Assembly (NCBI GenBank): GCA_033764335.1
Contig: JANRJC010000034.1
Coordinates: 20,899 to 84,898, forward strand
Direction of reading: 5' to 3'
Origin: Bacteroidia bacterium
GTDB taxonomy: Bacteria; Bacteroidota; Bacteroidia; J057
Length of the DNA stretch: 64,000 nucleotides
How positions within the stretch are numbered: the stretch's first letter is position 1; each line of letters opens with the position of its first letter. The notes beneath the pieces are model-generated. The model was not told where the DNA came from and did no database searches. It saw only the letters and a list, made by a program, of their open reading frames with translations. Shown here piece by piece: positions 1 to 64,000 of this stretch. A program made the translations under genes and the position numbers.

Positions 1-937
1 AAATGTGGAGGTGATGGGAATATTTCCTCCGGCAAAAATCATTTTTTCCGTAAACCGTTCGGCCCCCAGAGCCACAAATCCTCCTGCTTTGACGGCGTAA
101 CCACCTTCGAGAAAAACAATTTGTTCTGCCTGTACAATGGTCTGGTCGCTGCCCTCATCCCAGAACCGCCTTCCGGCTTCCAGTTTGGTGGTGAGGCGGG
201 GGTTCCAGTCGTTGATGCCGCCGAGGTAAACCGTACCGGCACCGCGGCTATTTTGTACGAGCGAAAAATTGTCGAGCGTAAGCGAATTGTCATACCTGGC
301 CCAGACGCGGTATTCTTTGGCGGGGCGCCAGCTAACCTGTGCAGCGCGAAAACCGATTTTATCGGTGCCCTGGAGGTTTGTATAACCGGCCCAGACATCC
401 GCTTCGAGCAGGGCGGGAGATTCCTGTACCCCTTGAAGGAAATGCGTAATTTCACTTCTTTGCGGAGCGAGTTCGAGCGTAGAGTCGAAATACAGGCGAG
501 CCTGTTTTTGTTTGCCGAGGGAAGCATAGGCTTGAGCAATCGCGAGAATATACTCATCCTGGAAAGGATTTTTGTCCAGCATGGCTTCGAAGCGGCGGAT
601 GGCTTCTTTTTCATTGCCTTCCCAGAGAGCTACGTAAGCGAGACCTTTTTCCCCTTCGGGATTTTCGGGGTAGAGAGAGACGAGTTGGTTGAAAAAAGAT
701 TTAGCGCGGGAATATTCACCGTTCCAGGCCAGCGTATAAGCCATACCCGAAAGAGCATCCGCATTTTTGGGATTTTCACGCAGAATTTGGGCAAAGAGAG
801 CCTTCGCCGGTTCAAATTCCTGATTCCAGGCATAATTAAAAGCCGTCTCCATACGAGAGGCAACTCCACTGTCCCCCTGAGCCAAAGAAACCGAAGACAG
901 CAGAAAACCGATCACTAAATTTACAATAACTTTCATG
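1..937 (-). CDS. Secreted TPR-repeat protein with beta-rich C-terminal region (partial; 3' end runs off the window)
   Basis: Absent from the ORF track because it is open to the window edge. Reading the reverse complement from the ATG at 935-937 gives MKVIVNLVIGFLLSSVSLAQGDSGVASRMETAFNYAWNQEFEPAKALFAQILRENPKNADALSGMAYTLAWNGEYSRAKSFF... This is a signal peptide followed by TPR-like helices, then a G/Y/W-rich strand-like region, with no stop down to position 1. The + strand ORF 121..918 is its antisense shadow. Confidence 0.75.
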
Positions 938-1102
938 AAATTAGGGTTTGATTCACAACAGACCATTGATTATTTGCCTCCAAAACTTTATGCCCTAAAA
1001 GTAGAAGGCTGTCCCAGCGGAAAGAAATAAACCTGACTGACTAGGGAAGAATGGTGTTTCAGGCGGGTTTTTGTATGAAAAAAATGAGTATTATGGCTCA
1101 CC

Positions 1103-1813
1103 ATGCTGAAAAAAATCCTCCCATACCTCCCGCCATTTCTGGCTGAACGGGTGAAGCAGTTCTCCATCGCCCGATACCGAAGGAAAATCGCCGGTAAAAC
1201 AGCGGAAGAAGTGTTTGAGTTCATCTACCGGGCGGGCATCTGGGGGACTCGGGAAGTAAAATCCGGTGGTGGAAGTACGGAGGATCAGACCCGGGAACTG
1301 GTCGAACAACTCCCCCTACTTCTGGAAAAGTATGGTATTAAAACTTTACTGGATATCCCCTGCGGAGATTTCTCGTGGATGTGTCGGGTGGATTTACAGG
1401 GAATTGATTACACCGGCGGGGATATCGTGGAAAAAATTGTTGCGGAAAATCAAAAAAAATATTCGGCCCCCAACCGGCGATTTCTGAAAATGAATATCCT
1501 GGAAGACCCGCTACCCGCCGTAGCGTTGATTTTGTGCAGGGATTGTTTTGTCCATTTCCCCATTTCCCTGATTATACAAAGCCTGGACAATATCCGCAAA
1601 AGTGGTAGTCGCTACCTGTTGGTTACTTCTTTTCCCGAAACGACTCTCAACGAGGATATACAAATGGGCGAATGGCGCAGGCTGAATATGGAACGCGAGC
1701 CTTTTAACCTGAAACCGATTGCCATGATTGACGAAAAATGTACGGAAGGCAATGGGCGTTTTAGAGACAAAAGTCTATTGCTGATTGATCTTCTCCAACC
1801 CTCTGAGAAATAA
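1103..1813 (+). CDS. Class I SAM-dependent methyltransferase
   Basis: 236-aa ORF with a Rossmann-type SAM motif I region (KTLLDIPCGDFSWM) followed by acidic and hydrophobic post-motifs (YTGGDIVEKIV, ILCRDCFVHF). Confidence 0.65.
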   Translation: MLKKILPYLPPFLAERVKQFSIARYRRKIAGKTAEEVFEFIYRAGIWGTREVKSGGGSTEDQTRELVEQLPLLLEKYGIKTLLDIPCGDFSWMCRVDLQGIDYTGGDIVEKIVAENQKKYSAPNRRFLKMNILEDPLPAVALILCRDCFVHFPISLIIQSLDNIRKSGSRYLLVTSFPETTLNEDIQMGEWRRLNMEREPFNLKPIAMIDEKCTEGNGRFRDKSLLLIDLLQPSEK

Positions 1814-1819
1814 CGAAAC

Positions 1820-1866
1820 AACCCTAAACCCAAACCCCTAAACCCTAAACCCCAAACCCTATAACC
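1820..1866. repeat. Degenerate telomere-like heptad tract (CCCTAAA-like, about 6 units); G-tract-rich on the minus strand
   Basis: Direct reading: aaccctaaacccaaacccctaaaccctaaaccccaaaccctataacc. It lies between the methyltransferase stop (1813) and the AraC-family start (1874). Confidence 0.9.
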
Positions 1867-1873
1867 GGTTGAA

Positions 1874-2680
1874 ATGGATCAAAGAATAGAAAAAACCATT
1901 TTATTTATTTCCAAGAACTTCCGGCGAGAATTGTTGCTGGAAGAACTGGCGGATGTGGCCTGTTTGTCAAAATTTCACTTCCAGAAACTCTTTAAGAAGG
2001 AAACCGGGCGTTCCCCCCTCCAATATGCCCATACCATCCGCATAGAATATGCTGCGCATTTCCTCGTGATGTATCCCGGCTGCACACAAACAGATGTCGC
2101 ATTTGAATGCGGTTTTTCATCCCCTGCGGTGTTTTCAAGGTCGTTTAAGCAGTTTTATGATACCACACCTTCGGCTTTTCAAAAGAAAAAAGCGGTTCAT
2201 ACCCAAGTAACGGGTCCGATAAGTGAAGTGAAACTGCCGGTTACGTACCTTGAAAAGAAAACCATCAGGGTTTTTCGTTCTACGCTTGAAATTGGCCACG
2301 TAGTAAAATTGTACGACAACCTGATTCAGGCTTTGGACAAACCGGCGTATGCTTATGGCATTTATCTGGATGCCCCGATGCATAAAAAACCAGAGCATTG
2401 CCGATATTATGCAGGTTTGGAAAAAAATGCAGGCGAAAAACAACATCCGGATGATTCCTATGAAATAGAAGAAGGTTACTACACTTTTTTTAATATTTCG
2501 GGTAACTTCCAGCAGGTTGGAAATCAACTGATTGAATTTAAAAAAAGGCAAATTGATCCTTCCTCTTACAGGATTAGTTCGCTGATTGGATTTGAAAGAA
2601 TCCGCCTTCCGGTTAATGCTTCGGATTTTGATTTTCTCTCCGTGCAGAGAACCATTTTCATAAAAATTGAAAGAGCATAG
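1874..2680 (+). CDS. AraC-family transcriptional regulator with C-terminal GyrI-like effector-binding domain
   Basis: N-terminal AraC double HTH (LEELADVACLSKFHFQKLFKKETGRSPLQY ... VAFECGFSSPAVFSRSFKQFYDTTPSAF). The roughly 150-aa C-terminal region resembles GyrI/SbmC-type ligand domains (YAYGIYLDAP...YYAGLE). Confidence 0.8.
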   Translation: MDQRIEKTILFISKNFRRELLLEELADVACLSKFHFQKLFKKETGRSPLQYAHTIRIEYAAHFLVMYPGCTQTDVAFECGFSSPAVFSRSFKQFYDTTPSAFQKKKAVHTQVTGPISEVKLPVTYLEKKTIRVFRSTLEIGHVVKLYDNLIQALDKPAYAYGIYLDAPMHKKPEHCRYYAGLEKNAGEKQHPDDSYEIEEGYYTFFNISGNFQQVGNQLIEFKKRQIDPSSYRISSLIGFERIRLPVNASDFDFLSVQRTIFIKIERA

Positions 2681-2778
2681 CAAGAATTGCAAAGAAAGTG
2701 ATTCCGGCGGCGCCTAGCTTTGTGTCAGTAAATATCACGGAGAATATCGTTTTTCCCGTACTATAATGCAATCAAAAA

Positions 2779-3459
2779 ATGACACAAATTGCCATTTCCG
2801 TTCAAAATGTTACAAAAACATTCAACTCCGGAGACAGACATTTTACCGCTTTAAACGCTATTGACCTAGACATAAAAGCCGGTGAATATCTGGCCATCAC
2901 CGGTAAATCGGGGAGTGGGAAGTCCACCCTTCTGAATATGATTACGGGCATAGACCATCCCACATCGGGAACCATAAAAATCCACAATACCGAACTGGGC
3001 AACATGAATGAACACCAGCTTTCCCGGTGGCGTGGCGAAAATATCGGGATTGTATTTCAGTTTTTTCAACTGATCCCTACGCTTACAATCGGTGAAAACC
3101 TGCTATTGGCCATGGAGTTTGTAGGGGTCATCCCCAAAAAAGAAAGAAAGGAAAGGGTAAAAGCCCTCCTTGCAAAGGTCGGCATTGAAAGCCAGACCGA
3201 TAAAATGCCCGCCTCACTTTCCGGAGGCGAACAGCAGCGTGCGGCCATTGCCCGCGCCCTGGTCAATGACCCCCGGATCATCGTTGCAGACGAACCTACG
3301 GGAAATCTGGACAGTGAAAATACCGCCGCGGTACATAACCTTTTACAGTCTCTGGCTGCATCCGGAAAAACGGTAGTTGTAGTTACACACGAAGTGCATG
3401 CCGAAACCCGTTTCGACCGAACACTAACAATGTCTGATGGTAAAATTCTAACTACTTAA
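2779..3459 (+). CDS. ABC transporter ATP-binding protein (MacB/LolD-type)
   Basis: Walker A GKSGSGKST, Q-loop, ABC signature LSGGEQQR, Walker B IIVADEPTGNLD, H-loop VTHE. Confidence 0.95.
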   Translation: MTQIAISVQNVTKTFNSGDRHFTALNAIDLDIKAGEYLAITGKSGSGKSTLLNMITGIDHPTSGTIKIHNTELGNMNEHQLSRWRGENIGIVFQFFQLIPTLTIGENLLLAMEFVGVIPKKERKERVKALLAKVGIESQTDKMPASLSGGEQQRAAIARALVNDPRIIVADEPTGNLDSENTAAVHNLLQSLAASGKTVVVVTHEVHAETRFDRTLTMSDGKILTT

Positions 3460-3477
3460 AATCTCCATTCATTTGCC

Positions 3478-5856
3478 ATGAGTATGAAATTTATAAAAGC
3501 CATCCGAGAGTTGCAAACACATCCTGGACGCACTTTTCTGGCTGTATTTGCCCTGATTCTTGGAATCTGGGGGGCAGGTTCGGTTTTTGTATCCTACTAT
3601 ATCCTGACCCGTGATCTGAATCAGAATTTTCAACGCACCCTTCCCGCACATCTTATTCTGGAATCCGATGATTTTTCCGGACTCAACCTCCGCGAATTCC
3701 GGCAACGCCCCGAGGTCGAATCCGCAGAATTTAGAGACTTCTCTTTACATCGGATAGAAACCTATCCGGATGTATGGGTGCCAGTGCTTTTGTACGGAGT
3801 GGAAAACTTCGAATCTTTTGAAATCGCAAGGGTTTTTCATCAAGAAGGAGCCATCCATCCGCCCTTAGGCAGCATCCTGATGGAACGCGACGGCAAATTA
3901 ATCTCGGATATACACACCGGCGCATCTCCCCGGATGAGAGTGGGAAGTAAAGTAGTAAATGTACCGGTAAGCGGTATTTGTTTTGACCCGGCACAGGCAC
4001 CGGCTACTCAGGATCATATTATTTACGCCTATACCGAAAAGGATTCCTATGCTGCTCTTACGGGATTATCTGTCAATCACCGCCTGATTATTCGCTTGAA
4101 AGGGGTTTCCTCCGCGAAGGAGGTGAAAGACCGGGCAGATGTTATGATTGCGGCTTTGGGGAAAAAAGGAATTTCTATGACCCGCACAAGTATCCCGTTG
4201 TTTAATGAGCACCCGCACCAATGGCAACTCAATACCCTGCTGTTTGTGATAGGTTCGGTCGGATTTCTTGCGTTTCTGATGGGAGCGGTTTTGGTTTCTC
4301 AACTTATGCAATCTATCATGGCAGGACAAATCCGGCAGATCGGGATCATGAAGTCGCTGGGTGCAACCCCCTTCCATGTATTCCAGATTTATACATTCAT
4401 GCTTCTGATAATGGGACTGACAGCGAGTCTGGTGGCCGTTCCGGCTTCTGTGATTACAGGCGTCCAGTTTTCGAGGTTTGTGGCAAAAATTCTGAATTTT
4501 GATATCCTCTCCGTGGTTCCGGTGTATATATATCTTTTGCTGGTGATGGCGGGTCTTTTACTTCCGCTGGTACTATCCTTTCCCCTACTGATAAGGGGTA
4601 CAAAAACTTCCGTTTTGAAAGCGGTCAGAGATTACGGTATTTCTGCAGGCATTTCAGGGTTAAACGGGAAATTTCAAAAGATCACGCAGTTTCCCTGGCT
4701 GACGGGTTCATTTATTCTTGCGGTGAGAAATTCGGCACGAAACAGCCGGAGGCTTGCTGCAACAATTATTACCATGTCTCTGGGCGTTGCCATTTTCAGC
4801 ACGGGCTTTAATGTCAGGCAATCGCTCTGGAACTTACTCACTGACCTGGAAAACGAGCTCAGATATGACGTACAGGTGGTTTTAGGCGAAAAGATAACCC
4901 AAGAAGCGGCGATGTTGCCTTTTGAAAACCTTGTCAATGTAAAAACGGTACAGGCCTGGAGCGGCGGAAGCGGGGTTATACAGTCAGACGTTATGGCGAC
5001 GAATACAACCGCGGGCATTGTTGCCTTGCCATATAATACGGATTTGTTGAAGCCCCGAATCATCAATGGCAGATGGTTGCAAAAGTCGGATGAAACCGAA
5101 GTTGTACTTAATCAGCAGGCCTGGCAACTGTACAATTTTCCGGAGCCGGGGGCAGATATTGAATTAACCGTAGGTGATTCTTCGGCTGTGGTGCGGGTAG
5201 TGGGAATTGTGGAACAATTTGACAAAGCAAAAGTATTTATGGATAGGGCAAAATACGATGCCGCTTTTAATCCCGCTCACCTTGTCAACACCCTTACCTT
5301 TGCTGCGCAGAACGATGATTATGAGCAAGTGATAACCCTCAAAAAGGAAATCGAAAAAGCGATACTCACCTCAGATCTGGATGTGCTTTATGTGATGACC
5401 AATGCCGGAAGAGTGAGGGTGATTTATGCCCATTTGAACATTATCCTAAGCACAATTTTAATTCTGTCTTTTTTGGTTTTGCTCGTTAGCGCGGTGGGAA
5501 TGGCTTCCACCACAACGATCAATATTGGCGAAAGAACCCGGGAGATCGGCGTTATGCGGGCAATAGGCGCGACACCGCAAAAAATTTATTCGTTGTTTAC
5601 AAACGAAGGAATGATTGTGAGTGTAAGCAGTATTATTCTGGGCTTAATCCTGGCATACCCGCTAAGTCAGGCGGCCTCTGTATTTTTTGGCAGACTAATG
5701 TTGGGAGAACAAGCGATACTCCGGTACGCCTTCAGTCCATGGGGATTCGGGATTACGCTGATGATCACGCTTTTGTTTGGCTGGATGGCCAGCCGGCTAC
5801 CTGCCGTGAGTGCCGTAACTAAGATTTCGACAAGAGAAGCCCTGGCTTATGGTTAA
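3478..5856 (+). CDS. ABC transporter permease, FtsX/MacB-like with duplicated FtsX domains
   Basis: 792 aa. It has two blocks of TM helices with FtsX-type loops (IGIMKSLGATP... and IGVMRAIGATPQKI) separated by large extracytoplasmic domains. It lies directly downstream of the ATPase. Confidence 0.9.
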   Translation: MSMKFIKAIRELQTHPGRTFLAVFALILGIWGAGSVFVSYYILTRDLNQNFQRTLPAHLILESDDFSGLNLREFRQRPEVESAEFRDFSLHRIETYPDVWVPVLLYGVENFESFEIARVFHQEGAIHPPLGSILMERDGKLISDIHTGASPRMRVGSKVVNVPVSGICFDPAQAPATQDHIIYAYTEKDSYAALTGLSVNHRLIIRLKGVSSAKEVKDRADVMIAALGKKGISMTRTSIPLFNEHPHQWQLNTLLFVIGSVGFLAFLMGAVLVSQLMQSIMAGQIRQIGIMKSLGATPFHVFQIYTFMLLIMGLTASLVAVPASVITGVQFSRFVAKILNFDILSVVPVYIYLLLVMAGLLLPLVLSFPLLIRGTKTSVLKAVRDYGISAGISGLNGKFQKITQFPWLTGSFILAVRNSARNSRRLAATIITMSLGVAIFSTGFNVRQSLWNLLTDLENELRYDVQVVLGEKITQEAAMLPFENLVNVKTVQAWSGGSGVIQSDVMATNTTAGIVALPYNTDLLKPRIINGRWLQKSDETEVVLNQQAWQLYNFPEPGADIELTVGDSSAVVRVVGIVEQFDKAKVFMDRAKYDAAFNPAHLVNTLTFAAQNDDYEQVITLKKEIEKAILTSDLDVLYVMTNAGRVRVIYAHLNIILSTILILSFLVLLVSAVGMASTTTINIGERTREIGVMRAIGATPQKIYSLFTNEGMIVSVSSIILGLILAYPLSQAASVFFGRLMLGEQAILRYAFSPWGFGITLMITLLFGWMASRLPAVSAVTKISTREALAYG

Positions 5857-5903
5857 AGAGATTATCTCTTCTGCGTGAGGCAGCACAGTTTTCCCCAAAT
5901 TTA

Positions 5904-5949
5904 TGTAGCTAACTACACAGATTTTGCTAAATTTGTGTAGTTAGCTACA
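5904..5949. repeat. Inverted repeat (16-bp perfect arms tgtagctaactacaca / tgtgtagttagctaca, 14-bp spacer) just upstream of an ATPase gene relic
   Basis: Direct reading. With flanks, the arms extend to about 22 bp with one mismatch. Confidence 0.9.
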
Positions 5950-5955
5950 CAAATT

Positions 5956-6024
5956 ATGATTCGACGCGAAATTCAGCCGCAGATTGAGCGATGGCTTTTC
6001 AGGGGGAAAATTCTGACTATTCCC
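5956..6024 (+). pseudogene. Relic of the 5' end of an AAA_14/DUF4143-type ATPase gene
   Basis: ATG at 5956 gives MIRREIQPQIERWLFRGKILTI..., which resembles the characteristic N-terminus of this ATPase family just before the Walker A. The family-like sequence is lost after about 22 codons, no GPRQxGKS follows, and the frame runs into the 3' end of the convergent EEP gene. Confidence 0.5.
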
Positions 6025-6918
6025 CTACTCCACATCCACCACAACCGGCAAATGGTCTGAAACAACTTCTGTCGTATCATTTGCAATAATCTCCGCACGG
6101 CGCACACGAGAGTGTAACACGTCATTCACAAAAATATAGTCCAACCGCCGACGCGCACCGTGATTTTCTTCCTTCACCAGCAAGCCCGGAAAAGTGCCGG
6201 TAAACGTATAATCCTCTCCCCGAAATGAATGCTCCATATCGGTAAATCCTGCTGCCTCCAGCAGGGCCAATGGCGTATAGTCCAGTTTCCCTTCCCGCAG
6301 GTTTTTCGCCTGCGCATTGGCGGAGTCCAGCCCCGCAAAAAAAGGCTCCAGCAATCCATGAGCATAATAGATCGAGTCGTGTAAACTGAATGTATTAAAA
6401 TCGCCTGCCAGCATTACAGGGGCATCGTCGGGCAGAGTAGCAATATCCGCAAGTATTTTTTCCATTTCCCTGATTCGAAACTCCCAGTTGGAGGGATGAA
6501 GGTGAATGCAATACAAATACATATCCCTGATTTTTACCCGAATCAGTCCGTGGTGAAACCCTTCCTCTGTCCGCACAATGTCCTCCAAAGGATAACGGGA
6601 AGTGATGCCCGTAGGGAAGCCATTTTCCTTAAGCAGTACAGAATAGGCATGCCCCCAGCTTGTTGCTTCTTCTTGTAATTGTTCGGGGGTGTATTCATTC
6701 AATTCCTGAAGGCAGACGATATCAGGCTTTTGAGCCTGCATCCATGCGAGCCATTGGGTTTTGCGTTCGGGTTTTTTTGTAAATCCGTAATATACATTGT
6801 GGGTAATCAGACGAAGGGAGGAATCCGCCGTCTGTTCCGCAGAAGGCGGACAGGAAGAGGCAGACAGAATCAGTATTATTGAAGGAATGAAGAGCCAAAG
6901 ACGGTAATTGGAAAACAT
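6025..6918 (-). CDS. Secreted endonuclease/exonuclease/phosphatase (EEP) family protein
   Basis: Signal peptide (MFSNYRLWLFIPSIILILSASSC), then EEP motifs: LRLITHNV, DIVCLQEL, AGDFNT, and a C-terminal SDHLPVVVD. Confidence 0.85.
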   Translation of the reverse strand: MFSNYRLWLFIPSIILILSASSCPPSAEQTADSSLRLITHNVYYGFTKKPERKTQWLAWMQAQKPDIVCLQELNEYTPEQLQEEATSWGHAYSVLLKENGFPTGITSRYPLEDIVRTEEGFHHGLIRVKIRDMYLYCIHLHPSNWEFRIREMEKILADIATLPDDAPVMLAGDFNTFSLHDSIYYAHGLLEPFFAGLDSANAQAKNLREGKLDYTPLALLEAAGFTDMEHSFRGEDYTFTGTFPGLLVKEENHGARRRLDYIFVNDVLHSRVRRAEIIANDTTEVVSDHLPVVVDVE

Positions 6919-7007
6919 AAGAATCTGGTTTTTGATACTGAGAATCCGTTAGCGTGAATATAACCGGAAAATATGGAGTTTTTCCCGATGTGCCGTATCT
7001 TCATGTT

Positions 7008-7439
7008 ATGAAAAAAACGATCCTCCTCTACGGACTACTCATGGCGGCCCTTGTCTGGCTGCTCAAGTACCTGGACTATCGTTTTCTGGTGCGGGACATT
7101 TCCATGGAAATTTACATGGGTCTTATTGCCTCGCTTTTTACGGGTGTGGGCATCTGGATGGGGCTGAAGCTGACACGGCCCAAAGTGGCGGTTCCACCGG
7201 CGGTGATGGAAAAATTTACGCCCCAGGCCGACCGCCTCGAAACCCTCGGTATCAGCCCCCGCGAGTACGAAGTGCTCGAACTCCTGGCCCAAGGCCTGTC
7301 CAATCAGGAAATCGCCGACAAACTGTTTGTTTCCCTCAATACTGTCAAAACCCATACTTCCAACCTTTTTACCAAACTCGAAGCCCGACGCCGCACGCAG
7401 GCTGTACAACGCGCCAAAGAACTGGGTGTCCTTCCCTGA
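7008..7439 (+). CDS. Membrane-anchored LuxR-family HTH transcriptional regulator
   Basis: Two predicted TM helices (ILLYGLLMAALVWLL; IYMGLIASLFTGVGIWMGL), then a LuxR/GerE HTH (SPREYEVLELLAQGLSNQEIADKLFVSLNTVKTHTSNLFTKL). The ATG at 7008 is preferred over the GTG at 6954. Confidence 0.8.
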   Translation: MKKTILLYGLLMAALVWLLKYLDYRFLVRDISMEIYMGLIASLFTGVGIWMGLKLTRPKVAVPPAVMEKFTPQADRLETLGISPREYEVLELLAQGLSNQEIADKLFVSLNTVKTHTSNLFTKLEARRRTQAVQRAKELGVLP

Positions 7440-7559
7440 TTTTTCCTCCTCCGAAAGAGTGATTTCCACCCCCAATCTGCAAATCACCTGAAAGTATGAG
7501 AGAAATATCCGCAGGTAAACCCTATTTAGCGGCAACATTTTCACTAAACATTTAAAGTC

Positions 7560-8102
7560 ATGAGAAAAATTGTACTGATTTTCGGAAGCATCGCAGGGCT
7601 TATCTGCGGACTTATGTTTTTCATCAACCACCCCGGCGATGATGTCTCGACAATGGACATGGACAGAGGCATGATCATCGGTTATGCCACCATGATCATT
7701 TCGCTTTCGGGCATTTTTTTCGCGGTGCGGCAATACCGGGACAAGTATCTGGGAGGCACAATTTCTTTCGGCAAATCCTTTCTGATAGGCCTTTATATCA
7801 CGCTGGTAGCATCGGTGATTTATGTAGTTGCCTGGGAAATTTATTACACCAACTTCGGGAGCAATTTTGGCGAAGTATATGTCGAATACCAAAAACAAAA
7901 ATGGACCGAAGAAGGCATGAGCACCGCCGACATAGAAAAAAACATCGCCGAACAACAAGGCATGATGGACACCTACAAAACCAATATGCCCTTCCGCCTG
8001 GCCCTCACCTTCACCGAAATTTTCCCCGTGGGACTGATCATCTCGCTGATATGCGCCGTGATTTTTGGGGTGGTTTTGAGGAAATCGTCTCAGTCAGTCT
8101 GA
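7560..8102 (+). CDS. DUF4199-like small integral membrane protein
   Basis: 180 aa with four hydrophobic helices and an amphipathic middle. Size and topology are typical of Bacteroidota DUF4199 proteins. The assignment is by resemblance only. Confidence 0.55.
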   Translation: MRKIVLIFGSIAGLICGLMFFINHPGDDVSTMDMDRGMIIGYATMIISLSGIFFAVRQYRDKYLGGTISFGKSFLIGLYITLVASVIYVVAWEIYYTNFGSNFGEVYVEYQKQKWTEEGMSTADIEKNIAEQQGMMDTYKTNMPFRLALTFTEIFPVGLIISLICAVIFGVVLRKSSQSV

Positions 8103-8337
8103 AATTAGGCGAATACGATTGGACTTAATCACTTATCGAAAAATACACCCCAAAACTAGAGACAAGTTTTAGGGACAGCTACCATAAACAGGTATATCAG
8201 AATATCATCCGACTCGCCCGGAAAATACTTATCTTGCAACCCCACAATCCCCAAACAAAGGAGCTGGCTTCTGGGACAATTAGAGAAGGGGCGGCAGTAA
8301 CTAAAGCCGAGCCATTCAAAAAAAGTAAAATTAAAAG

Positions 8338-9006
8338 ATGTACAATTTCTCATACTTTAAAGAAAAAGAAAAGCAAACCATTTTGGATTTCATGGAGGAA
8401 AATCCGTTTGCTTTTCTGACGGGGAGTTACTTATCGGGCGCACAAGTGGCTACTCAGATACCCGTTTTGTTTGAAGAAAGAAATGGCGAACTGTTTTTGC
8501 AAGGCCACATTATGCGAAATACTGACCATCATAAGGCTTTCGCTGAAAATCCAAACGCTTTAGTGGTGTTTACGGGGCCGAGTACTTATGTAAGTGCTTC
8601 GTGGTATAACAACCCGCAGATAGGGTCAACCTGGAATTACATGAGTGTTCACATAAGCGGGCAGGTGACTTTTATGTCTTCCGATGAATTAATCGCGTTT
8701 ATGCGAAAATTTACCCTGAAATTTGAAAAGGGCAATACACAGTCGCTGACGATTTACGACAATCTCCCCGAAAATTTTTTAGGTAAAATGATGCCGGCAA
8801 TTGTGGGTTTTGAGATTAAGGCGGAGAAAATGGACAATGTCTTTAAACTAAGCCAAAATAGAGATGAAAAGAGTTATCTGAATATCATTTCAAAATTGGA
8901 AGAACAAGGCGGAAATAGTGCTTTGATTGCTTTGGAAATGAAAAAAAGAAGAGCAAAACTATTCCCACCCGGTGTGGAATGGGACGGATCAAAATTTGAT
9001 TCTTAA
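8338..9006 (+). CDS. FMN-binding negative transcriptional regulator (PaiB family)
   Basis: 222 aa. The N-terminus MYNFSYFKEKEKQTILDFMEENPFAFLTGS and the later GHIMRNTDHHKAF ... FKLSQNR are typical of PaiB-like proteins. Confidence 0.7.
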   Translation: MYNFSYFKEKEKQTILDFMEENPFAFLTGSYLSGAQVATQIPVLFEERNGELFLQGHIMRNTDHHKAFAENPNALVVFTGPSTYVSASWYNNPQIGSTWNYMSVHISGQVTFMSSDELIAFMRKFTLKFEKGNTQSLTIYDNLPENFLGKMMPAIVGFEIKAEKMDNVFKLSQNRDEKSYLNIISKLEEQGGNSALIALEMKKRRAKLFPPGVEWDGSKFDS

Positions 9007-9045
9007 AAGCGTTTTTATTTATCTCAAACTTACAAAAAATCAAAG

Positions 9046-9706
9046 CTACTCCGGTCTCAAAAAGGCTTGATAGTTTTCGGGGTTTACTATTGTTAGCGAC
9101 GTTCCGGGATAGGCTTCGGTAAAACTGCCGGGAAGGCGGGACTGCTTTTTTGCATTCCACTTAAATTCGTAAGCGTGCAGCGCACCGTCATATTCCTCCA
9201 GATAATCAATTTCCTGCTGATTTACGGTTCTCCAAAAGTAGGTTTTTCCGTAAAACTTGTGAAACAAGTTGCGTTTATGGCGTTCGCTCACTAGAAAATT
9301 TTCCCAAAGGCCTCCTATGTCCGTGCGCAATTCCGGTGGCCGATAGTCTCCGATGACTGCATTCCGGATACCATTATCGTAGAAATAAATCTTCCGGCTT
9401 TTTTTCAGTTCTGTCAAGAATAATTTTTAAAGTCAAGCCGATATTTTTCACCCGCTGTGCTTCATCAATCATCAGCAGTTCCGCATTTCCCACCACATTT
9501 TGAAGGTTGGGCAACATCTGTATCTCCAACCTTGCCCTCACAGCGGCATCATCACAATCTAACCGTAGTACCCGAAAATTACTTCGCCGGGCGGCTTCCT
9601 CCAGAATGGTGGACTTTCCCGCCTGCCGTGGCCCTAATAATAGTACCGCTTTACCGGGCACAAGCTTTTCCTCAATCGTTTTCAATAAAACCCGATCTAT
9701 GTACAT
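9046..9706 (-). pseudogene. AAA_14/DUF4143 ATPase, internally deleted and frameshifted
   Basis: ORF 9374..9706 encodes the N-terminal P-loop part (LLLGPRQAGKST ... LLMIDEAQ). ORF 9046..9417, in another frame, encodes the DUF4143-like C-terminus (KIYFYDNGIRNA ... YFWRT..QEIDYL). Together they span only about 220 codons, which is shorter than intact family members as I recall them, and the two parts overlap out of frame. Confidence 0.7.
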
Positions 9707-9734
9707 GGCTTTTGTTTAGATCAAACAAACGAAT

Positions 9735-9756
9735 TTTCTCGGTTATAACCGAGAAA
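9735..9756. promoter_or_regulatory. Perfect 22-bp palindrome tttctcggttataaccgagaaa upstream of the ATPase pseudogene
   Basis: Direct reading. It lies 29 bp upstream of the ATPase start at 9706. A half-site-like tcggttata recurs at 9771-9779. Confidence 0.7.
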
Positions 9757-9813
9757 TATGGCCTTTTTTTTCGGTTATAGTCTGGAAAAATGGGTAAATG
9801 CAGGTTTTATAAA

Positions 9814-9841
9814 TAAAAAAAGGTCCCTTATAAAGGGACCT
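9814..9841 (-). terminator. Rho-independent terminator of the CHRD gene
   Basis: Stem aggtccctt / aagggacct (9821-9829 / 9833-9841) with a 3-nt loop. On the minus strand it is followed by a T7 run (A7 at 9814-9820). It sits about 30 nt after the stop at 9870. Confidence 0.85.
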
Positions 9842-9869
9842 CCCCATTAGCAATCGAAAAAAAACCACG

Positions 9870-12800
9870 TTACTTTTTCAAAACTTTCAGCGCGGGCAGG
9901 GCCACGGCTGTTTGCTCTAGTTTTACAAAATATACCCCGGAGCCTAATTGGCTGAAATCAATTTCCAGATCGTTATGGCCGGAGCCAATCACAACTTCAC
10001 GGCTGGACACAGTACGGCCCGCCATATCCATCACCCGAAGGGTAGCGCGGGTATGTATCTGGCTTTCGATGACCAGATGTGCGACATCCTGTACCGGTGA
10101 GGGGAAAAAAGAAAGGGTAAACTGATCAAAAATCAATTCGTCAAGTCCCGTAAGTCCGCTGCGAATCAATTGCACCGAAGCTCCCATACCCGGCGTGCTC
10201 ACATTTCCATCCAAAGATAAAGCGCGATGGTAGAGGGTTACGGTATCGCCGATATTTACACCATTTAGGGCAAGCAGGGAATCAATCACTTCAAAAGTGG
10301 TGGAAAAGGTTTGATTGATGCGTACTTTTTCACGAGTGATCATCTGGGTAAAAGCACTGTCTAAAGCCAGTTCCCAAATATAGGTTATCAGGTCGTTGTC
10401 AGGATCGCTGGCCGCCGACCAATCGGCGGTAAATACAGAATCTTCCGGGCCGACGATTTCAATCAAAGCACCATCCGCAGGGGTAGTGATAACGGCATCG
10501 TCATTAGGGAAAAAGTTGGTTTCCGGCAATACCTGCCCACGGAGTTCGCCGGGAGGATTGGCGGCAGAGTGTACGTTCCAATAATAGTTTCCGCTGCGAA
10601 TATCTGCAATCTGCGCAGAATCCAGCACATAACGGTTGCTGTCGGCCTGATATACACCACCAAACTGGTCGGGATCAACCGTCGGTTTTAACCCGATCTT
10701 CACACCGCCATTGGTTCCGTTTGCTCCGATATGAAGGTGGGAAGCCGTATAGTTGAGGGTAAGTGCATTAAAGGAACCGGTAACCACCAGGTTGCTGCCC
10801 GTAAGGCTAAGTTTAATCGCCCCATGTCCCGGTGAGGACAATACGCTCAACTCATTGTCTGCTTTGGCGTGAGCGGTAAAATAAGTAGCGGCAAACGGCA
10901 ACAGGGTTCCCCGTATTTCTCCGGAAGGATTGGCAGTGGTGTGAATATTTACATAAAACAGTCGGTTGAACAAGGAGTCAATCTGGCCGCTACGTGCGGT
11001 AAGGGTATTGTCCACCGCCAAAAACTGGCCGGAAAACCCGCTTGTATCCACGGTAGCTTCCAGCGGAAGTTGAATACTTCCATTTCGCCCCGGATAACCG
11101 ACATGGATATGTGCACCACCGGCGACATTGTGATTAAACTCTGTGTTGAGGTTGTTAAATGATCCCGTAGCTATAAGCCGGGTTCCTGTCCACTCGATAT
11201 TCACCGCACCGGTTCCATTAGTTTTTACGGGGGTTGTGGAGCTTGTTCCCGAAAGCGGAGCCACAAAATAGCTGGTAGCTTCGTGCAACAACTGCCCTCT
11301 TACCTCACCAGGGGGGTAAAGTGTTGTGTGAATATTAGCATACAACATCCTCGATTTCAATGTGTCACGCATTCCGGCAGAAAGGGTAATGGTATTGCTA
11401 TCCGCTTCAAAAATCCCGCCTTTGCCATTGGCATCTAGCGTAGGATGAAGGTGAATGGCGATGCCTCCATTGGAACCTGCGAGTCCAAAATGCAGATGAG
11501 AACCTCCCGCTACTGCCGGATTAAAATCGCCCTGAAGGTTGTTGAAAGAGCCGGTTACGATCATCTGATTGCCGAGAATTTCCGCTTTCAGTGATCCCAT
11601 CCCTGTCGAAATCCGGGGGGAAACATCATTGATCCCGGAAAGGAACCCATTCATCACAAACTGGCTCTGTGGCAATACCTGTCCGCGGAGTTCACCGCTG
11701 GGATTGATGGCGGTATGAATGTTGGCGTACATACGGCGGCTCATCAGGTTTTGTAGCTGGGCTGCACTTACTGCAAAAGAATTGCTGTCAGCCTCAAAGC
11801 GGCCAAACTTGCCGGTGGTGTCCAGTTCGGTATGTAAATGATAGCTGATACCACCGTTACGACCGGCGATATTGGTATGGATATGCGCGCCTCCGGCAAT
11901 TGCCCCATTGAGGGGAGAGCCGAGGTTCTGGAAAGTGCCACTCACGGTGAGCGTGGAATCTTTGTATTCCAAAATCGTTTGGCCGGTACCTCTTACAGTA
12001 AGCGGAGTGGTCTCATTGCTGCCGGAAAGATGGGTGCGAAACACAATTTGCGGCATGGGAAGCACTTGCCCACGGATTTCGCCGGAGGCGACGGTCGTTG
12101 TGTGAATATTCGTGTATAATCCCCGGCCATTCAGGAGGTCAAGTTGCTCCTGAGTAAGGGTAAATGTATTGGAATCTGCCACAAAAATACCGCCTTTAAG
12201 ATTGGCATCCGGGGTGGGAACGAGTTCGATCTGAATGCCGCCATTTTCCCCTGCAAGTCCCTTGTGGAAGTGCGAGCCGCCTGCCACGGCAGGGTTAAAA
12301 TCACCCGTCAGGTTGTTGAACGAGCCCGTTACTACGAGTTGGTTGCCGGTAAGCTCAAGCACGAGCGATCCTTGTCCGTCAGACATAACGGCGGGAACCG
12401 AGTTGCTGCCAAACATCCTCGAACTAAAATAATCGTCGGAAGCGGGAAGCAATTGCCCCCTGATTTCTCCCGAAGCATATTTTGCCGTATGAATATTGAC
12501 ATACAACTGGCGGGAGTTTAAGGCATCAATCTGTGCCTGAGTAAGGGTAAAGGTGTTGGAATCTGCCGGAAAAGTGCCACCTCTGAGGTTAGCGTCGAGT
12601 TCGGTATGCAAATGAATCTGAATACCGCCATTACGACCGGCATATCCCTGGTGAAAATGTGCGCCGCCGGCGACATTGGGGTTAAAATCACTCACAAGTC
12701 CGCTGAATGACCCTGTAACCACGAGTTCGGTACCCGTAAGGGTAGCAGTTACCTCTCCCTTTCCGGTGGTAAGGATGGGGAATGTACTTTGGTTTCCGCT

Positions 12801-12923
12801 GAGTTTTGCCACAAATTGTGTTTGGGCAATGGCCGTCATGCCGCTGAAGAAAAATATCAGCAGCAGAGCCGGGATTTGCTTTAAAACCCTGTTTTTGAGC
12901 AGGAGGAGTTGAGTTTTGTTCAT
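9870..12923 (-). CDS. Secreted protein with six tandem CHRD domains and a T9SS C-terminal sorting domain
   Basis: Signal peptide from the ATG at 12923 (MNKTQLLLLKNRVLKQIPALLLIFFFSGMTAIAQ). Six repeats of about 128 aa each contain G-SF..L......N..VAGGxH(F/I/L)H.G.AG.NGGI...L ... ADSNTFTL ... LY.NIHT....SGE(I/L)RGQ(L/V)LP, the CHRD signature. The C-terminal 80 aa or so end ...GSGVYFVKLEQTAVALPALKVLKK, typical of a Por/T9SS CTD. Confidence 0.85.
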   Translation of the reverse strand: MNKTQLLLLKNRVLKQIPALLLIFFFSGMTAIAQTQFVAKLSGNQSTFPILTTGKGEVTATLTGTELVVTGSFSGLVSDFNPNVAGGAHFHQGYAGRNGGIQIHLHTELDANLRGGTFPADSNTFTLTQAQIDALNSRQLYVNIHTAKYASGEIRGQLLPASDDYFSSRMFGSNSVPAVMSDGQGSLVLELTGNQLVVTGSFNNLTGDFNPAVAGGSHFHKGLAGENGGIQIELVPTPDANLKGGIFVADSNTFTLTQEQLDLLNGRGLYTNIHTTTVASGEIRGQVLPMPQIVFRTHLSGSNETTPLTVRGTGQTILEYKDSTLTVSGTFQNLGSPLNGAIAGGAHIHTNIAGRNGGISYHLHTELDTTGKFGRFEADSNSFAVSAAQLQNLMSRRMYANIHTAINPSGELRGQVLPQSQFVMNGFLSGINDVSPRISTGMGSLKAEILGNQMIVTGSFNNLQGDFNPAVAGGSHLHFGLAGSNGGIAIHLHPTLDANGKGGIFEADSNTITLSAGMRDTLKSRMLYANIHTTLYPPGEVRGQLLHEATSYFVAPLSGTSSTTPVKTNGTGAVNIEWTGTRLIATGSFNNLNTEFNHNVAGGAHIHVGYPGRNGSIQLPLEATVDTSGFSGQFLAVDNTLTARSGQIDSLFNRLFYVNIHTTANPSGEIRGTLLPFAATYFTAHAKADNELSVLSSPGHGAIKLSLTGSNLVVTGSFNALTLNYTASHLHIGANGTNGGVKIGLKPTVDPDQFGGVYQADSNRYVLDSAQIADIRSGNYYWNVHSAANPPGELRGQVLPETNFFPNDDAVITTPADGALIEIVGPEDSVFTADWSAASDPDNDLITYIWELALDSAFTQMITREKVRINQTFSTTFEVIDSLLALNGVNIGDTVTLYHRALSLDGNVSTPGMGASVQLIRSGLTGLDELIFDQFTLSFFPSPVQDVAHLVIESQIHTRATLRVMDMAGRTVSSREVVIGSGHNDLEIDFSQLGSGVYFVKLEQTAVALPALKVLKK

Positions 12924-13090
12924 AGGTAAGTAGTGTTTAAGTAAGTAGTAATCGCAAAATTTAATCATGCGAAACCCTGCCCTCGGTTTGACTTAGGCAG
13001 GGTGTTCGCTTCTGAATTGGAGAGCTACGATAAACATAACTCGCCTTCATCTGACAAAGAAAAGTTTGATGTTGTAACGGTAATTCCTTC

Positions 13091-13126
13091 GACTGAAACG
13101 GGAAAAAGAGTGACTGAAACGGGAAG
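13091..13126. promoter_or_regulatory. Direct repeat gactgaaacgggaa x2 with 21-bp periodicity in a divergent promoter region (candidate response-regulator operator)
   Basis: Identical 14-mers at 13091-13104 and 13112-13125. They lie between the CHRD gene (-) and the lipoprotein gene (+). Confidence 0.45.
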
Positions 13127-13210
13127 AATCATAGATCACAATTATTTTTTCTTGAACTTCCTTGAATAAAGGTTAATACAGCGTATCGAGATTATTTATA
13201 AATTGCCGAT

Positions 13211-13693
13211 ATGAAGTATCCAATGAAAAAAACAGCCTTATTTAAAATATGGGGGATTATTATCCCACTAATGGCAATATCCTGCAAAGAAGATCTGCCT
13301 CCCGTCATACAGGAACCGCCGGTGAGTCACAGCGATATGCTGATCTGTCATCATACTATCGTATGGGATTCCATTACGACTCGCAATGCTTTAATCGGAA
13401 AATGGCAATGGGAGTATATCACTTGTTATGGAAATCCGGAAGAGGCAAACTACGATGATTATAAAGACATGTTCGTGGAGTTTAAAGCCGATAATACATT
13501 GGAAGTAAAAATGAATGAGCAAATCACCCAGACCGTCACCTGGGATTTGAAGTCGGGAGAGGCCAATGTTTGGATAATGAAGGTCGAACCCCTCGTTCCG
13601 CAGATAGTGGGTCGGATTATACTTTGTGGCGACAGAGTAGAGTTTCAGGACAGCTATACCGACGGATGCGACAATTATTTTAAGCGGAAGTAG
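13211..13693 (+). CDS. Hypothetical lipoprotein
   Basis: Lipobox-like signal (MKKTALFKIWGIIIPLMAISC|KED). No recognisable catalytic motif. Confidence 0.6.
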   Translation: MKYPMKKTALFKIWGIIIPLMAISCKEDLPPVIQEPPVSHSDMLICHHTIVWDSITTRNALIGKWQWEYITCYGNPEEANYDDYKDMFVEFKADNTLEVKMNEQITQTVTWDLKSGEANVWIMKVEPLVPQIVGRIILCGDRVEFQDSYTDGCDNYFKRK

Positions 13694-13745
13694 GGTTAGG
13701 TAAGATGAGCTATAAAGTATAACTCTCCGGTTTTGTCCACGACCG

Positions 13746-14522
13746 CTATTCTCCCCCTCCCGTAAGCCAACGTTTGAATGTCGCGGCTCTTTCGGAGCTT
13801 ACAATGGTGTCGTCGTCCACCGGGGGGTTCAGATTGATTTTGACGCGAGACTTGGAGTAAGTGTACATCTGGTCAATGGCGCTGATGTTGATGATAAATT
13901 TACGGTTGATGCGGAAAAACTTTTTGGGATCCAACATAGCCTCCAACTGATCGAGATTATAATCCATCGGATAACTTTTTCCTCCGTGGGTCTTCATGAA
14001 AGTGACGCGTGAATCCACATAAAAATAAGCGGCTTCCGTAATCTCTATGGCTTTGATATGCTGGCCATACCGGATGACCATACGTTGCGGATATTCGGTT
14101 CGGTTTTTTTCCAGCGCCGCTGCCAGTTTGGTGTAATCGAGGTTTTCGAGGATTAGTTTATTTTTGTCGTAGATCTGCCGGAATTTTTCCAAGCTGCTAC
14201 TCAATTCTTCTTTTTTGACGGGTTTGAGCAAATAGTCCACACTATTCACTTTAAATGCTTTGACCGCATATTCATCATAAGCCGTGGTAAAAATGATGGG
14301 AACTTTTACTTCCACCTCCGAAAAAATTTCGAAAGAAGAGCCATCGGCAAGGTGAATATCAAGCAAAATCAAATCGGGATGCGGATGGCTGCGAAACCAT
14401 TCTACCGCAGCCTCCACGCTGTCAAGTACCGCTACAATCTCCGATTCCGGCGATATTTCAGCGATCATTTTTTCCAGCCGTTGAGAGGCGTTTAGTTCGT
14501 CTTCGATGATGAGGATTTTCAT
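13746..14522 (-). CDS. LytR/AlgR-family response regulator (REC + LytTR DNA-binding domain)
   Basis: REC domain (MKILIIEDE ... DLILLDIHLADGSSFEIF ... PIIFTTAYDEYAVKAF) and a C-terminal LytTR domain (FFRINRKFIINISAI). Its start overlaps the kinase stop (ATGA at 14519-14522). Confidence 0.9.
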   Translation of the reverse strand: MKILIIEDELNASQRLEKMIAEISPESEIVAVLDSVEAAVEWFRSHPHPDLILLDIHLADGSSFEIFSEVEVKVPIIFTTAYDEYAVKAFKVNSVDYLLKPVKKEELSSSLEKFRQIYDKNKLILENLDYTKLAAALEKNRTEYPQRMVIRYGQHIKAIEITEAAYFYVDSRVTFMKTHGGKSYPMDYNLDQLEAMLDPKKFFRINRKFIINISAIDQMYTYSKSRVKINLNPPVDDDTIVSSERAATFKRWLTGGGE

Positions 14523-17446
14523 AACGTAGTTTCGTTTTTCAACAGAGGAATATGCACAAGAAAATGGGTTTTCGTAACTTCAATAATCACCTCCTGGTCG
14601 GACAACAACCGATAACGATGCACGATATTCTGAAGTCCCATCTGGGTTGATGGGGCTTTTTCACGCCGCACCTGAAGATTGTTTTGTACCGTGAGATAAC
14701 CGCTTTTGTGGGAATGAATGTCCACTCGCAAGGGTTTTGACCGGGAAACAATATTGTGCTTTAAGGCATTTTCAACCAATAACTGCAAGGTAAGCGGGGG
14801 CACGCTGCTTCCGGTTCGAAGGGATTCTTCAACTTCCAGATTCACCTGGAAATTGTCGCCATACCGGTGTTTCTGGAGGAAATGAAAATTTTCGAAAAGG
14901 GTCAGTTCCTCCTTTAGGGAAATCACCGCCTGATGTCGGTAAGCCAATATATTGCGGAATAAATCGGACAGTTTTTCCACGTATTTCACCGCCACTTCCT
15001 GATCATTTTCGATAATGGAAATCAGGGTATTAAAGCTGTTAAACAAAAAATGAGGGTTAATCTGACTCTTCAGGGTTTCAAACTGAGATTCGATTTTTTC
15101 TTTTTCGAGTCTTTCGGTACGGCGAAGTCGTTTTTCCCAGTTTTTCACCCAAATATAGGTAAGGGTTATTCCCACAGTTATCGCCAATAAAAAAAACCAC
15201 CAGGTCTGCCAAAACGGTTTGTTGATATGAAAGGTATAACTTACCACCCGCGACCGGGAAAAATCGCCTAATAAAGAGGAACGCAACTCAAAAGTATATG
15301 TACCCGAAGAAAGGCTCGGATAAATGGCCTGTTGGTTGCGCGACTCTACCCAGTCAATGTCGTATCCTACCAGTCGGTGTTCATACCGGACATTACGAGG
15401 TGCCTGATACCAAAGTCCCACGTAGTTGAAGCTGACGTGATTTTCGTTATAGGCCAGATTCATCGGATCGCGGTCGCCGATGTCTTCCAAGAAAATTTTA
15501 ACGCCGGTAATGCGGGTTGCCGGGGCAAATTGAGTCTGAAGTTCCGAAGGGCTAAAACGAATCAGTTTGCCGTTGGCTCCGATCCATATTCGTCCCTTTT
15601 TATCGCGGTCTATTACATTCAATTCTTCTCCGATATTACTGACACCTACATCCTGCTCCAATTCGACAATACGCCCCGAGGAAGGATAATACATATCAAT
15701 ATGGGTAGGATAGGTAATCAATAAAGCCTGGTCGCTTACCACCGCAAAGGAGGAAATAGTCGCGACATCGGTACGGGCAAAGATCAGGGTGTCTTCTTCT
15801 CCGTTTTCCGGAATCCGGCAGACGCCTTTTTCTTCGGTACTAAACCATAAGTTTCCGGAAGGGTCTTCGTCTATGCCAAAAACCGTTTCGCGATCCAGCC
15901 CCTCGATGGTGCTGATTTCCCCGTCTTCCCACATACTTACTCCTTTGCCATCGGTGGCAAACCATACGCGGCCTTTTTTGTCCACATATACCTGGTATAT
16001 ATAATCAATGCTGAGACCGTCTGCCCGGCTATATCGGTCAAATCCCACAACCGCTCCCTGGTCATCAAGTCGGAAGCGAGAAACTCCGCCAAAGGTTGCA
16101 AACCATATTTCATTGCCTTTTCCGTCAATGGACATAACATGGTCGTTGGCGAGGCCATCTTTTTCTCTGTACGGGCGTTTCTGCCCGGTTTTTATATCCA
16201 GATGCCATACTCCGTCGCCGATTGTACCGAGCCAAAGGTTGCCGGTTTCATCTTCGTAAATGCTGACGATATTCGCCGAAAAACTCGATGCTTTTTTTTC
16301 GGTTTTCCCCGTGGTGCGGTTATAACAAAATAGCCCGTCTTCGGTACTATACCAGACATTGGATTTCCCGCAATGAATACTCAATACCTGCTTTTCTGCC
16401 GGTTCGAAAGAAAGGGATTCGTAGGTGCTTTGTATTCCTCGGGTATGCACTGACACCCAAACATTTCCTTCGCGGTCGGCGAGCATATCATAGATTTGTG
16501 TTTTCTCCTTTTCGATTGGGTGAAATTGCCCATCTTCCCATACCCAAAGGTCGTCGTGTTCGGTACCGACCCATACCGAAGAAGCCAGCGGAAGCAGACT
16601 GGAAACCGATCCCGAAATCCAGCCGGAAAGTGTGTGGAATTTTTTCGTAGAAAGCGTGTAATATCCCACCCCGCCGTCATACATACCGATCCACATTTCA
16701 CCCGAGGGTGCATAGACGATTTCGCGCACGATATTGTCGGGCAATCCGTCTTTTTGGTCGAGGATTTCCACCTTTTTTTCTCCTTTTTCTAGGTAACAAA
16801 TGCCTATTCCCCGGTCGGTACCTGCCCATATTCGTTTTTGATTGTCAGCGGCAATAACATAAACATCATTGTCGGGCAATCCATCGTCGGCATTGAGGGA
16901 ATACAATCGGTTTTTAAACCAATAGTACAAACCTTCGCCGTAGGTACTGATCCAGATATTTGCTTCTGCGTCTTCCTGAAAACCGGTAATAGGAACGACC
17001 GGTGTTCCCTCCTCCGGTTCAAATGCCGCAATTTTTCCCTGAGAGAGAATGTCTATTTTCCCCGACTCATACCCGATCCAGAGTTGCTGGTTTGCACTCT
17101 CATAAATAGCGGTTACCGACCGTTCTGTTGTTGAATCGGAAACCAACACAGGCCGCCAGTTGATCCCGTCAAAAGAAAACAGTCCCGACTTTGTGCCGGC
17201 CCAGATGAAGCCGTTGCTATCTTGGTACAACAGTTTTGCGTGGACATTTTCTCCGGGAGAGGGATGCGAAATAAAAATGGGTACCTGCCCGTAACTTTTA
17301 ACATTCAGAATTAGACAAAACAGGAGAAACAACACCCAGTGAGGCCATCGAAAAAGAGTATGAGAGGATAAAAACAGGGGCAAATCACGCATGGCTTTCC
17401 CGATTGATTTAGCGTTCGGAGGCGCTTTTTTGGACCATTTCTGCAT
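14519..17446 (-). CDS. Sensor histidine kinase with periplasmic beta-propeller/Y_Y_Y sensor and LytS-type (His_kinase/HATPase) transmitter
   Basis: Repeated two-component-regulator-propeller motifs (GLPDN.V..I..D..G..WIGT..G), then a Y_Y_Y-like segment (YEHRLVGYDIDW ... GTYTFELR), a TM helix, NPHFLFNSFNTLISII (PF06580-type H box) and LVENALKHN. The start may be the internal ATG at 17392, because 17409-17446 overlaps the yceI-like gene. Confidence 0.85.
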   Translation of the reverse strand: MQKWSKKAPPNAKSIGKAMRDLPLFLSSHTLFRWPHWVLFLLFCLILNVKSYGQVPIFISHPSPGENVHAKLLYQDSNGFIWAGTKSGLFSFDGINWRPVLVSDSTTERSVTAIYESANQQLWIGYESGKIDILSQGKIAAFEPEEGTPVVPITGFQEDAEANIWISTYGEGLYYWFKNRLYSLNADDGLPDNDVYVIAADNQKRIWAGTDRGIGICYLEKGEKKVEILDQKDGLPDNIVREIVYAPSGEMWIGMYDGGVGYYTLSTKKFHTLSGWISGSVSSLLPLASSVWVGTEHDDLWVWEDGQFHPIEKEKTQIYDMLADREGNVWVSVHTRGIQSTYESLSFEPAEKQVLSIHCGKSNVWYSTEDGLFCYNRTTGKTEKKASSFSANIVSIYEDETGNLWLGTIGDGVWHLDIKTGQKRPYREKDGLANDHVMSIDGKGNEIWFATFGGVSRFRLDDQGAVVGFDRYSRADGLSIDYIYQVYVDKKGRVWFATDGKGVSMWEDGEISTIEGLDRETVFGIDEDPSGNLWFSTEEKGVCRIPENGEEDTLIFARTDVATISSFAVVSDQALLITYPTHIDMYYPSSGRIVELEQDVGVSNIGEELNVIDRDKKGRIWIGANGKLIRFSPSELQTQFAPATRITGVKIFLEDIGDRDPMNLAYNENHVSFNYVGLWYQAPRNVRYEHRLVGYDIDWVESRNQQAIYPSLSSGTYTFELRSSLLGDFSRSRVVSYTFHINKPFWQTWWFFLLAITVGITLTYIWVKNWEKRLRRTERLEKEKIESQFETLKSQINPHFLFNSFNTLISIIENDQEVAVKYVEKLSDLFRNILAYRHQAVISLKEELTLFENFHFLQKHRYGDNFQVNLEVEESLRTGSSVPPLTLQLLVENALKHNIVSRSKPLRVDIHSHKSGYLTVQNNLQVRREKAPSTQMGLQNIVHRYRLLSDQEVIIEVTKTHFLVHIPLLKNETTL

Positions 17447-17978
17447 TTACATGAACTTCGATTTCTTCCGCGATTTTCTGGCTTACAATTTTAGGAATCG
17501 AAATATTGTGATCCGATAAAAGTACGGAAAACCTTGCATCAATGGTGATTTTTCCTTCTGCAACAGTTACCGTACTTCGAATAATTCTCTCCTGAGATAC
17601 GCCATGAATGGTGAGTTGCCCTTTTGCGCGCACCGTTGTTTCGCCTTTGCGGTTAATGTCTATGGATTCGATCATTTTACCCTGAAAAGTAGCATGAGGG
17701 TAAACATCACTTTCCATAAATTTTTCATTAAAATGTTCGTGCTGAAGCGGACTATTAAATCCCCGGAAACTCTGAACCCCAATGGTAAATGCAAAAGTGT
17801 TTTTTTCCGTGTTCAGTGCGCCTCGGAGGCTAGAAGAAGATGCTGTGATCAGTTCCAGCGGTGCATTCGAGGTAAAGTCTATTTTCCCGTCTGTGGTAGC
17901 GAATATTCCCGCCGCAGAGGGAGAAATAACACTAAGCAGTGTGAGTGGAAAAAACAGGATGTGAATAAAAAATAACAT
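17409..17978 (-). CDS. YceI-like periplasmic lipid/polyisoprenoid-binding protein
   Basis: Signal peptide plus YceI-type pattern (KIDFTSNAPLELITASS ... FNEKFMESDVYPHATFQG ... GQLTIHGVS). Confidence 0.7.
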   Translation of the reverse strand: MLFFIHILFFPLTLLSVISPSAAGIFATTDGKIDFTSNAPLELITASSSSLRGALNTEKNTFAFTIGVQSFRGFNSPLQHEHFNEKFMESDVYPHATFQGKMIESIDINRKGETTVRAKGQLTIHGVSQERIIRSTVTVAEGKITIDARFSVLLSDHNISIPKIVSQKIAEEIEVHVNAEMVQKSASER

Positions 17979-18119
17979 GGGCTTATTATATGCGGATAAA
18001 ACTATATCCTCGTGTCGGGATTATAAATAAAAACTGACTGTAACCGGAAAATCAAAGTTTGTATGCGGAAAATCAGCCTTTATCTTCCGACTATGAAGAT
18101 AATTATTTATACGTGGGAT

Positions 18120-19388
18120 TCATACTTGCACAGGGGGCACATGTGCATTTCGCAGGAAAGGAGCCTGAAAAGCCAGTATTGCATTAAAACAGGCGTAAAA
18201 ATTCACCCCCAACTGACGACTCAGCAGGGATTCTGTCAGGCAGGAAAGTGCAAAAAGTATCACAAAACCCAGATAAAGGTAGTTTTTTCGCCGAATGGCA
18301 AACCCTGCGGAAAAGACAAAACAGGCAATAAGATAGATCATACCCACCAGGCCGAGTGCTACGGCGGTTTCAAGGTACTGATTATGGGCATTCAGACGGG
18401 TTTTGTAGCCGTAAGCAAATCCGCCATCTCGGTAGGACTCCGCCAATTCGTCCAGCGAATCGCCGGTGCCCACCCCTAACCAGGGGTGGTTGACGATTAA
18501 GCCAAAGGCTTTATCCCAGATATAAACCCGGACGGCTTTGCCGCTATGTTCAATTTTACCGGTATAAGATTCTCCCGAGGAAAAAATATCCTTAAATCGC
18601 GCCTGATTGGCTGGATTGGAAAATATCAGTAAAAAGGCTATCACGCCGGTTGCTACCGTAAGTCCCAAACCTGCCATGAGTTTCCCCCGCTGATAGAAAA
18701 TATAGAGGAGGATCATACCAAATAAGGCCAGCAAAATCAAAATCTGCATTCGCGCCGACAACATCAAAACCAGGGAGAATAACACGACCATCTGTAAAAT
18801 ATTCCGAATAGGATAAACCTTCTCCCCATACCGGCGGCGATCGTACCAAAGCCAGCCTAATGCCAAAATTGCCAGATTCAGGAAAAGAGAAAAATAAGTA
18901 GGATGAAGGAAAATGTATCCGGAAAATTGGAAGTAGGTAAAATAATACGGATCGGGGATAACCTTACCGGTATGGTAATTTTCATACAAAGCAAGCCCCA
19001 CACATATCGCTCCGGCAAACAGGCTTGCAGAAACAAAGGCTCGAATAATGAGGTTAAATTCCGACCGGGTGAGTTTTTTCGCGGTAACAGTTACCAAAGG
19101 AAAAAAGAGTAAGGGAAGTTTGACAATCAGCGATTTGCTCGCAGGTTCGAGGTTTACGGTATATAACAGGCCAAACAAATGGATGGCATAAAACCCCATA
19201 AACAGCCATATAAACCGCTTTTTTTTAATAATTCCCCACTTTTTCCGGAAATCACCTTCAACGACCCAGTTTGCTACCAGTACCAAAAGTGAAATTGACA
19301 ATAAGGCCCGGGATAAGGGTAGTGCCACAACTGCCAGAATCAGCCCTGCCAGAAAAATACGATGATGTAGTTGCGCTTTATTCCACAT
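18120..19388 (-). CDS. O-antigen ligase/polymerase-like (Wzy_C) integral membrane protein
   Basis: 422 aa with about 10-12 TM helices and a large loop containing HNQYLETAVALGLVG, typical of the O-antigen ligase family. Confidence 0.7.
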   Translation of the reverse strand: MWNKAQLHHRIFLAGLILAVVALPLSRALLSISLLVLVANWVVEGDFRKKWGIIKKKRFIWLFMGFYAIHLFGLLYTVNLEPASKSLIVKLPLLFFPLVTVTAKKLTRSEFNLIIRAFVSASLFAGAICVGLALYENYHTGKVIPDPYYFTYFQFSGYIFLHPTYFSLFLNLAILALGWLWYDRRRYGEKVYPIRNILQMVVLFSLVLMLSARMQILILLALFGMILLYIFYQRGKLMAGLGLTVATGVIAFLLIFSNPANQARFKDIFSSGESYTGKIEHSGKAVRVYIWDKAFGLIVNHPWLGVGTGDSLDELAESYRDGGFAYGYKTRLNAHNQYLETAVALGLVGMIYLIACFVFSAGFAIRRKNYLYLGFVILFALSCLTESLLSRQLGVNFYACFNAILAFQAPFLRNAHVPPVQV

Positions 19389-19414
19389 ATCTACACCTAA
19401 CGTGTAAAAATGCC

Positions 19415-20317
19415 TTATCGTACCCAGCGCCAGCCGGTAAATCTTCGCAAAAGCTTACTTGGCATAAAAATTACCGATATAAACAAAAATAAATACCTCA
19501 GCAAAGAACTGGTTTCAAACAGGTATTTGCGGTAGTAGTGAAGGTGGATGTAATAGGTGAAAATATGGAAACGGCGGGTGTGGGTTTGGAAAATTTCGTC
19601 GCGAAGCCGAAAATTCATTTCAATCACCGGAAACGCCAATGAAACCGCCGTATTGGTTTTGTGAAGCCTTACGTAGGTGAGCGATTCGTTGAGGTTGTGC
19701 AGGCTGTATCCCTTCCTCACCATCCGGGCAAACAAGTCGTAGTCAACCGAGAAATCCAGTGTTTCATTGTATAGAACCTCTTCCAGACAGATTTTACGGA
19801 TCATCACCGAACCGTGCAGTACCCCGTTTTCTCCTCGCAGGTATCTCCGCATGATATAATCTGAGCCGATCGGAAAATTAGAGTGATTGATCAGCTTCCC
19901 CGTGCCGTTTTCAAAATAAGTGACATTGCTGCCTACCAGGTCGGCGTCGGGGTGCTTTTCCAAGTATTCATACTGCTTTTCTATCCGGGTATGATCTACA
20001 TAGTCATCGGCATCCACACGCATTATGTATTTACCGGAAACGTACTTCAGCCCCGCATTAAGCGCGTGTGCGATTCCGGTATTTTTCGGCAGGCTGATAA
20101 CTTTGAGGTATTCAATGTGGCGATAGGCCTCCAGGATTTCCAATGATTTGTCGGTGGAGCCATCGTCTATAATAATAAATTCTTCCGGACGGACAGTAGA
20201 TTGATGGATACTGTCAATAAGATCCGGGAGGTAATGTCCATTGTTGTAATTGGCACACAATACGGACACGTTTACCACAGGCGGAGCAAGGAAATCGCTT
20301 TCCAACAGGTAATCCAT
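19415..20317 (-). CDS. Family 2 glycosyltransferase
   Basis: VSVLCANYNNGHYLPDLIDSIHQST ... FIIIDDGSTD ... RVDADDY (DxD). Confidence 0.85.
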   Translation of the reverse strand: MDYLLESDFLAPPVVNVSVLCANYNNGHYLPDLIDSIHQSTVRPEEFIIIDDGSTDKSLEILEAYRHIEYLKVISLPKNTGIAHALNAGLKYVSGKYIMRVDADDYVDHTRIEKQYEYLEKHPDADLVGSNVTYFENGTGKLINHSNFPIGSDYIMRRYLRGENGVLHGSVMIRKICLEEVLYNETLDFSVDYDLFARMVRKGYSLHNLNESLTYVRLHKTNTAVSLAFPVIEMNFRLRDEIFQTHTRRFHIFTYYIHLHYYRKYLFETSSLLRYLFLFISVIFMPSKLLRRFTGWRWVR

Positions 20318-20391
20318 GAGTAGGGGTAATTTGAGCCTTCTGCACCCAAAGGTTCAAACTTTGAACGAAATTTACGAAAAAAAATTGAAAT

Positions 20392-22479
20392 CTATCTACT
20401 GAGAATATGGAATTCCACCCGGCGGTTGAGTGAACGGGTGGCGGGGTTTTCGTTACTGGCAATGGGCAAAGTGCTGCCATAACCTCTGCTGGAGGTTCTG
20501 TCTGCGGATATTCCCCGGTCGGTCAGGTATTGTTTTACTACGGCGGCGCGTGTTTCGGAGAGGGTCTGCAATTCGGTTTCATTTCCGATATTATCGGTAT
20601 GGCCCCGAATTTCGATTTTAAGTGTCGGGATAGACCTCATAAGCAATACCAGCCGATCGAGTTCCGGATACGAATCCGAAATCAGCTCTGCGCGTGCCCG
20701 CTGAAAAAATACCTGGTTGAGGGTGATGGTTTCCCCGACTTCAATCGGGGCCAGGTACAAATCCCTGCGGATTTCGCGAAACTGGCTGATCCGCCGCAGG
20801 TCAAGGGTATCGGTGACGGCGTAAAACCCGACCTTTTCTGCGAAAAGCTGATAAGCTCTGCCATACGGCAGAAAGATATTGTAAAACCCGGAAGCTGCAT
20901 GGGACTGGGTTTTGTTTAATAAGGAATCCGGAGAAAGATCGCTACAGGTAATTTCGCTTCCCAATGGTTCCTTCGTTTTGCTGTGAAGCACTCGGCCATA
21001 AACTCTTACAATGGGTTGCAAAGTAATGTCTTCGGGTATCCGGACTTTATAAAGGTCAAACTGGTGAAAGTTGCTGTCCTCTGAAGCCATCCATGCAAAC
21101 CGCTCCCCGCCCACCGGAGTATAATAGATATCGCCTTCCGGGGTATTGATTGCCGGGCCGAGGTTTTCGGGTTCACTCCACTTTGTCCAGGTATTGCTCA
21201 ACCGGCGGGTACGATATACATCCGCTTTCCCATAACCGGGATGGCCGGTGCTGGAAAAAAAAAGGGTTTCCCCGTCAGGCATCAGAAAGGGGCTCATTTC
21301 TATTCCGGAAGTATTTAAGGTAGGCCCCAGATTCCGGGGAGAACTCCATTCGTTATTTTCCCGAAAACTCACATAAATATCCAGGTCGCCATATCCATTG
21401 GTTCCGCTTATACTGATCATCAGGGTTTTTCCGTCGGGCGAAATCTGGCAGGTCGCCGGACTGAATTCATTGGTGTATCCCGGTATTTCGATCTCCACAG
21501 GGATGTCCCAGTTTCCTTCACGGTTTTTATAAGTCTGCGAAATACCATAACCGTTGCCCGTGCCATCGGGAAAGTAGGCGGAGGCCAGCAGCAAAGACTG
21601 ATTACCGGGAAAAACGTGGGCTACCTCATTTCGCTCCGCATTATTTAAAGGCGGTGGCAGGATTTCCGGTTCTCCCCAGGCAGTATCTCCCGATAGCACC
21701 GAAGTCCAGATGTCCCCCTGGTCAAACGGTTTTTCCAGTGGAGAACGGGTAAACCAGAGTGTTCGTCCGTTTGCGGCGAGCCGGGGAGCCGTCTCATGAT
21801 TCAGCGGGGAGTTGAGGGTTGAATCTGCAAGAATTTTTACTGCCTGGCTAAAGTTGGTAGAAGCGAGATATACCTCCACCGGAGGGTGATAGATTCGAAA
21901 CCACGACATCGCCGTTTCGGATATTCCGTTGACCAGAAACCCGTGATATTTTCCAAATAATTTGGTAAAGGGCATTTCATAAACGGCCTTTCCGTTGATG
22001 GAAAATTCCAGGCTCCAACCGGTTTTTTTTACGGAAAGGATATTTTCAGCACCGGGGCCGCCCGTTTTTTTGTAGCGGGTCCAAGGGCAGAGCAGTTTTT
22101 TTTCGCCGGGCAATTGTTGTACGACGGCAAAATAACCTTCCGGGCGGATTACAAAAGCATAATAGCGGTCAAACCGGTCATTGCCTCCCCATATAAGGCC
22201 ATTTCCTTCCGAAGACACCCCTGTTTTAACCGTCATTGCCGCTTCTATCCGGAAGTCGCGGGAAGCATTGAGCAGAACTTCGTGCAGGCAAACCAATTCA
22301 TTGGTCTCCTGATGACTGATATGCAGGTTTCCTTCACGCAATCCTGCCTGGAAAGAGGAGGTTTTATTAAACTCCCAGCGGTGGGTGTTGACGGTAAATT
22401 CGTCTTGAAACAGCAGATAGTCCTGGCTTTTTGCCTGCAAAAAACCAAACAGGAACAATAAAAAAGCAAGGGATTTTGA
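20392..22479 (-). CDS. OmpA-family protein with N-terminal jelly-roll-like domain and TolB-like beta-propeller repeats
   Basis: Signal peptide from the ATG at 22479 (MSKSLAFLLFLFGFLQAKSQ). WD40-like/TolB repeats (SPDGKTLMISI, MPDGETLFFSS, DIYYTP). C-terminal OmpA_C (IEIRGHTDNIGNETELQTLSETRAAVVKQYL ... NRRVEFHIL). Confidence 0.8.
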   Translation of the reverse strand, partial: SKSLAFLLFLFGFLQAKSQDYLLFQDEFTVNTHRWEFNKTSSFQAGLREGNLHISHQETNELVCLHEVLLNASRDFRIEAAMTVKTGVSSEGNGLIWGGNDRFDRYYAFVIRPEGYFAVVQQLPGEKKLLCPWTRYKKTGGPGAENILSVKKTGWSLEFSINGKAVYEMPFTKLFGKYHGFLVNGISETAMSWFRIYHPPVEVYLASTNFSQAVKILADSTLNSPLNHETAPRLAANGRTLWFTRSPLEKPFDQGDIWTSVLSGDTAWGEPEILPPPLNNAERNEVAHVFPGNQSLLLASAYFPDGTGNGYGISQTYKNREGNWDIPVEIEIPGYTNEFSPATCQISPDGKTLMISISGTNGYGDLDIYVSFRENNEWSSPRNLGPTLNTSGIEMSPFLMPDGETLFFSSTGHPGYGKADVYRTRRLSNTWTKWSEPENLGPAINTPEGDIYYTPVGGERFAWMASEDSNFHQFDLYKVRIPEDITLQPIVRVYGRVLHSKTKEPLGSEITCSDLSPDSLLNKTQSHAASGFYNIFLPYGRAYQLFAEKVGFYAVTDTLDLRRISQFREIRRDLYLAPIEVGETITLNQVFFQRARAELISDSYPELDRLVLLMRSIPTLKIEIRGHTDNIGNETELQTLSETRAAVVKQYLTDRGISADRTSSRGYGSTLPIASNENPATRSLNRRVEFHILSR

Positions 22480-22591
22480 CATAAGAAAGAGGTATAAAGC
22501 TATAAACAAAGATACGATTTTTACCTCAGTGAAGTATTTTCACAGAAGAAAGTAGTGAGTTGTATTCTTTATTTATGGTTTATACCGAAAC

Positions 22592-23242
22592 TTACGGCTC
22601 TTGTTTTACCACAAAATCATCCACTTCGATTTTCATGGTTCCATGTAGTAAAATGCCGGCTTTTTTTCCACGCATTTCTTCAACCTGACTCATATAGACC
22701 AGTTTATTGTTGATATAAAACTCCATCCGGTCTTTATTTTTCAGAACCCGCAGGGTATTGGGTTTTCCCTGCCCGTTTATATTGGAGCTTTCGGTCCAGC
22801 GTTTGATTTCATTATAGTCTTCGCGTACTTTTCGGAGAATGGTATATTGGCCATTAGAGCTAATGAGGAAGGCAAACCAGTCCTGGCGGTCATCTTTTGC
22901 CCCCCAACAAATGCCGTAACCCATATTTTTCATTCCGGAAGACTGGGTAATGGTTGTTTCAAAGGAAAAGTTTTGTGAAGGATCAAGTTCGATGGGTTGG
23001 GAAAGAAAAGCGGGTGAATAGGGAGTTTTTCCTTTAAGTTGAAAAAAACCTTCTGAGATTTCCGAAGTAAGTTGTTTGGTATCGGCAATTTCCCAGTTGC
23101 GCGTATTATCATCAAACGATTCTTCCAAAACAATTTTTGTTTCGCCAGGGAGTTGGTTGCGAGTTGTCCCGGTGGTGGGTTGCCCCCAAACCATGCCTGC
23201 GGACAATCCGAAAATCAAAAGAATCATGCGCTGTGGTATCAT
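22592..23242 (-). CDS. Secreted hypothetical protein paralogous to the N-terminal domain of the adjacent OmpA-family protein
   Basis: Signal peptide (MIPQRMILLIFGLSAGMVWGQP). The domain EESFDDNTRNWEI...GYGICWGAKD..DWFAFLISSNGQYTI...MEFYINNKLVY aligns by eye with QDEFTVNTHRWEF...GNGLIWGGND..RYYAFVIRPEGYFAV...LEFSINGKAVY of 20392..22479. Confidence 0.6.
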   Translation of the reverse strand: MIPQRMILLIFGLSAGMVWGQPTTGTTRNQLPGETKIVLEESFDDNTRNWEIADTKQLTSEISEGFFQLKGKTPYSPAFLSQPIELDPSQNFSFETTITQSSGMKNMGYGICWGAKDDRQDWFAFLISSNGQYTILRKVREDYNEIKRWTESSNINGQGKPNTLRVLKNKDRMEFYINNKLVYMSQVEEMRGKKAGILLHGTMKIEVDDFVVKQEP

Positions 23243-23421
23243 ACGTTTGGGTTTGAATCGGGCTTTGAGATAAAATAAGGTTAAACCATTTTGATCGGAA
23301 AATATGTGCATTCTCCTTTTTTTTCTTACATCGGTTAAGACAAAATAATTTTACCTATTGCATGAACAGGGACGATATTTTTTCTTAAAACATCAAAAAG
23401 GTTCTTTTGATACCGATAATC

Positions 23422-24057
23422 TTATCTCTGTTTTTGCCAGGGCAGATATGCCATCAATGCCTTCATCAGGATAAGGGTCGCCAGAATCCGAAATTCACGG
23501 GGGTAATCAGAAATTTTTCCGGATTCATAAATATCAAATGTATTTTTTCCGGGTTCCGCCTGTCGAAAGTTCAGCAGGTTGATGTCGAAAGGTTCGCCGG
23601 AAGGGCGAGGAAGGTGATGATAGCGGCGAAACAAACTCGCCGAATAGCGATTCTGTTCGCCTGTAGGTGTTTTTAATTCGCTCAGATAGACGGTATCTTT
23701 TCGAGTAAACATACGCCACCCGGAAAACCCGTCTGCATCATTCCTTACCCTTTCGATCTCCACATATACCTGCCCGAGGCGGGCTTTTCCCCAGAAAAAT
23801 CCTTTACTACCAATTTCAACCTCACCGCCCGGCTCCGGAAATACTTCCCATACCTCCAGCGAATCTGCCATCTGTCCATTATTTTTCAGAAAAATCTGCC
23901 CATGACCACTTTCCGTGTAGATTTTTATGAAACTGATTTCCCAATCTCCCTCGGCAGATACTTTTGTTTTTGCTTTACTTTTAACAAAAATATCCTGCCC
24001 CCGGAGGTCTGTGGAAAAGACGAATAACAAAACCAGGAAAAAGAAAGGATTATTCAT
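23422..24057 (-). CDS. Secreted hypothetical protein
   Basis: 211 aa with a clear signal peptide (MNNPFFFLVLLFVFSTDLRGQD). No recognisable motif. Confidence 0.5.
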   Translation of the reverse strand: MNNPFFFLVLLFVFSTDLRGQDIFVKSKAKTKVSAEGDWEISFIKIYTESGHGQIFLKNNGQMADSLEVWEVFPEPGGEVEIGSKGFFWGKARLGQVYVEIERVRNDADGFSGWRMFTRKDTVYLSELKTPTGEQNRYSASLFRRYHHLPRPSGEPFDINLLNFRQAEPGKNTFDIYESGKISDYPREFRILATLILMKALMAYLPWQKQR

Positions 24058-24081
24058 ACCCTAAACTTCAATGTTTGCCTG

Positions 24082-24975
24082 CTATTTCCCCCGGCCGCCG
24101 GAGAGTTCTTCCAGCCGTCTTTTTTCGATGGCGGACAACCCCTTCATACCCACTTTATTAACTTTGTCCAGCAAATAATTCAACTCTTCTTCCCTATTAG
24201 CAAAATCAGACTTTCGCCTGCCTCCGGTTACTTCGGGATTTTTGATCACCTTCATACGAGGGCGATGCCGCAAATTGGAAAGACGACTTTTCAGATAGGG
24301 AATGTATAAAAACTCCGGCTGTTTGATCAAAACAATGAGGAAAATTACCGTTGGAATCAAAATAGCTGCAATCAGGCCTGGCTGCTGAGTTAAGGATTGC
24401 GGGCGAAATAAAATTCCGATCAGCATCCCCGCAACGGCTCCGCCCAGGTGAGCCTCATGGCCGATATTTCCTAATTTCGCACCTGCTCCATAGATAGACA
24501 GCAATACATAACCCACCGCAAAAATCCACGCAGGGATCGGCACAGGGGGGTAAATGAACGAAACTTCCATTCCCGGAAAAATAATGATCGCCGCAAACAT
24601 CACCCCACTTACTGCACCCGATGCGCCCAAAGCGCGATAATCGCCGTGATTGCGATGGGCAACCAATGCCACGACATCCCCCCCTATCAAACTGCCAAAA
24701 TAAACCACAAGATAAGGCAATATACCTAACCCGATAACCGGCGTAGCCAGTGCAGAACTGAAAATATAAAGGGTGTACATATTAAACAGAAGATGTACCC
24801 ACCCTGAATGAAGAAAACCCGAAGAAATCATTCGGTAGTATTCTTTCCCAATCAGTATCCGATCTACATCAAAAATATACTGATCCTGAAACCCCGGTTT
24901 GGAAAAACCCTGGTAAGAAACATAAACATTTATCAGTATCAGGACTACCGAAATATGTTCTGCTGTTAATTGCAT
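24082..24975 (-). CDS. Rhomboid-family intramembrane serine protease with cytoplasmic C-terminal extension
   Basis: Six TM helices. HSGWVHLLFNM motif, catalytic GASGAVSG serine and a downstream HLGGAVAG histidine. A basic/acidic tail of about 80 aa follows. Confidence 0.85.
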   Translation of the reverse strand: MQLTAEHISVVLILINVYVSYQGFSKPGFQDQYIFDVDRILIGKEYYRMISSGFLHSGWVHLLFNMYTLYIFSSALATPVIGLGILPYLVVYFGSLIGGDVVALVAHRNHGDYRALGASGAVSGVMFAAIIIFPGMEVSFIYPPVPIPAWIFAVGYVLLSIYGAGAKLGNIGHEAHLGGAVAGMLIGILFRPQSLTQQPGLIAAILIPTVIFLIVLIKQPEFLYIPYLKSRLSNLRHRPRMKVIKNPEVTGGRRKSDFANREEELNYLLDKVNKVGMKGLSAIEKRRLEELSGGRGK

Positions 24976-25251
24976 ATTTGCCTTTTCCCAAAATTACACC
25001 AATCCTGCCTGCATTCCAATTTATATAAGCCTTCATCTGCAAACACCTATTTTACTCATAAGAAAGCAATTGGAAGCCTGTTTTACAAAAAATTATTCCA
25101 TTAGATAGAAAAATATTTAAAATAAATTAAACAGATGTTACAAGATACTGCCTGCTGTAAGAAAAACCACGGAGTGCGTCTTGCCATCACTGGTTAAATC
25201 CTCAACTTAGCCCTGAAAGAAGAACAACAGGTAATTATAAAGAATACAAAA

Positions 25252-25581
25252 ATGAAAGTTACAGTAACGAAACGGCACATTAATGCTGCCCGTCTGAGCG
25301 ATGGAAAACGCACCCCAATAGAGCTTTCGATTATGGAAATGGATTGTTTTGAGGAAGTCAGCCTCCTGCCAAAAGGAACAAACGGGTATTCACTTTCCCT
25401 TGACGGGCTAAACGTGAGTCTCCCCAAAATTGTACAAAAAAGCCTCCGAAAATATATCGAAAAACTGGAAATGGATCCCATCAGTTTTGAGTTGCCGGTG
25501 GACAATGGTCTGATGATGAGCAAAGACGATTTATTGTTTGAGCCTTACGAAGACAGCTTTGATTATGGTTATGGGTATTGA
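25252..25581 (+). CDS. Hypothetical small protein
   Basis: 109-aa ORF in an otherwise AT-rich gap. Its composition is more protein-like than the antisense ORF 25194..25523. No recognisable motifs. Confidence 0.35.
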   Translation: MKVTVTKRHINAARLSDGKRTPIELSIMEMDCFEEVSLLPKGTNGYSLSLDGLNVSLPKIVQKSLRKYIEKLEMDPISFELPVDNGLMMSKDDLLFEPYEDSFDYGYGY

Positions 25582-25639
25582 GTGATTTTGAGGGCAAAAT
25601 TTTCTCTCATAGCCATCAAAATTTCCTATTTTGGTGGCT

Positions 25640-26770
25640 ATGAAAGAACTATTTGAATCCTATTGCAAACGAGCCGCGGAGTGTTATAGTCAGGGTTATA
25701 TGGAAAAAGCCATTGACTTTTACCTTCTGGCACTGGACATATCCGACAATAACCCTGATTTGTACAACAATCTGGGCAGTGCCTACGATAATCTCGAAAA
25801 ACGCGAAGAAGCCCTCAACTGCTACAATAAAGCGTTGGCCCTAGATCCGCAGAATGCCCGAGCCTGGTATAACCTCGGGCTTACCTTGTATAATATGGGC
25901 AATGCCGAAAAAGCCATAAACGCTTACGGGGAAGCCCTTAAAATCAATCCGGATTATTATTCGGCCTGGTTTAATCTCGGTGTGGCATATATAGCGGCGC
26001 AGCATTATCTCCCGGCGGTGGAGTGTTTTGAAAAAACGACGGCACAACGCCCCGAAGAATCCAACGGATGGTTTAACATGGCCCTTGCCTGGGAAAAAGC
26101 CGGAAACCGCGACGAGGCTCAGCCCTGTTTTGAAAAAGCTATCAGCCTGAATCCCGAGGATTCCGTAGCTTTTTATCATTTGGGCAATATATGGGTAAAC
26201 AAAGGCGACGTGGATCGTGCGCTGAATTGTTTTGCAGAATCGGCCCGGTTAAAGCCCGATTTTGTTTCGGCCCAAAATAATCTCGCCGTAGCGTGGGAAC
26301 GAAAAGGTGACTATAAAAAAGCCGTCGAGTTTTTCAAAATAGCGGTACGTCTTGATCCTAACGATTATGAACTACAACAAAACCTCGGTTTCAATTATGA
26401 GCGCCTTGGAATGTGGCAGGAGGCGCTGCCCCATTATCAAAAATCAGCCGAGCTAAGCCCTGGCAATGCCTTTATGCACAACAATATTGGCTTTTGTTTT
26501 CTCCGCACCGGTAAAATAAATGAGGCAATGCCCGATTTCCAAAAAGCACTGGAACTCGGGTTGAAAGACTATGCAAACATGAACCTGGGGCATTGTTGTC
26601 TCATCCGGAAAGATGAAGCCGGAGCACTTCGCCATTACAACGAAAGCAAACGCAATTTTGCCGATAAAATGCTCTTCCAACACAGCATGGAAGACGATTA
26701 CAAAGCACTTGCTGTTTATGGTATCTCGGAAGAATACTACCGGGCAGTGTTGCGCAAGATTGATAAATAG
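25640..26770 (+). CDS. Tetratricopeptide (TPR) repeat protein
   Basis: About nine consecutive 34-aa TPR units (A..Y..AL.L.P....A..NLG.......). The ATG at 25640 (MKELFES) is preferred. Confidence 0.85.
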   Translation: MKELFESYCKRAAECYSQGYMEKAIDFYLLALDISDNNPDLYNNLGSAYDNLEKREEALNCYNKALALDPQNARAWYNLGLTLYNMGNAEKAINAYGEALKINPDYYSAWFNLGVAYIAAQHYLPAVECFEKTTAQRPEESNGWFNMALAWEKAGNRDEAQPCFEKAISLNPEDSVAFYHLGNIWVNKGDVDRALNCFAESARLKPDFVSAQNNLAVAWERKGDYKKAVEFFKIAVRLDPNDYELQQNLGFNYERLGMWQEALPHYQKSAELSPGNAFMHNNIGFCFLRTGKINEAMPDFQKALELGLKDYANMNLGHCCLIRKDEAGALRHYNESKRNFADKMLFQHSMEDDYKALAVYGISEEYYRAVLRKIDK

Positions 26771-26904
26771 GCGGGCTGGGTTCCGAATAATTTTTTGTGA
26801 CTTTTTTTTTCGTTTCGATTAAACCTTCGGTATGACCGAGGGTCTATCTGTCAACTCCGAATTCGAAAACAACCTGTTCACAAATAAAATTATTCTTAAA
26901 AATT

Positions 26905-27768
26905 ATGAAAACGATAAATTTAATTTTCCCGAACCTTAGTCGCCTTGCTTTCTATCTCCTTGCTATTTTGATGATGAGCCTTACCGCTTGTCAGCCTGAA
27001 AACGTAATCAACGAAATTTCCGAAGAAGACTCCGACCTCGTTGTCCTGGAAGCCGAAGTGGATGACTCGTATGAAATGGTGGACGAATATTCGATGGAAG
27101 CCGTAGAGATTACCGATTTCACCTCTATGGGAAGGGTATATGCCGAGAAAACCCTTCCGGCATGTGCGGTAGTCACCCACGATTCAGCCACCAAAACCAT
27201 TACTATTGACTTTGGTACAGGTTGTACGGGAGCCGATGGAAAAACCCGCGCCGGAAAAATCATTGTAACCTACACCAAACGCCTGTACATACCCGGAGCA
27301 AAACTCACCATCGAACTGGAAAACTACTCCGTGGACGGACTGGCGGTTGAAGGCAAAAAAACCATCGAAAACGTTTCGGCTTCCATCGTTTCCAATATAA
27401 GCCTCACCACTACCCTGGAAGACGGAAAAATTACCTGGCCGGACGGCACTTTTGCTACCCGTGAATTCACCCGTACCCGCACCTGGGTGCGTGAACCCAA
27501 CCCCATCAACGATGAGTTTCACGTGGACGGCTCCGTCAACGGCACTCGCCGGAACGGCGACGCTTATAGTGCCGACATTATTTCTACCCTGATCTTCAAA
27601 CGCAAATGTCGCCTCCAGGGAATCCATATCCCGGTTCAGGGAATCAAAGAAATTAAACGCACCGGAAAACCTGACCTCCTTGTGGATTTCGGAGACGGAG
27701 ACTGCGACCACCTCGTAACCCTTACCAAAAACGGAACGAGCAAGGTAGTGGACCTCTCTACCAAGTAA
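26905..27768 (+). CDS. Hypothetical lipoprotein
   Basis: Lipoprotein signal (AILMMSLTAC|QPE), then a beta-rich sequence with no recognised motif. A strong terminator follows. Confidence 0.6.
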   Translation: MKTINLIFPNLSRLAFYLLAILMMSLTACQPENVINEISEEDSDLVVLEAEVDDSYEMVDEYSMEAVEITDFTSMGRVYAEKTLPACAVVTHDSATKTITIDFGTGCTGADGKTRAGKIIVTYTKRLYIPGAKLTIELENYSVDGLAVEGKKTIENVSASIVSNISLTTTLEDGKITWPDGTFATREFTRTRTWVREPNPINDEFHVDGSVNGTRRNGDAYSADIISTLIFKRKCRLQGIHIPVQGIKEIKRTGKPDLLVDFGDGDCDHLVTLTKNGTSKVVDLSTK

Positions 27769-27792
27769 AAATATTACCAATGATACTGTCAA

Positions 27793-27823
27793 AAATCCGG
27801 CCCATGATTGGCCGGATTTTTTT
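27793..27823 (+). terminator. Rho-independent terminator
   Basis: Stem aaatccggcc / ggccggattt (27793-27802 / 27810-27819) with a 7-nt loop, followed by a T-run to 27823. Confidence 0.85.
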
Positions 27824-27850
27824 ATACCTTTGCCCCGGGTAAATGCCTGG

Positions 27851-28966
27851 ATGATTATGACCGAACAAGAACGCAACTTAACCACCTTCCAGAACCTCTG
27901 CGTAATGGCCTTTGCTGATGGGATTATTCATGAAAATGAAATCGCCATCCTGGCTGAACTGGCAGGTAATCTCGGTCTTGACCCGGACATTGCCAATGAA
28001 ATCATTCATCAGGCTCCAAAACTGAATTTTCGGGTACCCGAAAATCCGGAAGACTGTCGAAACGAACTGCGCCGGATCGTATTGATGATGGTCACCGACG
28101 CAGAAATTCACCCCAAAGAGTACGAACAGTGCAAAAAACTCGCTGCAGCTATGCACATTGAACCGGATTATCTGGACAAGGTAATTGAGTTTTATATTTC
28201 CAAACAACATGAGCATATTCAGCACCTAGCGATTTTCCAAAACCTCTTTCTGGTAGCTGTCGCTGACGGGGAGCTTACTCCCGTAGAGCAGGAATTTCTT
28301 CGGGATGTCGCCGAAAACCTCGGACTTGATCCGGAAGATGTGGACTATATCCTTGAAAATCATCAGAACCTCGACTTTATCATCCCGGAAGATGACGAGG
28401 AGAAGTATTTTTCCCTCAAAAATCTGGTCTATATGATGCTGGTAGATGGCGATATCGAACAAAGCGAGTACCAGTTATGCCTGGATTTTGCCCGAAGAGT
28501 GGGCATGGGGAGAAAAGAAATCGAAGAGATTCTCGCGGAATATGAGCAGATGCAGAAAGATCGCTCCGAAAAACAATCGGACATTGACCGCGAAAATGTG
28601 GACATCTGCCTCGATATTTTTTTAAACCTTAGCGCATGTCCTTATTCCGTTGCCGAAATCCTCGCCATCGGAGAAAAACTCCTGACAACCCGCCTTGCCG
28701 ATTTTTCAACCCCCAATGCCCGGTGTACCCGTCATCTGCTTGATTTTTTCTGGCTCATTTATGTGAGAACACATTCTATCCACCGCGACCACAAACAAAT
28801 GATTCCGCTACTGCTTGATCTGGCAAAAGCGCAGAATAGCTTTCAGGAATTAAGAGACCATGTCATTCGCCTCGAACAGGAACACGGCGCAACGGAAATT
28901 CCCCTGCCCAATATGTCCGATGAAACCGTCAGGCAGGAATTACAATCCTGGCTGACAAAAATTTAA
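27851..28966 (+). CDS. Protein with two tandem TerB-like (tellurite-resistance/DjlA-N type) domains plus C-terminal helical region
   Basis: Internal repeat: FQNLCVMAFADGIIHENEIAILAELAGNLGLDPDIANEII versus FQNLFLVAVADGELTPVEQEFLRDVAENLGLDPEDVDYIL. Each copy is followed by I.P.E....KKLA/DFAR...(I/M). The ATG at 27851 is chosen because the upstream terminator ends at 27823. Confidence 0.65.
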   Translation: MIMTEQERNLTTFQNLCVMAFADGIIHENEIAILAELAGNLGLDPDIANEIIHQAPKLNFRVPENPEDCRNELRRIVLMMVTDAEIHPKEYEQCKKLAAAMHIEPDYLDKVIEFYISKQHEHIQHLAIFQNLFLVAVADGELTPVEQEFLRDVAENLGLDPEDVDYILENHQNLDFIIPEDDEEKYFSLKNLVYMMLVDGDIEQSEYQLCLDFARRVGMGRKEIEEILAEYEQMQKDRSEKQSDIDRENVDICLDIFLNLSACPYSVAEILAIGEKLLTTRLADFSTPNARCTRHLLDFFWLIYVRTHSIHRDHKQMIPLLLDLAKAQNSFQELRDHVIRLEQEHGATEIPLPNMSDETVRQELQSWLTKI

Positions 28967-28974
28967 TTCTGTTT

Positions 28975-31374
28975 TTATCGGTATTTTCTACTGACAAGAT
29001 GTGTGGATATCAAACCAAAACCAATTACCGAAACAGAACTTAAAGGCATAAGAATCGCCGCAACTACCGGAGAAAGTAAACCCTGAACGGCAAAACTCAA
29101 ACCCACGACATTGTAGAGCAATGAGATCACGATTCCCGCTTTGGCAAGCCGGAGGCTTGTGCGGGCGTAGGCCAGAATCTGTGGTATCCGGCGGAAATTT
29201 TCCGCGTCGAGAATGGCATCACAAGCCGGGGAGAAGTGGTTGATGTTTTCAGACACCGCAACGCCGGCATCCGCCTGGCGGAGTGCGCCGGCATCGTTGA
29301 GTCCGTCACCCAACATCATTACCCTTGCTCCGGTTTGTTGAAGTTGCTGAATAAATTTCAGCTTGTCTTCCGGCGACTGCCGAAAAGCCATTTTCGTGTT
29401 TTTTCCCAGTATATCTTCCAATCCGGCAATTTCCCGGTCATTGTCGCCCGTAATCAAAGAAATCGGCATCGGACGCAGGTCGTTTACCAGGTCTTTAAGT
29501 CCGTCACGGTAGCGGTGCCCCAATCGGATATTGCCCACAACCTCCTCACCGATCGAAATATAAGTGCCTGCCGTATCCAAACGGCTATTTTCCCCTGTTA
29601 CATAAATCCAACTTCCCACTCGCACATGCACACCGGCAACCTCTCCCGAAATACCCTGACCCGTTATTTCCTCCCAATGACTTACCGGCAGACGGTCATT
29701 TCCCCGAAGCGAAACATATAATGCCTGGCTCACCGGATGTACGCTGTGGCGCACCAGCGAGCGGACCCAAGATTGTTGTTTTTCAGTCAGGTTTCCATTT
29801 TCCCAGCGAACGGCCATATCTCCTGTCCGGGTAATCGTGCCCGTTTTGTCAAAAACCACATGGGTAATTCCGGCCAGAGATTCAATCACTCGGCTATTTT
29901 TCAGGTAACATTTCCACCGCCCCAGTATCCGGAGGGTATTGCCAAAAGTAATCGGTCCGGTCATGGCGAGGGCACAGGGACAGGCAATGATCAATACCGC
30001 CGTAAAAACTTCGGCGGCTTTCGATGCATCGTTTACCAGCCAGTATCCGGCAGCAATAGCCGCAATCAGCAGGATGACCACCGTAAATTTTTTACCAAAT
30101 CGGTCGGTCAGATTGTCCATGCGGGTTTTCCCATCCGTCTGAAAGGCCTCCTGATTCCAGAGTTGAGTAAGATAACTTTGGGAAACATTTTTTAGCAGGA
30201 TCATTTCTGCCGAAACGCCTGCCTGCCTCCCGCCGGCATAAATCAGGTCTCCGGCTTTCGCCTTTACCGGTACGGATTCGCCGGTTACAAAACTATAATC
30301 AACCTGAGTTTCTCCCGACAAAAGCCGCGCGTCGGCAGGGATAAGTTCCTGATTTCGGACGACAATCCTATCACCCGCCTGAAGTTCCGACAACATCACC
30401 TTTTGTTCTTTTCCATCGGAAATTTTAGTGGCCGCTACCGGGAAATAAGCCTTATAATCGCGGTCAAACGACAGCGAATCATAGGTTTTCTGCTGAAACC
30501 ACCGCCCACTAAGAAGGAAAAATATGAGTCCGGCCAGCGAATCGAGGTAACCGGCAGCGTCGAGGAAAAAAATATCGTAAGTACTTCGAATAAATAGCGC
30601 CAGTATCCCCAGAGCGATGGGCACATCAATGTTCAGGTTTTTTTGGCGAAGCCCCAGCCAGGCAGATTGAAAAAATACCGAACTACTGTAAAAAAATACC
30701 GGCAACGCCAGCACCCATTGCAAATAGCCAAACAGACGCCCCCACTGCGTATCCAGTTCCCAGCTTAAGCCCAGATACTCGGGGAAGCTGAGCAACATAA
30801 TATTGCCGAAGGCAAAACCGGCAATTCCCAGCTTGTAGAAAAAAGATTTATTACCCGGAGAGGTGTTTTTCTTTTCGAGGTGATCGAGGCTGATTTCCGG
30901 TTCATAACCCACGGAAGCGAGGAGTTCGACCAATTGGCGGAGCGAAATTTTTTCCCGGAAGTAAGTGAGATAGATTTCTTTTCGGAGAAAATTTACGCGA
31001 GAACTCACAACGCCGGGATGAAGTTTGTGCAGGTTTTCCAACAGCCAGATACAGGAAGCACAGTGCATCCCGGGAAGGAAAAAAGTAACCTTTATTTTTT
31101 GCTCATCGGCATAATCCCAGATACGCTGTGCAACTTCGGGTAAATCCAGATAAGCAAACCGATCCTGTATTTTTCCGGGTTTAAGCGTAATCCCTGGATG
31201 TTTTTCCAGATCATAATAGGTGCATAATCCATGCTGGTTCAGGATTTCATAGACCATTTTACACCCTTCACAACAGAAGGTCTTATGGTCATGGGTAATC
31301 GGCTCCGGCGGGCAGGTATCCCCGCAATGAAAACAGGCCAGATTTTTTTGAGTGTCAGTAACGGGTGTTAGCAT
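28975..31374 (-). CDS. Heavy-metal (Cu) translocating P1B-type ATPase, FixI/CcoI-like
   Basis: N-terminal Cys-rich motif CFHCGDTCP...CCEGCKMVYEIL, HMA-like GMHCASCIWLLE, TM CPC motif (IIACPCAL), phosphorylation site FDKTGTIT, hinge MLGDGLNDAGAL. The ATG at 31374 (MLTPVTD) is preferred over the alternative start at 31437. Confidence 0.9.
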   Translation of the reverse strand: MLTPVTDTQKNLACFHCGDTCPPEPITHDHKTFCCEGCKMVYEILNQHGLCTYYDLEKHPGITLKPGKIQDRFAYLDLPEVAQRIWDYADEQKIKVTFFLPGMHCASCIWLLENLHKLHPGVVSSRVNFLRKEIYLTYFREKISLRQLVELLASVGYEPEISLDHLEKKNTSPGNKSFFYKLGIAGFAFGNIMLLSFPEYLGLSWELDTQWGRLFGYLQWVLALPVFFYSSSVFFQSAWLGLRQKNLNIDVPIALGILALFIRSTYDIFFLDAAGYLDSLAGLIFFLLSGRWFQQKTYDSLSFDRDYKAYFPVAATKISDGKEQKVMLSELQAGDRIVVRNQELIPADARLLSGETQVDYSFVTGESVPVKAKAGDLIYAGGRQAGVSAEMILLKNVSQSYLTQLWNQEAFQTDGKTRMDNLTDRFGKKFTVVILLIAAIAAGYWLVNDASKAAEVFTAVLIIACPCALAMTGPITFGNTLRILGRWKCYLKNSRVIESLAGITHVVFDKTGTITRTGDMAVRWENGNLTEKQQSWVRSLVRHSVHPVSQALYVSLRGNDRLPVSHWEEITGQGISGEVAGVHVRVGSWIYVTGENSRLDTAGTYISIGEEVVGNIRLGHRYRDGLKDLVNDLRPMPISLITGDNDREIAGLEDILGKNTKMAFRQSPEDKLKFIQQLQQTGARVMMLGDGLNDAGALRQADAGVAVSENINHFSPACDAILDAENFRRIPQILAYARTSLRLAKAGIVISLLYNVVGLSFAVQGLLSPVVAAILMPLSSVSVIGFGLISTHLVSRKYR

Positions 31375-31515
31375 GGAACAAAAATAGAATCGGGTTATGA
31401 GGGAGAAAATACTCTTCGGCAATATCCAGAGTGACAAAAGTCATTTTGGCGATTGTAAATTCTCATTCCCCACCCCGAAAAGCCGGGCTATCTTCGATTA
31501 TTAAAACCAAATATT

Positions 31516-32403
31516 ATGTCTATCCTGAACCCATCCATAAAAAAAGAAAGTCTTATTGGAGAAAATCAACGGCTAAAAACCATTCTTTTCCCTACAGACT
31601 TTTCGGAAACGGCGCATAATGCGTTTGAATACGCCTTGAATATTGCCGATCATATAGGAGCCAACATTGTGCTTTTGCATGTGTATCAGGAGGCTAATGC
31701 CCATAACGGGTATATCCCGACGGAAATTCTCCAGTCGCTCAAAGAGGAAAAACTGGAAAAAGCGATCAACTTTTTCCATGAATATCAGCGGGAAGCACAA
31801 CTGCAATTGGGTAAAAGTATCGAGGTGCGCCCTATTTTACAGAGCGGTGTGCCGGAAAATATCATTCCGGAGCTTAGCCGATCCATGGATGTGGATTTGA
31901 TTATTATGGGAACATTGGGGGCAGCAAGTGTTTCCGAAAGAATACTGGGCAGCGTCACCGCCAAAGTCATTGAAAAAGCCGGCTGCCCGGTCATGGCAAT
32001 TCCCGCTGAATGTACTTATAAACCGATCAACCGAATCCTTTACGGGATGCGAATGGACGAAAACGAATTTGGCGTCATTGATCAGTTGGTTGAGTTTGCC
32101 GGATTTTTTGATGCAAAGGTGTATTGTACCCATGTCCGTACCGATAAAGAGTATTGGAGCAAACTGGAACTCAACTCCTTTGAACACCTATACCACCTTG
32201 AAAATGAAGGGAAACTGCAATTTTATGTATTTAATCATGAAGACGTTGTAAGAGGCCTTCGCCGGTTTATAGATGAAAATGGCATAGATATTTTGTCTCT
32301 GACTACACAGAAAAGAGATTTGATAGATAAGTTCTTTGATCAGAGTCTGACCCGGGAGATGGTCCTTTATACCGATATTCCTCTTTTGGCCTTTCACGGA
32401 TAA
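31516..32403 (+). CDS. Universal stress protein (tandem Usp domains), paralogue 1
   Basis: ILFPTDFSETAHNAFEYALNIA ... IIMGTLGAASVSERILGSVTAKVIEKAGCPVMAIP, repeated in the C-terminal half. Confidence 0.9.
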   Translation: MSILNPSIKKESLIGENQRLKTILFPTDFSETAHNAFEYALNIADHIGANIVLLHVYQEANAHNGYIPTEILQSLKEEKLEKAINFFHEYQREAQLQLGKSIEVRPILQSGVPENIIPELSRSMDVDLIIMGTLGAASVSERILGSVTAKVIEKAGCPVMAIPAECTYKPINRILYGMRMDENEFGVIDQLVEFAGFFDAKVYCTHVRTDKEYWSKLELNSFEHLYHLENEGKLQFYVFNHEDVVRGLRRFIDENGIDILSLTTQKRDLIDKFFDQSLTREMVLYTDIPLLAFHG

Positions 32404-32414
32404 CTTACGGTAAA

Positions 32415-33245
32415 ATGAAAAGGATATTATTTCCCACAGACTTCTCACCTGCAGCGCATAACGCCTTTAGCTATGCGCTGCATTTGGCTGAAAAATATCA
32501 GGCTGAAATTGTATTGTTCCATACTTTCCACTATGCCGCTACGGGCGAGTTTTATATTTCCCCGGAGTTGATAGACCGGGTAAATCTTGAACAGGAAGGC
32601 CTGGCAAAGGAAGAATTTCAGCGGTATATAAACCGTGTAAAAACCGAATTGAACAAAGAAGTTCCGGTTCAATCCAAAATTTCCTATTCTTTTGCCATTG
32701 ACGGAATTTTGAACGCGGTGGAAGAAACCCAAGCCGATGCTATTGTCATGGGCACTTTAGGCGCAGGTAATGCCGTCGGCAGATTTTTTGGAAGTGTTAC
32801 CTCTCAGGTAATCGAAAAGGTGAAAATTCCGGTTTGGGCAATCCCTGCCAAAGCCGTATATGAAGATTTGAAAGACATTCTTTACTCCACCAATTTTGAG
32901 GAAGAGTCCTTTACTGTGCCGCCTTTCGTTACAGACCTTGCCGCCCATTTTAACGCCCATCTGACCTGTATCCATGTTAATAAAAATTCCGAAGATCCCT
33001 GGAACCGGCTGAGTGTTGCCGTGAAAAAAGATCGTTTGCTTTCTAAGGAGAAACCGATGGACTTTTTTGTATTGCATGAAACCGATGTATGGAAAGGGCT
33101 TCAGAGTTTTCTTGAAAAAAATCCCACAAACCTTTTAGTAACCCTTACGCATCCGCATAGTCTTTTTGAACGAATTATGCATACCAGCCTCACCCGAAAA
33201 GCGGTTTTGGAGAGCGAAACCCCTTTACTGGCACTTCATCATTGA
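32415..33245 (+). CDS. Universal stress protein (tandem Usp domains), paralogue 2
   Basis: ILFPTDFSPAAHNAFSYALHLA ... IVMGTLGAGNAVGRFFGSVTSQVIEKVKIPVWAIP. Confidence 0.9.
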   Translation: MKRILFPTDFSPAAHNAFSYALHLAEKYQAEIVLFHTFHYAATGEFYISPELIDRVNLEQEGLAKEEFQRYINRVKTELNKEVPVQSKISYSFAIDGILNAVEETQADAIVMGTLGAGNAVGRFFGSVTSQVIEKVKIPVWAIPAKAVYEDLKDILYSTNFEEESFTVPPFVTDLAAHFNAHLTCIHVNKNSEDPWNRLSVAVKKDRLLSKEKPMDFFVLHETDVWKGLQSFLEKNPTNLLVTLTHPHSLFERIMHTSLTRKAVLESETPLLALHH

Positions 33246-33263
33246 TTGAAACGGAAAATTCAC

Positions 33264-34178
33264 ATGCAAACCATCCTGCTTCCCATTGATTTTTCACCAC
33301 CTTCGCGACACGCCTTTCAATACGCTGCAAGGCTGGGATCCCAATTTGGATCCAAAGTTATACTCCTTCATGTTTATTCACCGGAAACCGTCGAACCTTT
33401 TGCTCCCTTATTTTTTCAAAAAGCACTGATGAACCAACAAGAGGACATCGCGCTTTCGCATTTTGAGGAATTAAGAAAAGATCTCTCCTCCGATATCGCA
33501 GAGAAAATCAGCCTCGAATTTAGGCTGATTATGGGGCCGGTAGTCCAGGAAATCCTTACCCTCAGCGAACAAATCAAGCCCAATCTGATCGTGATGGGAA
33601 TGCGCGGAGGAAACTATACCCTTCAGAAAATTATGGGTACGGTTACGCATTCGGTAATCCAGCAGTCTTTTTTTCCGGTAATGGCCATTCCCGAAACATC
33701 TGCCTTTTCCGAAATACGAAATATCGCTTATGCCACCAACTTTGAGCAGGACGACATCAAAGCCATTGGCCAGGTACTTCAGTTTTCCCGGAAAATGAAA
33801 GCCAAAGTTCACTGTATCCATATCCGAAAAAATGGCAATACCGATAATGAGTATAAACAGCAGATACTCCAAAAAGCGTATCAGCATGACCTTATCATGG
33901 ATACCATTGATTTTGATACTCTTGATTACACAAATGTAGTCGAGGGGCTTAATCATTTTGTGGATATCGCTGAAATTGATCTGCTGGTACTCTTAACTCA
34001 TCATCGCGGGGTTTTCAGCCAGATTTTTTATTCCAGCAATACCCGTAAAATGGCCCTCCAGGCAAAGGTTCCCCTATGGATATTTCAGATCGGACATGTA
34101 CCTCCTTATCCAATGGGAAATAGCAAGGAAAATCGTAAATTACCTGCATCAAACGACCCCATGCATGGAGCTACCTGA
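33264..34178 (+). CDS. Universal stress protein (tandem Usp domains), paralogue 3
   Basis: ILLPIDFSPPSRHAFQYAARLG ... IVMGMRGGNYTLQKIMGTVTHSVIQQSFFPVMAIP. The ATG at 33264 is preferred over the TTG at 33246. Confidence 0.85.
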   Translation: MQTILLPIDFSPPSRHAFQYAARLGSQFGSKVILLHVYSPETVEPFAPLFFQKALMNQQEDIALSHFEELRKDLSSDIAEKISLEFRLIMGPVVQEILTLSEQIKPNLIVMGMRGGNYTLQKIMGTVTHSVIQQSFFPVMAIPETSAFSEIRNIAYATNFEQDDIKAIGQVLQFSRKMKAKVHCIHIRKNGNTDNEYKQQILQKAYQHDLIMDTIDFDTLDYTNVVEGLNHFVDIAEIDLLVLLTHHRGVFSQIFYSSNTRKMALQAKVPLWIFQIGHVPPYPMGNSKENRKLPASNDPMHGAT

Positions 34179-34179
34179 A

Positions 34180-35454
34180 ATGAATTCTTCGGAAATGGAT
34201 GAAAAATCATTGATCCGGAATAAAAACTTACTGATAGCCCTCATCGAATCGGCAGTGGATGGGATTATTATTATTTCGAAGATAGGATTTATTGAATCCG
34301 CCAATCCCGCTGCGGAAAAACTTTTTGGGTATCACGAGGGGGAATTACTGGGTAAAAAAATCAACCTACTCATGCCGGAACCTTTTTATTCCCGGCATGA
34401 TGGTTATATCCAAAACTATCTGAACACCGGGCAGAAAAAGATCATTGGTATCGGAAGAGAAGTTACCGGACTGAAAAAAGACGGAACGACTTTTCCTTTT
34501 TATCTCAGTGTAAGTGAAGTGGATCACGGGGAAGAAAAGATATTCGCAGGAATTATTCACGACCTCACCCAGCAAAAAGAAGCCGAGGCAGAATTAAAGA
34601 AATATTCGGAAAAACTGGAGCAACGTGTAGAGGCCCGCACCGAAGCTCTTGCCCAGGCAATCAATGAGCTTGAAATTGAAATAAAAGAGCGCAAACAAGC
34701 CGAACAAACGCTGATTCAACACCAAAAAAAAATCCAGATGGCTCTGGAAAAAGAAAGAGAACTCAACGAGCTTAAGTCGCGTTTTGTTTCGATGGCCTCG
34801 CATGAATTTCGCACACCGCTCGCTACCATACTTTCTTCAATCTCCCTCGTCACCCGATACGAAGGCAAAGAGCAGGAAGATAAACGGGAAAAACATATCA
34901 ACCGCATTAAATCCAATGTTCATCACCTGACCAATATCCTCAACGATTTTTTGTCCCTCAGCAAACTCGAAGAAGGAGTCGTCGAAATCAATCCCGTGGC
35001 TTTTGATTTTGTCCAATGGATAAATGACCTGATCGAAGAGTTGGAAGAACATAAAAAGGAAGGGCAGCAATTTTTGTATTCCCATCAAGGAACGGAAAAC
35101 CAAGTCGAACTAGACCCGCATCTGATGAAAAACATCTTGTTTAACCTCGTTTCCAATGCGATCAAATATTCAGCGGAAGATAAAAAAATCGGCATTTACT
35201 CCCAGATCACGGAGGACCGCCTAATTCTGAAAATCGAAGATGAAGGAATGGGCATCCCGGATACCGATCAGCCTTATATGTTTGAACGATTTTTCCGGGC
35301 CAAAAACGCCACTAATATTCAGGGAACCGGACTTGGACTCAGCATTGTAAAAAGGTATATTGAGCTTATGCATGGACATATTTCTTTTTCCAGCATTTAT
35401 GGAAAAGGGACAATCTTTACCCTTCAACTACCTCGAAAATTGTTTTTATCATGA
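34180..35454 (+). CDS. PAS-domain sensor histidine kinase
   Basis: PAS (IIIISKIGFIESANPAAEKLFGYHEGELLGKKINLLMPE...DGTTFPFYLSVSEV), coiled coil, H box SHEFRTPL, N box NLVSNAIKYS, G boxes DEGMGIP and GTGLGLSIV. The ATG at 34180 lies just after the Usp stop (34176-34178). Confidence 0.9.
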   Translation: MNSSEMDEKSLIRNKNLLIALIESAVDGIIIISKIGFIESANPAAEKLFGYHEGELLGKKINLLMPEPFYSRHDGYIQNYLNTGQKKIIGIGREVTGLKKDGTTFPFYLSVSEVDHGEEKIFAGIIHDLTQQKEAEAELKKYSEKLEQRVEARTEALAQAINELEIEIKERKQAEQTLIQHQKKIQMALEKERELNELKSRFVSMASHEFRTPLATILSSISLVTRYEGKEQEDKREKHINRIKSNVHHLTNILNDFLSLSKLEEGVVEINPVAFDFVQWINDLIEELEEHKKEGQQFLYSHQGTENQVELDPHLMKNILFNLVSNAIKYSAEDKKIGIYSQITEDRLILKIEDEGMGIPDTDQPYMFERFFRAKNATNIQGTGLGLSIVKRYIELMHGHISFSSIYGKGTIFTLQLPRKLFLS

Positions 35455-36509
35455 AAAAAATACTCCTCATCGAAGATAACGCGGACATGCGGGAAAATAC
35501 CGCAGAGATACTGGAGCTGGCAGGTTATGATATTTTGACTGCCGAAAATGGAAAAGCAGGCGTAAAAATTGCTCAGGAAAACCTGCCGGACTTGGTTATA
35601 TGCGATATTATGATGCCGGAACTGGACGGTTACGGAGTTTTACACATGCTGAGCCGCAATACAAAAACTGCCGGAATTCCCTTTATTTTCCTTACCGCCA
35701 AAGCCGAAAAAACCGACTTCCGCAAAGGCATGAACCTCGGCGCAGACGATTATATCACCAAACCCTTTGATGAACTCGAATTGCTCGACGCCGTCGAAAT
35801 GCGTATGAAAAAACACGAATCCCTCCACAAAGAAGTGGAAAGGGATATTGAAGGGATCAACAAGTTTATTGACGAGGCAAGGGGAATGTCTGCGCTGGAA
35901 GAGCTTTCCCAAAACCAGGAATCGCGGATTTACCGGGAAAAAGACATTATCTTTTCTGAAGGCAGGCACCCGCATGGACTCTGGTTTGTCAACAGCGGAA
36001 AGGTAAAAACCTATCGCACCAACGAAGACGCCAAAGAATATATCACCGGACTTTACAAACAAGGTGATTTTATTGGTTATACATCATTGCTTCAGGATAC
36101 CCCCTATACCGAATCTGCGATGGCACTGGAGGACACCGAAGTTTTGATGATTCCCCGCGAGGATTTCTTCTCGCTGATGTACAACAACCGGGATGTATCA
36201 CACAAATTTATCAAACTCCTTTCCCACGACCTTAATGAAAAAGAAGATCAGTTGCTGCATCTGGCATACGATACCGTGAGAAAGAGAGTAGCCGATGCCT
36301 TGCTCCTGCTTCAGAAGCGGTATCAGGAAGAAAAAAAGAGTACGTTTGCCATGCCTATTTCCCGCGAAAACCTCGCCAGCCTTGTAGGATCATCCAAAGA
36401 ATGTGTGATACGGGTACTCTCCGAATTTAAATCCGAAAATATCATTGAAACCCAGAAAAGTGAAATCCGGATTTTGGATTCGGACAAACTTTCGCAGGTG
36501 CGGTACTAG
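35451..36509 (+). CDS. Hybrid response regulator: REC + cyclic-nucleotide-binding-like domain + Crp/Fnr-type HTH
   Basis: REC (ILLIEDNADMRE...DLVICDIMMPELDGYG...FLTAK...GADDYITKPF). cNMP-binding-like beta-roll (IYREKDIIFSEGRHPHGLWFVNSGKVKTYR...GDFIGY). HTH_Crp (ISRENLASLVGSSKECVIRVLSEFKSENIIE). ATGA overlap with the kinase stop. Confidence 0.85.
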   Translation: MKKILLIEDNADMRENTAEILELAGYDILTAENGKAGVKIAQENLPDLVICDIMMPELDGYGVLHMLSRNTKTAGIPFIFLTAKAEKTDFRKGMNLGADDYITKPFDELELLDAVEMRMKKHESLHKEVERDIEGINKFIDEARGMSALEELSQNQESRIYREKDIIFSEGRHPHGLWFVNSGKVKTYRTNEDAKEYITGLYKQGDFIGYTSLLQDTPYTESAMALEDTEVLMIPREDFFSLMYNNRDVSHKFIKLLSHDLNEKEDQLLHLAYDTVRKRVADALLLLQKRYQEEKKSTFAMPISRENLASLVGSSKECVIRVLSEFKSENIIETQKSEIRILDSDKLSQVRY

Positions 36510-37255
36510 GCCATGACCATTCCACCGTCCACATTAAACACCTGTCCGGTGATATAGGAAGACCGGTCGGAGGCCAAAAACACACAAAGGTTTGCCACAT
36601 CGGCCACTTCCCCTGCGCGTTTGAGCGGGATATTTTCCAGCCATGCGGCCAATTCCTTTTCCGGAAGTTCCGCGGTCATTTCCGTAGCGATAAAACCGGG
36701 AGCTACGACATTGGCACGTATTCCACGGGAGCCTACTTCACGGGCAAGCGATTTGGTAAAGCCAATCATTCCGGCTTTAGAAGCCGCATAATTTGCCTGA
36801 CCGGCATTTCCCTGAAGGCCTACCACCGAGCTAATATTAATAAAACTGCCTGCACGTTTGCGAAGCATGGATCGAAGAGCCGCTTTTGTGGTGTAAAAAA
36901 CACTGTTGAGGTTCGTATTGATGACATTGTTCCACTGATCTTCACTCATCCGAAGCAGAAGATTATCCTGAGTAATGCCCGCATTATTCACCACAACGTC
37001 GAGTGCGCCAAACTGCTCAAAAACATCGTCCACCACTTTCTGAATCACTGCGGCATCGGCAGCGTCGGCCTGAAAAGAAACGGCCCGGACACCCTGTCCG
37101 GTGATGTAGTTTTCCAGTTCTTTTGCCTTTTCAGCAGATGACCGGTAGGTAAAAGCGACATTTGCACCCTGACGGGCAAACTCTTCTGCAATGGCCTTCC
37201 CGATTCCCCGGGTTGCTCCGGTAATGAGTGCGGTTTTTCCTTCGAGTAATTTCAT
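36506..37255 (-). CDS. fabG: 3-oxoacyl-[acyl-carrier-protein] reductase
   Basis: TGATRGIGKAIA, NNAGI, catalytic S...YAASKAG, and a C-terminal GQVFNVDGGMVM. Length 249 aa. Confidence 0.85.
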   Translation of the reverse strand: MKLLEGKTALITGATRGIGKAIAEEFARQGANVAFTYRSSAEKAKELENYITGQGVRAVSFQADAADAAVIQKVVDDVFEQFGALDVVVNNAGITQDNLLLRMSEDQWNNVINTNLNSVFYTTKAALRSMLRKRAGSFINISSVVGLQGNAGQANYAASKAGMIGFTKSLAREVGSRGIRANVVAPGFIATEMTAELPEKELAAWLENIPLKRAGEVADVANLCVFLASDRSSYITGQVFNVDGGMVMA

Positions 37256-37295
37256 ATAAAGCGGTGGTTAAATCTTTTGCGCGAATATAAAAGAT

Positions 37296-37808
37296 TTACA
37301 ATAAATACACGGAAACCTCTTTTTTTTCGCCTGTCGTTTCAAACGATACATGTTGCTGGAGAGTGGTAGCCAGTTCCATCCCGATAAAGTCTGCTGAAAC
37401 CGGCACGAGGCGATGCCCCCGATCTATCATTACCGCGACCTGTATCGTTTTGGTACCTGCCTGTAACAAGATCGAAACCACATTCAGCATCGTCACCCCG
37501 CTGTAAAGCACATCATCAACGACGACAACAGCCTTTCCGGAAAGTTTTTCAATGTCAACAGAAAGACTTACCCCCATTCCGGGAGATTCAGAGCGATCCA
37601 GCCCGGCTTTTACCAGGATGATCTCCCGGTTGCTGAGTTCCCGCAAAAAATCGGCGAGTTCTTTAGCGAGAAAACCACCCCTTTCATCAATCCCCATAAT
37701 ATAAATTTCCTTTTCCAGATAATTGGCTTCATAAATCTGGTAAGCCATTCTTTTTAGTTTGGCAAAGATGGCGGTTTGGTCCAGGATTTTTACTTTGGTT
37801 ACAGACAT
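37296..37808 (-). CDS. pyrR: PyrR-like phosphoribosyltransferase (pyr regulator / uracil phosphoribosyltransferase family)
   Basis: By eye it is collinear with Bacillus PyrR (sequence from memory): KILDQTAIFAKLKRMAYQIYE..., IMGIDERGGFLAKELA, PRPP loop VVVVDDVLYSGVTM, and VMIDRGHRLVPVSADFIG. The ATG at 37808 (MSVTKVKIL) is preferred. Confidence 0.75.
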   Translation of the reverse strand: MSVTKVKILDQTAIFAKLKRMAYQIYEANYLEKEIYIMGIDERGGFLAKELADFLRELSNREIILVKAGLDRSESPGMGVSLSVDIEKLSGKAVVVVDDVLYSGVTMLNVVSILLQAGTKTIQVAVMIDRGHRLVPVSADFIGMELATTLQQHVSFETTGEKKEVSVYLL

Positions 37809-37898
37809 AGGATTGGACAATAAGTACAAATAAACACACCAACGGGCGATGTGTCAAATGTAAGAAAAAATCCGGGCGGGCGGCAAAGAATGTATTGC

Positions 37899-38660
37899 TT
37901 AGGGTAGTTTACGCTGTAATTCTACGGCTTGGTTGTGGTAGTAATGTCCGGGGTCGCGTATGATCGAATCCAGAATTGTACGGGTCCTTTCCAGATCACT
38001 CGCTTTTAGCCGGGCAAGTGCCTTGTACCACATCGTCTGTTCGGGTACAAAAGAGGTTCGGTCAAGAACCTCCGCAGCTTCTGTCGGAGCGTGGAGTTCC
38101 AGCAAAGATATGGCGAAGTAAAAATCGGCTTCAGAGTATTTCGTTGTATCAATCAATAGCTGTTCTCTATATTTTTCAGTATATCGGAGGTAATCACCTT
38201 TGCGGTAAGCTGCATACATTTGATTGAGCTGTTCCCGGTCGCCTCCGGCTCCGAGGGTTTCAGGCGCGCGCGGAACCTCATAATAAGCCGAAAACAAAGC
38301 TTCTGGGGACAATCGTTTTGAGCGGAGTATGCTCACACTTATTCCGGCAACGGCAACGAGAATGAGTACAACTGCTGCAAGAGAAAACCATTTTCTTCGA
38401 GCAACCGATATTCGTTTTTTCTCTGAAGAAATCTCCTGGTAGATTTTGCGAAGATTTGTTTTTTGGTCTTCCTGCCCGGCCGTCCAGATTGCCCAATGAG
38501 TCAGTAGTTGTAAATGATATTGTTCATTAAAATCTTCATTTTCTCGGCAGACTCGCTCAAAATCCGCCGATTCCGTAGGAGTCATCCTACCCTGAATGTA
38601 TTTTTCTATCTGCCGGGTGGTTTCCGATTTTTCTTCTGATTCCATGTTTTCCGAAATCAT
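37899..38660 (-). CDS. Putative anti-sigma factor (single-pass membrane protein with TPR-like periplasmic domain)
   Basis: ATGA overlap with the upstream sigma factor gene. N-terminal cytoplasmic segment, one TM helix (WFSLAAVVLILVAVAGISVSIL), helical C-terminal domain. Confidence 0.55.
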   Translation of the reverse strand: MISENMESEEKSETTRQIEKYIQGRMTPTESADFERVCRENEDFNEQYHLQLLTHWAIWTAGQEDQKTNLRKIYQEISSEKKRISVARRKWFSLAAVVLILVAVAGISVSILRSKRLSPEALFSAYYEVPRAPETLGAGGDREQLNQMYAAYRKGDYLRYTEKYREQLLIDTTKYSEADFYFAISLLELHAPTEAAEVLDRTSFVPEQTMWYKALARLKASDLERTRTILDSIIRDPGHYYHNQAVELQRKLP

Positions 38661-39268
38661 ATCGTGCGATCTTTTCTTTTTTCCAGTAATTGTCGGAGTT
38701 TACTCATACAGCGATGTTTCTGACTTGCCAGACTGTTTGCATTTTTAAATCCCAACCTTTCCGTGAGTTCCTCCACTTCAAAACCATAATATTCAGACTC
38801 AACCAAAATCTGTCGGCATTTTCCACCGATTTTATCCAACAATAAGAGGATCTGATTCATGTCCTCACTTTCGATCAATCGCATAAGTGTGGTTTTTGCC
38901 TCTGTTTTCATATTAGGCAAAAGCTCTACCTGCTCCTTAATAGAAGAAGACGAATTTTTTCTGACACGATCAACACACCGGTTACAAAAAGATTTGTACA
39001 GGTATCCGGTCAGATTGCCTTCCGACTGAAATGCCTCATTATTAATCCGGTTACAAAGGCCAATTATCGCGTCTCCATACGCATCAACTGCCTCGTCTTC
39101 ACCAAGGTGATATTTTCGTTGTCCTTTCCTCACAAAATCCACGTGCCGATGGTAGAGATAGCTCGTAATACGCTGTCGCAACATGCCCCCCTGCTTGATT
39201 CCGGAAATGATTTCCGCATCAGAGTAATTTTGATCGGTTTCATTGCGCATAGTGAAGGCGGAAAACAA
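38657..39268 (-). CDS. Sigma-70 family (ECF-like) RNA polymerase sigma factor
   Basis: Region-2-like segment (EDEAVDAYGDAIIGLCNRI...GYLYKSFCNRCVDRVRK) and a region-4 HTH (CRQILVESEYYGFEVEELTERLGFKNANSLASQKHRCMSKLRQLL). Confidence 0.75.
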   Translation of the reverse strand: MFSAFTMRNETDQNYSDAEIISGIKQGGMLRQRITSYLYHRHVDFVRKGQRKYHLGEDEAVDAYGDAIIGLCNRINNEAFQSEGNLTGYLYKSFCNRCVDRVRKNSSSSIKEQVELLPNMKTEAKTTLMRLIESEDMNQILLLLDKIGGKCRQILVESEYYGFEVEELTERLGFKNANSLASQKHRCMSKLRQLLEKRKDRTI

Positions 39269-39456
39269 AAATATCGAAGAAACTAAAAAAAATGGGTGAT
39301 TGACAGAATAAATTGTCGTGTAATATATGAAAAGCGCCTCCTGTAGGCCAGTACAGGAGGCTTAATTGCTGACAATTTTTTCCTTTAGCAGAATTATACA
39401 AAGTCAACGATTGTAAAAATAGTAACTTAAGACGAAATACAAAATCTTTAAGCGGT

Positions 39457-40272
39457 ATGAAAAACCTCTGCTTCACACATGTCGTTACGCTTTACGTCGT
39501 TTTTCTTTGTTTCTCGCTAAACCTTCAGGCACAGCCGGGCAATAGGCCAAGTTTTGCCGTGTGGGACTGCGATGGGCAAGGCATGATGGCACCTCCCCCG
39601 AGTTGGACGGCAGTCGGCCAAACCATGGCCCTGCTCGATTCTGTGAGTTATGCATTCCCCACGGGAACCACGGCTACGGATGTTAAATTTGTTTTCCAGT
39701 TTGAAGACTCCTCCGGAAAAATTCTTGATGTTCTCTACCCTGTCGTCGGATCAAAAGCTTATGAGTTGACTTACAACTTATCGAGCCTTCCTGCGGATGT
39801 CACACTAAGTACCTCTCCGGCCGGTATGGATTTGAGTTTCCGACTGAATACCCAGACTGTACAACCCACATCCGGAAGTTTTATTAAAGTCTATTACGAA
39901 GTCTGGACCCAAGATGCTTCTGTCCCGGGGTCCGTATTTAAATTGCTGGACGGGCAGACAAAAACTTCTTGGTATAAACACAGCCTTTCGTGTAACAAGC
40001 TGATGGGAAAAGCCCGAGTCGGGCTGTTTGGCCGAACCGAGATTCAGGCAAACCCCAATCCATTCAACGATTACCTCTATATCGTTGCTGAAACCGAAAC
40101 ATCGGTTGTAAAAATTATGGATTCACAAGGCAGAACGATCCGCGTGCTGACTGTTCCGGCAGGAGATCGCCCCGTTCGTTTTCCTACCGAAGACATTCCC
40201 GCAGGTTTGTATTTTCTGCAAAAACAGACCTCCTACGGTATTGAAACTCTTCCCATGGTAAAAACTCATTGA
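39457..40272 (+). CDS. Secreted protein with T9SS C-terminal sorting domain
   Basis: Signal peptide (MKNLCFTHVVTLYVVFLCFSLNLQAQ). C-terminal NPNPFNDYLYIVAE...VKIMDSQGRTIRVL...IPAGLYFLQKQTSYGIETLPMVK is typical of a Por secretion CTD. Confidence 0.75.
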   Translation: MKNLCFTHVVTLYVVFLCFSLNLQAQPGNRPSFAVWDCDGQGMMAPPPSWTAVGQTMALLDSVSYAFPTGTTATDVKFVFQFEDSSGKILDVLYPVVGSKAYELTYNLSSLPADVTLSTSPAGMDLSFRLNTQTVQPTSGSFIKVYYEVWTQDASVPGSVFKLLDGQTKTSWYKHSLSCNKLMGKARVGLFGRTEIQANPNPFNDYLYIVAETETSVVKIMDSQGRTIRVLTVPAGDRPVRFPTEDIPAGLYFLQKQTSYGIETLPMVKTH

Positions 40273-40279
40273 CAAAGGT

Positions 40280-40313
40280 ATTCCGGGCCAAATTTTGAAT
40301 TTTGGCCCGGAAT
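40280..40313 (+). terminator. Strong hairpin terminator after the T9SS-cargo gene
   Basis: 13-bp stem attccgggccaaa / tttggcccggaat (40280-40292 / 40301-40313) with an 8-nt loop and a T-rich tail (ctgatttttt). It overlaps the alternative-start codon called at 40302, which favours the ATG at 40344 for the next gene. Confidence 0.8.
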
Positions 40314-40343
40314 CCTGATTTTTTGAGAAATTGCCAGAAGCCT

Positions 40344-43217
40344 ATGTATTACTCCCTGTCAACAATTCGGTTTTACCCGCTTTTTTTGTTTTTATATATG
40401 GGAATTCCTGCTGCCATGGCTCAGTCCTCCCAGCAAGCAGAAGATTTGGCCCATGCACAAAAATGGATGGACGAAGCCTATATATATTTTCAGCAAAATC
40501 CCGATACAGCCATCTATTACCTTTTAAAGGCATTGCCGCTATTTGAAAAACATTCCGAATGGGAATCTTATAGCAGTTGTATGAATGGCCTTGTTGCCTG
40601 TTACATGGGGAAAGAGGATTATCTGTTGGCGGAAAATTACGGGCAGGAAACCTTGCTTTTTATCCGGAAACACCTCGGTAAAAAGGTGGAAGTTTACGCC
40701 GATGCCCTCAATAACATGGGTACTTTATACCGGCTTCAGGGCAACCTCAACCTGGCGTTGGAGAACTATGAAGAAGCGCTGTCCATTACCGAAAATCAGG
40801 ACTCGCTCGCGCCGCTTGCCATATCCCGCCTATATTACAATATGGGTATTATTTACCGAAGAAGAGGGGAACCGGATCGCGCAATCAAATTTCATGAAAA
40901 GGCTCTGGCCAATGGCAGTCAGGAGTTACCATCAAACGATCCCCGGTTGATTCAGATTCTGTTTGCGATGGCAAGAGTATATACCGATCAAAAAGCCTGG
41001 AATGAAGCTCTCCATACCAACCTCCGCTGCCTGCAACTACTCGAAAGCGGTAATCCGGAGAAAACCTTCCGGGAAAAAATTAATGTGCATCATCAGCTTG
41101 CTCAGATTTATCTGGATCAGCAAAAAACGGATAGTGCTGCTTTTTATATTGACCAGGCAGACCGTATTCACGCCCGGTTTGGCCATTACCGGGAACAAGT
41201 AGGAGAGAATATTCGAGGAGAAATTGACCGAATCAAACACAATTACCCTCGGGCACTCGTTCATTATCGAAAAGCCTTACAAATGAGGTTGGAAGAATGG
41301 GGAAGCCTGGGTACTAACCCTGATATCGCAAACTCTTTTAAAACAATCGGAAGCCTGTTTGAAGAAACCGGTAAATACGACTCTGCCATTGTCAACTACT
41401 ACCAGGCGTTGCAGTTTTTATGTAAACCCTACAAAGGCAAACTTCCCGCAGCGGCTGACATACTACACCCCTTTGATGTCATCCCCGTGCTGGAATCTAT
41501 TGCCCGGACTTCTATGGCCGGCAACCCAAAATCGTATGCAAAAACTGCTATACAAGCCTGTTTGCTGGCAGATACAACCATTGCTCGCTTACGCCATACT
41601 TATCAGGAAGATAATGCCAAACTACAACTGGGCCAGAAATTCCGCAACACCTATGAAACCGGGATAAAACTGTTTTTTCAGCAATTTCAGGAAACCCATA
41701 ATACCGCCTTTCTCGAAAAAGCATTCCTTTTTTCCGAAAAATCGCGATCTATGGCTCTGACCGACGCACTCCAATCCACAGGTGCCAAACTCAGCGTCGG
41801 TATTCCCGATAGCATTAGCAGAAAAGAACAACAAATTCTCATCAATAGAACTTTTTATCAGGAAAAACTATTTCAGGAAACCCTCAAAGGAGATCAGGCA
41901 GATACCGTAAAAATCAAAAAATGGAAAGAGGCACTTTTTAATGCAGAAGAAGCTTACCACCGCTTTATCCGCTATCTGGAATCTGCATTTCCGGCTTATT
42001 TTCAGCTAAAATATGACCCCTCTTCTTTATCTATTGCAGAGGTGCAGAAACAGTTTCCGGACAAAAATACTACACTGTTGGAGTATTTTTGGGGAGAAAA
42101 AAATATTTACATTTTCCTCCTTACCACTCAGGGAATTAGCGGTCATTCGTTGTCCAAAACAGATGATATGACCCAGGCCGTTGACGGACTTCGCTATTTT
42201 CTACACAAGCCTGATTATTCGCCGGAGGTTTTACAGAAATTTGTCCGAAACAGCAACATTTTATATAAAGGGCTGATTTCGCCCATATTAGGAAATCGCG
42301 ATTCCGGAAAATTATTGATCATTCCCGATGGACCGCTCTCCTATATTCCCTTCGAAATTCTGCTTAGTAAAGCTATTCAGAGCGATTCCCTACTGAAGTC
42401 TTCGGATTTTCGTTCTATGCCCTATCTTATCCGGAAGTTTGAAATCGGCTACGGACTTTCTGCGCGATTATTTTTCCATGAATTACCCCCGTCAACCAAA
42501 CCCAGGAAACTGTTGGGAGCGTTTTCACCCATTTACCCCGATTCATTGTTACTCACCTACAGCAGAGAAAACGCAATAGACATTACGGCCACCCAAAAAG
42601 GGACCCTATTTCTCGACCACGACGCTACTAAATCAACATTTAAAACACAGGCTGGGCATTTTCGCATACTACATCTTGCTATGCACGGATTTTCAAACGA
42701 AAAAGAACCGCTGCTTGCACATTTGCTTTTTTCAGGTGAACCCGATAGCAGCACCCAACTCTACGCATTTGAGTTATACAATATGCTCATTCCCGCAGAT
42801 TTGGTCGTCTTAGCAGCCTGTGAAACCGGAGATGGAAAATTAATACCGGGCGAAGGCATCATGAGTCTGGCAAGAGCTTTCCGATATGCAGGTAGTGCCG
42901 CCATGGTAAGTAGCCTGTGGAAAGCCGACGGGCGTTCAACATCCGATATTTTACAATCATTTTACCACGATTTATTTGAGGGGCATTCCAAAACTGCGGC
43001 TCTACGTCAGGCCAGGCTGCGTTTCCTTGATCAATGCACACCCGACCTGGTGCACCCCTATTATTGGGCCAATCATATCCTTATTGGCAACCCGGCGCCG
43101 CTAAATACAGAAATACCGGGCTGGGTTTATATCGGAATCTTAGCTTTGATAAGTACCGTTCTTATATTTATTTTTTTTCTCAGAAAAAAAATGAAAAATC
43201 CGATGATTAGAGCATAA
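40344..43217 (+). CDS. TPR-repeat + CHAT-domain (caspase-like protease) protein with N-terminal signal and C-terminal TM anchor
   Basis: Signal-like N-terminus (MYYSLSTIRFYPLFLFLYMGIPAAMAQ) and multiple TPR units (ALNNMGTLYRLQGNLNLALENYEEAL...). The C-terminal CHAT domain has a His (FRILHLAMHGF) and Cys (DLVVLAACETGDG) dyad and HPYYWA. A terminal TM helix follows (WVYIGILALISTVLIFIFFL). Confidence 0.85.
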   Translation: MYYSLSTIRFYPLFLFLYMGIPAAMAQSSQQAEDLAHAQKWMDEAYIYFQQNPDTAIYYLLKALPLFEKHSEWESYSSCMNGLVACYMGKEDYLLAENYGQETLLFIRKHLGKKVEVYADALNNMGTLYRLQGNLNLALENYEEALSITENQDSLAPLAISRLYYNMGIIYRRRGEPDRAIKFHEKALANGSQELPSNDPRLIQILFAMARVYTDQKAWNEALHTNLRCLQLLESGNPEKTFREKINVHHQLAQIYLDQQKTDSAAFYIDQADRIHARFGHYREQVGENIRGEIDRIKHNYPRALVHYRKALQMRLEEWGSLGTNPDIANSFKTIGSLFEETGKYDSAIVNYYQALQFLCKPYKGKLPAAADILHPFDVIPVLESIARTSMAGNPKSYAKTAIQACLLADTTIARLRHTYQEDNAKLQLGQKFRNTYETGIKLFFQQFQETHNTAFLEKAFLFSEKSRSMALTDALQSTGAKLSVGIPDSISRKEQQILINRTFYQEKLFQETLKGDQADTVKIKKWKEALFNAEEAYHRFIRYLESAFPAYFQLKYDPSSLSIAEVQKQFPDKNTTLLEYFWGEKNIYIFLLTTQGISGHSLSKTDDMTQAVDGLRYFLHKPDYSPEVLQKFVRNSNILYKGLISPILGNRDSGKLLIIPDGPLSYIPFEILLSKAIQSDSLLKSSDFRSMPYLIRKFEIGYGLSARLFFHELPPSTKPRKLLGAFSPIYPDSLLLTYSRENAIDITATQKGTLFLDHDATKSTFKTQAGHFRILHLAMHGFSNEKEPLLAHLLFSGEPDSSTQLYAFELYNMLIPADLVVLAACETGDGKLIPGEGIMSLARAFRYAGSAAMVSSLWKADGRSTSDILQSFYHDLFEGHSKTAALRQARLRFLDQCTPDLVHPYYWANHILIGNPAPLNTEIPGWVYIGILALISTVLIFIFFLRKKMKNPMIRA

Positions 43218-43314
43218 ACCTTACGTGTTGTAATAATTGAGGACGCAGGCGGCGGCATGTCGTTTTATCTGCGAAATCACAAAACTTATTGTAACACACT
43301 CAAATTAATGGTTT

Positions 43315-43506
43315 ATGAAAAACAAAAAAGATCAATTGCTTGAGCAGTTTGATGCTTTCAAACTCAACGAAGTGAAAACTTCCAGCCGTATCAAAGGTGG
43401 ACAGAAGCCCGGCGACACTGCGTCCTATGTTGAGCACACTTATGATGGGATTTCTTTCGATCATATATTCCATACGGATGATAAGTTTGCTGCGGTGGGA
43501 AAATAA
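43315..43506 (+). CDS. RiPP precursor peptide with double-glycine leader (candidate ATP-grasp-modified peptide)
   Basis: 63 aa: MKNKKDQLLEQFDAFKLNEVKTSSRIKGG | QKPGDTASYVEHTYDGISFDHIFHTDDKFAAVGK. The helical leader ends in I-K-G-G. The core is rich in Asp/Glu/Thr/Ser/Lys/His. It sits immediately upstream of the maturase and exporter genes. Confidence 0.75.
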   Translation: MKNKKDQLLEQFDAFKLNEVKTSSRIKGGQKPGDTASYVEHTYDGISFDHIFHTDDKFAAVGK

Positions 43507-43538
43507 TTACCCCAAAATGATTTATTAATTCATCAGGT

Positions 43539-43579
43539 AAACACGCCAGTAATCGCCCTGATGGCTGGCGTGTTTTTTT
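43539..43579 (+). terminator. Intrinsic terminator/attenuator between the precursor and maturase genes
   Basis: 11-bp stem aaacacgccag / ctggcgtgttt (43539-43549 / 43565-43575) followed by a T-run to 43579. A second complementary pair, catcagg (43531-37) / cctgatg (43557-63), interleaves with it. Confidence 0.8.
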
Positions 43580-43591
43580 ACCCTATACCCA

Positions 43592-44587
43592 ATGGTCATC
43601 ATCAGTTCCCAAAACAGCGACATTTCTACCGGCGAAGTCATGGACTGGCTGAGAAGTATGGGTACGCCCGTTTACCGTATCAATGGTGAAGTTTTTGAGG
43701 CGGCTTTAGGTGAATTTGAGATGAACATCCGCCCGGAAATGCCTGCTTCCCTGACCCTCGAAGTAGAAGGAAAACCGGTTGCACTCGAAGACATTACCGC
43801 ATTCTGGTTTCGGCGTTCGGCGATAGACAATACCGCCGCTTCCCGGCTGGAATCATACTCTGCTTCGCCAGACTTAAAAAAACAAATGCTGGGGCATTTG
43901 GGCATGGAGTCATCCGCTTTACAAACCGCTTTTTTTTCCTGGCTTTCCGACAAGAAAACACTGGGCAATTATCGCGAAAAAGGCATGAACAAACTCGCTG
44001 TCCTGCAAATGGCTCGGGCCACAGGACTGGAAGTCCCCGCGACACTTGTCACCAATTCTAAAGAAAAACTCAGAACTTTTGCCCGGCAATACCCCGAAAT
44101 GATTACCAAATGCCTATCGGAAGTCAGATCATTTCAGTTGGAAGGGAAAATGATGGGCATGTACACCAGCACCCTTGACATCGCCGAAGTTGAAGATTTG
44201 CCAGATTTTTTCGCACCGTCGTTGTTTCAGCAAAATATTCAAAAAGAGTTTGAACTCAGGGTCTTTTACCTCGCGGGGGAAGTATTCTCCATGGCTATTT
44301 TCTCTCAGCTTGATCCTGTAACTGCCGTGGATTTCCGGCAGTACAACCACGAAAAAAACAACCGGGTAGTGCCCTACGCACTCCCGGACGATATCACAGA
44401 CAAGATTCGCAAACTAATGAGTGCTCTTTCGCTCAATACTGGTTCTGTGGACATAATCAAATCCACTGACCGGAAATATATTTTCCTTGAAGTCAATCCG
44501 GTCGGGCAATTTGGGATGGTATCAAAGCCCTGTAACTATTTTCTCGAAAAAAAGATCGCGCAGTTTTTAATGAGTAATACCGCATGA
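43592..44587 (+). CDS. ATP-grasp peptide maturase (RimK/microviridin-ligase-like; 'grasp-with-spasm' type)
   Basis: MVIISSQNSDISTGEVMDWL N-terminus. ATP-grasp core: NKLAVLQMARATGLEVPATLVTN, ELRVFYLAGEVFSMAIFSQ...VDFRQY, and GSVDIIKSTDRKYIFLEVNPVGQF (Mg/ATP E-x-N). Confidence 0.85.
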   Translation: MVIISSQNSDISTGEVMDWLRSMGTPVYRINGEVFEAALGEFEMNIRPEMPASLTLEVEGKPVALEDITAFWFRRSAIDNTAASRLESYSASPDLKKQMLGHLGMESSALQTAFFSWLSDKKTLGNYREKGMNKLAVLQMARATGLEVPATLVTNSKEKLRTFARQYPEMITKCLSEVRSFQLEGKMMGMYTSTLDIAEVEDLPDFFAPSLFQQNIQKEFELRVFYLAGEVFSMAIFSQLDPVTAVDFRQYNHEKNNRVVPYALPDDITDKIRKLMSALSLNTGSVDIIKSTDRKYIFLEVNPVGQFGMVSKPCNYFLEKKIAQFLMSNTA

Positions 44588-44764
44588 AACAGCCCGAAAT
44601 ACTACAGAAAAAAATAACCGGTGAATTGCCGGTTTTGTACAATCTTCTCAAAGAAATGAAAAGCGATCCTTCTCTGGTTCGTTTTGTATCCAGTACTCGC
44701 CATCAGACCCGCCTTTACGGAACCGGATTTTTTTATAAACCCCTATCCCGATTTGTATCTCAAC

Positions 44765-45799
44765 ATGGAACTACCTGTAATGACCCGGACGGACAATAAG
44801 TGTTTTATGCTTTTTGCCTCCTGCATTCCTGTAAAAGGATTTGCCAAAAGCATCATTGCCGATATTCAACGGGAACAATACCTGCCTGTGCCCAACCTTC
44901 TGGCAGATATCCTGATTGAAAATCGAGGGGTTTCTATAGGTGAAATCAAAAACCGGTATCAGCATCAGTATGACGAAGGGTTGGATAGCTATTTCCAGGA
45001 ACTGGCCCGCTCCGAATGGGGATTTTTTACAGAAGACCCTGACTGTTTCCCGCCATTATCGCTGGAATGGGATCATCCATCGGCGATTACTCATGCCATT
45101 CTGGATATAGATCAATCAAGGCATTATGAGTTAACACCCGTCATAAAAGAATTGGATGAACAGGGATGTAAAGCGTTACAAATCAGAGGATTTGGAGAGA
45201 TTGATACGCTCTCTATGGAAGAATGGCTGGAGGCAGCCGAAGATACCGGAATTTTTTCGCTGGAAATGATTCTTCCCTTATCTGCTTTCCGCTCTGTAAG
45301 TGAAGCAGAAAAAATGATACTGCGATACTGTCGGATTGTTTCGCTGACACTGTATGGGGCTGAAAATGAAGGATTTGCAAACACTACACACCCCGCTTCC
45401 GAAGACATTATTTACCTTACCCGACAAGCCGTCACCCCATATTCAAAAGAGCTAAGCGGTCCCGAGTTTTTTACGACCAATATTCATGCCTTTACTGAAG
45501 CACAACATTTCAACCTCGGACTAAATCGGAAAATAACGGTAGATATAAGGGGCAATATTCGGCATTTTCCGGGTCATAGCAGGGTATTTGGGCATATATC
45601 GTCAGATACATTGACCGCAGTCGTGGGCACAAAAGAATTTCAGGCTGTCTGGCAAACCCCTGTTGATAAGATTGAAAACTGTAAAGAATGTGAGTTTCGA
45701 TATATGTGTGCGGACAATAGCGAGGTTGTGCAAAAAGGTGAAAAAATTTACAGACTCACTACTTGCACTTATAATCCCCGAACAGGCGAGTGGCAATAA
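44765..45799 (+). CDS. SPASM-domain-type peptide maturase homologue without a canonical radical-SAM CxxxCxxC motif
   Basis: Near the N-terminus: NKCFMLFASCIPVKGFAKSIIADIQRE. C-terminal Cys cluster C-x2-C-x5-C-x18-C (NCKECEFRYMC...TTC), resembling the last part of a SPASM/twitch domain. No CxxxCxxC anywhere in the ORF. The start is uncertain (ATG 44765 or 44780; the ORF track begins at TTG 44684). Confidence 0.7.
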   Translation: MELPVMTRTDNKCFMLFASCIPVKGFAKSIIADIQREQYLPVPNLLADILIENRGVSIGEIKNRYQHQYDEGLDSYFQELARSEWGFFTEDPDCFPPLSLEWDHPSAITHAILDIDQSRHYELTPVIKELDEQGCKALQIRGFGEIDTLSMEEWLEAAEDTGIFSLEMILPLSAFRSVSEAEKMILRYCRIVSLTLYGAENEGFANTTHPASEDIIYLTRQAVTPYSKELSGPEFFTTNIHAFTEAQHFNLGLNRKITVDIRGNIRHFPGHSRVFGHISSDTLTAVVGTKEFQAVWQTPVDKIENCKECEFRYMCADNSEVVQKGEKIYRLTTCTYNPRTGEWQ

Positions 45800-45813
45800 A
45801 AATAGTAAACCCT

Positions 45814-48000
45814 ATGGCTGGTTTCCCTTATTACAAACAGTTGGATGTGATGGATTGCGGTCCTACTTGTATAAGGATGATCGCCAGGCATTACGGGCGC
45901 CATTATACACTAAAAACCCTCAGGGAAAAAAGTACGGTGGATCGGGAAGGCATTTCGCTACAAGGGATCGGTGAAATCGCCGAAGCCGTTGGTTTTCGGT
46001 CTTTGGGGGTAAAACTGGACTTTGATACTCTTGCAAAAGAAGCCCCCCTTCCAGCCGTTGCACACTGGAACCAGAACCATTTCGTCGTAGTCTATAAGAT
46101 AAAAAATGACAAGATTTACATAGCCGACCCCGCCTACGGTATGCTGGTCTATTCGAAGCAGGATTTTATTAAAAGTTGGGCATCGGACCGTCAAAATGGT
46201 GCCGAAAGCGGCATCTTGCTGCTTTTGGAACCCGGCCCCGATTTTTTGGAAAGAGAAGAAGAAAAACAGGATAAAAGCAGCTTCCGGTTTCTGTTCCGAT
46301 ACCTATCCCCATTCCGCAAATACCTCACACAGTTGTTTTTTGGCCTGATTCTCGGGAGTTTGTTTCAGTTGATATTTCCCTTTCTGACTCAGGCCGTAGT
46401 AGATTTTGGCGTAGGTACGCGAAATGTGGGATTTGTTTATTTGATCCTTATCGCTCAACTGGTGCTTTTTGCGAGCCAGATGGCGATGCAGTTTATTCAG
46501 GCATGGATACTTATTCACCTTAGTACACGCATAAATATTTCCATTCTTTCAGATTTCCTGATTAAGCTGATGAAACTGCCAGTGGGCTTTTTCGACAGTA
46601 AAAAAACTGGCGACCTGATGCAGCGAATTGGCGATCACCGGAGGATTGAACTATTTCTTACCGATGCGGTACTCAATAGCCTATTCTCACTATTTACCCT
46701 TGTGATTCTGGGGTTCGTTTTGGCTATTTACAGCCTGCCCGTATTTTTCATTTTCCTTACCGGAAGTACCTTATATGTAGGCTGGATTCTGCTTTTCCTG
46801 AAAAAAAGAGCACAACTGGATCACAAGAGTTTTGCCCAAATGGCAGCAGAACAGAGCAATATCATCCAGTTGATCACCGGAATGCAGGAAATCAAACTTA
46901 ACAATATCGAAAGATCAAGGCGGTGGGAATGGGAACGCATTCAGGCAAAGTTGTTTCGTATTAATCTCAAAAAACTGAGTCTCACCCAATACCAGCAAGG
47001 CGGTGCGCGGTTTTTTAACCAGATACAGAATATACTCATTATTTTCATTTCTGCCCAGGCTGTGATTGAAGGCGATATGACCATGGGCATGATGATGGCC
47101 ATCACCTATATCTCAGGGCAGTTGAACACCCCTATCGGACAGTTGATATCCTTTCTGCAACAGGCACAGGATGCCAAAATAAGCCTGGAACGTCTGGGGG
47201 AAATACATAACAGCCAGGACGAAGATGAAGAGGGAGGAATAGCAAATGATTTTTTCCCCTCTGACCGAAGTATCAGCATCCGCAACCTCGGTTTTCGTTA
47301 CGGGGGGACAGGAAGTGCAGAGGTATTGAGCAACCTCAGCCTGCATATTCCCAAAGGAAAAATTACGGCGATTGTCGGAGCGAGTGGCAGCGGAAAAACC
47401 ACCCTGATCAAACTCCTGCTTAAATTTTACCCGCCCCAGGAAGGACAGATTCAGATCGGTAATATTCGATTGGAAGATATACGCAGCCACAAATGGCGAA
47501 ACAGTTGTGGCGTAGTCATGCAAGACGGATTTATCTTTTCCGACAGCATCGCCAATAATATTGCCATGGAGGAAACCATAGATAAGTATCGCCTCCAGCA
47601 GGCTGTGGCTATTGCCAATATACGCCCGTTCATTGACGAATTACCACTGGGGTTTAATACCAAAATCGGGCAAGAAGGACTGGGACTGAGTGGGGGGCAG
47701 AAACAACGTATTCTGATCGCTCGTGCGGTTTACAAAAACCCCGACTATCTATTTTTTGACGAAGCCACCAGTGCCCTTGACGCCACCAACGAAAGACAGA
47801 TCATGGAAAATCTGGAAAATTTTTTTATAGGCAAAACCGTAATCATCGTTGCGCATCGCTTGAGCACTGTAAAAAATGCAGACCAGATCATCGTTTTGGA
47901 TAGGGGAAAAGTAGTAGAAACCGGGCATCATTCGACCTTGGTGGACCATCGTGGGCAATATTATTCACTGATCAAAAACCAGTTGGAACTGGGCAACTAA
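45814..48000 (+). CDS. Peptidase-C39-domain ABC transporter (double-glycine leader-cleaving bacteriocin/RiPP exporter)
   Basis: N-terminal C39 domain (QLDVMDCGPTCIRMIARHYG catalytic Cys; VAHWNQNHFVVVYKI His). Six-TM ABC membrane domain. NBD with Walker A GASGSGKTT, signature LSGGQKQR, Walker B LFFDEATSALD. Confidence 0.9.
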   Translation: MAGFPYYKQLDVMDCGPTCIRMIARHYGRHYTLKTLREKSTVDREGISLQGIGEIAEAVGFRSLGVKLDFDTLAKEAPLPAVAHWNQNHFVVVYKIKNDKIYIADPAYGMLVYSKQDFIKSWASDRQNGAESGILLLLEPGPDFLEREEEKQDKSSFRFLFRYLSPFRKYLTQLFFGLILGSLFQLIFPFLTQAVVDFGVGTRNVGFVYLILIAQLVLFASQMAMQFIQAWILIHLSTRINISILSDFLIKLMKLPVGFFDSKKTGDLMQRIGDHRRIELFLTDAVLNSLFSLFTLVILGFVLAIYSLPVFFIFLTGSTLYVGWILLFLKKRAQLDHKSFAQMAAEQSNIIQLITGMQEIKLNNIERSRRWEWERIQAKLFRINLKKLSLTQYQQGGARFFNQIQNILIIFISAQAVIEGDMTMGMMMAITYISGQLNTPIGQLISFLQQAQDAKISLERLGEIHNSQDEDEEGGIANDFFPSDRSISIRNLGFRYGGTGSAEVLSNLSLHIPKGKITAIVGASGSGKTTLIKLLLKFYPPQEGQIQIGNIRLEDIRSHKWRNSCGVVMQDGFIFSDSIANNIAMEETIDKYRLQQAVAIANIRPFIDELPLGFNTKIGQEGLGLSGGQKQRILIARAVYKNPDYLFFDEATSALDATNERQIMENLENFFIGKTVIIVAHRLSTVKNADQIIVLDRGKVVETGHHSTLVDHRGQYYSLIKNQLELGN

Positions 48001-49322
48001 TGACGGAGAACCTTTACCATAACGGACAGAAGCTTGAAGCACCTCAAATTGAGCTTTATAGTGAGGAAGTACAAGAAATAATGGGGACTATCCCTCCCTG
48101 GATAATTCGGCGAGGAATGGTAGTGATGTTAGTCCTGGTATTCGGATTGCTGGCGCTTTCAGCATTGGTTCATTATCCCGATATGATTTCTGCGAGGATC
48201 ACACTGACCACGACGTCTCCCCCCATAAGAATTTTCGCCCGTGCAAACGGGAAAATCACCCAATTGTTGGTTGAAAATCAGGCTATTGTGTCAGAAGGAA
48301 CTTATTTGGCGGTCATTGAAAACGCTGCGAATACCGCCTCCGTTTTTGCATTGGAAAAACTTTTAAACAAAGGCCTCGCTGATCATACAAAAATCACCGA
48401 GTGGCCTGCTTTTGACGATCTGGGAGAATTGCAAGGTGCGTATTCAGCTTTTATCCATGCGCGGGAAAATGGTCATTTTTATGCACAGAGCAGCACCTTT
48501 CGCGGCGCACAGCAGGTCTTATTGTCGGAGCAGGCAGAAGAATTACGGGCGATGAACCAAAACCTCGAAGAGCAACGCACTTTACTTCAGCGGGAAACTG
48601 CCATTGCAAAGGCGCAATTTAGAGCCTCGGAAACCCTATACGCCGAAGGCGCCATATCTAAAGTAGAACTCGAAACCAAAGAAGCTACCCTGCTTCAGAA
48701 AGAATTGGCGGCGAAACAGTTACATTCCTCTATTTTCCAAAACAATATACAGATCAGTGAATACCAAAAAAAAATACAGGAGATCCGGCAGGAAAATCTA
48801 CATTCCGGTTTTTCGTTTGATCTGAACATCAGCGATGCCTTTCAGCAGTTGAGTGCGGGGATTGAAAACTGGAAACAAAACTACCTGATTGTCGCCCCGC
48901 AGAAAGGACGTGTGGAATACCTCGATATCTGGGCCGAAAATCAGTATGTAAAAACAGGTGCAGAAGTAATCAGCATTGTACCCGATTCAGAGGAAGTTTT
49001 GGGCAAAGCAATTGTTTCTTCGCTCAACGCAGGTAAAATACAAACCGGACAAAAAGTAAATATTAAACTTGACAACTACGATTATCGGGAGTTTGGGATG
49101 CTTTCCGGTGAAATCAGGAACATTTCAAGCCTTGCAAAAGATGGACAATATATCCTCGATATTCAACTGAGTAACGGGCTTCTAACGACGTATAAAAAAA
49201 CCATCCGGTTTCAGTCAGAAATGTACGGCCAAGCGGAGGTCATTACCCAGGACATCAGTCTGCTGGACAGGATATTTTTCCAGTTTCGGGAGCTGCTGAC
49301 GCCAACAGTGGTTAATGGTTAA
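48000..49322 (+). CDS. HlyD-family membrane-fusion/secretion adaptor protein
   Basis: N-terminal TM helix (VVMLVLVFGLLALSALV), beta/lipoyl-like segments flanking a long coiled coil (LEEQRTLLQRETAIAKAQFRASETLY...), and a C-terminal beta-barrel domain. Its start overlaps the ABC stop (TAATG). Confidence 0.8.
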   Translation: MTENLYHNGQKLEAPQIELYSEEVQEIMGTIPPWIIRRGMVVMLVLVFGLLALSALVHYPDMISARITLTTTSPPIRIFARANGKITQLLVENQAIVSEGTYLAVIENAANTASVFALEKLLNKGLADHTKITEWPAFDDLGELQGAYSAFIHARENGHFYAQSSTFRGAQQVLLSEQAEELRAMNQNLEEQRTLLQRETAIAKAQFRASETLYAEGAISKVELETKEATLLQKELAAKQLHSSIFQNNIQISEYQKKIQEIRQENLHSGFSFDLNISDAFQQLSAGIENWKQNYLIVAPQKGRVEYLDIWAENQYVKTGAEVISIVPDSEEVLGKAIVSSLNAGKIQTGQKVNIKLDNYDYREFGMLSGEIRNISSLAKDGQYILDIQLSNGLLTTYKKTIRFQSEMYGQAEVITQDISLLDRIFFQFRELLTPTVVNG

Positions 49323-49418
49323 TTTGAGGTATAAACCCCCAACGAAACCCGCGAGTTCCTCTTTTAAAAAACCAGGATATCCTTTATTACAATTACAGAA
49401 AATTATATAGCCTGCCAA

Positions 49419-49751
49419 CTAGTCATCCAAAAATCCACTTACGGCCTGCTTTAGTTCAGATATTTTATAAGTGACGTAGTTCCACAAGTTTGCAGGACGA
49501 GCAGAATCATACTGATGTACCAGTGTATTCCGCCTGTTAATTGCCTGATCCTGACCAGGAAAATAAAACTGGAGTTTCAGTAATTGGTAGGCAGCTTCCC
49601 CTATTATTGCGAGTTCCCGCTCCACAGAAAGAATGGTTTTCAGATCATTACAAAATTCTTCTTCCGTATTGATCCCATCCAGATGAACCTTTTCGATGTC
49701 TTCGATACACTGAAGAATATCAAACAGATATTTTTTCTCTTTCCTGGTCAT
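49419..49751 (-). CDS. hepT: HepT-like (DUF86) toxin of a nucleotidyltransferase-type TA pair
   Basis: 110 aa with the R-x4-H-x-Y motif (RRNTLVHQYD). It overlaps the upstream antitoxin gene by 32 nt. Confidence 0.75.
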   Translation of the reverse strand: MTRKEKKYLFDILQCIEDIEKVHLDGINTEEEFCNDLKTILSVERELAIIGEAAYQLLKLQFYFPGQDQAINRRNTLVHQYDSARPANLWNYVTYKISELKQAVSGFLDD

Positions 49752-50052
49752 AGATTAATACCTTGGTTTCATCAACTTCAGCCTTGAAGTAGGGATTTCT
49801 AAGCCCTGGATACCACACCAAATCGACAGAGTGCCCCAGCAATTTCTCCGCCTCATCCTGAAAAGCAAAAAAATAGTCTATCGAATCTGCACCAGACAGA
49901 TTGGCGTGATTTAATTCATACAAAAAATCAATATCCGAATCGGGTCCAAATCTGGTAGTTAATGCAGAGCCAAACAGCCATAACTTGCTGAAGTGATACT
50001 TCAGGCAAAGATTTCTGATTGCGTCAATATATGGCTTTAATTCTGCGTTCAT
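49720..50052 (-). CDS. mntA: MntA-like minimal nucleotidyltransferase antitoxin
   Basis: G-S-x(n)-D-x-D nucleotidyltransferase motif (LWLFGSALTTRFGPDSDIDFLYE). 110 aa. Confidence 0.75.
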   Translation of the reverse strand: MNAELKPYIDAIRNLCLKYHFSKLWLFGSALTTRFGPDSDIDFLYELNHANLSGADSIDYFFAFQDEAEKLLGHSVDLVWYPGLRNPYFKAEVDETKVLIYDQEREKISV

Positions 50053-50090
50053 CTTCCTAAAGATACGAATTATTACCGAAATTGGTCACA

Positions 50091-50120
50091 GAAAAAGCCG
50101 TAAGCAATACGCCTACGGCT
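50091..50120 (-). terminator. Hairpin terminator downstream of tRNA-Pro
   Basis: Stem 50096-50105 / 50111-50120 (agccgtaagc / gcctacggct, one mismatch). On the minus strand it is followed by TTTT (the A-run at 50092-50095 on the + strand). It lies 15 nt after the tRNA 3' end. Confidence 0.6.
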
Positions 50121-50134
50121 CCGAATTTTTTTAG

Positions 50135-50209
50135 TCGGGATGGGCAGATTCGAACTGCCGGCCCCACGCCCCCCAGACGTGTACTCTAACCGGACTGAGC
50201 TACATCCCG
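50135..50209 (-). tRNA. tRNA-Pro (anticodon GGG)
   Basis: The reverse complement folds as a cloverleaf. Acceptor CGGGATG/CATCCCG; D arm GCTC-AGTCCGGTTA-GAGT; anticodon arm CACGT-CTGGGGG-GCGTG (anticodon GGG, G37); variable GGGCC; T arm GGCAG-TTCGAAT-CTGCC; discriminator A. CCA is not encoded. Confidence 0.9.
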
Positions 50210-50326
50210 AAACCGATTCGATTATTCATCAAATCGGGCCGTAAAGTTACAAATATCTTTTAAAATCAAAAAGATTATCTCGATTAAGGTGAAAGACCTT
50301 CATCTTTTTTTCCAGACACAATAATC

Positions 50327-51532
50327 ATGTCAGCTATCCCTCAAAATCAACGAGTATGTATGAATAGAATGTTTTTCATTTGTAATGAGAGTTATTTTTC
50401 AGAAGAAATGGAAAATCGGAAGGAAGTTCAATCACCGCAGACTCTGACCCCCGAACAGGACAGCCCTGCATATCTTAAATACCGGATGGAAATCAAAGAC
50501 CAGATGATCTATGATTTGAATCTGGCACTCAACGAATCGAATATTGTAGCAAAAACGGATATCCGAGGAGTTATCACCTACGTCAACAAGCAGTTTTGCG
50601 AAGTCAGCGGCTATTTAGAAGAAGAATTGATCGGTAAAACCCACCGTATCATCAACTCCGGTTACCACAGCAAAGAATTCTTTAAACAATTCTGGCAAAC
50701 GATTAAGAAAGGAGAAATCTGGAAAGGAGAAATCCGAAACAGAAAAAAAAACGGAGAATTCTACTGGACCGATACTACAATTGTGCCCATTACGGATCCG
50801 CAAGGGGCGATAAAAGAATACATTGCCATCCGTAAGGAAATAACGGAAAGAAAACTTGTCGAAATTGCATTGCAAAAACTGAACGAAACCCTTCAGAAGA
50901 AAATCGAAGACATGAATAGGTTTTCGTTTATCACTTCCCATAATCTTCGTGCACCTGTCGCTAATATTATCGGGCTGATGCAAATGATGAAAGAAGGACG
51001 GGTGAATGCAGAAGAAATTCCCTTGTGGACAGAAAACGTGCTGAAAGTGGGAGAAGAGTTAAACAGCATTGTGAATGATCTCAATCAAACCCTGTCGGTA
51101 TATTCAGAAGCCGACAATCCCATGACCTTTCACCAGAAAAAAATAAGAAAACCCCAAGATACCCAGATGGTATTCATGATTGATGACGATGCCGTCACCA
51201 ATTTAATCCATACCCGGATTGCAGCAAAAGAAACCCCCGATGTAAAGGTACGGTCATTCACAGATGCACGGAGCGCCTTAAAGGAAATCTCGGAAAAAAA
51301 TGAAAAACCTGACCTTATCTTGGTGGACATCAATATGCCGAAAATGAACGGTTGGGAATTTTTGGCTGCCCTTGAAGAGCTGCCTCGGAACCAAACTGAC
51401 GGAATTGATATTGTCGTACTTTCTTCTTCGATCTTTTCGGAAGATAAGATAAAAGCCAAGTCTTTTACTCTAGTCAGGGATTTTTATACGAAACCATTGA
51501 CAAAAGAATCGTACAGGGAGATTTTTTTTTAG
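50327..51532 (+). CDS. PAS + HisKA-like dimerisation/phosphoacceptor + REC protein lacking a visible HATPase_c domain
   Basis: PAS (TDIRGVITYVNKQFCEVSGYLEEELIGKTHRIINSG...GEFYWTDTTIVPI). H-box-like FITSHNLRAPVANIIGL. C-terminal REC (VFMIDDDAVTN...DLILVDINMPKMNGWEFL...VVLSSS). No N/G1/G2 boxes. The start is uncertain (internal ATG at 50408, MENRKEV, is also possible). Confidence 0.7.
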   Translation: MSAIPQNQRVCMNRMFFICNESYFSEEMENRKEVQSPQTLTPEQDSPAYLKYRMEIKDQMIYDLNLALNESNIVAKTDIRGVITYVNKQFCEVSGYLEEELIGKTHRIINSGYHSKEFFKQFWQTIKKGEIWKGEIRNRKKNGEFYWTDTTIVPITDPQGAIKEYIAIRKEITERKLVEIALQKLNETLQKKIEDMNRFSFITSHNLRAPVANIIGLMQMMKEGRVNAEEIPLWTENVLKVGEELNSIVNDLNQTLSVYSEADNPMTFHQKKIRKPQDTQMVFMIDDDAVTNLIHTRIAAKETPDVKVRSFTDARSALKEISEKNEKPDLILVDINMPKMNGWEFLAALEELPRNQTDGIDIVVLSSSIFSEDKIKAKSFTLVRDFYTKPLTKESYREIFF

Positions 51533-51574
51533 AAAGATACCACAAATCCCGCCCAGCTATATGGCTGGATGTAG

Positions 51575-51901
51575 TCAGAGAGAAGATTTCAGTTCCAACA
51601 AAAAAGACTTTAATCTCAGCAGCGTTTCACGCATTTGAATCTCCTGCTCAAGTAGGACGTTTTCATTTTTGAGGCGGTCTTTGGCGCCTTTGATCGTAAA
51701 CTTTCGGACCTTAAGGAGGTACTGAATTTTGCGCAGGGTTTCAATATCCTTGTCGGTATAGACGCGATTCCCCTTACGATTTTTTTTGGGGTTAATTTCG
51801 CGAAACTCCGTCTCCCAAAAACGAATCAGAGAGGTTGTCAGGTCAAGTTCCCTGGCAACCTCTCCGATGGTGTAATACTGTTTTTTTATAGGTTCCAGCA
51901 T
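51575..51901 (-). CDS. MerR-family transcriptional regulator
   Basis: YTIGEVARELDLTTSLIRFWETEF ... NRVYTDKDIETLRKIQYLL. Confidence 0.85.
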   Translation of the reverse strand: MLEPIKKQYYTIGEVARELDLTTSLIRFWETEFREINPKKNRKGNRVYTDKDIETLRKIQYLLKVRKFTIKGAKDRLKNENVLLEQEIQMRETLLRLKSFLLELKSSL

Positions 51902-51905
51902 TGGA

Positions 51906-52862
51906 TCAGTCCATAGACTCGGTATCCAGAGTGGCCTGTTCCCGCAGAGCTACATATTCTTCAGGAGTGAGGTCTCCGTAGAAATAATCAATCGGGTCAA
52001 TTTTATTGCCGTTTTTGGCGATTTCGTAGTGGAGGTGGGGGCCTTTGGAGAGGCCGGTATTACCGGTATAACCGATAACGTCTCCGCGTTTTACTTTAGC
52101 ACCCTGAGCCACCGCGATTTCCGACAAGTGCGCATATTTGGTTACATAACCATACCCACCGTGATCAATCTCGATTTGTTTTCCGTATCCGCCTCTGCTG
52201 GTGCCTGCGAGTTTGACGATGCCATCGGCACTGGCATGAACGGCTGTGCCCGTGTTTGCCTGCATATCAAGGCCGGTATGCATTTTACGGAAGCCATGAA
52301 TCGGGTGCATCCGCATACCAAAGCCGGAGATAATTCTTCCCGGAACCGGTTTGATTGCCGGTGTATGGCGGAGTTCATCTTCTTTTTCTGCCAGAAGACT
52401 AAACAGCACGTCGTAGCTTTTGTTTTGAATCTTCACTTTATTATTGAGAATATCCATTCTTTTTTCGGCTTCGCGCAGCGCGTCCGGTTGTTCCGATTTT
52501 TTGAAATTGGCTGCACCACCGATACCGCCATTCCAGTAACCGTCATCAATACGGTCGGAGTTGAGCAAACTGCGATAAAACTTATTGTCTTGTTCGTGAA
52601 GAGCGTCAACCTGACTTTCTAACGCGGCCAGTTGCCCGTCGAGGTCGGTGACTTTGCTTTGGAGCATGACATTCTGAGACTTCAAATATGCATGTTTGGG
52701 ATCGTCCAGAACGAAAAAATAGAGAGCAAGCCCCATGACCGCTAACAATCCGGAGACCGAAATGTAGGATAACACCTTGCGTCCCACGGACGCAATGGTT
52801 ATTCGCTCTGGCTCGAATGTGCAGGTCCCTTCATCATAATAATAACGTATTCTCTTTGCCAT
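51906..52862 (-). CDS. M23-family metallopeptidase (membrane-anchored, coiled-coil)
   Basis: N-terminal TM, coiled coil, then M23/LytM motifs HTGLDMQA (HxxxD) and GPHLHYEI (HxH). The ATG at 52862 (MAKRIRYYYD) is preferred. Confidence 0.85.
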   Translation of the reverse strand: MAKRIRYYYDEGTCTFEPERITIASVGRKVLSYISVSGLLAVMGLALYFFVLDDPKHAYLKSQNVMLQSKVTDLDGQLAALESQVDALHEQDNKFYRSLLNSDRIDDGYWNGGIGGAANFKKSEQPDALREAEKRMDILNNKVKIQNKSYDVLFSLLAEKEDELRHTPAIKPVPGRIISGFGMRMHPIHGFRKMHTGLDMQANTGTAVHASADGIVKLAGTSRGGYGKQIEIDHGGYGYVTKYAHLSEIAVAQGAKVKRGDVIGYTGNTGLSKGPHLHYEIAKNGNKIDPIDYFYGDLTPEEYVALREQATLDTESMD

Positions 52863-53050
52863 ATGAACAGGGGTTTGTTTTTTTACCTTATGGAATCCAA
52901 GAACAGGTTTTAAATGCAAAAATTACTTGTAAGGTTTTTACCGTTTGTTTAACGTTGTATTCTCACTGAACCAAAGGTAATAAAAATTTTGATAAACAAA
53001 ACAAACCATCTCGCAATTATTACACATCTGTTAAGGAGGACGGAAAAACA

Positions 53051-55675
53051 ATGAAATCTTCAAAAAATATTCGAAAATCTTATCTTGAATTCTTTACCCA
53101 AAAAATACACCAGATTGTAAAATCTGCGCCAATAGTCATAAAAAACGACCCTACGCTGATGTTTACCAATGCCGGTATGAATCAGTTTAAGGATATATTT
53201 CTGGGTTTGAAAAATCCAAGCCATAAACGAGTGGCCGATACACAGAAGTGTTTGAGGGTTTCTGGCAAGCACAACGACCTCGAAGAAGTCGGTCACGACA
53301 CCTATCACCACACCATGTTTGAGATGTTAGGAAATTGGTCGTTTGGTGACTATTATAAAAAAGAAGCTATCGAATGGGCCTGGGAATTACTTACGAATGT
53401 CTTCGGAATTGAGCAAGACCGCCTTTATGTCACAGTTTTTGGGGGAGACAAAACCGACAACATCGCCCCCGATGAGGATGCAGAAAATGAATGGAAAAAA
53501 TGGATTTCTCCCGACCGTATCCTCCGTTTTGGCAAAAAAGACAACTTCTGGGAAATGGGCGACGTAGGCCCTTCCGGCCCCTGTTCTGAAATTCATGTGG
53601 ATATTCGACCCGATGAAGAACGCCAAAAAATCGCCGGAGCTACCCTCGTCAACAATGACCACCCCCAGGTCGTCGAAATCTGGAACCTCGTTTTTATCCA
53701 GTTTAACCGCATCGCCGACGGCTCGCTTCAAGAACTTCCCGACAAACATATAGACACAGGTATGGGCTTCGAACGTCTGTCCATGGTTCTTCAGGGCAAA
53801 CGTTCTACCTACGATACCGATATCTTTGACAATACCCGCGCTTTCCTTGAAAGAAAAACAGGGCTGGCCTATGTTTCCGCTACCGAAGCCCAACAGGTTG
53901 CCTTCCGTGTAGTGGTGGATCATATCCGCGCCATCGTCTTCACCATCGGCGATGGACAGATTCCTTCCAACACCGGAGCGGGTTATGTCATCCGTCGCAT
54001 TCTGCGACGCGCCTCGCGTTATGCCTTTTCTTATCTCAACCTCACCGAACCCTTCCTCCATGAAATGGTCCAAATCCTTGCCCAGGATTATAAAGGCGTT
54101 TTTGATGAAGTAGAGGCTCAAAAGGATTTTATCGCACGTATTATCCTTGAAGAAGAAAGGGGATTCCTCCGAAAACTCGAAAGTGGCTCTCACATGTTTG
54201 AAGATTATCTCCGCACTCATCCCGGTGCGGAAGATATTGACGGAGGTTTTGCCTTTAAACTTTACGATACCTACGGTTTTCCCATTGATCTCACCCGCCT
54301 CATGGCAAAAGAAAAAGGCCGCAATGTGGATATGGCTGGTTTTGAAAAAAATCTCGAAGCACAACAAAACCGAAGCCGGCAGGCTACCGAAATGACCGCC
54401 GGAGACTGGGTGATTGTAAAACCCTTCCAGGATTTGCCCCGATTCCTCGGCTATGACACCCTAAACCTCGAAACTTCCATTCTTCAATACCGCACCATCA
54501 AAACGCAGAGTAAATCGCTTTTTCAGATCGTACTCGAAGAAACCCCTTTTTACGGCGAAAGCGGTGGCCAAATCGGGGATAAAGGAACCCTTTCCAACGG
54601 AAAAGAAACCCTGCAAATCCTGGATACGAAAAAGGAAAACGAACTGATTGTCCATTTTGTGGATCGGCTCCCCAACGACCCTGCGGGTGCATGGATCGCT
54701 GCGGTTCAACCGGATTTCCGCGCGAAAGTAATGGCTAATCACTCCGCAACACACTTGCTACATGCAGCCCTCCGTAATATTCTGGGCACTCATGTAGAAC
54801 AACGAGGTTCGCTGGTTTCGGACAAACTTCTTCGTTTTGACTTTTCTCATTTTGCCAAAGTAACCGAAGAAGAACTGCTAAAAATAGAAAATCAGGTAAA
54901 CGCTAAAATTGCCGAAGGCATTCCACTCACCGAATACCGCAACAAACCCATAGAGGAAGCCAAAGCAATGGGAGCCATGGCATTATTCGGAGAAAAATAC
55001 GGAGACATGGTGCGTGTGATTGTCTTCGACCCTTCCTATAGTGTAGAACTTTGCGGAGGAACTCATGTGTCCAATACCCGCGAGGTAAGAATGTTTAAGC
55101 TGGTTTCCGAAGCCTCTGTTGCCGCCGGCATTCGCCGGGTGGAAGCCTATACAGCCGAAGGCGCATTCGCCTATCTCAACGAAAAAGCCACCATTCTTGA
55201 CCGTATCGCCGAAACCCTCAAATCGCCGGGTAACCCGGAAAAAGCGGTGGAAGAACTTCAAAACAAAACCCGCGAACTGGAAAAAGAACTCCAGCAGTTT
55301 CGGCTTGCACAGGTAAGCCGGTTAAAAGAGGATCTTCTTAAACTCTCTGAGTCGGTGGGCGGTATCAATCTGATCCGAAAAAAAGTAGAAGTATCCAATG
55401 CCGAAGATCTTAAACACCTTTCTTACGATTTGAAAAAGTCGGCACAAAATACACTCATCGTGCTCGGGGCGGTGATCAATGAAAAACCCCTGCTGAGCAT
55501 CATCATGACGGATGACCTCGCCGAAAGCAATAAATACCATGCAGGAGAAATGGTACGTACCCTCGCCCGGGAAATACAGGGCGGAGGAGGAGGGCAACCT
55601 TTTTACGCCACTGCCGGAGGCAAAAACCCCGAAGGTCTGGACAGTGCCCTGGCCAAAGTAACCGAACTCCTATAA
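53051..55675 (+). CDS. alaS: Alanine--tRNA ligase
   Basis: 874 aa. N-terminus IRKSYLEFFTQK.H..V.S.P, FTNAGMNQFK, class II core, editing-domain HSATHLLHAAL and CGGTHV, C-terminal DHHA1-like region. Confidence 0.97.
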   Translation: MKSSKNIRKSYLEFFTQKIHQIVKSAPIVIKNDPTLMFTNAGMNQFKDIFLGLKNPSHKRVADTQKCLRVSGKHNDLEEVGHDTYHHTMFEMLGNWSFGDYYKKEAIEWAWELLTNVFGIEQDRLYVTVFGGDKTDNIAPDEDAENEWKKWISPDRILRFGKKDNFWEMGDVGPSGPCSEIHVDIRPDEERQKIAGATLVNNDHPQVVEIWNLVFIQFNRIADGSLQELPDKHIDTGMGFERLSMVLQGKRSTYDTDIFDNTRAFLERKTGLAYVSATEAQQVAFRVVVDHIRAIVFTIGDGQIPSNTGAGYVIRRILRRASRYAFSYLNLTEPFLHEMVQILAQDYKGVFDEVEAQKDFIARIILEEERGFLRKLESGSHMFEDYLRTHPGAEDIDGGFAFKLYDTYGFPIDLTRLMAKEKGRNVDMAGFEKNLEAQQNRSRQATEMTAGDWVIVKPFQDLPRFLGYDTLNLETSILQYRTIKTQSKSLFQIVLEETPFYGESGGQIGDKGTLSNGKETLQILDTKKENELIVHFVDRLPNDPAGAWIAAVQPDFRAKVMANHSATHLLHAALRNILGTHVEQRGSLVSDKLLRFDFSHFAKVTEEELLKIENQVNAKIAEGIPLTEYRNKPIEEAKAMGAMALFGEKYGDMVRVIVFDPSYSVELCGGTHVSNTREVRMFKLVSEASVAAGIRRVEAYTAEGAFAYLNEKATILDRIAETLKSPGNPEKAVEELQNKTRELEKELQQFRLAQVSRLKEDLLKLSESVGGINLIRKKVEVSNAEDLKHLSYDLKKSAQNTLIVLGAVINEKPLLSIIMTDDLAESNKYHAGEMVRTLAREIQGGGGGQPFYATAGGKNPEGLDSALAKVTELL

Positions 55676-55705
55676 AAAACCGCCGCCGACCTCCGGGTCG
55701 GCGGC
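55674..55705 (-). terminator. GC-rich hairpin terminator between convergent genes (T-run on the minus strand)
   Basis: 10-bp stem gccgccgacc / ggtcggcggc (55682-55691 / 55696-55705) with loop tccg. The A-run at 55674-55679 gives a T-run for the minus-strand gene ending at 55711. It probably also stops alaS read-through. Confidence 0.8.
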
Positions 55706-55710
55706 AACTC

Positions 55711-56979
55711 TCATAGTCGAGTGTTGATGATATTGTTGTACATCGAACCAAAGGTATAACTCAACCCCATACCAAAGCCCATATTAAAATTGGTGGCGAG
55801 TTGCCTCTGCTGAAGCAAAATTTCTTCGAGCGTCGCGTCGCGACGGGGGAGGTTTATCTGATCCTGAACGAGATCCAGATTCGTCGAAACCCGGGCAGAA
55901 AGCCCTTTAAAAACCCTTACCGAAACATAGCTATCCAACTGAAGACTGCGTTTCGAAAAATCGTGCATATAATTCGAAGCTTCGAGCCGCGAAAAAATAT
56001 TCCCCCAGGTCTCATTAAACCGGGCGGTCAGGGCCATTGTCTGCCGAAACAAATGCTCCTGATTTTTTTCATAGATAGTCTGCTCCAAATAATTATTATA
56101 CACATAACCCATCTGGTACACCGCCGTCAGTTCCTTGCGGTTTACATCGGTATAGGGGAAAATGCTGTATTCAATAGCAGGCATCGAACTGGCAGTAAAG
56201 TCCAGATTCTGATAAGAATTATGAGCCAGATCGGTAAAAAAACCCGCCGACCAGTGATTGCTTATACTGCGCACAAGGCTTCCGCTAAAATAGTTCCGAT
56301 CCCTTACGCTGATAACTTCTTCGTTGTCAATGAAAAATTTATTTTTTAAATGATTCACTTCTCCATTGGTACGAACCCGCCACAGCTCCGTAACCCGGTC
56401 GGCGCGGAAGCCCAGTTCTCCATTTGCAGCACTTTTGCTGGTCTCTTTGCTAAAGTTGCCATCCCCGTATATGCTAAAAACCCAGTGATCCCAAGGATCA
56501 TGCTGCGGTTTTTCTTCTTTTGTTACCCGATTATTTACCGGTACCGATATTTTGATTTCATCGGCCAGGGGAGTATTTGCCAGAAAAAGCATAAGCCCGG
56601 CTTCGATGCGTTTGACCAAACCTTTTCGCACCAGATCGCTCGTTGAAGTAGGCAAAACCTCATACCGGATTTGGTGTTTGATATCGCCAAATTCATTATA
56701 GCCGGTAAAGTTCATTTCATAAATACCGCCACCACTCCCCGTAGTCATCCGGGTAATGAAAATCTGCACATCTGCCAGACTTTGATCCCGGACATAATCC
56801 ACATACGTAATTTCACTTTTAATGAAAGAATGATCACAGGAGGAACAATTCAGATAAACTTTAAGCCCACCATCCACAGTTGCGAGGATTGAGGTCGGGA
56901 AACCATACAAAAAGCAGAACAACGCGATCAGAAGCGAACCGGTTCTATTCGATTGGGGGAAAGGTAAATGGGAGAACAT
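55711..56979 (-). CDS. Hypothetical outer-membrane beta-barrel-like protein
   Basis: Signal peptide (GSLLIALFCFLYGFPTSILA). The sequence is rich in alternating aromatic/polar strand-like segments and ends ...GLSYTFGSMYNNIINTRL. No family assigned. Confidence 0.5.
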   Translation of the reverse strand: MFSHLPFPQSNRTGSLLIALFCFLYGFPTSILATVDGGLKVYLNCSSCDHSFIKSEITYVDYVRDQSLADVQIFITRMTTGSGGGIYEMNFTGYNEFGDIKHQIRYEVLPTSTSDLVRKGLVKRIEAGLMLFLANTPLADEIKISVPVNNRVTKEEKPQHDPWDHWVFSIYGDGNFSKETSKSAANGELGFRADRVTELWRVRTNGEVNHLKNKFFIDNEEVISVRDRNYFSGSLVRSISNHWSAGFFTDLAHNSYQNLDFTASSMPAIEYSIFPYTDVNRKELTAVYQMGYVYNNYLEQTIYEKNQEHLFRQTMALTARFNETWGNIFSRLEASNYMHDFSKRSLQLDSYVSVRVFKGLSARVSTNLDLVQDQINLPRRDATLEEILLQQRQLATNFNMGFGMGLSYTFGSMYNNIINTRL

Positions 56980-57260
56980 GGGAATTATTTTTGTAAAAGT
57001 GGAAAATTATCGTCACAGTTTCAACGCGAAAAGGATTTCCCTTTTGTGAGTTTTCTAAAAAAATACTTTCTTTTTTACCAAAATATTAATTTTCCCTCAT
57101 TGGGGATTACCTTCCAAAGAGTCATTTTTTCCTTTTCCGGTTGCATGTTTTTACCCGTTTGAATAATGATAAATATCATCTGGAGGAAAGAGATAACGTA
57201 TTTTCATTGTAGAGGGGGTTTCTCAACTTGGGGTTGACTTCAGCATTTAATCCCAAAGCA

Positions 57261-58505
57261 ATGAAAAGGCTATTAATACTTGGCGCGGGAACAGCAGGGA
57301 CGATGATGGCGAATCATCTCAGGCACAAACTTCCCGAAGCGGAATGGGAAATCACCATGGTAGATCAGGAGAAAAACCACTATTACCAGCCGGGTTTCTT
57401 GTTTCTGGCCCTCGACATTTACACTCCGGAGATGGTTCACAAACCCATCGAAAAACCGCTTCCCCCCAACGTATCCCTCATACGGGAGAAAATCGAAAAG
57501 ATTTTGCCCAATGAAAATCAGATCCAACTGGGAAACGGTGATACAGTCCCTTACGATATCCTAATCATTGCTACGGGTACAAAAATCACCCCTTCTCAGA
57601 CAGAGGGAATGTTAGGAAAACATTGGCACAAAGAGGTATTTGATTTTTACACATACGAAGGAGCTTTGGCGCTTCGAAACAAACTGAGGGAATGGAAAGG
57701 AGGAAAACTCGTTATCCATATTTGTGAAATGCCCATAAAATGCCCCGTAGCTCCGCTCGAATTTGCTTTCCTAGCCGACAGCTATTTTATCGGAAAAGAA
57801 ATGCGGGAGAAAGTGGACATTTCCTATGTAACCCCCCTTTCCGGAGCATTTACCAAACCCAAAGCCACAAAAGCACTTAACTACCTGCTGGAAGAAAAAA
57901 ACATTCACATCGTACCCGACTTCAACATTGAGCATGTGGACGGCGAAAACCGAAAAATCGTTGACTATGCAGGCGAAGAAGTAGCCTATGACCTGCTGGT
58001 TACGATCCCGGTAAACATGGGAGATGAACTTATGGCCCGCTCCGGAATCGGAGACGAAATGAATTTTGTGCCGACCCACAAAAACACATTGCAGACACTT
58101 GTTCGCGAAAACATCTTCGCTATTGGCGACGCCACTAATATCCCTACTTCCAAAGCAGGCTCTGTTGCCCACTTCGAAGCGGAAATTCTCACGGAAAACA
58201 TTTTACGCTATATCAAGGGTGAACCTTTGAAGGACGAGTTTGATGGCCACGCCAACTGTTTTATTGAAACCGGTCACAATAAGGCCCTCTTGATAGACTT
58301 CAACTATACTCAGGAGCCGGTAGAAGGCGTATTTCCCTTCCCCGGAGTGGGGCCGCTCAAACTCCTTAAAGAAAGCAAACTCAACCATGTTGGAAAAATG
58401 GCTTTCCGCTGGGTTTACTGGAATATGCTGCTCAAAGGCAGACCGATACCTTTTATTTCAGCGACCATGCAGGAAGCCGGAAAACACTTAGAAATAACCG
58501 AATAA
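57261..58505 (+). CDS. FAD-dependent pyridine-nucleotide-disulfide oxidoreductase, sulfide:quinone oxidoreductase (SQR)-like
   Basis: Rossmann LILGAGTAGTMMANHL, YQPGFLF, conserved-looking Cys contexts PIKCPVAPLEF and HANCFIETG, GDATNIPTSKAG. The ATG at 57261 (MKRLLILG) is preferred. Confidence 0.7.
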   Translation: MKRLLILGAGTAGTMMANHLRHKLPEAEWEITMVDQEKNHYYQPGFLFLALDIYTPEMVHKPIEKPLPPNVSLIREKIEKILPNENQIQLGNGDTVPYDILIIATGTKITPSQTEGMLGKHWHKEVFDFYTYEGALALRNKLREWKGGKLVIHICEMPIKCPVAPLEFAFLADSYFIGKEMREKVDISYVTPLSGAFTKPKATKALNYLLEEKNIHIVPDFNIEHVDGENRKIVDYAGEEVAYDLLVTIPVNMGDELMARSGIGDEMNFVPTHKNTLQTLVRENIFAIGDATNIPTSKAGSVAHFEAEILTENILRYIKGEPLKDEFDGHANCFIETGHNKALLIDFNYTQEPVEGVFPFPGVGPLKLLKESKLNHVGKMAFRWVYWNMLLKGRPIPFISATMQEAGKHLEITE

Positions 58506-58537
58506 TCTTTCATTTTTCACCTTTCACTTTTCAGATC

Positions 58538-58846
58538 ATGGAAAAAATAATCGTAGGAAACCCTGTAAATGTCAATGAAGAAGGTTATTTAACCAACTTC
58601 TCCCAGTGGAACCGGTCTGTGGGTGAATCCATCGCCCGCGAAGAGGGAATCGAGCTTACCGAAGAACACTGGAAAGTGCTTTCGTACCTTCAGGATCAGC
58701 ACAAACAAAACGTTCCTCTTTCGATCCGGAAAATAGGCAATAGCGGTGTAGTATCCATTAAAGATTTCTATCGGCTATTTCCGAAAGGCCCGTTGAAAAT
58801 TTCGAGTAAAATCGCCGGCATTCCCAAACCGGCCAGTTGTATCTAA
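58538..58846 (+). CDS. TusE/DsrC/DsvC-family sulfur-relay protein (single C-terminal Cys type)
   Basis: 102 aa. EEGYLTNFSQWN, HWKVLSYLQDQHKQ, and a C-terminal arm ...IAGIPKPASCI with the penultimate Cys characteristic of the family. Confidence 0.8.
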   Translation: MEKIIVGNPVNVNEEGYLTNFSQWNRSVGESIAREEGIELTEEHWKVLSYLQDQHKQNVPLSIRKIGNSGVVSIKDFYRLFPKGPLKISSKIAGIPKPASCI

Positions 58847-58876
58847 ACTTACGGTAAAAACTTAACGCTATTCACG

Positions 58877-59362
58877 ATGAATACGGAAAATAATGCTCCG
58901 GTAAAAAAAATGCTTTTGATCCTTTCGAAAGCTACCCTTGAAAATGTGTATGCCTGCTTTGTATTGGCCAATGGCGCACGCATGGAGGGAATTGAAGCCG
59001 AAATATTCTTCACCTTTTTTGGCCTCGAAGCCGTCAATAAAAAAAGGATGAATCATCTTCATGTAGCCACTGTCGGAAACCCCGCTATGCACATCCCGAC
59101 CATGGTCGGCGGTCTGCCGGGCATGGAGGCACTGGCAACTACTATGATGAAAAAAGAAATGGAAAAGCTGGACATGCCCGAAGTGGAAGAATTTCTCTAC
59201 ATCCTTTCCGCATCTGGAGTAAAACTATGGGCCTGCAAACTTGCGATGGAAATGTTCCACCTGGAAAAAGAAGACATTTTTGATGAAATGGATGGAGTGC
59301 TTACCGTCGGGGGATTTTACGAAAGAGCCGCCGGAGAGGGCACACATTTGCTTTTTATCTAA
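58877..59362 (+). CDS. DsrE/DsrF-like sulfur-relay family protein
   Basis: 161 aa. KMLLILSKATLENVYACFVLANGA...EIFFTFFGL ... LWACKLAMEMF ... THLLFI. The pattern resembles DsrE/DsrF/DsrH-fold proteins. Context is next to a TusE/DsrC homologue. Confidence 0.65.
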   Translation: MNTENNAPVKKMLLILSKATLENVYACFVLANGARMEGIEAEIFFTFFGLEAVNKKRMNHLHVATVGNPAMHIPTMVGGLPGMEALATTMMKKEMEKLDMPEVEEFLYILSASGVKLWACKLAMEMFHLEKEDIFDEMDGVLTVGGFYERAAGEGTHLLFI

Positions 59363-59403
59363 TTGGGGTATGAAACTACTTTAGAAAATAAGTTAATCGA
59401 AAA

Positions 59404-59486
59404 ATTCGTTTGCATTCGTGTATTCGTGGCTTAGATCAACGAGTTTACAGATAAAATGACCACGAATACACGAATGATAGACGAAT
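59404..59486. repeat. Large inverted repeat built from ATTCGT(G) heptamers (17-bp perfect arms, 30-nt spacer) between convergent genes
   Basis: Arms cattcgtgtattcgtgg (59413-59429) and ccacgaatacacgaatg (59460-59476). Additional attcgt (59404-09) and acgaat (59481-86) copies flank them symmetrically. Confidence 0.85.
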
Positions 59487-59498
59487 CACCGCTATCAC

Positions 59499-60245
59499 TT
59501 ATTTATTTTTGATTCTCCATTCCGACTGGATTTGGGTCAATTCTGCCTCAATCCATGTTCTTACCTCGGAAAGGAGTTTTTCTCCGTCGGTATTTGTCAT
59601 CACCGTACCAAACACAATTTTTACTTTGGAGCTTTTTTTCCCAAAGGTTTTGATAAAATGGGGGATGAAGGTGTCTTTTCCCACCCAGGCATCTTCAGGG
59701 TCTTCGTATTCAATGGCAACCGGTATGACCGGAATGTTGCCCTCCGCGGCGGCGAAAAACATGCCGGGGTTAAACACCCCCAATTCGGGTGTTTTATAGG
59801 TGGTGCCTTCCGGAAATACTACCACCGAATACCCCTGCGCCAGGCGAGTTTTTATGTCCTCCCGTGTTTGGCGACGGCTGTCTTTATTGTTACGATCCAC
59901 AAAAATGGTTCCTACCACTGCTGCCCCGAGACCAATCAACGGCCATCGGCGAACCTCTGCTTTAGCCACAAAACAGGCGGCCTTTACAAAATTGGGGAAA
60001 AAGATGATGTCTATATAGGATCGGTGATTGGGCATAATCAGCGCAGCCTGGGTAGGAATCTGCCCTTTCAGTTCCACCTCAATTCCCATAAATGCCAGGG
60101 TATGGCTGGCCCACTTACGCAGATGAATTAATACAGCTTCGGGGTTTCCCGGATACATGCGGCTATGGATAATAGCCAACGTCAACCTCAAAATGACGAT
60201 ACCGATAAATAACAACAAACGAGAAATAGCGCGGAAGAAGCTCAT
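59499..60245 (-). CDS. 1-acyl-sn-glycerol-3-phosphate acyltransferase (PlsC family)
   Basis: N-terminal TM, HX4D motif (MPNHRSYIDIIF), FPEGT motif (VVVFPEGTTYK), VIPVAIEY. The ATG at 60245 (MSFFRAISRL) is preferred. Confidence 0.8.
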   Translation of the reverse strand: MSFFRAISRLLLFIGIVILRLTLAIIHSRMYPGNPEAVLIHLRKWASHTLAFMGIEVELKGQIPTQAALIMPNHRSYIDIIFFPNFVKAACFVAKAEVRRWPLIGLGAAVVGTIFVDRNNKDSRRQTREDIKTRLAQGYSVVVFPEGTTYKTPELGVFNPGMFFAAAEGNIPVIPVAIEYEDPEDAWVGKDTFIPHFIKTFGKKSSKVKIVFGTVMTNTDGEKLLSEVRTWIEAELTQIQSEWRIKNK

Positions 60246-60329
60246 GCGGCAAATATAAAAATAACAAAACAGTACATGATGCCCTTTGCATAAGGGCTGT
60301 GTAATTTTGGGCTGCAAATTCCGAAATTT

Positions 60330-63300
60330 ATGAAACATTTTACCTATGGGTTGCTGCTATTTCTGATACTCTCACTTGGAATGGGTTGTGGAGAGAAAGG
60401 AAGTTTCACCCGCAAAGAAAAATCACTGCTCCTGGTTTCCAATGAGGAAGTAATGCTTCCCCAAAGTTTTATCGCTGCTTTGAATGATATAAAGGTTGAT
60501 ACAACCCGTAACCTCTCTTTGCTCAATGAAGAAAATCTCCGCAATTATAGCGGTATCGTGTTTTTTAATTATAACCCCGACACAATAGCTGTCCAGGCAC
60601 AGTCTGATATAGAACGTTATGTGCAAGCGGGAGGAGGATTGCTGGCAATCAATTCTCCGACTTCCAGTCCTTATTACTGGGCGTGGTACCACCGTATTTT
60701 TTCGTCCGATACCACACACTCATCCGTAATACCGGTAAGCAATACCAGCGGAAATAATGCGGCCATTTCCCAAATCCTTTACGATGGGGGCAAAGTAGCC
60801 CTTGTCAATTTTGCGCTTCCAGAAATCAAACCCGAAGACTGGGCACAGGCTATAAGTTTTATCATCGGAAAAAATACCTGGAGCCCATCGAAAATCCATT
60901 CTCCCCGCGCACCCTCGTGGAGCCGTTTTACCAAAGTGGTGCTTGATGGTTATGACGTGGACGAACCGATGGAACTGGCAGTTTTGCCGGATGGAAAAGT
61001 CATTTACATCGAACGCAAGGGTAAAATGAAACTGTACGACCCGGCTTTGGGTAAATCTAAGCTCCTTGCGAAGTTTGATGTATGTACCGAAGGTAACTAC
61101 GAGGACGGGCTGCTGGGTCTTACCATTGATCCTGAATTTGAAGACAATCATTTGATCTACCTCTATTATTCCCCACCGTGTGAAATCAAAGAACAATACC
61201 TTTCGCAGTTTTATCTGCATCATGATTCGCTGATCCTCGCTTCGGAAAAGGTCATTCTTAAAGTGGCCGTTCAGCGCGAAACTTGTTGCCACTCTGGCGG
61301 ATCCGTGAAATTTGGTCCCGACGGGAATCTTTACCTTTCCACCGGAGACAATACGAGCAGCAAAGAATCCGACGGTTATACCCCCATTGACGAGCGGCCC
61401 GGAAGATACCCCTACGACGCGCAGAAATCCTCGGCAAATACCCACGACCTGCGCGGAAAAATTCTCCGCATAAAACCCACTGCTTACGGAACCTATCAGA
61501 TTCCCGATGGAAACCTTTTTCCCAAAGATGGTTCTCAGGGCAGACCCGAAATTTATATCATGGGAGCGAGAAACCCTTTTCGTATTGCCATTGACCCCAA
61601 AACTCATTACCTCTACTGGGGAGATGTCGGCCCCGATGTGGGGGAAAACGGAAGATATGGTCCCGAAAGTTTTGACGAATGGAATCAGGCAAAAAAACCG
61701 GGTTACTACGGCTGGCCCTATTTTGTAGGTGACAACAAAGCCTATCCCGACCGCAATTTTGAGTCGGATGAGGTGGGTGAATTGTTTAACCCCGAACGCC
61801 CCCTAAATAATTCTCCCCACAATACCGGAGTACAACTATTGCCGCCGGCTCAAAAAGCTTATATCTGGTATCCCAAAGGCATTTCTCCCGAATTCCCCAT
61901 GCTCGGAAAAGGCTCCAACAGCGCGATGGCGGGACCGATTTATTATCAGGAGCTTTTCCCCGAAAATTCCCGCGTCCGTTTTCCGGAATACTACAACGGA
62001 AAGTTTTTTATTTATGAATGGGCAAGAAGCTGGATAAAAGTAGTTACGATGGACCCAAACGGGAATGTTACCCAGATCGAACCCTTTCTTCCGGAAGAAG
62101 AATTTGTCAAACCCATCGAAATGGAATTTGGCCCCGACGGTGCTTTGTATATGCTGGAATATGGGCAAAATTATTTTCTCAAAAACCCGGAGGCAAGGCT
62201 TGTAAGAATTGAATACGCTGCAGGCAATCGCCTCCCCGTGCCCAAAATAACCGCCGACAAAAAAGCAGGCGCGGCACCGATGACGGTGAGCTTCTCCGCG
62301 GAAGGTTCGCGAGACTATGACGAAGGCGACAGTCTCCGCTACGCCTGGTATTTTACCGGAACCCGCCCGCAGGCCAACGGCAAACAGGTTTCTTATACCT
62401 TCGAAAAACCCGGAATTTACCCCGTAAAGATGGTAGCAACGGATATGGCCGGAGAAAGTGAAGAAGTTACGCTTTCGATTCAGGTAGGCAACCAGCCTCC
62501 CGAAATTGATATTCAAGTCGCCGGCAACCAGCAGTTTTTCTTTGACACACAACCCCGCCCCTATCAGGTATCGGTAAGTGATAAAGAAGAGGGAACCATT
62601 GACCCCACAAAAGCTATGATAAGACTGGTTTATATCCGCGACGGCAACGATCTCGAAGTCGCCCTCGGAGGCAGTAGCCCCGTCTCCGCTTCGCTGCGGT
62701 TTGTCAAAGGACAACAACTTATCCAGGCCAGCGACTGCAAGTCTTGTCATGATATGGACAAATCTTCCGTAGGCCCCAGCTATCTTAAAATAGCCGAAAA
62801 GTATGAAGCGTCCTCCGAAAATATCAACCTCCTTGCAGAGAAAATCCTATCCGGAGGCAACGGAGTATGGGGGGAAAAAATCATGGCCGGCCACCCGCAG
62901 CATACCCTCGAAGAAACCCGGGAAATGACCCGCTATATTCTTTCCCTCGGAAAAGCCGAAACCAATCTTCCCTCTCAGGGTTTGCTCTCTTTGGATAAAC
63001 ACGAGGCCGACGAAACCGGAGCCTATCTGTTTTCCGTCACTTACTCCGACAAAGGTGCCAACGGCATTACCTCGCTCAGCACCCGCAAAAACTTCATCCT
63101 CAAAGCCCCCTATCTTAGCCCCGATGATGCCGATGAAAAGGATAAAATCGGCTTAAATCCCGATCAGGATAACCACAATAAAGTGATTGTCCGGTGGATG
63201 CGGGAAAATGCTTTCCTGCATTACAAACAAGTGGACATGACAGGGGTAAAATCCTTGTCTTTCCGCATCGCACCGGAAGCCGGAGGAACTATCACGATCC

Positions 63301-63506
63301 GGAAAGGATCGCTTCAGGGAGAAATCCTCGGAACGCTCACCGTGCCCTCACAGGCCGAAAGAGGCAAATGGATCGTAAGAGACGCCCAAATTCAAGCGGC
63401 TGACGGTAATCAGGATATTTATTTCATCTTTGACAGACCACAGCAGCCCGACCGCAACCTGATGCAGTTGGAGTGGATCGGGCTTTCCGATAAAATCGAA
63501 GGCTGA
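60330..63506 (+). CDS. Multidomain secreted protein: ThuA-like N-terminus + PQQ-dependent sugar (glucose/sorbosone) dehydrogenase beta-propeller + PKD + c-type cytochrome + C-terminal carbohydrate-binding-like domain
   Basis: Lipoprotein-like signal (LILSLGMGC). GLLGLTIDPEFEDNHLIYLYYS and CHSGGSVKFGPDGNLYLSTGD (sGDH motifs). PKD (PMTVSFSAEGS...YTFEKPGIYPVKMVATD). Haem-binding CKSCH with downstream GVWGEKIMAGHP. A beta-sandwich-like tail. Confidence 0.8.
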   Translation: MKHFTYGLLLFLILSLGMGCGEKGSFTRKEKSLLLVSNEEVMLPQSFIAALNDIKVDTTRNLSLLNEENLRNYSGIVFFNYNPDTIAVQAQSDIERYVQAGGGLLAINSPTSSPYYWAWYHRIFSSDTTHSSVIPVSNTSGNNAAISQILYDGGKVALVNFALPEIKPEDWAQAISFIIGKNTWSPSKIHSPRAPSWSRFTKVVLDGYDVDEPMELAVLPDGKVIYIERKGKMKLYDPALGKSKLLAKFDVCTEGNYEDGLLGLTIDPEFEDNHLIYLYYSPPCEIKEQYLSQFYLHHDSLILASEKVILKVAVQRETCCHSGGSVKFGPDGNLYLSTGDNTSSKESDGYTPIDERPGRYPYDAQKSSANTHDLRGKILRIKPTAYGTYQIPDGNLFPKDGSQGRPEIYIMGARNPFRIAIDPKTHYLYWGDVGPDVGENGRYGPESFDEWNQAKKPGYYGWPYFVGDNKAYPDRNFESDEVGELFNPERPLNNSPHNTGVQLLPPAQKAYIWYPKGISPEFPMLGKGSNSAMAGPIYYQELFPENSRVRFPEYYNGKFFIYEWARSWIKVVTMDPNGNVTQIEPFLPEEEFVKPIEMEFGPDGALYMLEYGQNYFLKNPEARLVRIEYAAGNRLPVPKITADKKAGAAPMTVSFSAEGSRDYDEGDSLRYAWYFTGTRPQANGKQVSYTFEKPGIYPVKMVATDMAGESEEVTLSIQVGNQPPEIDIQVAGNQQFFFDTQPRPYQVSVSDKEEGTIDPTKAMIRLVYIRDGNDLEVALGGSSPVSASLRFVKGQQLIQASDCKSCHDMDKSSVGPSYLKIAEKYEASSENINLLAEKILSGGNGVWGEKIMAGHPQHTLEETREMTRYILSLGKAETNLPSQGLLSLDKHEADETGAYLFSVTYSDKGANGITSLSTRKNFILKAPYLSPDDADEKDKIGLNPDQDNHNKVIVRWMRENAFLHYKQVDMTGVKSLSFRIAPEAGGTITIRKGSLQGEILGTLTVPSQAERGKWIVRDAQIQAADGNQDIYFIFDRPQQPDRNLMQLEWIGLSDKIEG

Positions 63507-64000
63507 TTATTTTTTTAAGATACCATCGTAATTACTGCCCATATATGCTCCCCATTTTACCGGAGTATATATGGGCACTTCGGTATCCAGCCGGTTGACC
63601 TGCATACCGTCGAAAGTAAAGGTATGACGGGTATTGGTGGCATGGCAATAGATAATATCCAGCTTACCGTTTCCATCCAGATCGCCGATCCAGGGGGTGG
63701 AAGCGATATTATTTCCCTCAAAAGTGTTTTCGAGTTGGATGACTTCATTTTGGGTAAAATCAACTACTACCAGCATATTCTGGAAGGTTTTCCGAAAAAG
63801 TTCATCCACAATCTGATAGTTTACGCTCATCAGCACCTCGTCCCGGCCATCGCCGGTGAGGTCGGCGACTACGGCCGTACTCGTCTGGTAAAAACCCAGT
63901 GAGTCCGAAAACACAATTTCACCTTTGGCTCCATCCACCATAAACTGCCGGTTCCATTCGAGTTTCGGCCATTCTCCCTGCGCTACCGAAACAAAAAAAT
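63507..64000 (-). CDS. FG-GAP/VCBS-repeat protein, C-terminal part (5' end beyond the window)
   Basis: Repeats LTGDGRDEVLMSV and IGDLDGNGKLDIIYC. The frame stays open upstream of the listed Met (…FFVSVAQGEWPKLEWNRQF-MVDG…) to position 64000. Confidence 0.7.
   Translation of the reverse strand, partial: FFVSVAQGEWPKLEWNRQFMVDGAKGEIVFSDSLGFYQTSTAVVADLTGDGRDEVLMSVNYQIVDELFRKTFQNMLVVVDFTQNEVIQLENTFEGNNIASTPWIGDLDGNGKLDIIYCHATNTRHTFTFDGMQVNRLDTEVPIYTPVKWGAYMGSNYDGILKK

Follow-up and report, generated by a model that had tools for sequence, protein, structure and literature searches.

A six-gene grasp-with-spasm RiPP operon with a rare precursor family in a Bacteroidia bacterium

Gene content and layout of the locus

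Our analysis of a 64,000-nt stretch of DNA from a Bacteroidia bacterium (the window) confirmed that it carries a six-gene 'grasp-with-spasm' (gws) RiPP operon (Table 1). All of the ORFs lie on the + strand and are tightly packed, in the order precursor, ATP-grasp ligase (GwsG), LPL-family small protein, SPASM protein (GwsS), C39-ABC exporter and HlyD adaptor. Reading the junctions directly, we found a spacer of 85 nt with a hairpin inside it between the precursor and the ATP-grasp gene, whose stop codon overlaps the ATG of the LPL gene (ATGA); the last 35 nt of the LPL gene overlap the SPASM gene, a gap of 14 nt follows, and the exporter and adaptor genes are joined by a TAATG overlap at 48000. 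The five co-directional ORFs of the initial annotation are all present where it placed them, but the LPL gene had been overlooked. Its start for the SPASM gene, at about 44765, agrees with the 344-aa NCBI annotation (P0004) and with the conservation of an N-terminal 'KxFxLFAxC' among homologues. All six ORFs are intact both in the window and in the related locus L006. No outer-membrane channel gene adjoins the locus, and neither a 'cluster 23'-like accessory protein nor an OmpR regulator was found near it.

Table 1. Features of the gws locus, in window positions.
Feature	Position	Strand	Size or description	Basis
Precursor gene	43315..43506	+	63 aa	ORF; homologues beside grasp and SPASM genes
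Precursor leader	43315-43401	+	residues 1-29, MKNKKDQLLEQFDAFKLNEVKTSSRIKGG	GG leader
Precursor core	43402-43503	+	residues 30-63, QKPGDTASYVEHTYDGISFDHIFHTDDKFAAVGK	lacks Cys
Hairpin and T-run	43539..43580	+	stem 10-11 bp, AACACGCCAG/CTGGCGTGTT; loop 15 nt	sequence, folding
GwsG, ATP-grasp graspetide ligase	43592..44587	+	331 aa	TIGR04192, PDB relatives
LPL-family protein	44584..44799	+	71 aa; motifs ELPVLY and FFYKPLSR	HMM, positional conservation
GwsS, 'SPASM domain peptide maturase'	44765..45799	+	344 aa	TIGR04193, alignment, AF2 model
GwsS RRE-like domain	44801-45031	+	residues ~13-89	predicted fold
GwsS beta/alpha barrel	45092-45421	+	residues ~110-219; short, unconserved	model, alignment
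GwsS SPASM-like domain	45482-45796	+	residues ~240-344	four-Cys site C306, C309, C315, C334
Peptidase-containing ABC exporter	45814..48000	+	728 aa	Peptidase_C39, ABC_membrane, ABC_tran
C39 double-glycine peptidase domain	~45823-46182	+	N-terminal to the six-helix transmembrane and ATPase domains	
HlyD-family periplasmic adaptor	48000..49322	+	440 aa	HlyD_3

GwsG and GwsS both exceed the curated NCBIfam cutoffs of their families (GwsG against TIGR04192, 300.9 bits, cutoff 230; GwsS against TIGR04193, 218.6 bits, cutoff 175), which bears out the system identity given in the initial annotation. This system type is already catalogued: several bioinformatic descriptions of it exist, and NCBI annotation uses its name, also for a protein identical to the GwsS of the window. 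More than 570 relatives occur among species-representative genomes, and gwsG and gwsS co-occur in 87 of 88 loci. Like the initial annotation, which knew of no published product, our literature search found no paper describing a characterised one. Within this known system type, the precursor family of the locus is a rare one.

Precursor, ligase and export

The assignment of the first gene as a GG-leader precursor held up, as the peptide is kept beside homologous maturases in four other genomes. Every one of its homologues (P0001-P0003, P0029 and P0031) adjoins grasp and SPASM genes, and homologues were found only beside the grasp, LPL and SPASM trio, including at locus L088, which has no neighbours in common with the window beyond these genes and the precursor. 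This is a very rare family (five clusters in 1.84 billion representatives), and the window holds a single precursor-like ORF. In the alignment, the leader and the core are invariant as far as ...FHTDD, beyond which the C-terminal tail differs between homologues; the patterns are KKDxLLxxF...IKGG for the leader and KPGDTxxxVEHTYDGISFDxIFHTDD for the core. A dN/dS of 0.068 (window versus L006) points to strong purifying selection on the precursor.

The hairpin between the precursor and maturase genes has a fold energy of -24.6 kcal/mol (z = -3.7); with its T-run it resembles a terminator or attenuator, and in L005 and L006 the stem is kept while the loop has diverged. The consensus scanner passed over this element on account of its loop, which exceeds 8 nt. 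The precursor may be made in excess, with the hairpin attenuating read-through.

The closest PDB relatives of GwsG are graspetide ligases (AMdnB, 7m4s, 2e-31; MdnC, 5ig9, 7e-31; MdnB, 5ig8; CdnC, 7mgv); its translation contains the 'DFR' motif (AVDFRQY), and it carries its own MvdD-type pre-ATP-grasp domain. After recognition of the leader by the maturation machinery, an MdnB/MdnC-type enzyme of this kind would activate Asp/Glu side chains of the precursor core and couple them by an ester to Thr/Ser or by an amide to Lys, with a loss of 18 Da per link, and the linked residues would probably fall within the conserved core pattern.

The two export genes are as initially annotated. The exporter matches Peptidase_C39 (8e-37), ABC_membrane (2e-29) and ABC_tran (1e-30) in Pfam, and its N-terminal domain aligns with PCAT1 (4ry2, 2e-21), with Q, DCG, HFVV and ADP conserved, so that the catalytic Gln/Cys/His/Asp line up. 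The adaptor matches HlyD_3 (5e-14), falls under the TIGR01843 cutoff (107 bits, cutoff 208) and has precomputed matches to HH_AprE and Beta-barrel_AprE. The C39 domain would cleave after Gly28-Gly29, and the exporter and adaptor would then secrete the product, which by analogy may be a protease inhibitor.

Proposed roles of GwsS and the LPL protein

The AF2 model of GwsS (pLDDT 91.2) is closest in the PDB to SuiB, CteB, anSMEcpe and SkfB; at the same time, no PDB sequence homologue was found, profile search included (E <= 1). For the N-terminal domain modelled separately (pLDDT 92.5), each of the best 14 PDB matches is a RiPP leader-recognition domain (RRE), including those of CteB, TbiB1, TruD and lasso B1, with TM scores of 0.59/0.66 and an rmsd of 2.5 A to leader-bound TbiB1 / lasso B1. 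This RRE assignment depends on predicted structures, for which the Foldseek E-values are weak (0.04-0.3), and no PqqD match to the domain was found at the sequence level. The barrel has 4-5 beta/alpha units and contributes only a near-invariant Leu, the invariant residues of the family lying in the N-terminal and SPASM domains. As to GwsS being a canonical radical SAM enzyme, the CxxxCxxC SAM-cluster motif is present in none of 84 family members and the Pfam Radical_SAM model (E <= 0.1) matches none of 24, so that GwsS, judged by its sequence, most probably does not belong to the radical SAM enzymes.

The four-Cys Cx2Cx5C...C site of the SPASM-like domain is invariant across the family. Three further cysteines are kept in 68 of the 84 members, in a pattern that we take to resemble the open-site auxiliary cluster I of CteB; they are absent from the copy in the window, which shares the reduced pattern with members from several genera (16/84 in all). 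Could the locus be decaying or silent, its GwsS in the course of losing cofactor sites, and yield no mature product? The missing auxiliary-cluster-I cysteines would fit this, as would SPASM scores below threshold (TIGR04085, 17.8 bits, cutoff 27; PF13186 unmatched) and an ATP-grasp gene called at merely 231 aa in L005. We consider it highly improbable, in view of the six intact ORFs, the constraint on the precursor and the spread of the reduced pattern; moreover, the same loss is common to relatives at 46-77% identity and to L088, and is therefore old and stable.

The LPL gene is called on Logan contigs and in L006, its frame is the sole open one common to all three close relatives, and a small ORF occupies this position in ~78 of 83 loci. 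Its product matches an HMM built from 69 other loci (E = 4e-13) and no model in Pfam or NCBIfam. Natural fusions join LPL to GwsS in L009 (E 1e-18) and, with weaker scores, perhaps in L007/P0012 (HMM E 9e-4; BLASTP against the window ORF 2e-6) and L076 (HMM E 5.6e-3); in L062 it follows the C-terminus of GwsG in one fused protein (E 5e-9), in a MAG where this could be a frameshift artefact. Makarova et al. described the LPL family, proposed a chaperone role for it and pointed out its similarity to the Phh[x]h leader motif, a motif missing from branch-5 precursors (PMC8939145). This resemblance, the concentration of conservation in two short motifs and the L062 fusion to the ligase could mean that LPL is a leader acting in trans, its LP[LVI]xY activating the ATP-grasp enzyme as the PFFARFL leader helix activates microviridin ligases, or a second substrate modified at its C-terminal YKPIS[KR]. 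We find either very unlikely: without a GG cleavage site, LPL would escape processing by the C39 exporter, its dN/dS of 0.38 reflects a constraint far weaker than that on the precursor, and the GwsS fusions fit a subunit better.

Taken with the conservation of the LPL ORF between gwsG and gwsS and its fusion to either neighbour, these features lead us to propose, with a probability of roughly 55%, that the locus makes a graspetide and that its ligase works with an LPL/GwsS accessory complex. GwsS would be a leader-binding (RRE) iron-sulfur scaffold that, together with LPL, forms a complex with GwsG.

The alternative, somewhat unlikely in our estimate, is that GwsS is an active second tailoring enzyme, using Fe-S chemistry without the canonical radical SAM cluster or binding SAM elsewhere, so that the peptide receives a further cross-link or modification besides its ATP-grasp links. 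The predicted fold resembles that of peptide-modifying rSAM-SPASM enzymes, RREs are typical of enzymes acting on peptides, GwsS is strictly co-inherited with the ligase, and many other gws loci have Cys-rich precursors. On the other hand, the barrel is short and unconserved, no solved or characterised homologue was found, the second Cys set is missing from the window copy, and thioether formation is impossible at this locus because the core has no Cys. The doubly modified peptide predicted initially is unproven; it presupposes an active SPASM/radical SAM enzyme, whose motif is missing family-wide, and GwsS more probably assists by binding the peptide than acts as a second modifying enzyme.

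Several features of the family fit an accessory complex less easily. The retention of the invariant four-Cys site, and of the second Cys set in most members, suggests redox or catalytic use and not pure scaffolding, and such a complex leaves the invariant Cys of the N-terminal 'CIPVKG' motif unexplained. In microviridin ligases the pre-ATP-grasp domain binds the leader; as GwsG has its own, an extra RRE may be unneeded for ligation.

Relation to known systems

The grasp-with-spasm type corresponds to the ATP-grasp 'branch 5' of Makarova et al. 2022 (PMC8939145) and to the graspetide 'group 14' of Carter et al. 2026 (PMC13097080). The window shares with it the two marker proteins, the gene order, a GG leader and a Bacteroidota host, and differs in its very rare precursor family and in a GwsS from the minority without the second Cys set. 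In the literature GwsS has been labelled a radical SAM enzyme; the sequences give no support to this label.

With microviridin and chryseoviridin systems the locus shares a ligase homologous to MdnB/MdnC, AMdnB and CdnC (E 2e-31 to 2e-22), including the pre-ATP-grasp domain and DFR motif, and a core rich in Thr/Ser/Lys and Asp/Glu; a C39-ABC transporter exports the product, as in chryseoviridin and many Bacteroidota loci. However, GwsG falls far under the MvdC/MvdD cutoffs (175 versus 425; 161 versus 475), the leader lacks PFFARFL and the core lacks TxKxPSD, and microviridin clusters lack the LPL and SPASM partners that are obligatory in gws.

GwsS resembles the rSAM-SPASM maturases (SuiB, CteB, PqqE/PqqD) in its predicted domain order of RRE, barrel and SPASM and in its auxiliary-cluster-II-type site, but it lacks CxxxCxxC, its unconserved barrel is ~100 residues shorter, and the window copy has no auxiliary cluster I. 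The TIGR04150 'pseudo-rSAM protein' of Bacteroidales GG-peptide systems is likewise SPASM-related, without a functional radical SAM motif and encoded beside Bacteroidota GG-leader peptides; it lacks an ATP-grasp partner, and the weak match of GwsS to it (E 0.003, 16.7 bits, cutoff 250) places GwsS in a different family.

As an analogy for how GwsS and LPL may act, we propose rosaritide MirB/MirC, where biosynthesis requires the non-catalytic partner MirC, which co-purifies with the ligase and has a weakly RRE-like N-terminal domain (PMC13097080). In both systems the ligase is strictly inherited together with a protein whose enzyme fold is degenerate and whose N-terminal domain is RRE-like, although MirC, a SurA/PpiC-like protein from Actinomycetota, lacks an Fe-S site, while GwsS is a SPASM protein. 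Partner dependence is demonstrated for MirC and, by this analogy, proposed for GwsS; if the accessory complex exists, the gws ligase would be a partner-dependent graspetide synthetase.

Gene content and surroundings of the gws locus

Profile scans and direct reading of the ORF list and gene junctions place the locus in the grasp-with-spasm (gws) family, as the initial annotation had supposed, but with six genes rather than the five it counted. All five of those ORFs are present, on the same strand and tightly packed; the sixth, which was overlooked, encodes a 71-aa protein that we refer to as LPL. The TIGR04192 and TIGR04193 assignments proposed there are correct, with both proteins above the curated cutoffs: the ATP-grasp ligase GwsG reached 300.9 bits (cutoff 230) and covered the TIGR04192 model in full (1-318 of 318), and the SPASM-domain protein GwsS, whose gene adjoins that of the ligase, reached 218.6 bits against TIGR04193 (cutoff 175). 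Grasp and SPASM genes are paired in 87 of 88 loci. GwsG is homologous to the ligases MdnB, MdnC, AMdnB and CdnC, its relatives in the PDB, and carries the DFR motif.

Features of the gws locus and of the block directly upstream
Feature	Coordinates	Strand	Length	Remarks
ORF	37899-38660	-	253 aa	no Pfam match; orthologues in L005 and L006 with faint TPR matches only
ECF-type sigma factor	38657-39268	-		
Por_Secre_tail protein	39457-40272	+		T9SS-sorted, secreted
TPR-CHAT protein	40302-43217	+	971 aa	membrane-anchored, caspase-like; co-directional with precursor
Precursor gene	43315-43506	+	63 aa	
Spacer with hairpin, precursor to ATP-grasp gene			85 nt	
Hairpin	43539-43580			10-11-bp GC-rich stem, 15-nt loop, then T-run
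GwsG (ATP-grasp) gene	43592-44587	+	331 aa	TIGR04192
LPL-family gene	44584-44799	+	71 aa	matched by LPL HMM from other loci
GwsS (SPASM) gene	44765-45799	+	344 aa	TIGR04193
C39-ABC exporter gene	45814-48000	+	728 aa	14-nt gap after GwsS gene
HlyD adaptor gene	48000-49322	+	440 aa	TAATG overlap with ABC gene

The export genes were also as first described. Peptidase_C39 (PF03412, 8e-37) was found at the exporter N-terminus, together with ABC_membrane and ABC_tran (PF00664 and PF00005) in the same Pfam scan, and the C39 domain aligns with that of the solved exporter PCAT1 (4ry2) with the oxyanion Gln, DCG, HFVV and ADP positions conserved. The protein thus has the features of a peptidase-containing ABC transporter (PCAT) with a double-glycine peptidase intact by sequence, while scoring under the equivalog/subfamily cutoffs of TIGR03796 and TIGR01193. 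The adaptor, encoded by a gene overlapping the ABC gene, exceeded the cutoff for HlyD_3 (PF13437; 53 bits against 22) and stayed under that of TIGR01843 (107 bits against 208). No TolC-like outer-membrane gene was seen among the ten large window ORFs scanned.

Directly upstream of the precursor lies a four-gene block (37899-43217). The block is syntenic in L005 and L006. We rejected its TPR-CHAT, Por_Secre_tail and ECF-sigma genes as core parts of the system, because synteny of these genes is confined to the three closest relatives, and neither 80 other gws loci nor L088 has them. It is suggestive that a protease should stand beside the genes for a peptide whose class is known for protease inhibitors. 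Immediately downstream of the HlyD gene, an overlapping pair on the minus strand (49419-50052) encodes a HepT-like RNase and an MNT/Pol-beta nucleotidyltransferase of 110 aa each; it looks like a HepT/MntA-type toxin-antitoxin module and is found in L006 too. Further on, at 50327-51532 (+), a PAS-HisKA-receiver protein with no detected HATPase_c resembles an unusual truncated hybrid sensor, and L006 has a longer PAS/HATPase_c/receiver protein at the equivalent place. Elsewhere in the window, a 1032-aa protein (9870-12968, -) combines six CHRD domains with a T9SS C-terminal sorting domain.

A rare, Cys-free precursor and the hairpin behind it

The window holds a single such precursor ORF, consisting of a GG-type leader, MKNKKDQLLEQFDAFKLNEVKTSSRIKGG, and a Cys-free core, QKPGDTASYVEHTYDGISFDHIFHTDDKFAAVGK, in which K31, D34, T35, E40, T42, S47, D49, T54, D55 and D56 are conserved. 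As is characteristic of a graspetide precursor, the leader is joined to a core rich in Thr/Ser/Lys and Asp/Glu and the peptide is encoded beside the ligase, and the synteny of precursor and ligase extends over five genomes. Three relatives of the precursor came from a word-indexed search over 5.8 billion proteins, and phmmer, run exhaustively on 1.84 billion representatives, contributed two further genuine ones, P0029 and P0031; two large repetitive matches from the phmmer run (P0030 and P0032) were rejected as spurious and of low complexity. Wherever the context of a relative could be read (L005, L006 and L088), the precursor gene stands immediately upstream of grasp, LPL and SPASM genes, and L088 has no neighbour in common with the window beyond the gws genes. 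In the close relatives, leader and core are invariant through FHTDD and the tail is variable, and the element KP(G)DTxx[YW]VEHTY is kept even in P0031. Conservation, context and a dN/dS of 0.068 (against L006) therefore mark the ORF as an authentic precursor under selection, belonging to a rare family.

Several other loci whose GwsS has a reduced set of cysteines share the leader signature KKDxLLxxF...IxGG and the core element G[IT]xxD. In Aquimarina, 5-8 tandem precursor genes lie downstream of the SPASM gene (L016, 4860-8372; L008, 8066-9958), with nearly identical leaders (MKKKKxDSLSLKFxKQ...GVMGG) and hypervariable, Cys-rich cores. Two unrelated loci (L088, 6591-6899; L065, 3922-4311) have, just ahead of the precursors, a gene for a small HTH-like protein (…RKATG…ELA…) that may serve as their own regulator; the window lacks it.

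The hairpin between precursor and ATP-grasp gene has a fold energy of -24.6 kcal/mol (z = -3.7), and its stem is kept while its loop diverges in L005 and L006. Attenuators between precursor and enzyme genes are a frequent design of RiPP operons, and we infer that this hairpin acts as a terminator or attenuator raising the ratio of precursor to enzyme transcripts. Scanning 43000-49800 for sigma-70 promoters and terminators gave counts not above those in shuffled sequence, and the Bacteroidetes -7 motif TAnnTTTG is neither enriched in the window nor present in the spacer before the precursor. In L005 (8310-9297) the ATP-grasp gene was called at only 231 aa; DNA alignment places a normal start right after the hairpin, and the short call stems from a frameshift or sequencing error, unless the gene is a pseudogene.

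LPL and GwsS

The start codon of the LPL ORF overlaps the stop codon of the ATP-grasp gene (ATGA), and the final 35 nt of the ORF overlap the GwsS gene. The gene is also called on four Logan contigs and in one related NCBI MAG, and in three close relatives the LPL frame alone stays open (dN/dS 0.38 against L006). When 87 related loci were taken from genomes and the 83 non-redundant ones counted, about 78 had an ORF of 55-90 aa at exactly this position, with the common motifs LP[LVI]x[YF] and, at the C-terminus, [FY][YH]KPIS[KR]; the window ORF carries LPV and YKPLSR. An HMM built from 69 loci, leaving out the window and its close relatives, matched the window ORF at E = 4e-13, and no Pfam or NCBIfam model matched the protein. 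In ATP-grasp branch 5 of Makarova et al. (PMC8939145), a published label for gws, the LPL family is always directly upstream of the SPASM gene.

Fusions of LPL to either partner also occur, mostly in MAGs and metagenomes, where frameshift artefacts are possible. In L009 (6692-7999; HMM E 1e-18) LPL precedes GwsS as its N-terminal part. L007 (8001-9293, protein P0012) looks alike on weaker scores, with an HMM E of 9e-4 and a BLASTP E of 2e-6 to the LPL ORF of the window, and L076 (6704-8068; HMM E 5.6e-3) is a third, still weaker candidate. In L062 (5542-7005; E 5e-9) LPL instead forms the C-terminal end of the ATP-grasp ORF.

GwsS itself differs from what its usual description would suggest. 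The CxxxCxxC motif is absent from all 84 non-redundant family members, and none of 24 members scanned matches Pfam Radical_SAM (PF04055) at E <= 0.1, so the "doubly modified" peptide foreseen in the initial annotation is not justified. In the window copy, the site expected for the SAM cluster motif after barrel strand beta-1 reads AILDIDQSRHYEL. Five cysteines are invariant in an alignment of 24 family members, four of them forming Cx2Cx5C...C near the C-terminus and one lying in the N-terminal CIPVKG. The SPASM model PF13186 matches 10 of the 24 members, the window copy not among them, and the latter scores 17.8 bits against TIGR04085, under the cutoff of 27. Nor does the window GwsS have the seven-Cys SPASM motif for two auxiliary [4Fe-4S] clusters: it has four Cys only, and is expected to accommodate a single [4Fe-4S] cluster at most. 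Three extra cysteines at auxiliary-cluster-I positions occur in 68 of the 84 members and are missing from the window copy and 15 others. We considered whether this loss tracks Cys-free precursors and rejected the idea, because Aquimarina loci L008, L013 and L016 have the reduced Cys set together with Cys-rich cores.

Structure prediction shows what is left of the fold. The AlphaFold2 model of GwsS (pLDDT 91.2, pTM 0.84) is closest in the PDB to SuiB and CteB, two RRE-containing rSAM-SPASM maturases, followed by anSMEcpe and SkfB, and its barrel has just 4-5 beta/alpha units without conserved residues. Modelled alone (pLDDT 92.5), the N-terminal 100 residues adopt a beta-beta-beta(-beta)-alpha-alpha-alpha fold, for which the top 14 Foldseek matches are all RiPP recognition elements (RREs), with weak E-values (0.04-0.7), probabilities of 0.95-1.0, TM up to 0.59/0.66 and an rmsd of 2.5 A; they comprise CteB, TbiB1 with leader, TruD, ThcOx, a lasso B1 with leader, and SuiB. 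PqqD, whose winged-helix fold of a three-stranded sheet and three helices typifies leader-binding RREs, was not found in the N-terminus by Pfam at E <= 10, and a GwsS profile run against the PDB at E <= 1 gave chance matches only and no sequence homologue. From these models we conclude that GwsS probably consists of an RRE, a degenerate radical SAM barrel and a SPASM domain, and we conclude that it is unable to carry out canonical SAM cleavage. C20 (44822-44824), the invariant N-terminal cysteine, belongs to CIPVKG, the best conserved motif family-wide; it falls within the beta-sheet of the predicted RRE, where it may have a structural role, bind a cluster or take part in catalysis.

A start for GwsS at 44807, called on the Logan contigs and avoiding the LPL overlap, was rejected because homologues keep KxFxLFAxC upstream of it, P0007 lacks an internal Met, and the NCBI annotation runs to 344 aa; the start is at 44765, or possibly 44780.

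Proposed pathway and comparison with known systems

GwsG would link conserved side chains of the core by omega-ester or omega-amide bonds, with T35, T42, S47, T54 or K31 as candidate nucleophiles and D34, E40, D49, D55 or D56 as candidate acids, and the exporter would then cleave after G28-G29 and, working with the HlyD adaptor, secrete the peptide. GwsS may hold the leader through its predicted RRE, with LPL perhaps bridging GwsS to the ligase. We favour such an accessory, non-radical role for GwsS and LPL, with a probability of roughly 0.55, mainly because of the natural LPL fusions. A precedent is MirC, which is required for rosaritide biosynthesis, co-purifies with the ligase, and has a degenerate enzyme fold with a weakly RRE-like N-domain (PMC13097080). 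The main competing explanation, which we consider less likely, is that GwsS remains an enzyme adding a second modification; in its favour are the four-Cys site, which is strictly conserved, and the second Cys set of most members. Thioether formation is excluded for the core at this locus, which has no Cys.

In a bolder reading, to which we give a little under even odds, GwsS and LPL form a novel RiPP accessory module, either an obligatory substrate-delivery or redox-sensing subunit or one carrying out a novel, non-radical, Fe-S-dependent peptide modification. GwsS would then be derived from radical SAM enzymes, having lost SAM chemistry and retained an RRE and one auxiliary cluster, and LPL would be the small adaptor that fastens it to the ATP-grasp ligase. 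If this is true, gws systems, found in more than 570 species, make graspetides by a mechanism unseen in any characterised pathway, and the product encoded in the window also derives from a precursor family that is very rare and free of Cys.

The family has been named before. TIGR04192 and TIGR04193 are credited in PMC8939145 to Haft & Basu 2011; branch 5 comprises 190 loci, almost all with a secreted or lipoprotein "cluster 23" accessory protein (PMC8939145). All members of graspetide group 14, the other published label for gws, co-occur with a SPASM protein (PMC13097080), and gwsG/gwsS are carried on conjugative elements of Porphyromonas gingivalis (bioRxiv 10.64898/2026.08.04.741601). The NCBI entry P0004, identical to the window GwsS, is already named grasp-with-spasm, and literature searches found no report of a gws product or experimental characterisation. 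The window locus is therefore an instance of a named and annotated, though uncharacterised, family rather than a newly found system. Among species representatives, scanning of genomes turned up at least 571 relatives; most come from Bacteroidota and Acidobacteriota, and a few loci belong to MAGs labelled Gemmatimonadota and Myxococcaceae. An unannotated family of about 320 aa, without a Pfam match, neighbours the gws genes of 17 of 84 loci (for example L022, 3695-4651, and L010, L035, L047, L067 and L087) and may correspond to the "cluster 23" that Makarova et al. described; the window encodes no homologue of it.

Gws clusters are among the commonest uncharacterised RiPP systems of Bacteroidota and Acidobacteriota, and the window version, with its single Cys-free precursor and one cluster site, is a simple test case and a good experimental entry point into this widespread RiPP chemistry. 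In published descriptions of gws, GwsS figures as a "radical SAM enzyme" and thioethers are the suggested products; the sequences argue against this view family-wide, which we regard as the most useful new point. The missing radical SAM cluster, the RRE-like domain and the linkage through LPL give a testable three-protein model for the whole family, which supersedes the vague "two-enzyme" expectation.

Follow-up and report, generated by a model that had tools for sequence, protein, structure and literature searches.

Which product does the small open reading frame at 43315-43506 (+) encode, and what do the enzymes encoded beside it do to that product? The initial annotation of the window (the whole 64,000-nucleotide stretch of DNA analysed here) read the frame as a RiPP precursor whose GG-type leader feeds an ATP-grasp ligase and a C39 exporter. 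Support for that reading comes from the TIGR04192 and TIGR04193 scores of the neighbouring ligase and its SPASM-domain partner and from a GG site invariant among relatives. We consider it likely that the frame is the precursor of a Bacteroidota grasp-with-spasm graspetide (RODEO Group 14, Makarova Branch 5) matured along the route proposed below. Two further elements of the annotation, a pair of H-T-x-D ring modules and a SPASM radical-SAM enzyme, did not hold up.

A constrained gene 5′ of gwsG and gwsS

Translation of 43315-43506 (+) gives the 63-residue peptide originally quoted. The composition given for its 34-residue core is also correct, with six Asp/Glu, five Ser/Thr, three Lys, three His and two Tyr, and no Cys, Trp or Met. 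The features of the locus are as follows.

39457..40272, +, 271-aa secreted protein with a T9SS C-terminal sorting domain (Por_Secre_tail)
40302..43217, +, TPR-CHAT (caspase-like) protein, the upstream neighbour (Pfam CHAT 7e-46 plus TPRs)
43315..43401, +, leader region of the precursor, 29 codons, MKNKKDQLLEQFDAFKLNEVKTSSRIKGG, with the N-terminal motif and predicted I-x-G-G cleavage site
43402..43503, +, predicted core, 34 codons, QKPGDTASYVEHTYDGISFDHIFHTDDKFAAVGK
43504-43506, +, stop codon of the precursor
43540..43579, +, hairpin AACACGCCAG…CTGGCGTGTT with a T-run, between the precursor and ligase genes
43592..44587, +, GwsG, ATP-grasp peptide maturase (graspetide synthetase; TIGR04192 300.9 bits, cut-off 230)
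44584..44799, +, LPL-family-like protein of 71 aa (…ELPVLYNLLKEM…GFFYKPLS…), overlapping both neighbours and assigned by position and motifs
44765..45799, +, GwsS, SPASM-domain partner (TIGR04193 218.6 bits, cut-off 175)
45790..48000, +, peptidase-containing ABC transporter (C39, TMD and NBD; Pfam Peptidase_C39 8e-37, ABC_membrane, ABC_tran)
48000..49322, +, HlyD-family periplasmic adaptor of the exporter (Pfam HlyD_3, TIGR01843)

Compared with four relatives over codons 1-58, the precursor has a dN/dS of 0.03-0.07 with dS saturated (Nei-Gojobori), and in L001, L019, L047 and L046 stop codons break up an overlapping antisense ORF of 57 aa. The precursor ORF is therefore a real gene; at least one gene caller overlooked it and called the antisense ORF in its place. 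It is more conserved than the ligase encoded next to it, with identities of 93 versus 70%, 81 versus 64%, 73 versus 60% and 49 versus 40%. This constrained gene lies immediately 5′ of gwsG, gwsS and the C39 exporter genes, ending 85 nt before the start of GwsG, and it stands directly upstream of the ligase gene in all eight loci of its family.

GwsG and GwsS both score above the curated cut-offs of their models. The Pfam matches of GwsG are to MvdD pre-ATP-grasp and RimK, and it has weaker matches to the MvdC/MvdD models TIGR04185 (1e-51) and TIGR04184 (1e-47), below their cut-offs. For GwsS, the start at 44765 was taken from a 100%-identical 344-aa NCBI protein (P0007). Of 18 genome loci, 17 combine the ligase with the SPASM partner, and most loci have a small GG-leader ORF upstream. 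The 71-aa protein directly 5′ of gwsS is placed in the LPL family by description rather than by a profile score, and its motifs ELPVLY and FYKPLS recur at the same position in L048, L049, L001, L019, L046 and L051. An LPL family directly upstream of the SPASM gene has been described for Branch 5, the grasp-with-spasm systems of Makarova et al. 2022, together with hyperdiverse precursors carrying a conserved T/S and D/E pair (PMC8939145). The window shares with these systems the gene order (precursor, ATP-grasp ligase, LPL, SPASM partner, C39-ABC, HlyD), a GG motif, an Asp/Thr-rich core, a precursor family specific to one ligase clade and a Bacteroidota host, in keeping with the T9SS sorting domain encoded nearby. 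The N-terminal sequence of the C39 domain retains the catalytic Gln, Cys, His and Asp-Pro. At L046, no C39 transporter was found within a 16.2-kb stretch (about 8 kb on each side of the precursor).

The segment between the precursor and ligase genes is structured. Folding of 43505-43595 gives -24.6 kcal/mol (z = -3.7), the stem sequence of the hairpin is kept in L048, L001, L019 and L047 despite saturated synonymous sites, and L046 has a comparable hairpin and T-run. A simple consensus terminator scan did not pick up this element at 43540..43579, probably because its outer stem encloses more than the allowed 3-8-base loop; folding recovered it. The hairpin probably sets the ratio of precursor to enzyme transcript, as either a partial intrinsic terminator or a stabiliser.

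Leader, core and the precursor family

The leader ends in I26-K27-G28-G29, confirming the Ile at -4 and Gly-Gly at -2/-1 read initially, and so carries a double-glycine-type site as generally defined (GG, GA or GS at -2/-1 with a hydrophobic residue at -4). These two features, and a C39-domain ABC transporter with intact Gln/Cys/His/Asp in the operon, are shared with class II bacteriocin/PCAT systems (LSxxELxxIxGG; TIGR01847, PF10439). Unlike their leaders, that of the window has Ser at -7, Thr at -8, Asn at -12 and Glu-Val at -11/-10; the classical pattern of hydrophobic residues at -7 and -12 with an acidic residue near -8 is absent, and neither TIGR01847 nor PF10439 matched at E ≤ 10. In a set of 37 other leaders taken from homologous loci, a hydrophobic residue stands at -4 in 81%, at -7 in 76% and at -12 in 59%, and hydrophobic residues are also typical of -17 and -20; in the precursor family, -7 is Ser or Thr and -12 is Asn, Lys or Gln. 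Cleavage after G29 is thus less certain than usual, since the leader is polar at -7 and -12, unlike most C39 substrates.

An L-N-E-V element had been described as lying three residues further from the cleavage site than in the classical consensus. The Glu-Val pair is indeed displaced, from -8/-7 to -11/-10, but the leader as a whole is not shifted rigidly by three residues. The upstream hydrophobic positions of the family fall at -13, -15, -18 and -21, for which a register of +1, not +3, fits best, and the 29-aa leader has the same total length as that of a canonical relative (L051). An insertion of three residues was rejected on these grounds.

The precursor family comprises eight loci in all. 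A word-index protein search with the precursor returned three close relatives and no others, a profile search run exhaustively over 1.84 billion representatives added two further members, with nothing accepted outside the family, and two loci were reached through GwsS. One profile-search match, P0006, was rejected as a spurious repeat protein. A metagenome scan with the ligase found no closer relatives sharing the same precursor. In the ligase tree, the window, L048, L001 and L046 form one clade, and the precursor family tracks this clade. The peptides of L020 and L049 are near-identical.

Three elements are invariant across all eight members: L-x-x-Q-F-[DN]-[AS]-F in the leader, the I-x-G-G site, and P-(G)-D-T…[YW]-V-E-H-T-Y in the core. 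The window precursor matched none of TIGR04194, TIGR04149, TIGR04139, PF14406 and NF047798, even at E ≤ 10. Seven sister precursors searched against the models gave three weak, sub-threshold matches (TIGR04149, TIGR04194, TIGR04139 or PF14406); one passed NF047798 and two matched nothing. The strings FHTDD, VEHTY, RIKGG, CHIDG and CHTDG do not occur in the accessible supplementary text of PMC13097080 and PMC8939145. As far as sequence comparison goes, the precursor founds a rare, previously unmodelled family. It departs from other grasp-with-spasm precursors in a leader that is not of the MKKL…KF.L…EM..I.GG type, being polar at -7/-12 and carrying L-x-x-Q-F-[DN]-[AS]-F, and in a core motif, P-(G)-D-T…[YW]VEHTY, that matches no tested model, nor the supplementary text of those two papers as far as it is accessible.

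The core combines conserved Ser/Thr donors with conserved Asp/Glu acceptors, as expected of a graspetide precursor. Candidate donors T6, T13, S18 and T/S25 (core numbering) are kept in all seven close members, across which D5, E11, D20, D26 and D27 are invariant, and the most distant member, L046, keeps D-T, E11, T13 and one downstream Asp. There is no conserved Lys, K28 being replaced by Pro in relatives. Conservation ends at F29, beyond which the tail is hypervariable in length and sequence. Microviridin and chryseoviridin (Group 1; MdnA/MdnB/MdnC, CdnA/CdnB/CdnC) likewise pair an MvdC/MvdD-like ATP-grasp ligase with a Thr/Ser- and Asp/Glu-bearing precursor and a short conserved aromatic/hydrophobic leader segment. 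In microviridin, the leader segment PFFARFL binds the ligase. The window precursor differs in having neither the TxKxPSDx(E/D)(D/E) core nor the Pro-hydrophobic leader motif, and its locus has one ligase rather than two, plus a SPASM partner and an LPL protein.

Comparison of small ORFs upstream of homologous ligases, proposed as a check on both the GG site and the H-T-x-D pair, gave opposite answers for the two. The GG site is conserved in eight of eight family members; a GG-type site was also found in 37 of 37 precursor candidates at other loci, which is no test of conservation because the site was a criterion for choosing them. The H-T-x-D pair varies. Both modules are present in the window, with H12 and H24 spaced 12 residues apart, and the two histidines are conserved in the seven close members. 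However, the position of D15 in module 1, which precedes a Gly, holds Asn in L047, L048 and L020/L049 but Ser in L046, and module 2 reads T-H-S-D-D in L047 and is absent from L046. Since Asn or Ser replaces it in relatives, D15 is not a required acceptor and is probably a turn residue instead. An exact HT.D repeat arose in 0.02% of shuffled cores, but this pattern was chosen post hoc; 6.7% of shuffles hold some repeated a-b-x-c pattern and 17% some repeated 3-residue pattern. The alignment indicates that modification is not organised around the H-T-x-D pair.

Donors and acceptors are also arranged mirror-symmetrically about D15-G16 (P = 0.012, 50,000 shuffles), a post hoc observation that fails in L046, where the ring spacings suggested by the close family (T6-E11, T13-D20) shift by one residue. 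The Cys-free core, singled out at first, is commonplace, for 11 of 35 to 14 of 37 cores at other homologous loci (about 31-38%) also have no Cys. The window core conforms to the Asp and Thr enrichment seen in cores across the group.

GwsS, a SPASM partner without a SAM cluster

The initial annotation took GwsS to be a SPASM radical-SAM enzyme. The CxxxCxxC motif occurs in 0 of 32 locus-encoded and 0 of 48 database homologues, which leaves GwsS with no site for the SAM-binding cluster. The window protein matches neither Radical_SAM (PF04055) nor a SPASM model in Pfam, where hits at E ≤ 10 were uninformative, and a sequence search of PDB chains returned nothing useful; only comparison of folds was informative. 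Judging from its cysteines, GwsS is not a canonical radical-SAM enzyme.

The AF2 model of GwsS (pLDDT 93.3) nevertheless predicts a radical-SAM/SPASM maturase fold, composed of an RRE-like domain, a cluster-less rSAM-like barrel and a SPASM domain. The best Foldseek matches are SuiB, CteB and anSME (E 1.7e-5 to 2e-3). CteB and SuiB, maturases with an N-terminal RRE, share this three-part organisation, and anSME is the comparison for the SPASM domain; GwsS is about 100 residues shorter. Its N-terminal domain superimposes on RRE domains such as those of TbiB1 and CteB with TM 0.53-0.61 and rmsd 2.5-3.3 Å. Foldseek E-values for these matches are just 0.013-1.5, yet the top list consists entirely of RRE domains with probability 0.9-1.0.

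In place of the seven or eight cysteines of a SPASM domain, the window GwsS retains only C306, C309, C315 and C334, with K, G, F and N at positions 228, 252, 268 and 318. The absence of four of the eight SPASM Cys sets the window clade apart from other grasp-with-spasm systems as well as from CteB, SuiB and anSME. All eight are present in 27 of 48 database homologues and the four are lost together in 21 of 48; the other four SPASM Cys and an N-terminal Cys20 are near-invariant across the GwsS family. By analogy with anSME, we infer that the lost cysteines are the Aux I ligand set. Their loss is not linked to Cys-free cores, because L050, L051 and L031 pair such a GwsS with Cys-containing cores; several loci with an eight-Cys GwsS encode Cys-free cores.

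The most likely role of GwsS is to present the peptide or to serve as a partner protein, and any additional chemistry would be SAM-independent. A more specific proposal, which we hold only tentatively, is that GwsS is a pseudo-enzyme derived from a CteB/SuiB-like maturase, in which the leader-binding RRE and some of the Fe-S scaffold survive, and that it serves either as an obligatory peptide-presenting partner of the ligase or as a SAM-independent catalyst acting on [YW]VEHTY. If so, a Cys-free precursor family paired with a GwsS missing four Cys would make a minimal natural system for defining the role of GwsS.

Proposed maturation and competing explanations

The precursor would be transcribed in excess of the enzymes, because the conserved hairpin and T-run follow its gene. 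Its leader may then be bound through L-x-x-Q-F-[DN]-[AS]-F by the ligase, by the RRE-like domain of GwsS or by both, possibly with the LPL protein. Modification by the ATP-grasp ligase would form side-chain ester rings from donors T6, T13, S18 and T/S25 to acceptors D5, E11, D20 and D26, in a core that probably folds as a hairpin with its turn at D/N15-G16. The C39 domain of the ABC transporter is predicted to cut after G28-G29 and export the product together with HlyD.

The modifications envisaged initially differ from this route in placing Thr-Asp ester rings within E-H-T-Y-D-G and F-H-T-D-D-K and in having a SPASM radical-SAM enzyme introduce a non-thioether change at His, Tyr, Phe or aliphatic carbons. 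Both modules are in the sequence, the second resembles [C]-H-[ITV]-D-G-K, which is repeated in the cores of L005, L011, L012 and L030, His12 and His24 are conserved in the close members, and GwsS, taken as a whole, most resembles peptide-modifying rSAM-SPASM enzymes in fold. We nevertheless judge this scheme improbable. D15 is replaced by Asn or Ser in relatives, module 2 is missing from L046, the repeat is statistically not compelling, and CxxxCxxC is found in 0 of 80 GwsS homologues, with no Radical_SAM or SPASM Pfam match to the window protein. Pairing Thr with Asp at i/i+2 or i/i+3 would moreover give rings far smaller than any we know of in characterised graspetides. Least probable of all, and very improbable indeed, is that the ORF encodes an unmodified class II bacteriocin-like peptide sharing the exporter, or a small protein that has nothing to do with the ligase. 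The GG site, the C39-ABC/HlyD exporter and the unmatched precursor models would suit such a peptide. Against it, the gene stands directly 5′ of gwsG in eight of eight loci, even at L046 with its exporter-less 16.2-kb stretch. The family also tracks the ligase clade, the core shows the Asp/Thr enrichment of the group, and hydrophobic or amphipathic stretches of the kind usual in pore-forming bacteriocins are missing from the sequence.

A catalytic GwsS, using its remaining Fe-S cluster and the invariant Cys20 for a SAM-independent (for example oxidative) change on [YW]-V-E-H-T-Y, deserves more weight, although we regard it as rather unlikely. In its favour, the barrel prediction is of high confidence, the four SPASM Cys still present and one N-terminal Cys hardly vary across the family, and [YW]VEHTY is invariant even at 49% identity, which is more than ester chemistry alone seems to need. 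TIGR04193 is also counted 1,657 times in the 1,643 BGCs of RODEO graspetide Group 14 (100.9%; PMC13097080). The mature product would then contain esters plus a new cross-link or oxidation. Against it, the four other SPASM Cys are coherently lost in 21 of 48 homologues, so the cluster content is partly dispensable, and cores of the group share no residue beyond their D/T enrichment, which fits a binding role better than residue-specific catalysis. We know of no precedent for a SPASM protein that catalyses without its SAM cluster. The grasp-with-spasm graspetide precursor, with GwsS most likely presenting the peptide or acting as a partner, remains our preferred reading.

No characterised product of grasp-with-spasm or Group 14 was found in the searchable literature, and with 1,643 predicted clusters and a universal SPASM partner this is one of the larger graspetide groups. 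Every graspetide whose function has been characterised to date is a protease inhibitor (PMC8939145). One more family in a group of hyperdiverse precursors will not in itself surprise specialists. The family does offer a clean entry point, with a single precursor per locus, a short Cys-free core and a strong motif, and the same holds for the partner, a GwsS stripped to one putative Fe-S site. For annotation, it illustrates how a precursor can escape both existing models and at least one gene caller.

The conserved neighbourhood extends upstream of the precursor. The TPR-CHAT gene occupies the same position in L001, L019, L047 and L048 and lies near the cluster in L017, L018 and L051, and the adjoining gene for the 271-aa T9SS-tail protein is syntenic in L019, L047 and L048.

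A rare graspetide precursor family

The cluster is a 'grasp-with-spasm' system of Branch 5, or RODEO Group 14, and its enzyme genes carry the NCBI names gwsG and gwsS. Branch 5 comprises 190 Bacteroidetes-specific loci, in which hyperdiverse precursors bear a GG leader and the gene for a small 'LPL' protein sits directly upstream of that for the SPASM protein (Makarova et al. 2022, PMC8939145). Group 14 comprises 1,643 BGCs, across which TIGR04193 was counted 1,657 times (100.9%; PMC13097080); no characterised product of this group was found in the searchable literature. The region is laid out as follows.

37899-39268 (-): weak Sigma70_r2 (ECF-like) protein and 253-aa partner, divergent from the T9SS/CHAT genes
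39457-43217 (+): T9SS-sorted protein and TPR-CHAT protein, upstream of the precursor
43315-43506 (+): precursor ORF
43540-43579 (+): hairpin and T-run downstream of the precursor (-24.6 kcal/mol, z = -3.7)
43592-44587 (+): ATP-grasp ligase GwsG, downstream of the precursor (TIGR04192, 300.9 bits, cut-off 230)
44584-44799 (+): 71-aa ORF overlapping the 3' end of gwsG and the 5' end of gwsS
44765-45799 (+): SPASM-domain protein GwsS (TIGR04193, 218.6 bits, cut-off 175)
Downstream of gwsS, same strand: C39-peptidase ABC transporter
Downstream end of these cluster genes, same strand: HlyD adaptor
49419-50052 (-): HepT-like RNase and nucleotidyltransferase (MNT), a toxin-antitoxin pair directly after hlyD

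The precursor ORF, the sole one of its kind in the window, translates as MKNKKDQLLEQFDAFKLNEVKTSSRIKGG (leader) followed by QKPGDTASYVEHTYDGISFDHIFHTDDKFAAVGK (core), and the core residue counts given in the initial annotation are correct. Against four relatives, codons 1-58 give a Nei-Gojobori dN/dS of 0.03-0.07 with saturated synonymous sites, and an overlapping antisense 57-aa ORF is interrupted by stop codons in L001, L019, L047, and L046 (L numbers denote homologous loci in other genomes or metagenomes). The precursor ORF is a real gene. In L049, the public gene call at 890-1063 (-), equivalent to window 43300-43473 (-), annotated the antisense ORF rather than the precursor; since a P. 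gingivalis preprint also reports that gws precursors are often left uncalled, this family is under-counted in protein databases.

A word-index search with the precursor returned three relatives; searched exhaustively with a profile, 1.84 billion representative proteins yielded just two more, P0004 (E 4.5e-34) and P0005 (E 2.9e-9). Two further loci, L048 and L049, were reached through GwsS, which brings the family to eight loci, all MAGs or metagenomes; in each, the peptide is encoded immediately upstream of gwsG. Conservation is higher in the peptide than in the corresponding ligase (93 vs 70%, 81 vs 64%, 73 vs 60%, and 49 vs 40% identity), and a ligase neighbour-joining tree (no bootstrap) places the window, L048, L001, and L046 in one clade. 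At a threshold as loose as E<=10 the precursor still has no match among known precursor models, whereas weak sub-threshold matches to TIGR04149, TIGR04194, TIGR04139, or PF14406 are seen for three of the seven sister precursors, and another of the seven passes NF047798. The window thus encodes a genuine graspetide precursor. Its sequence family is new and rare and belongs to a group that is known but uncharacterised.

A separate precursor family in L005, L011, L012, and L030 follows a ligase clade of its own and has one or two copies of T-G-S-T-Y-S-[IV]-C-H-[ITV]-D-G-[KVT]-[TVD]-D-G-D. Its H-[ITV]-D-G-K resembles F-H-T-D-D-K of the window core, with Cys where the window has Phe.

Leader and core architecture

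The leader, at 29 aa as long as that of L051, had been described as atypical, with its L-N-E-V element three residues further from the cleavage site than in the classical consensus. It is indeed atypical, but not uniformly displaced: the three-residue offset holds for Glu-Val only, and for the upstream part the best fit is a shift of +1. In 37 further leaders encoded at homologous loci, hydrophobic residues predominate at -4 (81%), -7 (76%), -12 (59%), -17 (59%), and -20 (78%). The window family keeps a hydrophobic residue at -4, but -7 is Ser/Thr and -12 is Asn/Lys/Gln; its other hydrophobic residues lie at -10, -13, -15, -18, and -21/-22. An L-x-x-Q-F-x-x-[FY] element also occurs in L002 and L003 at a different distance from GG, which suggests that this element is recognised independently of the cleavage site.

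All eight members share M-K-N-x-K-D, L-x-x-Q-F-[DN]-[AS]-F, and I-x-G-G, and all eight cores share P-(G)-D-T, [YW]-V-E-H-T-Y, one downstream Asp, and F29 (core numbering). The seven close members additionally keep I-S-F-D and [FT]-H-[TS]-D-D, while S8 and H21 vary and K28 is replaced by Pro. Beyond F29 the tail is unconserved and hypervariable in sequence, with length differences of as many as 11 residues, and ends always in G-K, G-G, N-G, or R-G.

This pattern does not support the duplicated H-T-x-D motif as a pair of ring modules. The pair exists in some members only, position 15 being Asp in three, Asn in four (L047, L048, and the near-identical L020/L049), and Ser in the most distant member, L046; moreover, 6.7% of core shuffles contain some repeated a-b-x-c pattern and 17% some repeated 3-residue pattern. 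Asp-Gly and Asn-Gly are classic type I' β-turn pairs, and a type I' turn at 15-16 accounts for the interchange of D and N more readily than an acceptor function of D15 would. Conserved donors and acceptors lie mirror-symmetrically about D15-G16 (D5, T6, E11, T13 and S18, D20, T25, D26), with four same-class mirrored pairs (P = 0.012 in 50,000 shuffles, a post hoc statistic that fails in L046). Such symmetry suggests that the core forms a hairpin bearing diagonal esters, which might join, for example, E11-S18, T13-D20, T6-D26, and D5-T25.

Between 11/35 and 14/37 cores from other loci lack Cys, so a Cys-free core is ordinary in this group. Both Asp (10.3 vs 5.2%) and Thr (10.2 vs 5.3%) are over-represented in the group's cores, and the window core shares this enrichment.

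A SPASM partner without the radical SAM motif

The initial annotation had argued that, without Cys in the core, any second modification, by the SPASM enzyme, would have to fall on other residues. The premise is unsupported, as none of 80 GwsS homologues (32 locus-encoded and 48 from databases) contains CxxxCxxC. A near-invariant N-terminal Cys, C20, lies within F-x-L-F-A-x-C-I-P-V-K-G. All eight SPASM Cys are present in 27 of the 48 database homologues; the other 21 lack some or all of positions 228, 252, 268, and 318, the window clade lacking all four, and every one retains C306, C309, C315, and C334. By analogy with anSME, we take the missing four to be auxiliary cluster I ligands and the retained four to be cluster II ligands. 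Across the loci compared, whether GwsS has lost the four Cys shows no correlation with whether the core is Cys-free.

An AF2 model of GwsS (pLDDT 93.3) has SuiB, CteB, and anSME as its best PDB matches. Modelled alone (pLDDT 91.8), residues 1-95 match the RiPP recognition elements (RREs) of TbiB1, CteB (24% identity), lasso B1, ThcOx, SuiB, PbtF, and MccB, with TM 0.5-0.6 and rmsd 2.5-3.3 Å at E-values of only 0.013-1.5. The N-terminal 95 residues are thus predicted to fold like an RRE. It is doubtful that GwsS carries out any radical chemistry, and the argument for a second modification needs recasting around a pseudo-radical-SAM partner bearing an RRE. The missing CxxxCxxC, the lost SPASM Cys, and the RRE-like N-terminal fold of this 'radical SAM' or 'SPASM' maturase go unremarked in the accessible literature.

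Cluster surroundings

The hairpin stem downstream of the precursor (ACACGCC.G…C.GGCGTGT) is nearly identical in five loci (the window, L048, L001, L019, and L047) despite saturated coding synonymous sites, which implies that the RNA or terminator is itself under selection; L046 has a comparable hairpin with a T-run. The 71-aa ORF, which matches no Pfam or NCBIfam model, carries conserved LP[VLP][LMC]Y and FYKP[LI][ST] motifs and matches the 'LPL family', a proposed PqqD-like chaperone. Gln, Cys, His, and Asp-Pro are all present, as expected, in the C39 domain of the transporter.

Upstream, synteny with the cluster extends in each of the five close loci (the window, L001, L019, L047, and L048) to the genes for the 271-aa T9SS-sorted protein and the membrane-anchored, caspase-like TPR-CHAT protein; three distant Group 14 loci (L017, L018, and L051) likewise have a TPR-CHAT gene nearby. 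Because all functionally characterised graspetides are protease inhibitors (PMC8939145), a link between the product and the neighbouring CHAT protease is worth testing. Within 43217-43314 (+), two conserved blocks common to L048 and L001, CGTGTTGTAATAA and TTATTGTAACACACTCAAATTAATGGTTTA, together form an imperfect inverted repeat (GTGTTGTAATAA / TTATTGTAACAC), and L019 and L047 share a TTCGTGTT element within a palindrome upstream of the precursor. These blocks may be a promoter or operator.

The HepT/MNT pair marks the downstream edge of the cluster. On the other side, the divergent Sigma70_r2 protein and its partner may regulate the region. L019, L047, and L048 have two genes matching this pair in size and position, the first with a weak Sigma70_r2 match in L019 and L047 and none recorded by Pfam for the L048 pair. 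In L019, a 2x-coverage ENA contig, the alignments of gwsG and hlyD (8307-9291 and 12788-14081) are each split into two overlapping segments that differ in frame, probably reflecting sequencing frameshifts rather than pseudogenes.

Follow-up and report, generated by a model that had tools for sequence, protein, structure and literature searches.

GwsS of a Bacteroidia grasp-with-spasm cluster: a SPASM-domain protein without a radical-SAM motif and a predicted partner of the ATP-grasp ligase

The open reading frame (ORF) at positions 44765-45799 of the window, the whole 64-kb stretch of DNA analysed, is GwsS of a grasp-with-spasm graspetide gene cluster. The radical-SAM motif CxxxCxxC is absent from it, and this absence is real but ordinary, being the defining state of the whole GwsS family. 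Taken as a whole, the data are best explained by GwsS acting as a leader-binding Fe-S pseudo-radical-SAM partner of the ATP-grasp ligase, a reading that we favour with moderate confidence. Few uncharacterised graspetide groups are as large as the grasp-with-spasm clusters. GwsS is loosely termed a radical SAM enzyme in some surveys, with thioether-type chemistry as the predicted outcome; the comparative data argue against this view and point to a leader-binding pseudoenzyme partner. If the partner role is true, heterologous production would need GwsG, the LPL microprotein, and GwsS together, and product structures would have to be predicted as ATP-grasp linkages only.

Against the NCBIfam model TIGR04193 ("grasp-with-spasm system SPASM domain peptide maturase"), GwsS scored 219 bits, above the cutoff of 175, and profile positions 2-333 of 342 were aligned to residues 14-344. 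The model matched all aligned homologues (42/42), and the identical NCBI protein (P0001) already bears the same grasp-with-spasm SPASM name. As expected of a TIGR04193 member, gwsS adjoins a TIGR04192 ATP-grasp gene; the pairing was found in nearly all of 80 loci. The GwsS family is known already: it is curated and widespread, sits beside ATP-grasp peptide-cyclising enzymes, and appears in graspetide surveys as branch 5 (Makarova et al. 2022) or group 14 (Mitchell lab). At least 581 species-level genomes carry a locus of the family, and clustering its proteins at 50% identity leaves about 2,300 representatives. About 280 members were examined, 86 in 80 genomic loci and 194 from databases, and 42 homologues were aligned. 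The hosts are aerobes and anaerobes (Aquimarina, Chryseobacterium, Thermoanaerobaculia), and grasp-with-spasm clusters were also found on Porphyromonas gingivalis mobile elements. A Pfam scan of the window GwsS gave no match, and we found no experiment on any GwsS in the literature consulted. The features of the cluster are listed in Table 1.

Table 1. Positions in the window of the cluster genes and of the predicted GwsS domains and ligands
Feature	Positions	Strand	Evidence
Graspetide precursor peptide, 63 aa	43315..43506	+	ORF list; kept in three syntenic relatives; dN/dS 0.07 vs L081
gwsG, grasp-with-spasm ATP-grasp peptide maturase	43592..44587	+	TIGR04192, 300.9 bits (cutoff 230)
LPL-family microprotein, 71 aa, motifs ELPVLY and FFYKPLSRF	44584..44799	+	Conservation; dN/dS 0.08
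gwsS, grasp-with-spasm SPASM-domain protein, 344 aa	44765..45799	+	TIGR04193; NCBI name; AF2 model; dN/dS
GwsS residues 1-92, predicted RRE-like winged-helix domain	44765..45040	+	AF2 domain model; Foldseek
GwsS residues 93-225, predicted shortened beta/alpha core at the radical-SAM barrel position	45041..45439	+	AF2 model; Foldseek
GwsS residues 226-344, SPASM-like domain, predicted Aux II ligand set only	45440..45796	+	Cys column counts; anSME homology
Predicted Aux II codons: C306; C309; C315; C334	45680-45682; 45689-45691; 45707-45709; 45764-45766	+	
C39 double-glycine peptidase / ABC exporter	45814..48000	+	Pfam Peptidase_C39, ABC_membrane, ABC_tran; TIGR01193, TIGR03796
HlyD-family membrane-fusion adaptor of the exporter	48000..49322	+	TIGR01843; Pfam HlyD_3

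The cluster runs in the order precursor, GwsG, LPL microprotein, GwsS, C39/ABC exporter, and HlyD. The precursor leader, MKNKKDQLLEQFDAFKLNEVKTSSRIKGG, terminates in a double glycine, and the core is rich in Thr, Ser, Asp, Glu, and Lys and has no Cys; Cys is likewise missing from the cores of the three syntenic relatives. Pfam matches the gwsG product weakly to the MvdD pre-ATP-grasp domain, and this gene immediately precedes the SPASM gene in almost all of the 80 loci. The stretch between them had been taken for an alternative frame of gwsS in the initial annotation; it is a separate conserved gene of the LPL family, which is named in PMC8939145. A small ORF with the motifs LP[LVI]x[FY] and FYKPISK was found between the grasp and SPASM genes in 73/82 gene pairs, and the microprotein is conserved in the three closest relatives (L081, L082, L083). 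Its ATG overlaps the gwsG stop (ATGA), and at the 3' end it shares 35 nt with the beginning of gwsS. In nearly every locus, the grasp gene, the small ORF, and the SPASM gene are neighbours on the same strand. In-frame LPL-GwsS fusions were found in L002, L080, and six cluster representatives; the extended "SPASM" ORFs of L014, L062, and L063 were rejected as fusions, being spurious upstream ORF extensions in high-GC genomes. The exporter ORF opens with GTG at 45790, and its likely start is the tabulated ATG, by comparison with the 728-aa orthologue of L081. Four genes of the cluster are under purifying selection (dN/dS 0.07-0.10). An upstream TPR/CHAT protein was considered as a part of the system and rejected, since it is syntenic in the three closest relatives only and is absent from the 80 wider loci.

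The Cys residues in the translation of gwsS are C13, C20, C94, C135, C189, C306, C309, C315, and C334. CxxxCxxC had been reported missing from this ORF, from its extension to the TTG at 44684, and from the overlapping LPL frame, and the checked translations bear this out. In a six-frame search of positions 43000-46500, the sole CxxxCxxC lay in a short, stop-interrupted stretch of the reverse strand. The motif was present in 0/86 members from the 80 genomic loci and in 0/194 database members. Pfam Radical_SAM (PF04055) matched neither the window protein nor any of 42 members (0/42) at E<=1, and in all aligned members the loop that follows the first core strand, the expected place of the triad, is free of Cys. 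The TIGR04193 description itself presumably notes the absent motif. The missing motif is neither special to this gene nor new; it is the family-wide state of curated TIGR04193, which carries the gene name gwsS. A genuine radical-SAM partner encoded nearby was also considered and rejected: none of the ORFs of at least 150 aa across the window has CxxxCxxC, an ORF with an N-terminal CxxxCxxC lies within 6 kb at 2/80 loci only and is not consistent across the family, and an rSAM-SPASM protein is encoded within 6 kb at 0/80 loci.

A frameshift hiding an N-terminal CxxxCxxC, which the initial annotation had named among the events that would overturn its claim, is excluded, and the ORF is full length, because the TIGR04193 profile is covered nearly end to end and GwsS length, start, and synteny are unchanged in the three relatives at 77%, 61%, and 46% identity. 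The wider suspicion that gwsS lacks the motif as a truncated, frameshifted, or decaying gene is hardly credible; gwsS also has a dN/dS of 0.097 and about 280 homologues of like architecture, and the comparative data refute such an artefact already.

At the C-terminus, the motif C306-x2-C309-x5-C315-x18-C334 (CKECEFRYMC...TTC) is present exactly as first described. Its Cys residues are invariant in 42/42, 86/86, and 194/194 homologues, and therefore the motif is not due to chance. In anSME, Aux II is ligated by C317/C320/C326/C348 and Aux I by C255/C261/C276/C330 (PMC5715301). By homology with anSME, the four invariant Cys of GwsS are predicted to correspond to SPASM auxiliary cluster II, and one putative [4Fe-4S] site, equivalent to Aux II (C306, C309, C315, C334), is left in the clade of the window protein. 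The Aux I positions are occupied by K228, G252, F268, and N318 (N318 codon, 45716-45718). The SPASM domain is defined by the seven-Cys motif CX9-15GX4C-gap-CX2CX5CX3C-gap-C, which binds Aux I and Aux II (PMC6231123); only CX2CX5C and the final C remain in the window GwsS. The SPASM model TIGR04085 scored 18 bits, below its cutoff of 27, and PF13186 did not match the window protein, while it matched 21/42 relatives at E<=1. The first reading of these Cys as the distal part of a SPASM domain is correct for the retained residues but incomplete, as the missing Aux I ligands are present in most of the family. Similarly, the fourth Cys of the canonical motif had been read as replaced by Ser; S319 indeed occupies the canonical +4 position after C315, but the Cys of the family sits at +3, which is N318 here. 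In the SPASM region, 29/119 columns were at least 85% identical.

All four Aux I cysteines are gone in the clade of the window GwsS, a minority of 18/86 genomic members; among database members, 27/194 are Aux I-less, including four with partial Cys patterns. The loss was all-or-none across the 86 genomic members, and a few intermediates (CYCS, FYCN) were seen in the wider sample of 194. The Aux I-less proteins form one diverse clade (36/126 sequences, one Fitch change), and the loss is thus evidence from a single event, not from several. We did not find a description of this clade in the literature. It keeps the same operon partners, which argues that the cluster closest to the former active site is dispensable for the function common to the family. 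Most members of the family, for example from Chitinophaga and Aquimarina, retain every Aux I ligand, which would be odd for a pure scaffold. Aux I loss was also considered as tracking Cys-free precursors; no correlation was seen with a noisy heuristic that predicted a mean of 1.41 core Cys at Aux I-containing loci (34% Cys-free) and 1.71 at Aux I-less loci (41% Cys-free). The natural clades with and without Aux I and the LPL-GwsS fusions are ready constructs for work on auxiliary clusters without radical chemistry.

The AF2 model of full-length GwsS had a pLDDT of 92.8, and that of residues 1-92 had a pLDDT of 91.7. The latter consists of four strands followed by three helices, a pattern that fits the winged-helix fold of a RiPP recognition element (RRE), a three-stranded sheet and then three helices. 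Its top Foldseek matches in the PDB were RREs (TbiB1, CteB, TruD, ThcOx, lasso B1, SuiB, PbtF, and MccB), at TM 0.5-0.67 and probabilities reaching 1.0, but with modest E-values of 0.02-1. The identity to the CteB RRE was 24-27%, and no PqqD/RRE sequence model (Pfam, NCBIfam) matched residues 1-92. On these models, the N-terminus of GwsS is predicted to fold as an RRE. The N-terminal C13-x6-C20 pair noted initially is present in the translation, and of the two only C20 is conserved (41/42, 84/86, and 185/194). It is located on RRE strand 3 and belongs to a near-invariant C20-I-P-V-K-G motif in the RRE hairpin (C20 codon, 44822-44824).

In the model, the core alternates strands and helices in some four to five beta/alpha units, at the place where radical-SAM enzymes have a partial (beta/alpha)6 TIM barrel. 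Conservation is lowest here, with 5/117 columns at least 85% identical (L130, L133, C135, R141, and R190 only), as against 15/79 in the RRE region; identity to L081 was 65% in the core and 92% in the RRE. None of the SAM-binding motifs (GGE, ribose, GxIxGxxE) is conserved in the core. A PDB sequence profile search with the family alignment gave two chance-level matches and no rSAM enzyme, and therefore a fold comparison was needed. The best PDB matches of the full-length model were CteB, SuiB, and anSME, with Foldseek probability of 0.9-1.0 but TM of only 0.27-0.36. Because the global superposition on rSAM enzymes is poor, it is chiefly the Foldseek probability and the order of the domains that support homology of the core. 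GwsS probably descends from a peptide maturase of the kind represented by CteB and SuiB, with RRE, radical-SAM, and SPASM domains.

From these data, we infer precursor binding, complex formation, and cluster content of GwsS as follows. GwsS would not cleave SAM. Its N-terminal RRE would bind the precursor peptide, and, jointly with the LPL microprotein, GwsS would bring the substrate to GwsG or act as its scaffold. A structural role, or at most one in electron relay or sensing, would fall to the Fe-S cluster that is left. GwsG would then make ester/amide macrocycles, and the C39/ABC/HlyD system would cut the leader after GG and export the product. Two background observations favour this scheme: the ATP-grasp enzyme MirB requires the non-catalytic partner MirC, which has a weak RRE resemblance in its N-domain (PMC13097080), and the usual ATP-grasp leader motif is missing from branch-5 precursors (PMC8939145). 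A more specific version, in which RRE and LPL form an obligatory recruitment module for the ATP-grasp enzyme and the SPASM domain of this clade is an Aux II-only inverse Twitch whose cluster is structural or a redox switch, seems plausible to us but falls somewhat short of probable. If true, group-14 graspetide synthesis would be a three-protein process. The near-invariant C20 in the RRE stands against the partner model, which offers no explanation for it.

The initial annotation had offered two readings for the missing motif. The loss of radical chemistry, with a role as a peptide-binding or Fe-S partner, agrees with the RRE fold, the poorly conserved core without SAM motifs, and the strict ATP-grasp pairing. 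The other reading, in which GwsS cleaves SAM via a [4Fe-4S] cluster with a non-canonical ligand set, is very unlikely. Radical-SAM enzymes with variant Cys spacings exist, and beyond the SPASM region conservation extends to two more Cys, C20 (84/86) and C135 (79/86). However, these are the only two candidate ligands and lie in different domains of the model: the RRE hairpin holds C20, while C135 is placed at the bottom of a core strand, at the N-terminal end. The Cys-free loop after the first core strand, the scarcity of conserved core columns, the lack of any conserved SAM-binding motif, and the failure of the Radical_SAM HMM to match any member all speak against it.

More weight attaches to GwsS as an active tailoring enzyme performing SAM-independent Fe-S redox chemistry on the peptide (oxidation, dehydrogenation, or crosslinking) before or after cyclisation, although we regard this too as unlikely. 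The invariant Aux II Cys together with conserved polar residues of the SPASM region (E245, N250, N254, K256, and R312) exceed the usual need of a structural metal site and could indicate catalysis; the four-Cys Aux I site is kept in most members, an RRE fits an enzyme as well as a scaffold, and graspetide surveys assume that GwsS modifies the peptide (PMC8939145). Nevertheless, we know of no SAM-independent catalysis by a SPASM domain. The window clade lost Aux I, next to the former active site, with its operon unchanged, and conservation is lowest in the core, which would have to shape the active-site cavity. The precursor core in the window lineage has no Cys, which excludes Cys-based thioether or disulfide chemistry there, and the predicted precursor Cys content, from the noisy heuristic, is alike with and without Aux I. 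A redox or oxygen-sensing gate, in which the state of a surface-exposed [4Fe-4S] cluster controls the ATP-grasp/exporter machinery, is quite improbable. Aux II alone among the clusters is kept across the whole family and is the cluster nearest the protein surface in anSME and PqqE (PMC5715301), but the family is found in both aerobic and anaerobic hosts, and sensing needs no dedicated RRE.

Compared with known systems, the window protein shares with the TIGR04193 family the operon (GG-leader precursor, TIGR04192, LPL, C39/ABC, and HlyD), the absence of CxxxCxxC, and the Cx2Cx5C...C pattern, and stands apart in belonging to the minority clade that has lost all four Aux I Cys. The RRE / radical-SAM / SPASM RiPP maturases CteB and SuiB (PDB 5wgg, 5v1q) have the same three-domain order and are the best structural matches of the full-length and N-terminal models, whereas GwsS lacks the radical-SAM cluster, its core is much shorter and poorly conserved, its global superposition is poor (TM about 0.3), and the window protein has one predicted auxiliary-cluster site only. 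That rSAM-less SPASM relatives are a recognised category is seen from the names and weak matches of two other curated families, the TIGR04150 pseudo-rSAM protein and the TIGR04304 GeoRSP system SPASM domain protein; GwsS scores far below their cutoffs (17 vs 250 for TIGR04150), and their gene contexts are different. To our knowledge, the functions of both families are uncharacterised. Residues 1-92 resemble PqqD and other stand-alone or fused RREs in predicted fold and predicted leader-binding role, but match no sequence model and carry the near-invariant CIPVKG hairpin motif, which we do not know from any RRE. The Twitch domain (BtrN, MoaA, SkfB) is likewise a reduced SPASM-type domain with a single auxiliary cluster; however, Twitch proteins are active radical-SAM enzymes and keep the first half (Aux I), the ligands of which are those lost in the window GwsS, which keeps the second half (Aux II). 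MirC, the partner of the graspetide synthetase MirB in rosaritide synthesis (Carter et al. 2026), has an unrelated SurA/PPIase-like fold and no Fe-S cluster, and its requirement was shown by experiment whereas the role of GwsS is predicted; its strict co-occurrence, its degenerate enzyme fold, its weakly RRE-like N-domain, and the need for it in ATP-grasp activity make it the model for the role proposed for GwsS.

The product of ORF 44765-45799, GwsS, passed the NCBIfam model TIGR04193, "grasp-with-spasm system SPASM domain peptide maturase" (219 bits; cutoff, 175). The matching ATP-grasp maturase model, TIGR04192, was passed by the gene directly upstream of gwsS (300.9 bits; cutoff, 230). An identical NCBI entry from a Bacteroidia MAG carries the same TIGR04193 name. 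The family is curated and very common, and GwsS had already been annotated as belonging to it. In a recent preprint, such genes are called gwsG and gwsS. A graspetide survey assigned the GwsS family to cluster 20, branch 5 (PMC8939145), and the SPASM-domain protein co-occurring with all group 14 graspetides is the GwsS family (PMC13097080). The operon, typical for the family, comprises the precursor, gwsG, a small ORF, gwsS, a C39-peptidase ABC exporter, and an HlyD adaptor. ATG 45814, 14 nt past the gwsS stop, is indicated as the real exporter start by the 728-aa orthologue in L081, one of the three closest syntenic relatives (L081, L082, and L083).

Coordinates of features in the window and of LPL-GwsS fusion loci
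Feature	Coordinates	Strand	Remark
Unassigned ORF adjacent to sigma factor gene	37899-38660	-	upstream of precursor
ECF-type sigma factor	38657-39268	-	upstream of precursor
T9SS-tail protein	39457-40272	+	upstream of precursor
TPR/CHAT protein	40302-43217	+	971 aa; just upstream of precursor
Precursor	43315-43506		double-glycine leader; first gene of operon
gwsG	43592-44587	+	ATP-grasp
LPL-family microprotein	44584-44799	+	71 aa; start on gwsG stop (ATGA); 35-nt overlap with gwsS start
gwsS	44765-45799		344 aa
C-I-P-V-K-G motif	44822-44839		GwsS residues 20-25
SPASM domain of GwsS	45440-45796
C39/ABC exporter, mechanical ORF	opens GTG 45790		overlaps gwsS stop (45790-45816 region)
HepT-like ribonuclease	49419-49751	-	overlaps nucleotidyltransferase
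Nucleotidyltransferase	49720-50052	-	overlaps HepT-like ribonuclease
LPL-GwsS fusion, L002	5692-6999
LPL-GwsS fusion, L080	5704-7068

Judged by Pfam domains only, the sigma factor, T9SS-tail, and TPR/CHAT genes hold the same positions in L081, L082, and L083; in each, the sigma gene is cut off by the end of the locus, and in L081 it has no sigma match. The 80 wider loci yielded no CHAT homologue. The genes directly downstream of the exporter genes overlap in the manner of a HepT/MNT toxin-antitoxin pair; in L082, a similar place is taken by a nucleotidyltransferase gene and a small ORF next to it.

GwsS contains nine Cys residues (13, 20, 94, 135, 189, 306, 309, 315, and 334). A motif scan of translations found no CxxxCxxC in the ORF, its upstream TTG extension, or the 44584-44799 frame, as the initial annotation had reported. 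The ORF is complete, because the family profile aligned nearly end to end, the start, length, and neighbours were the same in relatives at 77%, 61%, and 46% identity, and dN/dS against the closest relative was 0.097. A hidden frameshift concealing an N-terminal CxxxCxxC, which that annotation had named as grounds for refutation, was excluded by this comparison.

With one genome per species, at least 581 loci encoding GwsS relatives were counted; they fall in Bacteroidota, Acidobacteriota (Thermoanaerobaculia), and a few further phyla. An exhaustive profile search (E≤1e-30) gave 2,324 representatives of clusters formed at 50% identity. CxxxCxxC was absent from all 86 members encoded in the 80 retrieved loci and from all 194 full-length database members; none of the 42 aligned members matched Pfam Radical_SAM, even at E≤1. 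Loss of the motif is a family-wide trait. Nor is a radical-SAM enzyme provided in trans: every ORF of 150 aa or longer across the 64-kb window lacked CxxxCxxC, and only 2/80 loci had an ORF with the motif within 6 kb. The absent motif is the family's normal state; therefore, the finding as first worded was already known. Our literature search found no paper explicitly stating its absence from the ATP-grasp-linked SPASM family, and one survey names these proteins radical SAM enzymes (PMC8939145), so noting the absence fairly corrects a loose use of the term. What this analysis adds is incremental: the predicted RiPP recognition element (RRE) fold, an Aux II-only clade, and LPL-GwsS fusions. The family has been described as Bacteroidetes-specific, yet the locus list was rich in Acidobacteriota (Thermoanaerobaculia, Blastocatellia) and included a Longimicrobiaceae and an Acanthopleuribacteraceae MAG.

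A confident AlphaFold2 model was built on 42 homologues (pLDDT 92.8). The best PDB matches of the full-length model were the radical-SAM/SPASM enzymes CteB, SuiB, and anSME, with global TM-scores of only about 0.3. Residues 1-92 modelled alone (pLDDT 91.7) matched almost exclusively RREs, namely TbiB1 (TM 0.59-0.67), the CteB RRE (24-27% identity), TruD, ThcOx, a lasso-peptide B1 protein, SuiB, PbtF, and MccB. They are taken as a putative RRE because the matches were enriched for one fold class, despite modest E-values. The core (residues 93-225) was modelled as about four to five beta/alpha units, with no SAM-binding motif conserved across the family. Columns at least 85% identical were fewest in the core (5/117, vs 15/79 in the RRE and 29/119 in the SPASM region), and identity to the closest relative was 65% in the core vs 92% in the RRE. 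The domain order is RRE-like domain, degenerate core, and SPASM remnant. The near-invariant C-I-P-V-K-G motif (C20 in 84/86 members; V23 and G25 invariant) sits in the opening hairpin of the RRE-like domain and is not known as an RRE feature.

The C-terminal C-x2-C-x5-C-x18-C was present exactly as first described. By correspondence with anSME, whose Aux II ligands are C317, C320, C326, and C348 (CX2CX5C plus a final Cys; PMC5715301; SPASM motif as defined in PMC6231123), C306, C309, C315, and C334 form a complete predicted Aux II site; the proposed likeness to the distal part of a SPASM/twitch domain holds for this Cys set. These four showed no variation across the members examined. In most of the family (68/86 genomic and 167/194 database members), Cys also fills the four columns occupied here by K228, G252, F268, and N318; Aux I of anSME is bound by C255, C261, C276, and C330 (PMC5715301). 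The initial annotation placed Ser at the fourth Cys position. S319 does lie at +4, but the family's fourth Cys is at +3 from C315, so the aligned residue is N318. All four Aux I Cys are missing from the window protein and from its clade. Neighbour joining of 126 members grouped the Aux I-less proteins into a single, diverse clade (36 sequences), and one change was inferred. This Aux II-only arrangement is the inverse of the Twitch domain. Besides the window, such members occur at loci L001, L004, L006, L010, L013, L019, L023, L029, L046, L048, L050, L055, L059, L064, L069, L070, and L073. Partial Aux I patterns (CYCS, FYCN) occurred in a few database members. Tandem pairs of gwsG-LPL-gwsS modules were seen in L019, L025, L036, L040, and L064; those of L019 and L064 combine an Aux I-positive with an Aux I-negative module.

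The 44584-44799 frame, first treated as an alternative frame, is a separate conserved gene, translationally coupled to gwsG via the ATGA overlap. Its product has ELPVLY and FFYKPLSRF motifs; an ORF with LP[LVI]x[FY] and FYKPISK motifs held the same slot in 73/82 grasp-SPASM pairs, and the gene was kept in the three closest relatives (dN/dS 0.08). It matches the "LPL family", for which Makarova et al. suggested an auxiliary chaperone role (survey PMC8939145). LPL was fused in frame to the GwsS N-terminus, through a low-complexity linker of 30-60 aa, in two genomes and six cluster representatives (P0064, P0065, P0097, P0110, P0141, and P0179). The fusions are Rosetta-stone evidence that LPL and GwsS act together, and suggest that they may do so physically. 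At the level of gene order, gwsS is tightly coupled to the microprotein gene and to that of the ATP-grasp enzyme. The precursor, gwsG, LPL, and gwsS are all under purifying selection.

We lean towards GwsS being a leader-binding partner of GwsG. As a pseudo-radical-SAM protein, GwsS would use the predicted RRE to bind the precursor and, with LPL, would present it to GwsG; the remaining cluster would have a structural role or, at most, serve as a relay or sensor. The near-invariant C20 hairpin counts against this account, in which it fits no assigned role. Strong conservation of the SPASM region and retention of Aux I by most members leave room for SAM-independent redox chemistry, and GwsS could conceivably be a tailoring enzyme of that kind. 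We consider this unlikely, and prefer the partner role, because a whole clade shed Aux I, which sat closest to the former active site, with the operon unchanged; because the core, where an active-site cavity would form, is under the weakest selection; and because branch-5 precursors lack the leader motif of other graspetide systems and MirB/MirC offers a precedent for partner dependence.

Catalysis through a non-canonical SAM cluster is very improbable. A redox gate is improbable, if less so. That the missing CxxxCxxC is an artefact deserves next to no credence, given the complete ORF. Branch-5 precursors lack the leader motif read directly by other ATP-grasp maturases (PMC8939145). MirB was recently demonstrated to be a partner-dependent graspetide synthetase (PMC13097080), and its partner protein, MirC, is the precedent for the role predicted for GwsS.
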